A stretch of DNA of 46,130 bases, from contig JAUCBJ010007445.1 of NCBI GenBank assembly GCA_032718475.1, forward strand, positions 1 to 46,130. Reading direction: 5' to 3'. Source of the DNA: Nemertoderma westbladi (lineage: Eukaryota > Animalia > Xenacoelomorpha). The position numbers and the translations under genes are program-made. Position 1 is the stretch's first letter. Each line of letters opens with the position of its first letter. Of the stretch, positions 1 to 46,130 are shown in pieces. A model generated the notes under the pieces. That model saw nothing but the letters and a program-made list of their open reading frames with translations, was not told the origin of the DNA and made no database searches.

Positions 1-106
1 AATACTCTTTCAGTTTTGTATCTTTTTATTAAAAGATGTGATTAAGTATTACATTTAGGTCCTTTTTATCTGAGTTTTTGATATGAAAATTGAAATTTTT
101 TTTTTT

Positions 107-397
107 TTAGCTTATGTAAAATACTTGTTTTTTATAAATGTAGCAGATTGCCATTCTAACATACCTACTTGAGTATAACACCTCTCTTACCTCCGGGACT
201 GTAGCATTCCTGCACCAGCAGTTCATACATGCATAGCAACCGCGGTAGTTGACTACAAGACGTCTTCTGTAGGCCCCCTCGTATTCTTTCACGCTATTCC
301 TCGCTTTCTTCCTGGTGAAGTCGCCGGCGCTGAATCCATCGTAACAAGCTGGATGTATAGCCCAGTAGTTGCCTTTCCCGTTGTCAGTGCGACCAAC
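107..397 (-). CDS. foxQ2: FoxQ2-like forkhead transcription factor, exon 2 (wing region plus C-terminal tail)
   Basis: Acceptor CAG at 400-398 is followed by VGRTDNGKGNYWAIHPACYDGFSAGDFTRKKARNSVK, matching the FoxQ2-type GRS.NGKG.YWAIHP....F..GDF.RR.A C-terminus. Stop TAA is at 109-107 and AATAAA lies on the minus strand at 30-25. Confidence 0.85.
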   Translation of the reverse strand, partial: VGRTDNGKGNYWAIHPACYDGFSAGDFTRKKARNSVKEYEGAYRRRLVVNYRGCYACMNCWCRNATVPEVREVLYSSRYVRMAICYIYKKQVFYIS

Positions 398-789
398 CTG
401 CGGCATAACAATCAAAATTAATAACGGAAAAGGGCAACTTGAATCAGTTATGGGTGGGGAACTTAATGTAATACATAGCCAACCGTCACCAGTAGAAAAT
501 CGTCACCAGTAGAAAATCGACGCATTTAAAAGGTGGTTGCAAACGAAAATGAAACTGCAATGAGTGTACAGTAACATATGCTGTTAACACTCGTTTAGTG
601 TTTTGGTTAGAAAAACGTACTACACTATAACCTGCTCATTTCTGTTATTTGATAATTGGCAGAGAAGAGATATTAATTCGCCAAATTAATTCATCAATAC
701 CCCCCTCTCCCCTTTCTAGAGTTATGATATACTGGTATTACTGATGTCGATTGTGTAGGAAACATTCTAAATTGGGCATGTTTGCAATG

Positions 790-1310
790 CGCCATAATGT
801 ACATTACGGAGCTTCGAATACGTCAGAGGGAAGGCATGGGAAATATTGAATGGGCTTTACAGGATTTGGAAGTCACACAGAATACGTTGGAAAGTTAAGG
901 TCCGATTATTTAGAGCAGCAGTAGAACCAGTCATGTGGTACATGCTGGGCTCTAACTGCTGAGGACACCAAATCTCTGGATGGCACATTCACAAGAATGC
1001 TACGCCGGGTTCATTGTGTCAAGTACAATGCACACATCTCCAACCAGACACTATATAATATTGGAGGTGTTTTATTGGTTCACATTGAACAAAGCCGCTT
1101 CCGCTTTAAAGGACATTGCTTTCGCTGTGGGGACCAGCCTGTATAGAAAATAAGCATGGTGGACAGCCCATGACTTTCACGAGACGCCTTCTAAAGAACA
1201 CTGGCCTTGTAGATGCGGATAACCTCGCGAAAGTAATGGGGGATAGCGAATTGTGGCGTCGCAATTTTGTCGACAAGCCGGCGCATAGCATTCTTAACGA
1301 ACGCTGAATT
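790..1310 (+). pseudogene. Decayed non-LTR retrotransposon (RTE-like) 3' fragment inside the foxQ2 intron
   Basis: Frameshifted peptides resemble the RTE ORF C-terminus: R..GKAW..LNGLYRIWKS, FRAAVEPV, WALTAEDTKSLDGTFTRMLRRV, HISNQTLY, RFRFKGHCFR. Confidence 0.65.
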
Positions 1311-1532
1311 GGAGCATGCCATGTGTAGATTCCATTGTAGTAGCAAAAATATATTTGTTAAGCCAGCATAGCATCGCACAATATGCAGCTGGGCAATGCA
1401 GCTGGCCGATTAGTAGAAGCAGCGGTCGCTGTGATACTTATTGTTTATATTAATTGCGTCACCATTTTTAAACTTGTAGTAACTAAGGTGTAGGCCTACA
1501 TTTATACTACATCCGTAGTAGCTAAGGGTTAC

Positions 1533-1736
1533 CTTTATAAAACATTCGTTAAGACTGAGGTTGTGTCGAACTGCATTCCTCCATGACTTTTCCTTTGTGT
1601 CCCTGAAATAACGCCATTTATCCTGAATGTATTCGTAAATGTCCCCTAACAACAATCTCTTGTGCCCCGAATCCAAAATAGCACCGCCAATCATTGTAAT
1701 ATAAGACAGTTGGGGCTTTTCAAATTTACTTGACAT
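1533..1736 (-). CDS. foxQ2: FoxQ2-like forkhead transcription factor, exon 1; spliced CDS join(1533..1736,107..397), 164 aa
   Basis: MSSKFEKPQLSYITMIGGAILDSGHKRLLLGDIYEYIQDKWRYFR...WRNAVRHNLSLNECFIK is a forkhead domain. The donor GT at 1532-1531 follows FIK directly, giving a phase-0 intron 398..1532 that joins in frame to exon 2. Confidence 0.88.
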
Positions 1737-1885
1737 GTTTACTTTCAAACGCTTTTTAAAAAATAGTAAAAAAGTCTTTTTAACCACAAAATACAATTGA
1801 TGTTTTGTGCAATTTTTGTAATGATAATTCAGAGTTTCCGTGCGGCAGTCAAACAGGTTTTGTTAACAAAAAACTCAAAAAGGCG

Positions 1886-1894
1886 TTTTATATA
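1886..1894 (-). promoter_or_regulatory. Putative TATA box of foxQ2
   Basis: TATATAAAA on the minus strand, about 150 bp upstream of the ATG at 1736. Confidence 0.45.
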
Positions 1895-2323
1895 AGTGGG
1901 TATATGGATGTACATTAACCACCCATAGAGTAGCAAGTAGCTGTAGGTTGTGGGAACTTATAGAATAGGCCCTCGTGTGAGTAGAAGGGCCCTAATATAG
2001 GGTTATTATAGGTGTTTGTATCTGAGCAGGGGGGCGTGTCTACCTTGAATGATTGGCGGATTATTTGGGTTAGAAATCGGATGCAATCGTTATTACAAAT
2101 CTGTTTGTTTTCCCACGGTTGATTATTTTGCATTTACATTTGTTACGGTATATCGGCGCATCTTGTATAAAAGTTGTATTTGGGGGGCATTATTTGGCAT
2201 AGCGTTTTGACATTCAGAAGTTGACACCTTTGATAAGATACCGTACTACATACTGTACAACTCCATTGCTACACATCACACCAATGTTATACAATATATT
2301 CTAAACAACAAATTTTGGGAACG

Positions 2324-2490
2324 ATAATGTTAGATATATTTTCAGTGTTAGTGCGGATGGTATTGTATAGTTTGGTGTTTTGGTTGCATTGCATTCACAT
2401 ATCTCGGAGGTCGTGGGTTCGATCCCCGCACTGGAAATAAGACGCCAGACTTTGTGCCTAGTCTGTCGGCCGAAAAAACTTTATATATAT
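2324..2490 (+). repeat. tRNA-derived SINE-like repeat, copy 1
   Basis: B box GGTTCGATCC at 2416-2425, degenerate A box and A-rich end. Homologous to 8156-8347. Confidence 0.5.
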
Positions 2491-2529
2491 ATTTTTTAAA
2501 TATATACACACCATTAAGGGGGTAAATGA

Positions 2530-3600
2530 GTGTTTAATCGTTACAAATACAATATAAATTAAAACAACATAGTTGAAAATATCACGTTAAAATAGACTTT
2601 AAAATTTCACAGAATTCAATAAAGATTTTAAGAGGGACGGTTGGGGCAGTCTAGCACGTGGTACAGGCTGAGCCGCCGCAAAAGCTGCATAAACACTGAT
2701 CCGATCGATCGTGGAATGGTTCAGAGTTTGTCCATAATTTGAAGCGTCAATCAACCATGGGCCGTAGTTCTAGTTATGATATGGCGATTCTGTTGGAGAG
2801 CTCCTTTCCAAGTAAGAGGGATTTATAAACGCCGGTCCATTTAAGTAGCCCTGGTTTATAAAATTATCATAACGGTCTCGTCTGTAGTCTTCAATTATTT
2901 CGAGTTTGAAAACGTTCAGTGTTTTATCAATAATGTCCTCACAGAATGTTTTTTCATTTACAACTCTGAGAGCCACCCTAGTTTTTGACAGTCCTAGCAG
3001 GCAACAGATCTTGCCTTAATTATGTCAAGTTCTTTTAAGTGGTTTACAGTTAGAAATTTTCCTATGAACGCGTATGTCACAAGGGGGTAGAATTTCATAT
3101 GGAAGATATCCCGTATCAACTGATAAAAGATCTAGATTCGAAAGCCATCCCATTGCAGCAAACGCTTTTCGCTTTTTCCGCATTAATATGTTTGGTGAAG
3201 ATAATTGTGGGTCGGAGAGTCACTCCTAAATATTATTAATATTCATTACAGATCTCAATGGTATTCCCATCATAATAAAATTTATTGGCGAGCCGGCCAC
3301 CTTTCCCGAACTTTATAATTTTTGTTTTGTTCAGATTTAGCTCCATACCGTTTTGATTACACCAGTGATGTACCGTACATGTACATATAATGCAATACAT
3401 AAATAAAACATAACAATAATATAAACATAACAATAATAATAAAACAATAATAATAAAACAATAATACATAAATGTACAGATGACCGTTCTGTATGTCGCG
3501 AGGATCCCAGGAATAAAATACCAGGTCATTGATGGCTGATGAAATTTATCGGAGGACAATCGAAAGATCAGATATAAATATATCATTACAGGTAGGAGAG
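2530..3600 (-). pseudogene. Decayed LINE ORF2, 3' part (RT C-terminal half to Cys/His tail)
   Basis: FSPTCNDIFISDLSIVL..INDLVFYS (RT motifs B/C, degraded), WCNQNGMELNLNKTKIIKFGKGGRL...IEICNEY*YLGVTL, and C-terminal CLCSFCGG/YHVLDCP. Contains stops, frameshifts and an AT-rich insert at ~3378-3478. Confidence 0.75.
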
Positions 3601-6600
3601 AAGGAGTCCCCCAGAAGTATACCAATAAGGAGTCCCCCAGAAGTATACCAATAAGGAGTCCCCCAGAAGTATACCAATAAGGAGTCCCCCAGAAGTATAC
3701 CAATAAGGAGTCCCCCAGAAGTATACCAATAAGGAGTCCCCCAGAAGTATACCAATAAGGAGTCCCCCAGAAGTATACCAATAAGGAGTCCCCCAGAAGT
3801 ATACCAATAAGGAGTCCCCCAGAAGTATACCAATAAGGAGTCCCCCAGAAGTATACCAATAAGGAGTCCCCCAGAAGTATACCAATAAGGAGTCCCCCAG
3901 AAGTATACCAATAAGGAGTCCCCCAGAAGTATACCAATAAGGAGTCCCCCAGAAGTATACCAATAAGGAGTCCCCCAGAAGTATACCAATAAGGAGTCCC
4001 CCAGAAGTATACCAATAAGGAGTCCCCCAGAAGTATACCAATAAGGAGTCCCCCAGAAGTATACCAATAAGGAGTCCCCCAGAAGTATACCAATAAGGAG
4101 TCCCCCAGAAGTATACCAATAAGGAGTCCCCCAGAAGTATACCAAGAAGGAGTCCCCCAGAAGTATACCAATAAGGAGTCCCCCAGAAGTATACCAATAA
4201 GGAGTCCCCCAGAAGTATACCAAGAAGGAGTCCCCCAGAAGTATACCAATAAGGAGTCCCCCAGAAGTATACCAATAAGGAGTCCCCCAGAAGTATACCA
4301 ATAAGGAGTCCCCCAGAAGTATACCAATAAGGAGTCCCCCAGAAGTATACCAATAAGGAGTCCCCCAGAAGTATACCAATAAGGAGTCCCCCAGAAGTAT
4401 ACCAATAAGGAGTCCCCCAGAAGTATACCAATAAGGAGTCCCCCAGAAGTATACCAATAAGGAGTCCCCCAGAAGTATACCAATAAGGAGTCCCCCAGAA
4501 GTATACCAAGAAGGAGTCCCCCAGAAGTATACCAATAAGGAGTCCCCCAGAAGTATACCAATAAGGAGTCCCCCAGAAGTATACCAATAAGGAGTCCCCC
4601 AGAAGTATACCAATAAGGAGTCCCCCAGAAGTATACCAATAAGGAGTCCCCCAGAAGTATACCAATAAGGAGTCCCCCAGAAGTATACCAATAAGGAGTC
4701 CCCCAGAAGTATACCAATAAGGAGTCCCCCAGAAGTATACCAATAAGGAGTCCCCCAGAAGTATACCAATAAGGAGTCCCCCAGAAGTATACCAAGAAGG
4801 AGTCCCCCAGAAGTATACCAATAAGGAGTCCCCCAGAAGTATACCAATAAGGAGTCCCCCAGAAGTATACCAAGAAGGAGTCCCCCAGAAGTATACCAAT
4901 AAGGAGTCCCCCAGAAGTATACCAATAAGGAGTCCCCCAGAAGTATACCAATAAGGAGTCCCCCAGAAGTATACCAATAAGGAGTCCCCCAGAAGTATAC
5001 CAATAAGGAGTCCCCCAGAAGTATACCAATAAGGAGTCCCCCAGAAGTATACCAATAAGGAGTCCCCCAGAAGTATACCAATAAGGAGTCCCCCAGAAGT
5101 ATACCAATAAGGAGTCCCCCAGAAGTATACCAATAAGGAGTCCCCCAGAAGTATACCAATAAGGAGTCCCCCAGAAGTATACCAATAAGGAGTCCCCCAG
5201 AAGTATACCAATAAGGAGTCCCCCAGAAGTATACCAATAAGGAGTCCCCCAGAAGTATACCAATAAGGAGTCCCCCAGAAGTATACCAATAAGGAGTCCC
5301 CCAGAAGTATACCAATAAGGAGTCCCCCAGAAGTATACCAATAAGGAGTCCCCCAGAAGTATACCAATAAGGAGTCCCCCAGAAGTATACCAATAAGGAG
5401 TCCCCCAGAAGTATACCAATAAGGAGTCCCCCAGAAGTATACCAAGAAGGAGTCCCCCAGAAGTATACCAATAAGGAGTCCCCCAGAAGTATACCAATAA
5501 GGAGTCCCCCAGAAGTATACCAAGAAGGAGTCCCCCAGAAGTATACCAATAAGGAGTCCCCCAGAAGTATACCAATAAGGAGTCCCCCAGAAGTATACCA
5601 AGAAGGAGTCCCCCAGAAGTATACCAATAAGGAGTCCCCCAGAAGTATACCAATAAGGAGTCCCCCAGAAGTATACCAATAAGGAGTCCCCCAGAAGTAT
5701 ACCAATAAGGAGTCCCCCAGAAGTATACCAATAAGGAGTCCCCCAGAAGTATACCAATAAGGAGTCCCCCAGAAGTATACCAATAAGGAGTCCCCCAGAA
5801 GTATACCAATAAGGAGTCCCCCAGAAGTATACCAATAAGGAGTCCCCCAGAAGTATACCAATAAGGAGTCCCCCAGAAGTATACCAATAAGGAGTCCCCC
5901 AGAAGTATACCAATAAGGAGTCCCCCAGAAGTATACCAATAAGGAGTCCCCCAGAAGTATACCAATAAGGAGTCCCCCAGAAGTATACCAAGAAGGAGTC
6001 CCCCAGAAGTATACCAATAAGGAGTCCCCCAGAAGTATACCAATAAGGAGTCCCCCAGAAGTATACCAATAAGGAGTCCCCCAGAAGTATACCAATAAGG
6101 AGTCCCCCAGAAGTATACCAATAAGGAGTCCCCCAGAAGTATACCAATAAGGAGTCCCCCAGAAGTATACCAATAAGGAGTCCCCCAGAAGTATACCAAT
6201 AAGGAGTCCCCCAGAAGTATACCAATAAGGAGTCCCCCAGAAGTATACCAATAAGGAGTCCCCCAGAAGTATACCAAGAAGGAGTCCCCCAGAAGTATAC
6301 CAATAAGGAGTCCCTCAGAAGTATACCAATAAGGAGTCCCCCAGAAGTATACCAATAAGGAGTCCCCCAGAAGTATACCAATAAGGAGTCCCCCCGAAGT
6401 ATACCAATAAGGAGTCCCCCAGAAGTATACCAATAAGGAGTCCCCCAGAAGTATACCAAGAAGGAGTCCCCCAGAAGTATACCAATAAGGAGTCCCCCAG
6501 AAGTATACCAATAAGGAGTCCCCCAGAAGTATACCAAGGATGAGTCCCCCAGAAGTATACCAATAAGGAGTCCCCCAGAAGTATACCAATAAGGAGTCCC

Positions 6601-8028
6601 CCAGAAGTATACCAATAAGGAGTCCCCCAGAAGTATACCAAGAAGGAGTCCCCCAGAAGTATACCAATAAGGAGTCCCCCAGAAGTATACCAATAAGGAG
6701 TCCCCCAGAAGTATACCAATAAGGAGTCCCCCAGAAGTATACCAATAAGGAGTCCCCCCGAAGTATACCAATAAGGAGTCCCCCAGAAGTATACCAATAA
6801 GGAGTCCCCCAGAAGTATACCAATAAGGAGTCCCCCCGAAGTATACCAATAAGGAGTCCCCCCGAAGTATACCAATAAGGAGTCCCCCAGAACGCCAGAA
6901 GTATACCAAGAAGGAGTCCCCCAGAAGTATACCAATAAGGAGTCCCCCAGAAGTATACCAATAAGGAGTCCCCCAGAAGTATACCAATAAGGAGTCCCCC
7001 AGAAGTATACCAATAAGGAGTCCCCCAGAAGTATACCAATAAGGAGTCCCCCAGAAGTATACCAATAAGGAGTCCCCCAGAAGTATACCAATAAGGAGTC
7101 CCCCCGAAGTATACCAATAAGGAGTCCCCCAGAAGTATACCAATAAGGAGTCCCCCAGAAGTATACCAATAAGGAGTCCCCCCGAAGTATACCAATAAGG
7201 AGTCCCCCAGAACGCCAGAAGTATACCAAGAAGGAGTCCCCCAGAAGTATACCAATAAGGAGTCCCCCAGAAGTATACCAAGAAGGAGTCCCCCAGAAGT
7301 ATACCAATAAGGAGTCCCCCAGAAGTATACCAATAAGGAGTCCCCCAGAAGTATACCAATAAGGAGTCCCCCAGAAGTATACCAATAAGGAGTCCCCCCG
7401 AAGTATACCAATAAGGAGTCCCCCAGAAGTATACCAATAAGGAGTCCCCCAGAAGTATACCAATAAGGAGTCCCCCCGAAGTATACCAATAAGGAGTCCC
7501 CCAGAACGCCAGAAGTATACCAAGAAGGAGTCCCCCAGAAGTATACCAATAAGGAGTCCCCCAGAAGTATACCAATAAGGAGTCCCCCCGAAGTATACCA
7601 ATAAGGAGTCCCCCAGAAGTATACCAATAAGGAGTCCCCCAGAAGTATACCAATAAGGAGTCCCCCCCGAAGTATACCAATAAGGAGTCCCCCAGAAGTA
7701 TACCAATAAGGAGTCCCCCAGAAGTATACCAATAAGGAGCCCCCCGAAGTATACCAATAAGGAGTCCCCCAGAACGCCAGAAGTATACCAAGAAGGAGTC
7801 CCCCAGAAGTATACCAATAACGAGTCCCCCAGAAGTATACCAATAAGGAGTCCCCCCGAAGTATACCAATAAGGAGTCCCCCAGAAGTATACCAATAAGG
7901 AGTCCCCCGAAGTATACCAATAAGGAGTCCCCCAGAAGTATACCAAGAAGGAGTCCCCCCGAAGTATACCAATAAGGAGTCCCCCAGAAGTATACCAAGA
8001 AGGAGTCCCCCAGAAGTATACCAATAAG
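3601..8028. repeat. Tandem array of a 26-bp unit AAGGAGTCCCCCAGAAGTATACCAAT, ~170 copies
   Basis: The 26-nt period is visible directly, and the 26-aa repeat in all three minus frames equals 3 x 26 nt. Variant units concentrate after ~6300. Confidence 0.99.
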
Positions 8029-8140
8029 TTGGTTGATCACGTTAGAATACCGTATCCCATCATGAATTTTAATGTTGTTAATGTGGAGTGATTTTATAAA
8101 CCCATTGAATTTTCCTTTTAGTCCTTCTTATTCATTTTTA
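8029..8140 (-). pseudogene. Decayed LINE ORF2, segment upstream of RT motif B (same element as 2530-3600)
   Basis: Translates GLKGKFNGFIKSLHINNIKIHDGIRYSNVINQL-IGILLGDS, like the G..GK....IKSLY......V.....S..I....GV.QGD segment of LINE RTs. Confidence 0.65.
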
Positions 8141-8155
8141 GGTTTGTCAGATGTC

Positions 8156-8347
8156 ATAATGTCAGATATATTTTCAGGGTTAGTGCGGATGGTATAGTTT
8201 ATATAAGTTCCACCTTGGTGTAGTGGTTGCATTGAATTCACATCTCTCCTGGAGGTGCTGGGTTCAACCCCCGCACTGGAAATAAGACCTCAGACTTTGT
8301 GCGTAATCCCTGGCCTGTCGGCCAAAAAAAAATACTTTTTATATATA
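8156..8347 (+). repeat. tRNA-derived SINE-like repeat, copy 2
   Basis: A box TGGTGTAGTGG (8216-8226), B box GGTTCAACCC (8261-8270), shared tail CCGCACTGGAAATAAGAC..CAGACTTTGTGC, and an A-run. Confidence 0.5.
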
Positions 8348-9417
8348 GTAGGATTTGATTTAGTTAAACGAAAAATAATCAATGTCTTAAATAACCCTCC
8401 TTTATGGCTTCGACAAAATAAACACTACTTAATAATTCATTTATTTTTTCTATTATCCAAGGTTCTGGAAAGTCGTCATAACTATTTACATCATTGTGTG
8501 CAAAGTAGCACTTTACCGCGTTATGACCCGAGTTTATTTATTTACGAACCTGCAACGAACGATAATTCTTGCAATATTTGAACTCCTATATCTCAGCTGT
8601 TTCTCAACGAAATTCAGATATTGTTACATATTTGGAATCCTTGCAACGCAAGCTTTTTAATGATATGAGAAAATTACGACTACTGTGAAGAATGGCCACG
8701 ATGCGGAGGGTGCGATTTCGCAAAAGACACTTTTTTAAAACGCTTATAAAAAATATTTAAAGGCAAAATCGAAAATTCCGGCTGCATGGGGTCATCGACG
8801 GTGAGTTGAACTAGTGGAGTTTCAAATTTCAAGCAATATGATAAAGATTTGTAGAAAAAAATCTGGGGGGGGGGGGGGGTCCGTGTCATCAGAACATGAC
8901 ACTATATTACGGGTCATGGTGTATATGGAATACAATCTCTTAGCTGCCCTTTCTCTCAGTATTCATTGCTTAAATTGCTACACACATTGTTTCACAAGGC
9001 CTAAATACTGTAGCATTTTCCATGGCAGATTTCTACTATTAAATGAATTAAGTACTTGTATTATATTATTATTTAGGCTATTATCTATTTACAGAATATA
9101 ATTTGTGGATTTAGAGGCGAGAAAACTTCAGAAAGCTTCTATAGTTTAAATTAATTTTATAATTACAGAATATTATTTGTTGACACAAAAATAAGGGAAT
9201 AACACCAATACGATGTGAGTAAAATATAAAATTTACTTGTCGTTGTTAGTATAATACTAAGTTTACTAAACTATCTTTCCAATATCCCATTATATCATCT
9301 ACATCATTGTCGGTAAACCTGAACGCAGTTAAGAGAAGCCTAAAGCAGATAGAAATGCAGAAATGAGTTAACAATCAGATCTGCGATAAATCGGAAGTCT
9401 AATATAACCCGGGGATA

Positions 9418-9662
9418 TCACACTAGAGGCGCCAATTTTTCACGGTTCTCGTGGGCCTCGCGTTACAAGAGTGGCGGCCCAAACCCTAATTAAAGCAGTA
9501 ATTATGGTTAGGGTTTGTGCCGGACCAACAATCCCTAACCTAAAAAACAAACCAATATACCAGTCAGTACCTAAAACATACCCCAAAAATTATGTAACCC
9601 AAGTCAGCCAAGTAAAATAACGATGTATGTTTTCCATATAAAAAGTGGCGCATGTAGTGTGA
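9418..9662. mobile_element. MITE-like element with imperfect terminal inverted repeats
   Basis: TCACACTAGAGGCGCCAATTTT pairs with AAAAGTGGCGCATGTAGTGTGA. An internal inverted pair GGCCCAAACCCTAA / TTAGGGTTTGTGCC is also present. Confidence 0.55.
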
Positions 9663-9701
9663 CAGAGTTAATAACCCACTAAACTATTAAGCCTACGTCA
9701 G

Positions 9702-10184
9702 TCAGTCTGTCTGTCTTTCTGTAGGCTTGTTTATTGTATCAGGCAGGTCTGGCATAACAACTCTACTCTCCTGCCTTTCATTTACAACATATTTCTTTAG
9801 AAGTTCTAGAACACAATTATCCTTAAATCGTTCCGGAATGTCCGCGGCACCAACCATCCAATGGTAAAGGTCCCATTCGTCGCTCGGACTGTTTATGATG
9901 TCATCGTAAGCTTCTAATTGCTGTTCGTTAAATTCGCCGAGGTAAATATTGGCGAAGTTACTCAGTATTAAATCGTTCTCTAGAGTTCCTCGCTTGCGGC
10001 TCTGGAACAGAAGACGACGTCTGCGGTTTTCCACAGTTTCATTTACTCGTTTGATCGTGTCTCGTAGAATCAGATTTCTACTAGTATCCTTTAGAATTAC
10101 CGAATCGTCGTAATTGCTGAGGTTGCGGGCTGTCAAACACTTCCGATAGTTGGATCGTAGGAAACATAACTTGATTAACGACAT
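9702..10184 (-). CDS. SDHAF2: Succinate dehydrogenase assembly factor 2 (Sdh5/SdhE flavinator family), intronless
   Basis: RRRRLLFQSRKRGTLENDLILSNFA with the RGxxE motif, and YDDIINSPSDEWDLYHW. The basic N-terminus is compatible with a mitochondrial presequence. Confidence 0.93.
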   Translation of the reverse strand: MSLIKLCFLRSNYRKCLTARNLSNYDDSVILKDTSRNLILRDTIKRVNETVENRRRRLLFQSRKRGTLENDLILSNFANIYLGEFNEQQLEAYDDIINSPSDEWDLYHWMVGAADIPERFKDNCVLELLKKYVVNERQESRVVMPDLPDTINKPTERQTD

Positions 10185-10644
10185 CCCCGGGTGATGTCTA
10201 TGGAGCTCCTATACAAAATTCATTACTGCATTACCGGTACAGCATTAGTTTCGAGCGATATGCGGTCATGACTTAGAGTTAGTGTTGCATAACATGTTAA
10301 TTATCGTTTGGTACCGGTAATGACAAACTAAAGCTAACGAACTATCGGACAAGGGAATTAAAGTTACCTTTCTGCCTTTTGTCTAGCAGCACAAGAAGGC
10401 AGTAAGGCCTAACTGCCTAAGGAACTACCGGTAATAAATATGATAACGTAAAAGTGTAATATTGTTTTTAAATTTCCCGCCTATCGTACACTAAATGCTC
10501 ATGCCTAAGGCATCATACTTACTATCGTTGTATTTCTGTAATTTTTAGGTCCGCGTAACGATAGACCTCGCTACTGTAGTATTCACTCCGTTGTTGTTGT
10601 TGGTGGTGTTAATTTCCGGTTAGGTTTTATAAGGCTTCCTACAC

Positions 10645-10690
10645 GGCGCCGTGGCAAAGTTGGTAGAGCGTGGGACTTGGATCCTCTCAG
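10645..10690 (+). other. 5' half of a tRNA-like sequence (truncated SINE head or tRNA pseudogene)
   Basis: GGCGCCGTGGCAAAGTTGGTAGAGCGTGGGACTTGGATCC resembles an acceptor strand, A box/D arm and anticodon arm. No T arm or B box follows. Confidence 0.35.
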
Positions 10691-10986
10691 TGCAATGTCA
10701 ACTACATAATGAATCCTTAAAAGTTGACTTGAGATTAGTAATTTCAATTTTTAATAATGTAATTAAAAACCAAAGGTAAGAATAAAATATGAGTCAAGTT
10801 TAGCGTTTTGTTAGATAGTATGCTCTTACAGCATAGCATGTCTGGAGTGAGGACTCCACTGACATACTTTATTTCAGTTCAGAAGGGGGAGTGTTCCGTA
10901 ATTTTGGTTCAAGAAAGGAGAACGCATCACATCCAGTTGCAGTGCTTCAAGAAGGGACCTTTGCTCTTCTCTCGTTTCCACTTATG

Positions 10987-13050
10987 TTAGTTTAGTTAGT
11001 TAGTTAAAATCTTTTATTCATCAAAACTCCGATGTTTAAAAAACATATGGAGGCAGCCCGTCTGGATGGCCCAGACATGGCTGATGATTGGTGATGAATA
11101 AGCGTCAGCAGCCGCACGTTATTTGTTCTAAATCTAAATCTATACTACAGTACATACTACTAGTATTAAACACATCTCACTCTAATATATTTATACATAC
11201 TCATACACACACAATCGTAATTGACACTAATATAACAGCACAATAAATAATAATCACCAATAAGTATAGCAGGTTGCAATGTAGGGCTAGTGGCAGTTAA
11301 TAATACTGTTCGTTAAAAAACGGTTGAATAATTGTAACTGGTTGTTGTCTTTTAGTTGAAGTTATGTAATTGCATTTCTGTCGTATTTTGTATGAAAGTG
11401 TTTTTTTAACGCGCGCATGAATTCCTTGTATTGCCTTATGAGTGTTAGTGTTTTATTTGTGCAGTTCCATAGGCGTGCAAAACTTAACATAGCGCTGTTG
11501 TATGATATTGTGTTTTTCGTTATTGGAATTTTTACTTTATTCGTTCTCGGGTTTAATAGTTGTTTCTGACTGTTGCTAATAAATGGTAGTTCTAAGTTTT
11601 GGAATGGTTTGGTAATTTTGAATATATATTGATAAAAAAATCGTAAAGCAAAATATTCCCTAAGGGCTGTTAGTGTTGGTAGTTTTGATAGACGACGTAA
11701 TTCGGTGCCAGAAATATCAGAAATCTTTTTGCTATGGACAATGCGAAGTCCATAGTTTTGTATTTTCTCTAAGCTATATAAGATAGTTTTAAAGCCGTGG
11801 ACATTATGCAATGATACTAGTACTTCACAGCAGTAATTGTGGTATGGTAATACTGTAGCCTTATAAATATTTAGTTTTGTGCCTACTGGTAGCTGACCCT
11901 TTATCTGCCGAAGTCCAGAGACGGCCTGGATCATTTTATTTGAGGTGATCTTAATTTGTTCGCGCCATTCAAGTTTGTTGTCAATGGTTAGACCAAGGTA
12001 ATTGATGTGTGTAGATTGTGGAATGTTAGTCTGTTTATTTGTATCCTCACTGAGATCCAGTTGTATGCTATTTATCTCGTCTGTTCTAGAATTAGGGGAT
12101 ATTAACATGAATTCAGTCTTATCGTTATTTAGTTGGAGGTGCAAAGAGCTAAAAATGTCCTTTAGTTCATTTATGTGTTTACTCAATGATATTGCAGCTC
12201 TGTTTGGATTTTTATCATGACAGTATACTAAGGTGTCGTCTGCATATTGGATTAGTTGGAGTTTAATTTTGCTAGCTATGGAATTTACATACATTAAAAA
12301 TATAATCGGGCCAAGGAGTGTTCCCTGTGGAATTCCGTGATTGATTAGTTTCCACTCAGAAGTGGTTCCGTTGAGTTTCACTCTTTGATATCTGTTTACT
12401 AAAAAAGTGCGCAGCATAGAGATAGCAGTGTTGTGGAATCCAAACTCGCCTAATTTTTGTAATAATATTGTGTGGTTCAATGAATTGAATGCTTTGCTAA
12501 GGTCTAGGGCTCCAATAGCTACATATTCACCAGTATTTAAGTAATTGCGCCAAGATTCTGTCGCATATAGTATAGCATCCCTAGTGGAGTAAGATTTCCT
12601 AAATCCAAATTGAGTTTTGTTTATTAGCTTGTGTTTGTCCAGATAGTGTGTTATTTGAATGTATAAAACCTTTTCGAATATTTTCTCAAGTGCCGATGTT
12701 ATTGATATGGGTCTATAGTTTTCTGGCTGTAGTCGGTCCCCTTTTTTGAAAACTGGGGTTACCTCTGCTATTTTCAATTTAGTTGGAAATGTAGATCTGG
12801 TTATACATTCATTTATGAGGTAAGTTAGTGGGGCAATTATTTTAGGTTTTATTAGCTTCAGCAGTTTCGGTGTGATTGGTGAGGGGCCAGCTGATTTGTT
12901 AATGTTAAGTCCATCTATGATATCATCTATCAAGAATTCATGAATATTCGAGAAACTAAAGCATGGTAAATTTCGTTGGTCCCGCATTACAATGGGGTTT
13001 GTTAATATATTAATGTTATTTGCTAAGTTAGGGATTCCTGTGAAGGTCCC
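10987..13050 (-). mobile_element. 5'-truncated CR1/L2-group LINE
   Basis: Uninterrupted RT ORF and 3' UTR ending in AATAAA (11018-11013) plus a (TAAC)n tail at ~10987-11005. No endonuclease domain is present. Confidence 0.88.
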
Positions 13051-13149
13051 CATTGCAATATAGTTTATGCTTATGCTTATGTTTATGCTGATCAATGTAA
13101 CGAGGCACCTTAGGGATTCAGGAGAGATACCAAAGCTGAGTTTATTCAT
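11362..13149 (-). CDS. LINE reverse transcriptase (ORF2, 5'-truncated; the first ~30 aa come from flanking DNA)
   Basis: Motifs KIAEVTPVFKKG, NYRPIS, QFGFR, DLSKAF, GIPQGTLLGP, YADD, YLG. Confidence 0.9.
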   Translation of the reverse strand: MNKLSFGISPESLRCLVTLISINISISINYIAMGTFTGIPNLANNINILTNPIVMRDQRNLPCFSFSNIHEFLIDDIIDGLNINKSAGPSPITPKLLKLIKPKIIAPLTYLINECITRSTFPTKLKIAEVTPVFKKGDRLQPENYRPISITSALEKIFEKVLYIQITHYLDKHKLINKTQFGFRKSYSTRDAILYATESWRNYLNTGEYVAIGALDLSKAFNSLNHTILLQKLGEFGFHNTAISMLRTFLVNRYQRVKLNGTTSEWKLINHGIPQGTLLGPIIFLMYVNSIASKIKLQLIQYADDTLVYCHDKNPNRAAISLSKHINELKDIFSSLHLQLNNDKTEFMLISPNSRTDEINSIQLDLSEDTNKQTNIPQSTHINYLGLTIDNKLEWREQIKITSNKMIQAVSGLRQIKGQLPVGTKLNIYKATVLPYHNYCCEVLVSLHNVHGFKTILYSLEKIQNYGLRIVHSKKISDISGTELRRLSKLPTLTALREYFALRFFYQYIFKITKPFQNLELPFISNSQKQLLNPRTNKVKIPITKNTISYNSAMLSFARLWNCTNKTLTLIRQYKEFMRALKKHFHTKYDRNAIT

Positions 13150-13189
13150 GTGGCTTTTAGCTTTTCTTGGTCTCTCGGTTTTCTTACAG

Positions 13190-13430
13190 TTTAGTTCTAA
13201 CGGGGCCCATGCGAGCTCGAGCTCTCTAATGTGTTCTGGTGTGATATGGCAGCGACGTTCTAGTTTCAGGCAGAACCGTATACAATTTCGTTGCAGGGCC
13301 TAAATTGGGTTTGGAGACGCTTGCTTAATGTCCTATATACCGACCACCAGCATGAGGAGCATGATGTGCGGTTGTATAAGTCGTCTTAATAGTCTTCTTG
13401 TGATTCTGACTAAAAGAGCGCCCTGATGAA
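13190..13430 (-). pseudogene. Fragment of a second, older CR1/L2-group LINE C-terminus
   Basis: TRRLL...LIQPH...LQRNCIRFCLKLERRCHITPEH..L.W, with stops. Confidence 0.5.
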
Positions 13431-13979
13431 ATAGAAAACGTAGAGAATAGAGTTACCCTTTTTTATTACTTTCACATCCATCAATTTATCGGACATTTTA
13501 GCATCCAAGATATTTAACAGTGGATCATAATCGGTGATCAATGGAGCTGCCATTGCAGCATGTTATAGTTCAATGCGAATTGTTTAACTCCAAGGAACTG
13601 TGTGGCCGTTGCCGGTGTTAAATTAAATTGTTATACAAACTTAATGAGGTGCATGAAGGAGGCGGCGGGTTATAAAGATTGGATTCCCTTCATTTTACTG
13701 GCTGAATCAGAAATATTAATTTAACTTCTGCGAGCAATTAAATATTTTTTACTATCTTACCTGCAGTGATTCTAGATTTCTTTCATTTTAAAGTTGAATG
13801 GATTTATATCAGCTGGAGTCATTTGTTAACAAAACATTATAAAATAACACTGTCGAGAATTTTAAAAGGCCTCGCACTGTTAGATTTATCCTTAAGCAAT
13901 GCAGTGCTAGATTAATTCTTGAACAACGCCTTCTAAACAATTGTTTAGGAGGCCGTGATCTTGAAGTAAATAATTAATA

Positions 13980-16710
13980 TAATTACGCTATGAAGGAAGT
14001 ACATTCCCGTAATATCTTTCTTCCCGTAATATCTGTTGACGGCACTGCGTGACTAATACCACTTTTTCTGGCTTGAGGCCTTGAGCATGTGAATAACTTC
14101 TGTCCAGTATCATTGATTGATTGCCATTGATGGCAAATGATCACGTAGAACACGTCCTTATAACAATTGGGCTGGTGATAGTCCGATCTCGCGAAGAGGA
14201 GTGTTTCTATACTGTAGTAGTGCCCTGTAGAATTTGTCAGTATCGAGAGAACAGTTTGTGCCAATATTATCAAGTAATATTCTTTTGGCGACTTTCACCG
14301 CGAGTTCTGCCCTCCCATGCTGATGAACGTCGGTAGCTCACACCCCAGTTGTCAAGAAACTGCTTTACACTATGAGATGGGAATGGTGGTCCACCATCAG
14401 AAGCTAGTTCTCTAGGGGCACAAAAAATTTCAAAAAGTTGACGTAAATGGGTAGTCAGAAAATTGGCGTTGCTGCTACTACTTTTAAAAACAGACACCCA
14501 TCCAGTGTACCGGTCAGAATATATAAGGTAATTGTAACCTTGAAGAGTGAAGAAATCCGATACCATTTTATGAAAGGGGTACTCAGGTACCGCTGAGGCT
14601 ATAATGGGCTCGGCTGGTTGTGATGGTGCTATGCGATCACATAATTTACACTGTGCTCGTGTATTCACAATGTTTGCATTAATGCCAGGCCAAAAAACAC
14701 ATGTCCGAGCACGTGCTTTCATACCAGTTACCCCTTGATGCGCCGAGTGGAGACATTCAAGGGTTTCTGCTCTCATTCGTTGAGGAACTACAATTCGGGA
14801 ACCATAAAGTATCACTCCATCAATAGTTGATAATAATTTAAATAAAAAAATAAAATAATATTTTCAATAGCGGTTTGTGGTCTGTAGCCACTGTTAGGTT
14901 AGTGCAACCTAAAACGAACATGCGATTTCTTTCCAAGCCATCTACCAAAGCCAGTGCTTCTCCCTCTACTGGTGAATAGCGGCTTTCAGCATCGGTGGTG
15001 AATCGGGACCCGGCTGAACAAATGAGCCACCCTTTAGGATAACAATACGGAGCTTTACTCATATCACACGAGCAATGTTTTTGAAGGAGGAATGAAGATA
15101 GAAGATATGCCTGTTTTACTCCAGTCTGTAGCTAACTAAACATGTTGGCCGATTAACCTCAAATGTTCTGACCCCATCTTCGACCTTCCTGATTATGGTG
15201 TCCTTTGATTTCTGGAATAGATGGTCCATTGTGCAGTCCCAGTAGAATTGCGACCGTGGTCTAAGTAGATCTCGAAAAGGTTGCATTTCTGGTGTAATGG
15301 CAAATGCATAACGCGACTTGATTTGTTAACCCGAACCAAGAACGCACTCCAGTATATCCTTTGAAGTTGGAAAGTCCCTTATGGCTGTCAAAATACTGTC
15401 AGTTGGTCTAATACCAGAGGGCGATATTGTGAACCCTGCAAAATCTAGTGTGTCCTTAGATAAATTAAATTTGGTGGGGTTGAAGACAATGCTATTTCTC
15501 GCACATAGTTCTATATATTTCACTGTGTGCCAAAAGGAAATGGCCACATCATCATCCCAGAGGAGTGCATCATCGATACATTTAGTTTTACGCTCCACAT
15601 CGACTATAATATCATTGTACCTCCGCATGAAACCCCCACCTGCTGCATGAAATCCTTGTGGTACACCTACAGTAGATAGCGATAGCGCCCCCATTCTGTG
15701 ATAAAGGTTGTTGCTTCTTGCGCAGCAGGGCTAAGAGGAAGGGAGTGGTAGCCATTCCATGCGTCTAGTATAGTTTTTTTTTGTTTGGTGGTACAACAGA
15801 TGCTTGATTATATGGAGAGGGGGTATGATGAGTCTCCCGGGATGTTGCTGCATTCATGCCTTGGATTTCCATCCTTTTTCGCAACAATGGCCATCTGCTA
15901 CACCAAATTGATGGTGTGCCTTGTGGTACTGGCTCGATTATCCCAAGGCGACAGTCACGATCAAGGTCTGACTTGACCTTTTTCTTCCAATGGTGGGGAA
16001 CCGGAATTGGGCAGTGAATAGCAGTAGGGGTAGCGTCGCTTTTCATATGAATAGTTAAAGTTGTGCCAGTCATTTTCGGTAATTCCTGGTGCTCACATAT
16101 ATTAAACGCTGTGCCTCCATAATATTGTAGTATCCAAGACTGAAAATTGTTCCCGATTGGACTCGGTCAAGGGGTATGGAACAGTAGTAAGAAGGGGTGG
16201 AACAGTAGTTCGTAGTAAGCAGCCACACTCAGCAATCTCTTTGCTGTCGATGGTGTTCATGTGACTTTCAGATGATGGTTTGAAACTATTAGCCCTTGGA
16301 TAATTTATGGGGATTACACCCAGATTAATTTGTGCCTGTTCTGATATGTAAATTCCTTTAACATTGCGAATGATGTATAGCCTGATTTGTTGTTCTGCCC
16401 TCGCTTGAAATTTCGGCCAATATAATACATACAATGTCAAGTTCGCCTTGAGAAACATTTGTTATGTGATGTGAGGTAGGGAGAATATGTTCTTCTCTCA
16501 TATTTAGTTTAGACAAGAGCTCCATGCCACTTACGCATGTTATGGCCCCTGTATCAGCAAAAGCCGCAGTACAAAAGCTAGGATGGCGGCACACAATCTC
16601 AGGAAGTGGTTTTCCCGGATCAGCGTGGCCCTTTTTATGAATTGAAATTTTTACTCCAATTTGGGCGTTGCACGGGGCTTTACATGTGTAAAAGAACTTC
16701 CTGACCATTC
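13980..16710 (-). mobile_element. Decayed Ty3/Gypsy pol (PR-RT-RH-IN order), no LTRs recognised
   Basis: Protease FADTGA; RT PIPVPHHWKKKVKSDLDRD..LGIIEPV and CIDDALLW; RNase H ESRYSPVEGEALA..TDHKPL; integrase LHSAHQG, CKLC, SDFF, SDGGPPF. Split by many frameshifts and stops. Confidence 0.9.
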
Positions 16711-17149
16711 TAGATGTGGTAGACCCCTTGTGAACCTGGTAGGGTCACTTGTTTCATGGAGTATGAAAAATACTAGCTTTAGTAGCTTACTTCCACTATT
16801 AATAAAATTCATTCACCTCGAATTAGTAATAATTTACATTCGCCCATACCTTTAATGATAAGGCTATCAGCTGTATGAAATATTTAACACACACTAATGC
16901 TACCCTAAGAATAATTTCAAGTTTGTAAGGGGTGGAGTTTAGACAGTAGCGCCTAAGCAAACGGTATGGGTGTACTATATAAGTACAATAATCTTGGCAA
17001 CCTCGTCGATTTATACTAAGCCTAAGTAGAAATCCATTACATAAGCCATTTTTCATCATGAACACCAGCTGTTATTGGTGTAATTTTACCATTGCGTCTA
17101 TGGCACTTTTCGTTTATTTCATTTTTTGAAAAAACAAATAACTGTATTT

Positions 17150-17312
17150 TTCTGAAAATTACTTTATACAGAGCCCAGGACCACGCTGAATCCAACGGTA
17201 TTTTCCTCATATCGCGAGAGCCAGTAGCTTAGGAGGAGATAGAGGAACAAACAAACATACATACATACATAAACAATTTGAGCTTTAGATAGAGCTTTAG
17301 ATATAGATATAT
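17150..17312 (+). repeat. Probable end of a non-autonomous interspersed repeat with (CAAA)/(CATA) microsatellite
   Basis: ACAAACAAACATACATACATAC followed by duplicated GAGCTTTAGATA. The family assignment is a guess. Confidence 0.3.
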
Positions 17313-17442
17313 AATGCAGCTGCAATGTTGAACTATTTATTTAGATATAATTTCATCCTCTAAAATATAGAAGCTACTTACTGTAAAATGTTTATTATAT
17401 GTTTGAAAATAAATATTTCATATTAAATTGTTCAGTTTATGT

Positions 17443-20400
17443 TTACTGAATATTATCTTCGAACTGAAGTTTCTTTATCTTTTGAGCCATCTTATCATCT
17501 TCACTTCCATCACGCTGTCTATCAATCGCTTCGTTGGCATTACTATATGCCCAGGCATAGAATGCAGCTATGGTCCTACTCTGTTCCAAAGGATCTACAT
17601 CCTTAAGAATTTCTTCTACACGTTTGGCTATACTAATTTTCAGATAATATGGATCAAATTCCACGCAAAGACGTCTGACATTCTGAGGTCCGGTAATCCG
17701 CATACGATCCCTGATGGTCTCCCAGTTGTATAGAGAGTTTTCTGAATAACCTAGCAACATAAATGCTGCTTTCATGACATGATGGCTATCATCCGTCGGT
17801 GTGGTCTCTTGGATATCCGATATGGATGGTTGACTGATCGATGATATCATGTGTCGAAGTCTTTCAATACGACGAAGACAGACAAGCAATCTGTTAGCCA
17901 TAGGGATGTCACCATCATATTCAAATGTAGCCGACACTGGACTTTTCTCAATTGCTTTAACGGCGTTTTCTACAATGCAAATTTCTCTAGCTGCTATCGC
18001 GACTCGAAGATCTTCCTTAAGTTTTTCGTAAAGTTTGAAATTCAGAGCATTGAAGTAATCGCCATCAGTGTCTTTAATATTCGCTTCCTTGTAAGCTGCC
18101 ATAGATCTGGTTAATGACTTGGAATCTTGAATGAAAAGGGCACATTTTAAATTATATTTCAGCACATTTTCAGATTTCAGCTTTGCATCCTTCTTTAATC
18201 TTCTTAATTTCTTTTCCGCGTTAAGTTTTTGGCCTTCAGAATTGAATTCTTTAAGAGCAGCAGAAAGTTCCACAACTTCACCATCCGCCATGGTTTTTTC
18301 TTTTTCAAACTGTTTAAGTTCCGTTTGTAATTCTTTGTAATAATCTTGCCTTTCCTTTACTTTCTGGAGTTCCATTTCCTTCAATTTATCTTCATCTTTC
18401 CTCATGTCTGAAACCAATTTCTTATGGCTTGCCAAATCAAGTAGATCGGATGGAATGTTCTCAAGCAAAAGAATACTACGTTTATCTTTTACAGAAAAGC
18501 GCAATAACTCTGTGTACATGTTTCCCTGATAGTCACCACATGCGGCAATAGTGATCTCCGTTCCAGCCTCACCTGTAGACACCCTCCCTTCCCACGCAAT
18601 CGATTCAGACAAGACCTGTTGCTGCAGATATGTCCAATTACCTGCACCATCTACCGCTACGATCTGAGTAGCTTCAGGGACCATCACAGCAAATACAGCG
18701 TTCACCTTCGCTGCAACATAGCTACACCTTGGTTCGAGTAGGCGACATCCCTGTCCCCATGTTTTGAAGACATTTGGGAACTTAGTAATTTCGTGATTTG
18801 TGCTCTTGTTATAAATTAGGTAGTTAAACACGTTTGTGTATTGGTCGTCGCTCTTCCACAGGCGAGAGTAGACACTGAATTTATATACACCAGCGTTCGG
18901 AAGGTGCACCATGAAACTTGCTGATCCCTCATCAATTTGTGGAAACACGCAGGAACTCAATTGTATGCTCTTCCGTTTAGCTATATCTTGTACATATAGC
19001 TCACCAATGATATCTAAATTACTTTCCAGTGAAAAATTAATTTTAACCTCCCCGAGAGTATGAAGAATGGGATCTGGGAAGGCAATTGGTTTCACACCCA
19101 CATGCCTATTACCTTTTGTGTATCCGTAACGGTTATATGGGACATGAGGAAACTCGATCACTTGACTTTTACGACTAACTGAACCGTCGTAGTGAAGCAA
19201 ATAGTCGCAAAGGTGGGGGTAAATTCCCTTTTCACCTTCAAACTTTCCATATATTTCAAGGCAGTATTCGCCAGGACAAGGAAGTACTACAGTAAACGAG
19301 ACCTCCTTCTTCACTATTCTGTGCATTACAAACCCACTTACTTGTCCTGCTGGCACATTAGACTCACGTAAACTGGTGACAAAATCTACTGGTCTGTTTA
19401 AAGCAAAACGAATTTCAACATCTCCGCTAGATGTTAGTACGTAGCCGGATAGATGTGTGATTGGCTCCATTTTAGTTTTGCAAATGGCCTCAGTTTGGGG
19501 TCCATAGCCTAAAACGCTAGTAGGAACGGGGGAGCAAGTAGGTGAGACTTTGTCGCAGACTACAACATATCCAGCCAACAGTTGCATAACGGCGTTTTCC
19601 TCCTTTTCAGTGATGTCAGAAGCACGTCTACCATAAATCTCGAGTATGTAGCGACCGCGATACGGTGGTCTAATAACGTAACTCAGTTGCGAGGGAGAGA
19701 AAACTTGAAACACATATCGATTCAATTCAACACCCTCAGCTGTTGTGTCTGTATAGCCGCCGTCAATTATGTGTCGAAACGTAAAGTTGAAAGTCAGCTG
19801 ATCACTCGGCAACGAAAAGTCAAGAACCGCTACACCACTTTTTGTTTCGGCTGGTCCCAAATAGTGTGACTGAATGGAGAGGCCGTACTTAAAGAAACTC
19901 GAGGAGGCGACAGGAAGATTGTGAAAGTCCTCGGAAGAAATTGGGAATTCCAAAAGTTGCCAATATTCACCGCTAGGAGGAAAGTGCGTATATATGAGTT
20001 GTTCGGGGTTTGTTATAAAGTAGAAATCGTCTATCTCATAAAGCATTCCTTCATCGACTGTTGTGTCATTGTCCAAATTCGAAGTGACGATATGTCTAGC
20101 ACCCCAATGACAATCCACTAATCTCCAATAACTCCCAATTAGGCATATATTCCACTCGGATATATATTCCGACCCAATGTCATCACCAACGCTATACCCA
20201 ATGCCTTTTACGTGACCCTGGACGACTTGGCAAGGGATGTTGCAATGCGTGAGAAGAAAAGCGTATAACTGTGCGTAGGTGCCCCTTCCAGCCGGGATTG
20301 ATGCCAAATAGCCCCCTGGGGTGGCGCCATCAGCCTCAAACTTACTAGCAACTGTTTCCAAATCCTGAATGGCTATCCAGGTGAACACTGAATAAGCAAT

Positions 20401-20781
20401 CTCTAAATCAGTCTTTGCTCCCTTTCTCAGTTCATTAAGAAGTTCTTTAAAGTCTCGCATGTACGAAGAACGACATCTAATAGCCCGTTTCTTAGCGGCA
20501 TCTAAAACGGCTGCGTTGCATATTTCATTTTTATCCTTAAAGGGGGGTATCAGTGGTGGCAACTGTTGTGGAACATCTAACTCCCCGCTGTCAGGGTTCA
20601 CATATCGAACGTTTGTGTTTTTCACTGTATTAGTTAGGGTATCTAGGTAAGCAGTGTCCTTGAGGGTAGTCGAGCCATCATTGGTTGCTATGCCCTGAGT
20701 GGCCAGAGATACGTTACTAGCTTGACGAATTCCAGAAGCCATTGAATATGCAGTTGGTTCAGTAGAGACGTTACCACCCAT
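17443..20781 (-). CDS. Hillarin / kyphoscoliosis-peptidase (KY)-like protein with transglutaminase-like domain and repeated beta-rich domains, intronless
   Basis: 1112-aa ORF with AYSVFTWIA, CQVVQGHVKGIGY, WN....W.LVDCHWGA, DDFYFITNPEQLIYTHFP, WQLLEFPIS, three P..G.Y.L.IY.R/K repeats and a C-terminal coiled/helical region. Confidence 0.82.
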   Translation of the reverse strand: MGGNVSTEPTAYSMASGIRQASNVSLATQGIATNDGSTTLKDTAYLDTLTNTVKNTNVRYVNPDSGELDVPQQLPPLIPPFKDKNEICNAAVLDAAKKRAIRCRSSYMRDFKELLNELRKGAKTDLEIAYSVFTWIAIQDLETVASKFEADGATPGGYLASIPAGRGTYAQLYAFLLTHCNIPCQVVQGHVKGIGYSVGDDIGSEYISEWNICLIGSYWRLVDCHWGARHIVTSNLDNDTTVDEGMLYEIDDFYFITNPEQLIYTHFPPSGEYWQLLEFPISSEDFHNLPVASSSFFKYGLSIQSHYLGPAETKSGVAVLDFSLPSDQLTFNFTFRHIIDGGYTDTTAEGVELNRYVFQVFSPSQLSYVIRPPYRGRYILEIYGRRASDITEKEENAVMQLLAGYVVVCDKVSPTCSPVPTSVLGYGPQTEAICKTKMEPITHLSGYVLTSSGDVEIRFALNRPVDFVTSLRESNVPAGQVSGFVMHRIVKKEVSFTVVLPCPGEYCLEIYGKFEGEKGIYPHLCDYLLHYDGSVSRKSQVIEFPHVPYNRYGYTKGNRHVGVKPIAFPDPILHTLGEVKINFSLESNLDIIGELYVQDIAKRKSIQLSSCVFPQIDEGSASFMVHLPNAGVYKFSVYSRLWKSDDQYTNVFNYLIYNKSTNHEITKFPNVFKTWGQGCRLLEPRCSYVAAKVNAVFAVMVPEATQIVAVDGAGNWTYLQQQVLSESIAWEGRVSTGEAGTEITIAACGDYQGNMYTELLRFSVKDKRSILLLENIPSDLLDLASHKKLVSDMRKDEDKLKEMELQKVKERQDYYKELQTELKQFEKEKTMADGEVVELSAALKEFNSEGQKLNAEKKLRRLKKDAKLKSENVLKYNLKCALFIQDSKSLTRSMAAYKEANIKDTDGDYFNALNFKLYEKLKEDLRVAIAAREICIVENAVKAIEKSPVSATFEYDGDIPMANRLLVCLRRIERLRHMISSISQPSISDIQETTPTDDSHHVMKAAFMLLGYSENSLYNWETIRDRMRITGPQNVRRLCVEFDPYYLKISIAKRVEEILKDVDPLEQSRTIAAFYAWAYSNANEAIDRQRDGSEDDKMAQKIKKLQFEDNIQ

Positions 20782-21242
20782 ATCACATCATCATAAGTTA
20801 TTAAAACTGTTTTAAATTGAAAAACCTTTTTCAGTATGTTTCCTGGAACATTGTTAAAAAATATGAGATATATTATTCTTAATACATACAGTTAATGCTA
20901 GTTAATTATTAAACGAGTGAAAGTGAAACATTTGAAAAGTTTTAAGTTTGTATGAAATGCTATTAATTGCGTTAATTAACGTTTCTAACGTTTTAGAAAT
21001 AAGTTAGTATGTCTAGTTAGTTTGTTTATTAGTAAGTTTATTCTTAAATTGGTACTTTTTTGTACGAAGAATAGAAACATAAAATGAATTTACATGTAGG
21101 GCCTATTGATGTTTTCAATGTTGGATGTATTGAATATTAATGTTGAATTCATTTCTTGTACTGTGCAATAATATTCTTGTCAATAAATATCCATCTATCT
21201 ATCGAAATAGTGTAACAAATGAACTATATTGAACTGCAGTAT

Positions 21243-21407
21243 TTTACTTTATTGCTTCCATTACTATAACTTCACTGGGTTATAACTTCACTTACTATAA
21301 GTTAAATTTACTTTATTGCTTCCATAGGCCCCTAACCTTACTTACTATAAGTTAAATTTACTTTATTGCTTCCATAGGCCCCTAACCTTACTTACTATAA
21401 GTTAAAT
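21243..21407. repeat. 50-bp tandem repeat, ~2.3 perfect copies plus one partial
   Basis: TTTACTTTATTGCTTCCATAGGCCCCTAACCTTACTTACTATAAGTTAAA repeated. Confidence 0.85.
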
Positions 21408-21710
21408 AATTTAGTGTGCTGATCTGAGTATGTTTTAGGAGAACGCCTTGCAGATACTAAAAAAGTTACAATAACTTTTGAGTGTCTGAATGGATTTTGC
21501 TAAAATTACGTCCAAACCTTTTCTACTTCGATGCTCCTTCGAACATATGAAATACAATTTCAGAAATTCTCTACAATATTTTCTCATTTGTTTTTTTTTC
21601 GCCGGGAAATAAGTAAACTAAATGCAATCCTATGGGTAACCTTTTCCCCCATGGAAAAAAGGTACTTTTTCTGCAGATTCCTTATTACCAACTACAGTAG
21701 GCACTGAAGT

Positions 21711-21822
21711 AAATTGTTTACTGAAATAAATTGTTTACTGAAATAAATTGTTTACTGAAATAAATTGTTTACTGAAATAAATTGTTTACTGAAATAAATT
21801 GTTTACTGAAATAAATTGTTTA
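21711..21822. repeat. 17-bp minisatellite AAATTGTTTACTGAAAT, ~6.5 copies
   Basis: Perfect periodicity seen directly. Confidence 0.95.
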
Positions 21823-22750
21823 TAGTTGAAATTTAATTTTTTACGGATACGAAATCTAATGTTCGTTTTGTTTACTACTGTAGCGATGCGACCAGTTTAT
21901 ATAATTATATTCGTAACTGTCGTTGAACAGTGGATTGTAATGCCAACAACACTGTAATTGTATAGTTAAGGTCGCCAAGACTTAATTAGTCGAATCTGTG
22001 GTTATTACAAAGCTTTGTTTGTAAGTCTAAGATTAGTTGTAATCTGCAGTATAATATCTTCACATAGCCTTGCTAAACTAATTAACGTTCGTTTAGTTTT
22101 ATTTAGGCCTACGTCAATGAAATACGTAGTTCGTGAACTTTAATGTGCAGTTTTAATGCGGGCCAAATAGCTCGAGTGTGAAACTCAGGTCAACTTTGTT
22201 CGAGGTTTTCCCCAGAAATTATTGCTTGTGATTCTCAAAACTTTTATCAATTAATATTTAATAGGCATACACACTATGCCACGCACACACACACACATAC
22301 GGGTGAAAGGTGTAAATCGGGGACATCCCTTTGTTACAAACAAACCGAGACCACCTTTCAAATTCATTATTTTTGACAATATACTTTTGAAAATATTATA
22401 TTCTTGATCGCTATAAAATTTCCTATCTACCCTATATCCTTTGATTGACCCAATCACAGTTTTTCCAAACACACAATTCACCTTAAAACCGGGGACTCAC
22501 CACGTTGGAGAGAATACACAGATGTGTATAATTGTGTTAAATCTTGGTATGATATAAACAATACAAAACGGGACTTTTGACATTTGACATTTGACAGGCA
22601 TATTTCATTACTCAAATAAGATATCCATCCCTGAATATTACCAAAGCCTCATTACTATTATTCAGCATGATCTTGAAAATATTATTTACATTATTCTCAT
22701 AATTTAAAGCTATGATTGCAGTTTTTCTGCAAACCCGCGGTTGTACATAC

Positions 22751-23150
22751 AATTCGGGGACATATTGTATTTCGTTCAATGATTCACGCAAATAGTGGCG
22801 GATATTGACCGCAACGCCTTCTTGAGCTGGAGCTGGAGCTATGGTATAGTTATTTTGATGCTAGTTTTAGCAGGTCTGGATAACTTTGCTCCCATCCATA
22901 TTTTGCCAGTGTGCCTTTTGGCTGATATTTATTATGATATCGAAAACATTTATTTCATTTGTCAAATTTGCATAAAATTCGGGGACATATTGTATTTGGT
23001 TCAATGCATTCACCATAGCAGCAATACGCCTTTTTGAGTGCTGGTATTCTGTATTTCAATGCGTGTTGTAGCAGCTTTGGATAAGATTCGCTACCCTCCA
23101 TATTTTACCGGCGTGTCTTTTAATTAATAATATGATATCGGTAAATTTAT
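22751..23150. repeat. Diverged ~225-bp tandem duplication
   Basis: AATTCGGGGACATATTGTATTT(C/G)GTTCAATG at 22751 and 22976, with colinear similarity downstream. Confidence 0.7.
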
Positions 23151-23370
23151 TCACATCTAGATGTTTTACCCCAAATAAGTTTATAAATAGCACATACGGC
23201 CAGTGTAAAAGATCTATCCGGCAAATTGGAGAAAAAAACGCTTTCTGTGAATCTTATATAAAGTTTTTATTTTTTTTCTGGCAACAACCTATACACTAAA
23301 TGTAAAGATGATAGAAAAAATAGAGTATTGAGGGTCTTTAGCTGGTTATATTATATTAGATAAAGATACA

Positions 23371-23410
23371 ATAGTAAACGTTTTCGACCTACCGGTCTGC
23401 ATCAGACTAT
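23371..23410 (-). ncRNA. Minimal type-I hammerhead ribozyme motif in the Penelope pLTR
   Basis: ATAGT CTGATGCA GACC-GGTA-GGTC GAAA ACGT TT ACTAT: stem I ATAGT/ACTAT, stem II GACC/GGTC, palindromic minimal stem III. The core is CUGAUGCA rather than CUGANGA. Confidence 0.75.
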
Positions 23411-23956
23411 GTACTGGCAACTAACAGGAAAAGGTGGGGGTCTATATATATATATATAAGTTTTAAAGGGGAATACCTGATAGGTGAATCCCAGAAAGGT
23501 TAACGTGTATGTATGTACTGTATAGCGTAAGGTAATTGTGGTAGGGAAAATACACCCAGTTAGTTGTAAGCTGTCAATCTAAAGTACAAATATAGGGTTG
23601 CAGGTTGGGTTATAAGGTTGGGAGAAATTGATAGGGAAATCCCAGGAGTGGTCATGTGTCTACATACTGAATGGTATAATTGGATTAGGTAGGTTACATA
23701 GGATTATGAGGTATCTACTTAAAGCGCATGGTTAGGTAGAATGCAACATAATGATAGCTGTCTACATATTGGTTAAGGTGATGGGAAGGTTGCCGGGAAT
23801 TTTTACAGAATAAGAAATCACTAGAAACAGAAAAACCAAGACAAAAACAAAAAGGAAGGTAGGGGAAAAGCACATAAAACCCCGGAAATTCGCTATAGAG
23901 GGCACTGTAGTTGTGTAAGATATAGAATATAGGGTGTATTATATAAAACGTTGGGT

Positions 23957-26677
23957 TTAGATTGCTGGTCTTGCTACGTTAAGTGGGGGGTTGTATGTAT
24001 AGATTAGGTTAGCTTCCGTCGCTAGTAGTTCGGGTATGTTTGTGAATTGTTTTATGGTTGCGCTGCGTAGATTTTCTAAACCACAACCGTATATGTGCCT
24101 AGCTAGGAGTATGTCTTCGTGTGTTTTTCCGTCATTGGCTCGTGAGGGGTAGTGTCGAATGTTGTTGCGGTGTCCATTAAAGCGTTCGTGAAGTTTCTGT
24201 CTCGTTTGGCCTATGTAGTATAGAGTAGGGTGGCAGTGGCACCAGGCCAAGTAACATACAGTGTGGGACTTACATGTATAGTGTCCTTTTATCTTTTCAC
24301 CCCATGGTGTCTCTTGTATGTCAGTGATAGTTTTGCATGTAAGGCAGCGGCTAGAGTTACATGGCTCATTAGTGGTGTTATTTGTGTGTGTTTCCGATTG
24401 AGTTTTATTTTTGGTTAGTATGTGATGTGATGTGGGGTTCTTCGTGACTACATTAATGTTGATGTCAAGATCGTAGTTTTGGGAGTATCTACGTACAGTA
24501 TTTTGGAACATGACCTTCATCTGTTGGTTAGTGGATAGGTAAAATGTGGGTTTCGAGTTAGTGTCTTTAGGTCTAGTTTGGGGAGTCCAATGTCTAAGTT
24601 TGTTAAGGAGGTTCTGGGGGTACTGCCTGAATAGACATTCGCCAAGGAATTCGTCTCTAAGTTTGGTATAGTCGTTAGACTCGCTACATCTGCGGTGGAT
24701 GCGTAGGAGTTGGCTACGAATTACGGATAGTAGTAATTTCTTATCATGGAAGCTATTGTAGTGAATCGGGAGTTTATTGCTAGTTGGTTTTTTGTATAAT
24801 GTAGTTGTTAGTGTTTCGTTGTTAATCTGTGTCAAGACGTCAAGGAATGGGAGTGATGTGTGGGAGTATTCAATGGTGAATTGTATATCAGAGTTTTGGA
24901 ATAAGTCGTTACAAGAGGAGTTAGTGATTTTCTGTATGTTGTGAATGTCCTGTTCACTTAATATACGTTGTACTATACCATAGCTGTCGTCAACAAACCG
25001 TTTGTAGAATGGAATAGGGTAAGTTGTATTATCGCCTGGGGGGGTTATGTTTGGATCCGAGGTTGAGGTAGTTTCGTTAGTTATGGTTATATTAGGATCT
25101 GAGATGGATAGGATAGTTTCTGGAATAGTGATGCTGGAATCTGGAGGTGTAAGGTTAGATATTGGGGTCGTTATTATTGGATCTGAGAAAACGAGGTTAG
25201 GTGTAGTGTTTGCTGCTAGTTTAGTTTTATAAGTGACTGAGGTAGTTATATTATTACAGACTGGGGTGGAAGGGGTAGGTTCCGGGGTAGTTATATTAGT
25301 TCCAGGGGTAGTTATGTTAGTTTTGTTAGTTTCAGGGGTATTTATGTTAGTACCATGGGTACTTATGGTAGTTTCAGGGGTAGTTATGTTAGTTTTGTTA
25401 GTTTCAGGGGTATTTATGTTAGTACCATGGGTACTTATGGTAGTTTCAGGGGTAGTTATGTTAGTTTTGTTAGTTTCAGGGGTATTTATGTTAGTACCAT
25501 GGGTACTTATGGTAGTTTCAGGGGTAGTTATGTTAGTTTTGTTAGTTTCAGGGGTATTTATGTTAGTACCATGGGTACTTATGGTAGTTTCAGGGGTAGT
25601 TATGTTAGTTCCAGGGGTAGTTCTGTTAGTTCCAGGGGTAGTTATGTTAGTTTCAGGGGTAGTTATGTTAGTATCGTTAGTTTCAGGGGTAGTTATGTTA
25701 GTTTCATGGGTACTTATGGTAGTTTCAGGGGTAGTTATGTTAGTTTTAGGGGTAGTTATGTTAGTTTCATGGGTAGTTAGGGTAGTTTTGGGGGTAGTTA
25801 TGTTAGTTTCAGGGGTGGTTGTATTAGTTGCAGGGGTAGTTATGGTAGTTCTCTGAGTTTCAGGGGTGTTTTTGATAGATTTTAGGGGAGTTATACTAGG
25901 ATTATATCTGGTCCTGTTAGTAGTGTTGGGATCAGTGGTTGTTGAGCTCGGGTTGGTAGCGGTGGTTAGATCCAGATCGGGTGTGTTAGTATCCAGGTTA
26001 GTTGTGTAAGGGAGTCTGTTTGATACACTCGCGTTTAGGTAGTTATTAATGGGGTTGTTCAGAATGTGGAGGAAGTGTATCTCTAATCTAGATATGGTTA
26101 GGCTAGCGTAGCTTTTCGAGAAACTGCTACCCATGGCTGCGCCTCGTAATTGAAGGTATAGTGTGTTATCAAAAGTGAAGTAGTTACGTTCAAGTATAAA
26201 TCGGACGAGTAGTATAACGTTATCTAATGAGATGAGTGTTTGTTGTGTGAAGTGCGTGTCCTCGGAGAGTGCTTGTCGTAATGCTCTACATCCTACATCA
26301 TGGGTAATGTTAGCGTACATGTCTACTACGTCCAGTGAAATCAGAGTGCAGTCGGGTCCAATATCTCTAGGGAGGGCTGATAGGAAGTCGTCTGTCCCTT
26401 TCAAGTTAGACTCCAGGCGAGTGACCGCGGGTTCTAGAAGGTCGTTAGCAAAGCGGGAAAGTGGGTGTAGAAGGGTGCCCATGGTGGCAACTATAGGTCT
26501 GCCCTTAGGTAAGAGTCTACCGTCGCCCCAGTTTATCCATGATTCCCTGTGGGGCGAGACACGTAGTCGGCGAGCCTTTGCATACGGTTCATATAGGGCA
26601 AATGGGGCATGTCCGTCTGTCTGTCTGTCTGTCCGTCCGTCTGTCTGGTAAATGTTTGAACGCGAATTTCTCGGCAT
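23957..26677 (-). CDS. Penelope-like RT + GIY-YIG endonuclease (first ~43 aa come from an inserted element)
   Basis: GRPIVA, SLDVVDMYANI, NYFTFDNTLYLQLRGAAMGS, RFVDD, LPFLDV, LYKKPT, CxxxxCxxC, YYIGQT, RFNGH, EANLI..LN. Confidence 0.9.
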   Translation of the reverse strand: MPRNSRSNIYQTDGRTDRQTDGHAPFALYEPYAKARRLRVSPHRESWINWGDGRLLPKGRPIVATMGTLLHPLSRFANDLLEPAVTRLESNLKGTDDFLSALPRDIGPDCTLISLDVVDMYANITHDVGCRALRQALSEDTHFTQQTLISLDNVILLVRFILERNYFTFDNTLYLQLRGAAMGSSFSKSYASLTISRLEIHFLHILNNPINNYLNASVSNRLPYTTNLDTNTPDLDLTTATNPSSTTTDPNTTNRTRYNPSITPLKSIKNTPETQRTTITTPATNTTTPETNITTPKTTLTTHETNITTPKTNITTPETTISTHETNITTPETNDTNITTPETNITTPGTNRTTPGTNITTPETTISTHGTNINTPETNKTNITTPETTISTHGTNINTPETNKTNITTPETTISTHGTNINTPETNKTNITTPETTISTHGTNINTPETNKTNITTPGTNITTPEPTPSTPVCNNITTSVTYKTKLAANTTPNLVFSDPIITTPISNLTPPDSSITIPETILSISDPNITITNETTSTSDPNITPPGDNTTYPIPFYKRFVDDSYGIVQRILSEQDIHNIQKITNSSCNDLFQNSDIQFTIEYSHTSLPFLDVLTQINNETLTTTLYKKPTSNKLPIHYNSFHDKKLLLSVIRSQLLRIHRRCSESNDYTKLRDEFLGECLFRQYPQNLLNKLRHWTPQTRPKDTNSKPTFYLSTNQQMKVMFQNTVRRYSQNYDLDININVVTKNPTSHHILTKNKTQSETHTNNTTNEPCNSSRCLTCKTITDIQETPWGEKIKGHYTCKSHTVCYLAWCHCHPTLYYIGQTRQKLHERFNGHRNNIRHYPSRANDGKTHEDILLARHIYGCGLENLRSATIKQFTNIPELLATEANLIYTYNPPLNVARPAI
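25265..25870. repeat. Coding minisatellite: 21-bp units (TTPETNI) with a 72-bp higher-order repeat, ~4 copies
   Basis: GTTTCAGGGGTAGTTATGTTA-type units. The 24-aa block TTPETTISTHGTNINTPETNKTNI repeats in frame. Confidence 0.95.
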
Positions 26678-27163
26678 CGCTCGTTCGGAATTGAACCAAA
26701 CTTAGTAGGTAAGTAGTAGAGAGAAAGTTTAGAAAGTTTGTAAAGTTTGGTGAAAAATCATGCAGTCTGACGTCAGCTACGACAGATTATGTGGTTTTTA
26801 GAAAATGTTAAATTTCTCGGGAAGGCCTCATTTTCCTGAGCTGAAATTTTGGTGGCCTGTAGAGAATCATGAAGTCTATCTTTTACGAAATTGAAAAGTT
26901 AAGACATTTAATTGGGGATCCGCTAGAGACTCAGAAGTAATGACATAGGCCTACCGGTACGGTACTGCTGTACAGTGCTGCACTGGTAAATACGAAATTG
27001 CAGAATAACAATTTGACACCACCTAGCGGATTAACATATGATTGTATATCGAATGAATACATTTATAGCATGGGATATGGGGTCCAAACTAGACATGCCC
27101 CATTTGCTCTATATGAACCGTATGCCAAGGCTTGCCGACTACGTGCTGCGCGAAGTCCCCACG
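26549..27163. mobile_element. Non-autonomous DINE-1/HINE-like (or MITE) insertion in the Penelope ORF
   Basis: Inverted repeats of ~54 bp (26560-26613 vs 27092-27145) and a (GTCY)n microsatellite at 26611-26646. It splits the Penelope KDHK / GRPIV motifs. Ends are approximate. Confidence 0.7.
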
Positions 27164-28058
27164 AACGTGTCCTTGTGGTCTTTAATAGTGCAGTAGAAGT
27201 ACGCTATCTTAGGGTGTTTAGGTAGTAGTAGTGGGTGTAGTGTGTGTTTGGTGTCGATATTACAGGTTTGTAGTAGTGCGTCAAGTTGTGTTCTGTATTT
27301 ATTAGTAGGGTCTTTAGTTAATGTAGTATAGGTGTTAGGGTCTCTTAAAATACGTAAGCATTCAATTTTATAGTCATTGGTATCTAGGATTACAGTGTTA
27401 CCAGATTTATCGCCCCTATACAGATAGATACGAATGTTAGTGTTGGACTTGAGTGATTTGAGGACAGTTCGTTGTTGTTTCGTAAGGTTGTCCTGAGGTA
27501 CATTTTTGGGGAGACATTGGGTGCCATCACCTTAAGGGGGGGGGGGGGGGGGGGTACACCATTTTGGTCCAAAATATGTCGAAATTTTTTTTATGGTCTA
27601 TTATAATGCACCATTGAATGGTGTTTCCAAATATGAAAACCGCTATTTAATAGCTCTTTTAGTTTTTAAGTTATGTAAATTTCCATTTAGGGAATCCTAT
27701 TGAAATTACTATTACTATGTATAATGAAAGGTCGATTATCTCCAAATATTTTTTTCATGAAAGTGTCAACTTCAAAACCCTACTACTTCTACAATTTTTG
27801 AGTAATTAGTCTGAAACTTCCTGTGGGTGTCTAGATAGCCACCCTGCATAAAAGTATCAGGCAACTTTTCGAAATTTTTTGTTAATAAAATTTAATACTA
27901 TTTATAAAAAACCTAAAAATTTGCATAAATTTGCAGCGCCACCTAGCGGTGCAGACTTATTTTAACAAGATTTCGCCTGATAGTTATGTTGCCCTATCTT
28001 TGATCTATCATATAAAAAAACTTTCATGTGATTAAAATCAAAACTGTAAAAGCCTTAG

Positions 28059-29314
28059 TGTACGCGCTTTTGAAGACCTTTAGCAGTTTAACCTGCCAAA
28101 ATTTATATGTCTTTTGATTTATAAATATACTTTAGAAGATGACAAATATTTAATACCAATAAACAAAACATTAGCAGAAGCCAGCCTAGTGCGCGTCCAT
28201 TCACCCGCTGGATAATCCCGGGAGGCTGGATTCTGTCGGCTTAGATTATTATTGCAGTGAAGCTTACGGTATTGTATTATTCGATTGATCGTTAATAATT
28301 AATTTCTGACTAATATTATTCACTTTCGGGAAATATTAACAGTTCCTTTTAGGACGTGGCGCTCTATCTAAGTAAACAGAGATATGACTTATACTAATCA
28401 CAACGGTAAGTCGGTAAGGCTTATGATTCACGTATGAGGCGCATTCTTTAGGAAATGCTTAGTTATCAGCCACAATCATGCACACTACCGGTAACGCACA
28501 ATACTGCTCACTAATTTGCCGACCGTCAATGAATTTTATCATATATAAAGAGAATAGCAACGGACTCATGTAGGGCTTATCAAATAGCATTAAATTCAAT
28601 ACACACCACAATAATATAAGTCGCAATCGCTATATATATAACCCGCCTCTCTAACCTGTAGTGTATCAAGAAAATTGGGAAATTTGGGTTCTTTATAAAT
28701 GTTCTCCAAATAATATTCAATCCACTGATATAAGATATGACAACAGTACAACATTAAGACGGTAGGTTAAGATATGATATGCACTGATATGGACCGATAT
28801 GTGAGTTGTTATGAACCGTGAATTGATAACAGTCATACGCTCTATAATCTTAAGCCTACTAATGTTTCTTTCTAGAGCCGTTGTTTCTGGCTTAGACAGC
28901 AATAACAACAAAGTATCAAGTAAAAACAGTAAGACTGAACACTCTCCTTATGATCGACCGAAAAGCTACACGTCGACAGGAAAAATCGCTCTGATTGGTT
29001 CAAGCCAAACAAAGAACCATGCGTCCAATGGCTGTTTCCATGTCAGCAACCAGCTGTTAGATGTCGTAATATGAATCATCACGGCTAAGCTATGAAAGGT
29101 ATTTGTCGCATTGCAGGTTTTTTGTCTTACCATGTCCGCTAAAACACGTATATAGCAGAATGACTTTTATGTCCGTTAAAACACCTGTAACGGTACCTTG
29201 AGGGCGAGGGGAATATATATACAGTTAGAGAACCTTTTTAGAGTATTCCAGCGCCTGGGGGGAAACTGGATTGCGAAGCAAAGGGGCCAGTTATATCCCA
29301 CAGAAGCTTTTACA
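28059..29314 (-). repeat. 3' LTR of the BEL/Pao element
   Basis: Direct repeat of 41670-42925. I noticed one substitution by eye (28151 T vs 41762 C). Confidence 0.95.
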
Positions 29315-29392
29315 CCGCTCCCAGAAAATGGGATTTGAGTCTATAAAATATACAAAATCACAGTTTCTAATATACGTAAATACTCTAAACAG

Positions 29393-30841
29393 TTAGTCTT
29401 TCTTGCGCGGACGGCGTTTACGCAGTTTTTTAAAGCTAGCCAGAGTCCTTTTCTCTTTGGGGCGAGCCACTTTACAAGGAGGGCTATAACTCCTGGGTGA
29501 AGGGTGCAATATGATTGCATCAGAGGGTGTAGGATTATGGTCGGTGTATCCGTCAGTCGAAGTACCGGGTTGATTGACATCAACGTCAGGTGAGAGGGGT
29601 CTAACGGCTTTGAGAGCTCGTTTCAAGACAGCCGCTCTTACGGGTCCTTTACGAGTGGTCTGAACGAGGGCCGTGGGTGGACCATAGGCAGTTAGAAACT
29701 TCCGGGGTTTAATGGTCCTTTCCAACTCGCGTTCGCGGGCTCGGTATTCGTAAGGCCGTCGATATACTTCCTGTAACTCAGGGTGTGAGTTAACAAACAA
29801 GTCTCCATAGTCCGGATCCTGACGGATATAATTGATTAAGTTATAGGAATGAAGGTCGCTAGGATTAACACTCCTGAGAAATTTGCGTACGAATTTGGTT
29901 GAAATACATTCTCCGACGCGCTTCAGTAGCTCGTAACTTGATATGCGTGATTTCTGTTCAACCGAAGCGAATAGATAAGGATGGAACGCATAAACTCCTT
30001 CGTAAGCGCGTCCGGGATAATAGCGATGGCGCGAATCACAATGTAAATCAGCGTTCGCTTCCCAAGCTCTGATGTAACGCAGTGTGATCATTTCATCTAC
30101 GCTTTCCAAATCGTGATTAAAAGGGCAGTCGAAACTAGCATGTCCCTTTAGTTGACAATGGTGACATTGAGTCATAAATTGAGGGCAAACCGCAAAGATA
30201 TGCAGGTTATTGAGTCTGCAATATGCGCAATAAATTTCCATAGTCGGTTGTTCTTGGAAATAGGAACAGCGGACGTTGGTGTCCATGGGCGTATCGTGGT
30301 CTCTCGATGCGCATAACCGACAACGTTGCCTAGAAACATAGTTGGCATGTCGATAATCGTACGCAGTGAGACACTGTGGACCTTGATACCATTCTAGGAT
30401 GTAATCGTTGTCGCTGTTCCGGGCGCGATAGGCTGAATCTCCTCAGATTCTAGGCATATTGGTTCGTCTTCCCAGTCTGTTACGAATATAATTTTCGTGA
30501 TCTATTCTCGGTTTATCGTTCCGACTCCGCTGGGTATGATATTTAAATAGAACCATTTCCCTTTCGGTGTCTACATCGTCCGTATCATGTAAATCGATAG
30601 GATGGCCGGTAGTTAGGAAGTCCATATACGTACTATTACGATGCGTATAGCGCGCGGTGGATTTTCGATAGTCCAATTCACGCGCAAGTTGCTCTTGGGA
30701 CATCGGCGGTTCGATATAACGACCATCGTCCTCCGTAATGGTTGGATCGGCTTCACCGCGTATTAAGCTATCCACAAATGCTTGCAAAGGTAGAGTATAT
30801 CGCTCCTTGATACCAAGATCATCTTCTATCAACTCCGTCAT
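29393..30841 (-). CDS. Accessory 3' ORF of the BEL element with zinc-knuckle-like motifs, interrupted by one in-frame TGA (30445-30443)
   Basis: ORFs 30443..30841 and 29393..30286 share a frame and the 52 codons between them are open. Motifs CRLCASRDH..C, CAYCRLNNLHIFAVC and CHHCQLKGHASFDC, with a basic tail KKLRKRRPRKKD. Confidence 0.6.
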
Positions 30842-31654
30842 ATCTGCTATCTGAGTTTGTTAATATCGAAATGAGTTTATGTTTAGGCGAGCGGACGTCG
30901 CTGCCCACCTCTCTTTGCCCCCGGACAGTGGGATCCTCAGCGCCGATGTACCGTTGTCGCGGTGTTTACGCCAACATGTAGCAACATCACGACAACGATA
31001 ACCGGCACAAGTCACTCCACTGTCCGTCCCAAAGGCTTGAATCCACTTTAGGTTCTTTCTATAGGAGAGTTGGGTTACTTTCACAATTGCGACTAGCTAC
31101 TGTAAACACACCTTAGCAGTAACATTCACCTACAAACGCACAAATTCCACACAACTGTCACCAATTGTACACATACAGGCCATTTGTCCGTTAGTCAGTG
31201 CCTTCCAGAATGTCACGTTATTACTGTGTATCCTTGGATACTAACAGTGTGCTATATTCTCTATGCTATGCAATGGGACAAGCTTTCTATTGTTCTTTTA
31301 ACTTGCTTCTAATTCTAGCGTGGGTGTTGCTATGGTGACATTATGGAATGCTAGCGGTAGAATTAGGGTAATTCTCATGCATACAGATCTGGGATGCTAT
31401 TTAATAATAATTCTTTAATTGTCAATATCCTCTTTATGCATGATTTTATTAATTTTATCGGCTATTGACTATATGTTGGAGATTCTCGCACTCTAATACA
31501 CTCAATAGGATGAATCTCCGCTCCCATGATCTATTAATTAATGGAATTTTGGGAATGTTATAAATTGTACAAAATGACAATTTATGAAATTCATTTAAAA
31601 TATGAATTTAAATTTATTCCCGTGAATTTTATTATTTGATGTTAAAATTGACAC

Positions 31655-31920
31655 AATTTGATTCCAGAGCAGGTCTGGGGACATAGGATCCTTAATTCTA
31701 TGAAATTTGTCTTTTAAGAGTATCGGTAAGTGCTACGATATCTTAATCGACTAGAATTGTTAACGGATCTGAATTTTACAGATTTTAATAAATATTAAAT
31801 TAATATTTAAGATGGGCACCGATTTATTCCAGAACTTGTCTGGGGACGTTAACCACTGATTCTAGAATTTGTCTTTCAAGTATATCGGTGGGTGCCGCGA
31901 TATCTTAATCGACTAGAATT
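31655..31920. repeat. Diverged ~165-bp tandem duplication inside the BEL element
   Basis: ATTCCAGA..TCTGGGGAC..ATTTGTCTTT.AAG..TATCGGT..TCTTAATCGACTAGAATT occurs twice. Confidence 0.7.
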
Positions 31921-32470
31921 ACAGATGGTCAAAAGGTTTAACAGATTTATTTGCGTTTTACGCTACTGTTAGAGGGACATCACGCTACTATATGTATTAT
32001 TTAATATAAGGTAGAAGAGCAATATCGCACGAAGCAATGTCAGTGTGAAGAGGCAAGTCGTTTCCAAGGTCTACCCAGAGCTTGGTTTAGCCGAGACACG
32101 AGGATCTGAACTTTGCATTCCTAATACTCTGCCTACCAATAATACTTGAATATAGTAGTGGCTTTATTGTACTTTAATAAGTACGGACATTTCATCTTAC
32201 TGTAGTCACGTATTTATAATATGATACAGACAGTAAGGAAAGAGAAAAATAATTATTTTCTCGCCGTCGCACTAAATGTATATTATAAGTAATTACGTAC
32301 GTAATAAACACTAATATATTGCACTAATCTACTAAATAATCACTAAAATAACATTCTACTAAATAAAATTGAATAAAAATGATTATAATAACATTACATA
32401 ATAATACATACATAAATATAAAATAAAACAAATATAAAATGATATAGTCACACGCCCACTCCACATGCTA

Positions 32471-35400
32471 TCACGTTATGGAGTCCCTAGATATTTGTCG
32501 GATTAGGGAAGTAGTCGTAGGAAGAGTATCTTGCCTTCCATAGTTTCCGGACAGTTTTCGGTCTCTTTCCAGTAAACATAAACGACTAGCTGGGCGATTG
32601 AGTTGTTGTGTTACTTTCTCCGCTCCCTTGGCCTGTCTAACCTCCGCCGTGGTAAGATGAGGAGGCCATTCTTCTTCTTCTTTACTTAAGAAGTCGGATC
32701 CACCTAACCAGCCTGGAGTATCTATCAGTTCTTGAGGAGTTGCTCCTCTGGAAGCGATGTCGGCTGGATTAATCGTCCCAAGGCAATGTCTCCATTGATC
32801 TACATTGGAGTTAATATCGTCATTATCTGAGGAGTATGGTGTTCCCTCAGTTGGATCGTCCACATCACTGCTCTCCACTTCCCATTCCTTTACTTGGTAT
32901 ACCTGTTGTTGAGGTAATCTCTCTTTGAGAGTTCTACGGGAAGGGCCAGTGAAGTACCAACCTACTCTAGTTCTTACCGCATAGGTTTGTAGTGGCTGCG
33001 GTTGAGCAGGCCGTTTCTCCAATGTCTCGAGCGCCTCATGCGCGTTTTGGCCGATGAGTATTTGCACTCCAGGAGAATCTGTCTGGAATCGAGGTATCTT
33101 AAGATGTTGGATGCTCTCATCCTCGTCCCAATTATAAAGGTCTGCTTGGGTAGTAGCGAAGTTCTTTATAGCCACCATTTTTACTGACCTTATACTTTGT
33201 GCTCCTAATTTATCCTGGGGGGTGGACAACGCACCTACATAGTAGTCTGCCGTTAGGGTAGATTTCCAAACCTGCATAATTCCTGACATATTCAATTTAG
33301 TCCAGAACTTGGGTTGTCCAGCAAAGATATCTTCGGCTAGTTCTTGATCGATGAATGTTCCTGTACTGCCGGAGTCAAGGAGGGCGTTCACTATGTAACT
33401 TTTGTTAAGACCGTGAACTCTTACCTGCACTACAGGAAATTCTCTGATTCCTACGTTGGAAGTTGGAGCTTTCCAAGATGGTTGTTTGGCAAAAGTAGTT
33501 GGGGGAAACTCATTGTTGGTGTCCTTTTCATAAGTAAGTGCTCGATACACTGCGGTATTGATTAGATAACAGGATTCGTTGGCGTCGGAGAATTCGTCAG
33601 TATAGAATCCTTCCATCTCAGATTCTTGATCAGTGTCGTTTACATCACTGAATTGGACATGTAGTTCGGGCTCACTTACCTGACTCAGTTTGTCTCGTTC
33701 GAACTCACTGTGTAACAAGATGTGATGTTTCGCGCCACACTTTGCACACTTTATGTCGGAGTAACAGGTTCGCCATTGGTGTCCTGATCTGAGGCAATTA
33801 TAGCATAACCGCTTATTCCACAGGACTGTACGTCTGTCTACAAGGGATTTCTTTAGAAATTCAGCACACGCACTCAAACGGTGGGGCCCGTCGCACAGCG
33901 CACATTTTGGTTTGATGTTACTCACCTTAACTTGGTTAACGTTCTGCACTCTCGTTCTTTCTTCGGGCTTTCTTCCGTGAATTCTCTTAGGAGACGTAGG
34001 AGGAATTGTTATTACCTGTTCTCTCCTGTCACTGGTTCGAGACTTGTATTTACTTACGTCTTTATAGGTCTTGTTGTCATAGTAAGATTTTGCTGTGTCT
34101 TTCCCGCTGTCCTCTTCTTGAGAAGCTTGGCTTTCGCCGTCGTCAGTATAACACACTGGTATTATCCTTCTCCTAGAAACGGGTTTCTCACTTACCTTAT
34201 TTTCCGATGTTTTCTCTCTGGACTGCCTTATGAGTTGTAATTTTACTTCACTATCTAAGAAAGACATGAGATCAGCCATGTTAGGACTTCGTCGTTGTTG
34301 TTCATTCATGTACAACACTTTCTTGTCCCAGCGTGTACATACTCCACCCTTTGGTAAAGTAGAGACTACGGCTCCAATAACCATGGAACTCTGATATTCA
34401 TGCGACTTACCTAACCAGTCCAGTTGTCTACAGATCTCTTGAATTTCATCGGAAAACTCTATAATCCCGCTACTAAGGAAGTGTCGGGGGGCTACTAATT
34501 TTGCATACAAATACTTAGCTATGTTATCCTTGTTACCATACCTGATGTTTAATGTATCCCAAACTTGTCTTAATCCATCTGGATGTCCAATAAACTTTAA
34601 TGCCATTAACTTGGGAGGTCCTTCCAAGCACTTGATGAGGAATCTAAGTTTCTCTCCGTTAGATAGTACAGAGTTCTGTATGCTATCTTTGTAATATTCG
34701 TTGAAAGGTAACCATTTCATCTCATCTCCATTGAATTTGACGATCTCTCCCACTTTGACCGCTTGGCGGGCTTCTGTTCTAGCCATCTGACGCGTAAAGC
34801 TTTCTTGGGCCATCGTGTTATTTAATATCGAATTATCGGTATATAAATTTCTCGGATCATTATCAGGTCTATAGGGAATATCATTAATAACAGGTCTATA
34901 ATCACCCTTAATAGGGTTTGCTATAGGAGTTTCAACTTCACTAGCAGTATAGATGCGTGTAGGCTCCACACCTTGCGCATGTAATACTTCAGACCTAACA
35001 GGTTGACACAATGTTACAGGGGGTATTGGTATGCCCTTTTGGATATTGACTAATTTGTCGCGTTCTAGTGCGATACTTTGCTGCACTTCTTGCAACTCTG
35101 CTCTACCTTCCCTCACTGTTCCCTTAAGTTGGTGGACAGTCTCCTGCATCTGTCCTAGCAGGAGATTCATCCCCCGCCGTCCCTCCTCTACCCACTCAAC
35201 CGCCGAAGCGGGAGTCGCCAACATAGTAGCGGGCTGACGCGGGACGACGGGAGACAAATTATTGATTTCTCTCTCTGCTATCTGGACAGGGGTATTCTCT
35301 TGGACTGTTCCACCGGGTACAGGCAGTGTAGTACTATGTAAAGGGAATTTAGAGTTAAGCTCTGGAAGTGCAGGGGTCTCTAGCACAGAAGTGACTTTGG

Positions 35401-36601
35401 GAACAACAGGCCTAATTATTTCAGGTTCATCGACTATAGTAGGGAGTCTTTTGACCTGGATAAATTGTTCTATGGGTTCTGCACTACCTAAGTCTGTGCT
35501 AGTTAGCTGTCTTTTAACAGCTGGGGGCAAATCAGGCAATTTGCGACGGTAAGATGTTTTTCTACGCCTACTTAGATGAGATCTATTTCCTCCGCCTTCA
35601 GGATCGGTGGTCTCGCCTTCCTCCGAGGATGTGTATCCCTGGCGCTTGGGAGTAGATTTTCTCATCATCTGCATTTGATTAGCAGTAAACTGTTTATTTA
35701 TACTGTCTTGTGTCTCTTGCAGATTTTCCAACTCCAGTTGGGTAGTCTGCTCAGAGGCTTTCCGTTCTGCTTCTGCCACTGCCTTTGCTGCTTTTGCATC
35801 AGCCGCCGCTGCCTTTCTTTCTACTTCTGCTTCTGCCATAGCCGCCGCCTTTTGTTCCTCTATCCGTCTTTTCTTTATTTGTTCTTCTCGGACTCTAATG
35901 AGGCGGAGTTTTTCATCACATTCAGCTTGGTTTGCAGCTAACATTTCGGCATCGATTGAGTCCAACACAAGCTTGGTTCCTTCACTATTAGGGGAAAGTC
36001 CAGACAGCCGTCTCCTCAACTCTTCGTCTCCTAGGAATCGCTGATAGTCGGACAAATAAATGTCGATAGCGTCTCTAGTTCGCGGCTTCTCTGCTGATGT
36101 TAATTCGCTTTCCACTTCGCTTTCCACCTCGCTTTCCACTTCGCTTTCCACCTCACTTTCCACTTCGCTTTCCACCTCACTTTCCACTTGAGAAGAAGTG
36201 GCGTCGGTTGATTCTTCATAGGTTGGCCGCTCATCATAAACCGTATCCGCCATCTTCGCTCCGCGTTCGGGCGTCCGCTCAACAGTATCCGAACTACTGG
36301 AGATATCGGGCCGCTGAGAACTAGGTTCTTGGCTAGGAGGTTGCTGCTGTTTTATAGCTTCTTCTTGATCCCGCTTGACTTGGGCCCGAGTGCCTATGGC
36401 AGACCAACGGAGCTTCACTAACTTCGCAAATTGCGAAATCTTTTCTACCAACCTAGGTTCTGACACAACCACTGCAGGGGTTGCCCTTCTTACAGTATGA
36501 GGGGTTTCAGACCTCGGTCTGGGATTCTCTACACTTTGATCTGAGAAACAGGCTGTTGTTTCTAGGAGACTATCTGACAGAGTTTGCCTTGTGTCAGCCA
36601 T
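32471..36601 (-). CDS. BEL/Pao Gag-protease fused in frame to an RNase H C-terminal remnant
   Basis: KFNGDEMKWLPF (DUF1759-like), triple knuckle CALCDGPHRLSAC / CYNCLRSGHQWRTC / CAKCGAKHHILLH, protease ALLDSGS, ILIGQN, TRVGW, then WRHCLGTINPADIASRG..W..G..FL....WP. Contains a 12-bp (ESEV)n repeat at ~36105-36187. Confidence 0.92.
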   Translation of the reverse strand: MADTRQTLSDSLLETTACFSDQSVENPRPRSETPHTVRRATPAVVVSEPRLVEKISQFAKLVKLRWSAIGTRAQVKRDQEEAIKQQQPPSQEPSSQRPDISSSSDTVERTPERGAKMADTVYDERPTYEESTDATSSQVESEVESEVESEVESEVESEVESEVESELTSAEKPRTRDAIDIYLSDYQRFLGDEELRRRLSGLSPNSEGTKLVLDSIDAEMLAANQAECDEKLRLIRVREEQIKKRRIEEQKAAAMAEAEVERKAAAADAKAAKAVAEAERKASEQTTQLELENLQETQDSINKQFTANQMQMMRKSTPKRQGYTSSEEGETTDPEGGGNRSHLSRRRKTSYRRKLPDLPPAVKRQLTSTDLGSAEPIEQFIQVKRLPTIVDEPEIIRPVVPKVTSVLETPALPELNSKFPLHSTTLPVPGGTVQENTPVQIAEREINNLSPVVPRQPATMLATPASAVEWVEEGRRGMNLLLGQMQETVHQLKGTVREGRAELQEVQQSIALERDKLVNIQKGIPIPPVTLCQPVRSEVLHAQGVEPTRIYTASEVETPIANPIKGDYRPVINDIPYRPDNDPRNLYTDNSILNNTMAQESFTRQMARTEARQAVKVGEIVKFNGDEMKWLPFNEYYKDSIQNSVLSNGEKLRFLIKCLEGPPKLMALKFIGHPDGLRQVWDTLNIRYGNKDNIAKYLYAKLVAPRHFLSSGIIEFSDEIQEICRQLDWLGKSHEYQSSMVIGAVVSTLPKGGVCTRWDKKVLYMNEQQRRSPNMADLMSFLDSEVKLQLIRQSREKTSENKVSEKPVSRRRIIPVCYTDDGESQASQEEDSGKDTAKSYYDNKTYKDVSKYKSRTSDRREQVITIPPTSPKRIHGRKPEERTRVQNVNQVKVSNIKPKCALCDGPHRLSACAEFLKKSLVDRRTVLWNKRLCYNCLRSGHQWRTCYSDIKCAKCGAKHHILLHSEFERDKLSQVSEPELHVQFSDVNDTDQESEMEGFYTDEFSDANESCYLINTAVYRALTYEKDTNNEFPPTTFAKQPSWKAPTSNVGIREFPVVQVRVHGLNKSYIVNALLDSGSTGTFIDQELAEDIFAGQPKFWTKLNMSGIMQVWKSTLTADYYVGALSTPQDKLGAQSIRSVKMVAIKNFATTQADLYNWDEDESIQHLKIPRFQTDSPGVQILIGQNAHEALETLEKRPAQPQPLQTYAVRTRVGWYFTGPSRRTLKERLPQQQVYQVKEWEVESSDVDDPTEGTPYSSDNDDINSNVDQWRHCLGTINPADIASRGATPQELIDTPGWLGGSDFLSKEEEEWPPHLTTAEVRQAKGAEKVTQQLNRPASRLCLLERDRKLSGNYGRQDTLPTTTSLIRQISRDSIT

Positions 36602-36734
36602 GTTTGATTGTACAGTTGAATGCCTACTGCTATATTACAGTTAAAGCAAGTCTAGTAATTCAGTATCACTGTTAGCCTAGTAATTAATTACCGATACTGC
36701 TACTCAGTGTAGCGTGATATATATATAATATATT

Positions 36735-36980
36735 AGAATACCGGTATGCTTATAATATATATAAGTATTATTACAGACTAGATTTGTCACAGAGTACCGG
36801 TATATAATTTTAGCACAAATATATATAAATATATAATAGGCCTATCGTGGATACCGGTATACAGCCTACACTTATAGTATATAAGTATAATTCTGGACTA
36901 TAATTAATTACAGAGTACCGGTATGATTTCAGCACAAATTTATAGAAATAAATATAATAAGCCTATGGTAAATACCGGTA
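36735..36980. repeat. ~120-bp tandem duplication rich in TACCGGTA palindromes in the BEL leader
   Basis: TATATAAGTAT..GACTA..ACAGAGTACCGGTAT..AGCACAAAT..GCCTAT..TACCGGTAT occurs twice. Confidence 0.7.
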
Positions 36981-37363
36981 TGTCAATTATTTTAGAATAA
37001 TTGAATTTCTGAATATTTTAGGGTTACTTGGTTACTTTAACTTACTTTGTTACCGTTATTTAAGCAGTAGTCCAACTGATTTTGAGACCTAGTTGTTGTA
37101 TGGCAGGCCTACTATTTATAAATCGTTTGAGTTGATTTATAATATATATATACCCGTTTAAAAGGGTTTTGTCAATATTTGAAACAAATGTTATTATTTC
37201 TGGGGTTCACTACACAGAAGCTGTGCGCTCTCAGTGAAGTGCTATTTATTGGACACTAAAACTGATAATTCTAATTTACCTAAGTTACTTAATACTACAA
37301 ATTACTTACGATATGGGTGAGATTAAATCTCTTATTAAACACAACAAAAAATATTACGTACGA

Positions 37364-40178
37364 TGTGACGGGATCCAGGAGGGATCCCGATTTATCCGAT
37401 GTGGTATTTAGTCCACGCGTCCCCGCCGTGTATAAGAGTGAAATAAAGATAACTGAGTTCTGAAGTTCGGTGTATAATAATAGGTTATAGGATATAGATA
37501 TATTGTGAATTATACGGTAGGCGGGATACGGTAACTAAAGTCCCGTGATCCCCTAACTAAACTAATTGGCTGTACCCTACGCTAGCACTGCTGCACTGAG
37601 ATAACTGAATCACTGATTAATAGGTTATTGGTTATATTGCACGGTGGCCTTACTGCTACTCAATCGATGCCATCCCCCCCTCTGATTGGTTAATACCCTT
37701 GTTGGCGCCCCGTGGAGTATTCCCGTTCACTCCACCTGTTCTCCTTGGGTTAGGGGTTTGGCCCCTGACCCTCTATTGTGTGCCTCCTTCCCACTCTCAT
37801 TGGGATGGCACGAGTTGGTTAATTGCCCAATCTCGTGGCTCCCAATATTGCTTATCGGCTAATAACTTTATGGGGTGTTGGCAGGATTGAATAAGCTAAC
37901 ACTCCCCCCCATGCTATCTTCCCGGTAAGAAGATAGCATCAACCAAAAAGTGCGTTACAATCCCGCTGGATCCCGATCTAGTATCGGGTGTGGGGTGGAA
38001 TTCTTTTCTCTTGGAGCCGGCTTTCCAGGCCACCCCCTATGGGTATGATAACGCTACCCTGTGTGCCTGGCGTCTCATGTCGGGCCGATCGCGTTCACCT
38101 CTTCACGCGATTTTTGTTTCCCCAACACTTTCGCCCTTGACTCTACTCTCCTCTCACTCTACTCTCGGACTTCCTCGTCCCTCACTCAGCCTCTTATTCT
38201 CCCCCCCCACACTAGAATTGCGTTCGCACTCTCTCCGCACTTCGCACTCTTATTCCGATTCTCAACTCCACTTTGACTGTTTTATCTCTCTTGACGAACC
38301 TCCCCCCCCCTCTCGTGCCGTCGCACTCAAGAAGCGTGAAATTGTCAGTTGTCTCGTCCATAGTGCCATAGTCAATTGTCCCCCAGTCCCAGTAGCTAAT
38401 TGAGAAAGGTTGTATGACTATAGTACTTACTCCAAACGTATGTATTTTACTGCTAATCACTACGTACGTACATACAAATTGCACTTATATAGTTATTTGC
38501 ATTAATTAAATTTATACTTTCCGTTTCTATACCGTGTACTATACCGTTTCCCTCTCTAACCGCACTCTCCCTTCCTCTAGCCGTTCCTTCATTTCTCTAT
38601 GATCTTTCGCTGCCATGCTGAGGCGATATTCGGCACCTATTTCTCTCACCGCTCTTCCTTTCGCGGAGGATGTAACAGACTTATCGGTTACGACGGATTT
38701 CCCCCGCCTTCCCGACCTACTGATTTTCCCCCGCTTCTCGGAGCTTTCTCCGACCGACGAGGCCGAATCCTCGGGGTTAACCTCGGATTCGCCCCCTTCG
38801 GGTTCCCTCCAGCCTACTGGTTTTACTCCCCGGGCATCGACCAAGTATGGCCCTATGTACACTGACGCTACACTAGGTTCCATACTCCCACACTCCCATA
38901 GTTCAAACAGTTCCCCGGCAATCCCGTGTGCTCTCGTTTCGGCTAGTTCTTTTTGCCCAAAACGTATTAGGTAATTTATGTGTCTATCCGACTCACCTAG
39001 TCGCTTTCTCAGTCTCACCTCGTCTACCTTCGCCCCTTCCTTCTTGGCGTCCTTTATCATCCTTCGGGTCGCGTTGTAGGCCCGTCGAAGTCGCTCTGAA
39101 ACCCCGACGTCCTCGTCGCCGACCTCTCCTCCGTCCCTCCGGGTTCGACGTCGTACCGGCGGCTCCACCGTCGCCGTTCCGGTGGGCCGTCCGTCGCCCT
39201 CGGCCTGTAGCTGGCCGGCGACATCGGTACCGATCTCTTCTCCGTCTCTTCGTGTCCGGCGTCGCACCGTCGGCCCCACCGTCGCCGTTTCGGTGGGCCG
39301 CTCGTCGCCCTCGGCCGGTAGCTGGCCGGCGACATCGGCGCGCCGTTCTCCCTCTCGCGTCGACTCATCTCCCTCTCCCTCCGTCTCGCTCTCTCTCTCT
39401 CTTGGCTCGACTTCGGGTTCCAGGCCCTCCTCGTCCTGGACTTCCTGTTCGCCCATTATCGATGGCTCCGGCGTCGTGGGCCCGTATCGCTTGGTCGCGG
39501 CCTCGCGGATCGTTTGATCTTCGTCCGGGGTCCGCGTCGGTGTCTCGCCCGATTCACTCATCTCGTTTGTGACTGATGATTCGGCTAGCTAGGTTGTAGT
39601 TCTTAGAGTTTAACTAGGGCGGCAGCTCGGCTTTAGTTACTGTGACGGGATCCAGGAGGGATCCCGATTTATCCGATGTGGTATTTAGTCCACGCGTCCC
39701 CGCCGTGTATAAGAGTGAAATAAAGATAACTGAGTTCTGAAGTTCGGTGTATAATAATAGGTTATAGGATATAGATATATTGTGAATTATACGGTAGGCG
39801 GGATACGGTAACTAAAGTCCCGTGATCCCCTAACTAAACTAATTGGCTGTACCCTACGCTAGCACTGCTGCACTGAGATAACTGAATCACTGATTAATAG
39901 GTTATTGGTTATATTGCACGGTGGCCTTACTGCTACTCAATCGATGCCATCCCCCCCTCTGATTGGTTAATACCCTTGTTGGCGCCCCGTGGAGTATTCC
40001 CGTTCACTCCACCTGTTCTCCTTGGGTTAGGGGTTTGGCCCCTGACCCTCTATTGTGTGCCTCCTTCCCACTCTCATTGGGATGGCACGAGTTGGTTAAT
40101 TGCCCAATCTCGTGGCTCCCAATATTGCTTATCGGCTAATAACTTTATGGGGTGTTGGCGGGATTGAATAAGCTAACA
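37364..40178 (-). mobile_element. Small non-autonomous LTR retrotransposon (2815 bp, probably BEL/Pao-derived) nested in the BEL leader
   Basis: 538-bp TG...CA LTRs (37364-37901, 39641-40178; one A/G difference noticed), 5-bp TSD TACGA (37359-37363, 40179-40183) and polypurine tract G(n)AG at 37910-37902. Confidence 0.93.
38539..39561 (-). CDS. Truncated Gag-like protein of the small LTR element
   Basis: 340-aa charged ORF with a 37-aa internal duplication. VNPEDSASSVG + Ser-rich + coiled segment resembles BEL/Pao Gag N-termini. No pol motifs. Confidence 0.55.
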   Translation of the reverse strand: MSESGETPTRTPDEDQTIREAATKRYGPTTPEPSIMGEQEVQDEEGLEPEVEPRERESETEGEGDESTREGERRADVAGQLPAEGDERPTETATVGPTVRRRTRRDGEEIGTDVAGQLQAEGDGRPTGTATVEPPVRRRTRRDGGEVGDEDVGVSERLRRAYNATRRMIKDAKKEGAKVDEVRLRKRLGESDRHINYLIRFGQKELAETRAHGIAGELFELWECGSMEPSVASVYIGPYLVDARGVKPVGWREPEGGESEVNPEDSASSVGESSEKRGKISRSGRRGKSVVTDKSVTSSAKGRAVREIGAEYRLSMAAKDHREMKERLEEGRVRLERETV

Positions 40179-40769
40179 TACGAGATTTTTAGGGTAATTT
40201 TACAGGAAGTCTACAAACCAGCCTAACAAAGGGTTAGATTTCTGGTTATTACAACTGACAGAATACTACGGTATTTAAATAATAAGTAGTAGTAAATATA
40301 TTGCACTGTCCAGATAAGAAAATACCACCGCCTGACGACCTATAGCCGTATCTCTATAGGTACTACGTTATGTATCACGGAGTGTTCCTACCCAGAAGTT
40401 AATAGAGCTAACGAATGTGCCTATCAACCACTTTACAACACAAATATACTGCCTACACACTAATTACTTCGGAAAGCACTGTACACTAAACCCTAAATTA
40501 GGTACAAGTACTGGTATAACAAATAATCAGCAGTTAAATATACTTGAACAGTTAAAAGAACCACGGCATCTGCTGGAGTGACCGAAGCACAAAGTCACCA
40601 GTCTTTTCCTACGCCAAGCAGCCCGTGTAGTACCGGGGTTAATTTAACTATAACGGTATGTGTAACAAACACAATTACTGTAGGAATAAACTTGGGGACA
40701 TGAATGTTGCGAATAATCGCATAAACTCTGAATAATAAATATTACGCTACCCGTACAGAATACTCAAAC

Positions 40770-41300
40770 AAATACAAACCAAAACGCTGGCTGACTACCA
40801 CCAAGCCTAAATAAACTACCGTACGTGTAGATTCTGAAATAGTTAGTTAGTATGCGTTCTAACACGGTAGTACGACTTATTCTTTAAGAGGGGATTGACC
40901 TTACCGCTATGGCTGCCCCAACTTACTAACGGAGCTTTATCAGACAAACTCTACACACGCAGCAATCTCTTCAGACCTAATAATAGCTAGACAACAATCC
41001 AGCCTACAAAATATCTGAGTAATAACTATTACGGTACCTGAACAGACCACACAAACAAACACAGGCCAAAACGCTGGCAGACTACTATCAAGCCTAAATA
41101 AACTACAGTATATGCAGATTCTGAAATAGTTAGTTAGTATGCGTTCTAACACGGTAGTACGACTTATTCTTTAAGAGGGGATTGACCTTGCAGCATATGG
41201 CTGCCCCAACTTACTAACGGCACTCTATCAGACAAACTCTACACACGCCGTAATCTCTCCAAACCCAACAACAGTCAGACATCAGTTCAGCCTACAATTA
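40770..41300. repeat. ~290-bp tandem duplication in the BEL leader
   Basis: CAAAACGCTGGC..AGATTCTGAAATAGTTAGTTAGTATGCGTTCTAACACGGTAGTACGACTTATTCTTTAAGAGGGGATTGACCTT at ~40780 and ~41068. Confidence 0.9.
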
Positions 41301-41477
41301 TCTGAACAATCTGAGCAGACTTACACGTCTTCAGCTCAATATTTACTTACTAGGAAATAAAACCGACAGAAATAAGTAAAATCTCAATAAAAACCAGGGC
41401 GGCCGTTCCCTGATTAAATACTAAGACCTACCGGTATACTATAATCAAAATCGAATAATACTAATGTACTTATACTG

Positions 41478-41605
41478 GAAGTACCGGTTAGGGCAGTTGG
41501 GCCTACGGACCTACAGAAGTGCCGGTTCTGGCAGTTGGACCTACTGACCTACAGCAGTACCGGTTCTGGCAGTTGGGCCTACTGACCTACAGAAGTACCG
41601 GTTCA
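41478..41605. repeat. 38-bp tandem repeat, ~3 copies, near the 5' LTR
   Basis: GGCAGTTGG(G/A)CCTAC(G/T)GACCTACAG(A/C)AGT(G/A)CCGGTTC occurs three times. Confidence 0.85.
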
Positions 41606-41669
41606 GGTTTACCGGTCGATCGGTACTTTCAACTTTATTGCTTACTGCAATAAAGTCAATGACTGTTAT

Positions 41670-42925
41670 TGTACGCGCTTTTGAAGACCTTTAGCAGTTT
41701 AACCTGCCAAAATTTATATGTCTTTTGATTTATAAATATACTTTAGAAGATGACAAATATTCAATACCAATAAACAAAACATTAGCAGAAGCCAGCCTAG
41801 TGCGCGTCCATTCACCCGCTGGATAATCCCGGGAGGCTGGATTCTGTCGGCTTAGATTATTATTGCAGTGAAGCTTACGGTATTGTATTATTCGATTGAT
41901 CGTTAATAATTAATTTCTGACTAATATTATTCACTTTCGGGAAATATTAACAGTTCCTTTTAGGACGTGGCGCTCTATCTAAGTAAACAGAGATATGACT
42001 TATACTAATCACAACGGTAAGTCGGTAAGGCTTATGATTCACGTATGAGGCGCATTCTTTAGGAAATGCTTAGTTATCAGCCACAATCATGCACACTACC
42101 GGTAACGCACAATACTGCTCACTAATTTGCCGACCGTCAATGAATTTTATCATATATAAAGAGAATAGCAACGGACTCATGTAGGGCTTATCAAATAGCA
42201 TTAAATTCAATACACACCACAATAATATAAGTCGCAATCGCTATATATATAACCCGCCTCTCTAACCTGTAGTGTATCAAGAAAATTGGGAAATTTGGGT
42301 TCTTTATAAATGTTCTCCAAATAATATTCAATCCACTGATATAAGATATGACAACAGTACAACATTAAGACGGTAGGTTAAGATATGATATGCACTGATA
42401 TGGACCGATATGTGAGTTGTTATGAACCGTGAATTGATAACAGTCATACGCTCTATAATCTTAAGCCTACTAATGTTTCTTTCTAGAGCCGTTGTTTCTG
42501 GCTTAGACAGCAATAACAACAAAGTATCAAGTAAAAACAGTAAGACTGAACACTCTCCTTATGATCGACCGAAAAGCTACACGTCGACAGGAAAAATCGC
42601 TCTGATTGGTTCAAGCCAAACAAAGAACCATGCGTCCAATGGCTGTTTCCATGTCAGCAACCAGCTGTTAGATGTCGTAATATGAATCATCACGGCTAAG
42701 CTATGAAAGGTATTTGTCGCATTGCAGGTTTTTTGTCTTACCATGTCCGCTAAAACACGTATATAGCAGAATGACTTTTATGTCCGTTAAAACACCTGTA
42801 ACGGTACCTTGAGGGCGAGGGGAATATATATACAGTTAGAGAACCTTTTTAGAGTATTCCAGCGCCTGGGGGGAAACTGGATTGCGAAGCAAAGGGGCCA
42901 GTTATATCCCACAGAAGCTTTTACA
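41670..42925 (-). repeat. 5' LTR of the BEL/Pao element
   Basis: Direct repeat of 28059-29314 with TG...CA ends. Confidence 0.95.
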
Positions 42926-43133
42926 CTTAGGGTTTTAAGCGCAACCAAGTTTTTTTTATTGTTAACTAGTATTAACTAATATTAAATAGCGGAAAATTTT
43001 TTTTTTCTGACCTGTCATGTAGAATAGCATCTTAGGCACCTATATGCCAAATTATAGCCAAAACCAAACAATTTTGAGACGCTGAGAGTGATAAATCGAA
43101 GAGTTGTCCGAAAATGGTGTACCCCCCCCTTAA

Positions 43134-43457
43134 CCAATATGTAGACAGCTATCATTATGTTGCATTCTACCTAACCATGCGCTTTAAGTAGATACCTCAT
43201 AATCCTATGTAACCTACATAATCCAATTATACCATTCAGTATGTAGACACATGACCACTCCTGGGATTTCCCTATCAATTTCTCCCAACCTTATAACCCA
43301 ACCTGCAACCCTATATTTGTACTTTAGATTGACAGCTTACAACTAACTGGGTGTATTTTCCCTATCACAATTACCTTACGTTATACAGTACATACATACA
43401 CGTTAACCTTTCTGGGATTAACCTATCAGGTATTCCCCTTTAAAACTTATATATATA
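43134..43457 (+). repeat. Inverted partial pLTR of the Penelope element (continues from 27524-27535 across the TTAA site)
   Basis: Reverse complement of ~23450-23772 with about four mismatches noticed. CCATCACC-TTAA-CCAATATG reconstitutes the reverse complement of 23765-23784. Confidence 0.9.
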
Positions 43458-46130
43458 CAGGGGCGCCGGAAGCAAATTTGTGCGACGGGGGCAGCTGCTA
43501 AAAAAGGGCACTTTTTATAATACGATAATAAAATTAGAAAAAAGTTACTATTAAATAATAGGCGTACTTATTAATTACTTTTATTACTTTAATTAATTAT
43601 TTGCATGAAACATTGCACTACCTAATATAATAATACAAACGGGGTGTATTAAATAATAGGCTTACTTATTAATTACAAGTTTGCATTGTATTGCATATAC
43701 ATAAAAGTAAATACATACAAAATATACTGTATAAACATACGTACATTAAAAAAAAATTTGCATGAAACATTGCACTAACTAATATAATAATTACAGCCTA
43801 AACAGCAGATTGTTTGCCAGTTATATCATTGAAATGAGATTGGAATTATAAAATTGAATGACTCACGATAATTTAGTTAAAATTTCCCGAAATATTTTTT
43901 CCGCCTATCAGTTTTTACAATAAATTCCCTGGCGACTTTCTCAGAAACGATGTTGTCGATGCGTTCCTTATGAAGTACGGCAAACATTCTATTGCTTAGG
44001 CTGTTGGCTGACATTTTGGATCGCAGCCATGATTTTATGCGTCGCATGGCACTGAAACTGCGCTCTGCTGTAGCAGATGAAAGTGCCACCGACTGGTAGA
44101 GCTGCAATAACTTACATAACTCTGGCATGAATTCCTTGCTACTTTCTTTGGATGCTAGAATTTCACATAGTGTGTTAAGTTTAGTTACCCTTCTGATTGG
44201 TATAGAGTTCTCTTTGTTGTGAATTTTGATATGGACAGGTAACTCTCGAAGCTCTTCAGTCAACATATCGAGTTTAATTAGCTTAGAGAAATGGACGAGT
44301 TTCTCTTGGACATCATCTAGAGTTCCTTCCTTGTTTGCAGCATCCAACAAACACTGTTCTATATTTCGCAGGTGTCTGAGGTCTTCTTGGTCAAATCGTT
44401 TCTTGAGTGATTGACTTGTGGAGTCAATTGCTTCATAAAATTCAACAAGGAGCCTCTTCTTCTCACACATATTTGTAACCTCTATGGGAGTTTTAGAATG
44501 AATAACAAAATCTGACATGCGGCCTCCTGGGGTAGTTCTTTTCCTTTTTGTAATTTCGTCATTGTGTTTTATTCCAGACATCTTCTCTACTTTGTTATAA
44601 ATCCGCTCAAATTCAGTTTCTGAACGTAGCTCTTGCAAACGGATATATACTTTGTCAATGCTGGTAATGGCTTGTTCAGCAGTAAGATTGGAACTCTGTA
44701 ACAGTTTGGAGTTATTTTCAAGTAACTGTGCCAACTCCTGCATGGCTACAATTCTGAACATATTCGGGAATTGTTGAATCTTGGCCAGCAGACCACGTGC
44801 CTTAGATCTACATTCAGGTTTGACAGATTTATCTTCTTTCAGGTGTTCTAACATTGCCTGAAGCTCCGTGTGCTTTTTTGTGATTACTTCTGCTGCAGGT
44901 CCTCTTGTAGTCCATCTTGTACGTGACAGGTTCTGTAGTCTTAAGGTGGCATTATCATTGTCAACTTCCCTTTGAATTGCTTCGAATAGCAAGATTCTTT
45001 TTGGACTTACACCAACAAGGGTATATAATTCTTCGCATAGGTCTTGTGAATATTCAACCAGTGACGAAAGAGAAGTAGCATCCTTGAACACTAACTCATT
45101 ACAATGAGCAAAACAATGAAAATACATTGCATGCTGGGTGATATTATTTTTGATCAATTCAGCAAGACTTTTCATCGAGGAAGCTCCATCGAATGCCATA
45201 CCTACCATTTTTTCTGTATTCATTCCACAACGAACAAGTATATCATTAACATATTCAAGAAGGGCGTCCGCTGTCAACCCCTTGTCGCAAGGTAAAACCC
45301 CCACAAAATCTTCTCGAATATCAAATGTGGTAGTACAGTAGCGGACAGAAAATGAGAGCTGCTCAGTTTTGGAAATGTCACTTGATTCATCACAGATTAT
45401 AGAATAAAACTCAGCTGCAATGATTTCATTCACAAGCACTCTCCTCGCTTTTAATACAAGGGACTCTTCTTGTTCGGTTAGAATTTCATGTGAAAAGAAC
45501 TGGTTTTCCTCAAGAAGACGTTTAAGCCCACTGTCGCTTAGTGCTTTATCTATATTAAACTGCCAGATATTTGAGTCTAGGTCTGTATGACCCCGTATTG
45601 GAAGTCCTTGGCGAAGAAGCGTTTTCATAGTATTAAGATGAGCAACTAGACCTTGTCTTCTTAGTTTCTGTTGTTCTCTTACCTGATCATCAAGTTGGCA
45701 GCCTATATCTGGTGAATCTTTTCGTGAACTAATTTCGGATGACCTGTGATTTTCGCTGTTCTCATGTTCATTCAAACGCTCCACTCCTTTTTTCCAATTC
45801 CGAAATCCTGGTGCCGCAGAGTGAAATACGAATACCGAATTATCTCGAGGTTGCTTGAAATGAGTGCAGATTCTGCAGAAAGCAGCCAATTTGTCACGGT
45901 TATACCACAGCCACGGATGGGATTCAAACCATTCAGATTGAAAGTACCTTCCATTGTTGATGCTTTTTTGCTTCTCTTTAACAGAGAATTTGCTTCTTTC
46001 CATGATCCAGGGGTCAGAGAAAACTAAGCTGCCTGGGTCTGGCCGTTGCTTCTCTAAACTAGAACTAGCAGAAGTAGACTCAGATTCATTTAAATCTACA
46101 TTTGGCTGTTGTGCGGGTGCCGGTATTACA
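43458..46130 (-). mobile_element. hAT DNA transposon, runs off the window
   Basis: CAGGGGCGCCGGAAG terminus directly after a (TA)n run, with an intact transposase ORF. Confidence 0.85.
43877..46129 (-). CDS. hAT transposase (ZMYM1/THAP12-like; TTF zinc finger, DUF4371, hAT dimerisation domain); frame is open to the window edge
   Basis: RYFQSEWFESHPWL..FCRIC, YSIICDESSDIS, FDGASSM, HCFAHC, TRW, SATAERSFSAMRRIKSWLRSKM. There is no stop between 46003 and 46129. Confidence 0.92.
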   Translation of the reverse strand, partial: VIPAPAQQPNVDLNESESTSASSSLEKQRPDPGSLVFSDPWIMERSKFSVKEKQKSINNGRYFQSEWFESHPWLWYNRDKLAAFCRICTHFKQPRDNSVFVFHSAAPGFRNWKKGVERLNEHENSENHRSSEISSRKDSPDIGCQLDDQVREQQKLRRQGLVAHLNTMKTLLRQGLPIRGHTDLDSNIWQFNIDKALSDSGLKRLLEENQFFSHEILTEQEESLVLKARRVLVNEIIAAEFYSIICDESSDISKTEQLSFSVRYCTTTFDIREDFVGVLPCDKGLTADALLEYVNDILVRCGMNTEKMVGMAFDGASSMKSLAELIKNNITQHAMYFHCFAHCNELVFKDATSLSSLVEYSQDLCEELYTLVGVSPKRILLFEAIQREVDNDNATLRLQNLSRTRWTTRGPAAEVITKKHTELQAMLEHLKEDKSVKPECRSKARGLLAKIQQFPNMFRIVAMQELAQLLENNSKLLQSSNLTAEQAITSIDKVYIRLQELRSETEFERIYNKVEKMSGIKHNDEITKRKRTTPGGRMSDFVIHSKTPIEVTNMCEKKRLLVEFYEAIDSTSQSLKKRFDQEDLRHLRNIEQCLLDAANKEGTLDDVQEKLVHFSKLIKLDMLTEELRELPVHIKIHNKENSIPIRRVTKLNTLCEILASKESSKEFMPELCKLLQLYQSVALSSATAERSFSAMRRIKSWLRSKMSANSLSNRMFAVLHKERIDNIVSEKVAREFIVKTDRRKKYFGKF

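Follow-up and report, generated by a model that had tools for sequence, protein, structure and literature searches.

A candidate LTR-derived self-primer in a BEL/Pao-derived element of Nemertoderma westbladi, in the element nested within it and in related families

The window analysed here is a stretch of 46,130 nucleotides from Nemertoderma westbladi (GenBank assembly GCA_032718475.1, contig JAUCBJ010007445.1, positions 1 to 46,130). Host genes are found at 17443-20787, 9702-10208 and 110-1862 (-), and are a KY/hillarin-like ORF, an Sdh5 ORF and a split forkhead gene, respectively. The KY/hillarin-like ORF is uninterrupted and shares no more than 30 % identity with any database protein. For one host protein, the best named matches are spiralian, at 26-30 % identity. 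A satellite built from a 26-bp unit in 169 copies (96 % matches) occupies 3601-8028. The minus-strand regions 11362-16744 and 43880-46129 include an ORF with a LINE-like RT, the remains of a broken Ty3/gypsy-like pol in which integrase domains are present, and a hAT transposase ORF of 750 aa that runs past the end of the window. A Penelope-like element (23957-27531, minus strand), recognized by reading its RT-like and GIY-YIG-like motifs, contains a 914-aa ORF with an in-frame insertion of a Thr-rich tandem repeat and no Pfam match. This element and the BEL elements described below are enclosed by a 330-bp inverted repeat (23449-23778 and 43128-43457), the arms of which are 99 % alike, lie 19 kb apart and each begin at a TA run. 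No flanking duplication common to the two arms was seen.

The features of the two LTR elements, referred to as outer and nested, are listed in Table 1. The LTRs of the outer element differ by one mismatch over 1256 bp, and the element is flanked by a 5-bp target site duplication (TSD), CTAAG, at 28054-28058 and 42926-42930. The LTRs, TSD and polypurine tract (PPT), together with the Gag and protease homology, agree with membership of BEL/Pao. DUF1759 was detected in the outer ORF by Pfam with an E value of 7e-12, and 15 of 15 homologues of this ORF were BEL/Pao polyproteins containing PF05380 and PF18701 (22-43 % identity). A comparison with 1.84 billion representative sequences returned a single match at E < 1e-30. 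However, the complete pol (PR-RT-RH-IN) expected of BEL/Pao is not present, and neither an RT motif nor an integrase was found by ORF, Pfam and motif examination of this copy. The ICTV profile of the Belpaoviridae (Semotivirus) also describes an 18-nt site for host tRNA-Arg or tRNA-Gly (PMC8742986), and the corresponding site in the outer element does not start with TGG. A further reading frame towards the 3' end (29393..30859) gave no significant family match. Upstream of it, at 30860-31300 on the minus strand, are short, broken Cys-rich reading frames, from which a 70-aa piece had no Pfam match; we take these, as an impression, to loosely recall an env-like remnant. Contigs of run X1 include diverged copies of the outer family, one of which crosses the nested insertion site without an insert.

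The LTRs of the nested element also differ by a single mismatch. Its TSD is TCGTA and its PPT lies at 37902-37915. The one-base differences within the two LTR pairs indicate that both insertions are young. The nested ORF has no homologue in Pfam, the atlas or the databases. It does contain a short PEDSxSxVG motif that is found near the N-terminus in 15 of 164 BEL polyproteins and in none of 30 control proteins, and that scores 14.3 bits against a profile of the 15 BEL N-termini (a reversed control scored below 0). This motif is a weak hint that the nested element may belong to BEL/Pao. The earlier note, made from the sequence of this window, treated the outer element as a BEL/Pao retrotransposon. 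This needs amendment, as both window elements are non-autonomous and neither has an RT or integrase ORF. Judged by its sequence, the outer element is a young, non-autonomous (pol-deleted) copy of a divergent BEL/Pao lineage.

Table 1. Positions of features in the outer and nested elements
Feature	Position	Strand	Basis or remark
Outer element, BEL/Pao-derived	28059-42925	-	LTR pair, TSD, Gag-PR homology
Outer 5' LTR, 1256 bp, TG...CA	41670..42925	-	Repeat comparison
Outer 3' LTR	28059..29314	-	Carries second primer copy at 28826-28836
Outer primer-binding site, non-TGG, directly after terminal CA	41659..41669	-	Sequence
Outer candidate self-primer, perfect 11-nt complement of post-LTR site	42437..42447	-	LTR positions 479-489
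CCAAT-box-like motif, 162 nt upstream of outer primer	42600..42612	-	Putative function
Initiator-like TCAGT, 102 nt upstream of outer primer	42543..42552	-	Candidate start site
TATA run, with GC-box-like motif upstream of run	42242..42251	-	Alternative promoter downstream of primer
Candidate 157-nt intron in outer LTR, downstream of primer, weak	41722..41878	-	X1 contig joint
Outer ORF, 1387 aa: BEL/Pao Gag (DUF1759, three zinc knuckles), protease motif, short RNase H C-terminal piece	32471..36634	-	
Extra 3' reading frame, 138 aa + 349 aa split by one stop, Cys/His-rich	29393..30859	-	
Polypurine-tract-like sequence ahead of outer 3' LTR	29315..29330	-	
Nested non-autonomous LTR element	37364..40178	-	538-bp LTRs at 39641-40178 and 37364-37901
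Nested primer-binding site, non-TGG	39631..39640	-	
Nested candidate self-primer, 10 nt	39808..39817	-	Second copy at 37531-37540
Nested ORF, 349 aa	38539..39588	-	Carries PEDSxSxVG motif

The sequence ATAACAGTCAT (41669-41659) abuts the terminal CA of the outer 5' LTR with no spacer and does not begin with TGG. The window contains its perfect complement at two places only, 42447-42437 and 28836-28826. When the LTR was shuffled with its dinucleotides preserved, a match of this length was equalled in 8 of 5000 shuffles, and of 75158 other 11-mers of the window, 42 find a complement in the outer LTR. When the offset from the LTR end was varied from -15 to +30, the complement was longest at offset 0. 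The site, its complement and a register at the LTR end, where minus-strand synthesis begins, had all been described in the earlier note and are present as described. The same note had reported that the nested element repeats this arrangement, and it does so with an unrelated LTR: GTAACTAAAG (39640-39631) pairs with 39817-39808 and 37540-37531, a 10-nt match reached by 2 of 5000 shuffles and by 55 of 75158 window positions, again with a peak at offset 0. In a wider search that covered offsets 0-5 and allowed splicing, 2 of 200 shuffles were as good for the outer element and 0 of 200 for the nested one. The only sequence common to the two LTRs in a sensitive BLAST comparison is a 12-nt CCAAT-box motif.

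Relatives were recovered by scanning half of a metagenome collection with nine BEL polyproteins as queries, and 78 loci were taken from the best 80 of 487 confirmed matches. As the survey was seeded from the clade with self-complements, the counts below are no measure of the frequency of the trait across BEL/Pao. For 26 loci, representing 14 families, the 5' LTR end could be defined by a 3' LTR in the same contig or in a sibling contig; 13 loci with less than 500 nt upstream were skipped, and the remaining 39 were examined by a boundary-free scan. Scans of viral contigs found no BEL/Pao relatives.

None of the 14 families has a post-LTR site starting with TGG. Thirteen have a 10-15 nt complement to their own LTR that begins 0-5 nt past the terminal CA, and in each the match was reached by 0-3 of 200 shuffles in an identical search. 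At the level of LTR copies, 23 of the 26 tested reach 10 nt. The exceptions are the family L051/50, in which the complement is only 6 nt, was matched in 153 of 200 shuffles and the LTR boundary is unsure, and two additional LTR copies within positive families. The 13 positive families hold 10 distinct types of site sequence, with one site common to four families, and the post-LTR site therefore covaries in differing letters with a complement inside the LTR. Sites matched their own LTR over at least 10 nt in 15 of 17 cases and other LTRs in 14 of 272, 12 of the latter being among the four families with a common site. The boundary-free scan found complements of 10-15 nt in 17 of its 39 loci, each reached by 0 of 20 shuffles, and fewer than 10 nt in the other 22; an indexing flaw for candidate ends within the first 50 nt affected non-significant rows only. 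Two insect-clade controls, L079 and L080, have TGG sites, and L080, for which the LTR end is defined, has a self-match of only 5 nt. The normal TGG site is absent from the 14 families and present in the insect-clade loci.

Two of the loci require separate comment. In L001, one of the 13 skipped loci, the repeat extends to the edge of the ORF, where a TGG is found, and no end could be defined. L080:9438-15498 is a BEL/Pao element of the insect type whose two LTRs (195 bp) are identical. It has a 5-bp TSD and a TGG site and lies inside a Wolbachia chromosome record, in surroundings that resemble bacterial coding sequence. It could be a host retrotransposon in a host-integrated Wolbachia copy, a true insertion or an assembly artefact.

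All 15 sites with a complement (those of the 13 relatives and the two window elements) start with RT. The RTAAC start that the earlier note had pointed to is confined to the two window elements and L078 and is not a general feature. The 3' end of the primer is AC or AT in 15 of 15 cases, and this is not imposed by the complement search. In the relatives the duplex ends 0-5 nt from the terminal CA and not invariably at it. AATAAA or ATTAAA was found 11-128 nt downstream of the primer in all 13 relatives, which fits a primer in, or just before, R. Neither hexamer is present in either window LTR. A distance of 767 nt separates the outer primer from the LTR end, compared with 62-278 nt in the relatives.

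The complement is contiguous in only two of the 13 positive families and spans a GT-AG junction in 11. The donors are GTAAGT in seven families and GTAAGC, GTAAGG, GTACGT and GTGAGT in the others, the introns are 71-366 nt long, and the primer is split 4-9 nt from its 5' end. This position implies an upstream exon, and the primer is therefore probably the end of a longer 5' fragment, not the first 11 nt; a primer taken from the very start of the RNA, as in Tf1, is unlikely in the intron-bearing relatives. In L078, the 5' LTR is intron-less, with 14 contiguous nt, and the 3' LTR bears the intron; an assembly chimera of two copies is a possible source of these mixed LTRs. Both window primers are contiguous, and no splice junction that lengthens either was found. 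They may be products of intron loss, or they may represent an older state. An intron passed on via the 3' LTR copy would be lost once that copy was spliced, leaving contiguous primers such as those in the window. A weak candidate intron was seen downstream of the outer primer, where 157 nt of the LTR are missing across a joint in one X1 contig and a second joint reaches the same place. This length equals that of a GTAAGC...AG pair, 5 nt off the reported joint and with a weak acceptor (AAAAG), and the counterpart in the 3' LTR is at 28111-28267.

A tree of the RT-RNase H region unites all 13 positive families in a single clade (SH-aLRT 95), separate from the clade of L080 (SH-aLRT 100). The outer element, represented by Gag-PR and the RNase H piece in faster tree methods, forms a long branch outside both clades, despite a higher profile score for the self-complement clade (301.5 versus 259.0 bits, 30 sequences each), and was left unplaced. 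With its Gag-PR outside the surveyed clade, the surveyed relatives are not its close kin, and the trait in the outer element and in the surveyed clade may go back to shared ancestry or to independent origin.

Minus-strand synthesis must begin at the LTR end. The duplex ends there and the 3' end is AC or AT in every case, which by analogy with Tf1 points to a self-primer. We therefore favour self-priming in cis, with a probability of about 0.6, and self-priming in one form or another appears quite probable. The element RNA would fold back so that the post-LTR site pairs with the LTR stretch in a duplex of 10-11 nt. Cleavage at the 3' end of this duplex, by the RNase H of an intact relative, would then yield a new RNA end that starts minus-strand DNA with no need for a host tRNA. 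For the window elements, an autonomous relative would supply RT and RNase H in trans. Most of the relatives would form the duplex only once the LTR intron had been spliced out, and the strong-stop DNA would span only sequence 3' of the cut. The pairing, its register at the LTR end, its covariation across families and the lack of TGG are observed, whereas we infer that the primer is transcribed, that the duplex forms, is cleaved and is extended, and that RT is supplied in trans. The earlier note had proposed a BEL/Pao lineage that converged on a self-primer; covariation across families supports the self-priming part of that proposal, and the arrangement is wider than one lineage. On balance, we lean towards the view that a large BEL/Pao branch has swapped tRNA priming for a primer of its own LTR RNA, mostly assembled by the spliceosome from two exons so that splicing would gate reverse transcription, with the contiguous primers of the window as intron-less forms of a system that would be old in the superfamily.

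The predicted folds differ between the two window elements. For the nested helix, each of the seven starts tried gave a predicted probability of 0.98-1.00. The outer helix is predicted (0.91-0.93) only when the RNA starts no more than 5 nt from the primer, and falls to 0.05 or less for starts 20-130 nt upstream; in silico removal of the candidate 157-nt intron did not rescue it for upstream starts. The 12-mer shared by the two LTRs, the CCAAT-box-like motif, is identical and lies 149 nt upstream of the nested primer. The promoter-like motifs of the outer LTR lie 102-162 nt upstream of the primer and about 200 nt beyond it on the downstream side, and so disagree with the fold, which needs a start within 5 nt of the primer.

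The position of the promoter bears on an alternative form of self-priming, in which transcription starts 3' of the primer, such as below the TATA run at 42251. The earlier note had raised this possibility, with priming or circularisation from the RNA 3' region. The primer would then come from the copy in the 3' LTR or, in trans, from a separate short spliced LTR transcript. The TATA run that the note reported at 42251-42242 is present, some 200 nt 3' of the outer primer, together with its GC-box-like motif. A cis duplex would also have to close a long loop of 767 nt, and folding does not predict it when the RNA starts upstream. In L078, moreover, a TATA-like motif 11 nt before the primer would place the start within the intron. 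However, this is the only one of the 13 relatives with such a motif near the primer, the nested cis helix folds at every start tried, and Tf1 acts in cis (PMC7175516). We consider this alternative doubtful. It is improbable that the duplex is instead a structural element, a packaging, translation or splicing switch that covers the region, with priming by another site or RNA. Long-range leader pairings are common among retroelement RNAs, sequence upstream of the outer primer is also predicted to pair with the leader (3 of 100 shuffles, in one of 33 tests), and the relatives' duplex is not always placed exactly at the CA. Against this, all 15 pairings are found at the start point of minus-strand synthesis, the 3' end is always AY, and no TGG site takes the place of the pairing.

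Priming by a half-tRNA or another host small RNA, with a secondary LTR match, would be a further way to dispense with TGG. The outer primer bears what we take to be a loose resemblance to a GTT anticodon loop. Half-tRNA priming sites that lack TGG are described for some Ty1/copia lineages (PMC6317226, PMC5445492). However, the 13 families have ten site sequences, each matching its own LTR and mostly over a splice junction, a tRNA gene search of the window found none, and an Rfam search of 36600-43000 gave two sub-threshold matches in all, neither of them tRNA-like, making this very improbable. Finally, the matches in the window could be due to chance, the tRNA sites of two defective elements having decayed. 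RT and integrase are missing from both elements, one isolated match of 10-11 nt is expected at about 1 in 600 to 1 in 2500, and a genome scan covers many elements. This explanation is strongly disfavoured, given that two unrelated LTRs both peak at offset 0, that one-base LTR differences mark the insertions as young, and that the signature recurs in 13 of 14 families.

Self-priming has been demonstrated for Tf1, in which RNase H cuts after an 11-nt duplex (PMC7175516). Predicted cases are the Tf1/sushi group, Tcn1 and, among copia elements, the TAR lineage (PMC6317226, PMC7175516, PMC4600332). Like Tf1, Tf2, Tj1 and the Tf1/sushi group as described there and in bioRxiv 10.1101/2022.12.06.519325, the outer element has no tRNA site, and its post-LTR site can pair without a mismatch with about 11 nt of its 5' LTR. 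However, Tf1/sushi elements are Ty3/gypsy chromoviruses, whereas the outer element has a BEL/Pao Gag-PR-RNase H, and all homologues of its ORF are BEL/Pao and not chromovirus polyproteins. Candidates for the flanking 'pretzel' helices reported for Tf1 (bioRxiv 10.1101/2022.12.06.519325) exist in the window but are not above shuffles (22/100 and 59/100 for the outer element; 42/100 and 51/100 for the nested one), and most relatives form the complement across an intron. The Tf1 primer is the 5' end of the RNA; the window primers are candidates identified by pairing. The window elements likely work like Tf1 and are not members of the Tf1 group. Prediction from complementarity is likewise the basis for the Ty1/copia TAR lineage (Houba, Osr-1) and Tcn1 (PMC6317226); these belong to other superfamilies, in plants and fungi, and a primer intron goes unmentioned in the available part of that source. 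The fungal copia element GalEa resembles the window elements in having no tRNA site after the 5' LTR, and differs in that the site is a local hairpin for which no complementary LTR segment was reported (PMC5445492).

Within BEL/Pao, the outer element shares with canonical members the DUF1759 Gag, three zinc knuckles, protease and RNase H motifs, TG...CA LTRs, 5-bp TSD and PPT. The canonical tRNA site is matched in form (TGG start) by L079 and L080, and not by the window elements or the 14 families. Cer7 of Caenorhabditis elegans, a BEL/Pao element, is said to encode its own tRNA-like primer and would be a further host-independent case; the window differs in that the tRNA gene and Rfam searches gave no tRNA-like sequence. 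A literature search that lay outside supplements, Repbase and subscription journals found no account of BEL/Pao self-priming or of an LTR intron within a primer. The main texts of PMC3118150 and PMC6238403 never mention primer, PBS or tRNA, PMC554778 mentions primers for PCR and sequencing only, and PMC8220671 has nothing on BEL/Pao priming. The splice-built primer of the relatives is the more novel part, and is not directly applicable to the two window elements, which contribute a divergent lineage with a contiguous primer and, in the nested element, a second case.

According to the ICTV profile, replication of BEL/Pao elements is primed by tRNA and is poorly understood (PMC8742986). If much of BEL/Pao self-primes, that description would be wrong for a large branch, and self-priming would be present in all three LTR-retrotransposon superfamilies, which bears on whether tRNA priming or self-priming was the ancestral mode, a question raised in PMC3601003. 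Annotation tools that need a tRNA site would miss or mis-bound such elements. The elements themselves would be independent of the tRNA supply and of control by tRNA fragments, and the splice-built primer of the relatives would tie host splicing directly to the start of reverse transcription.
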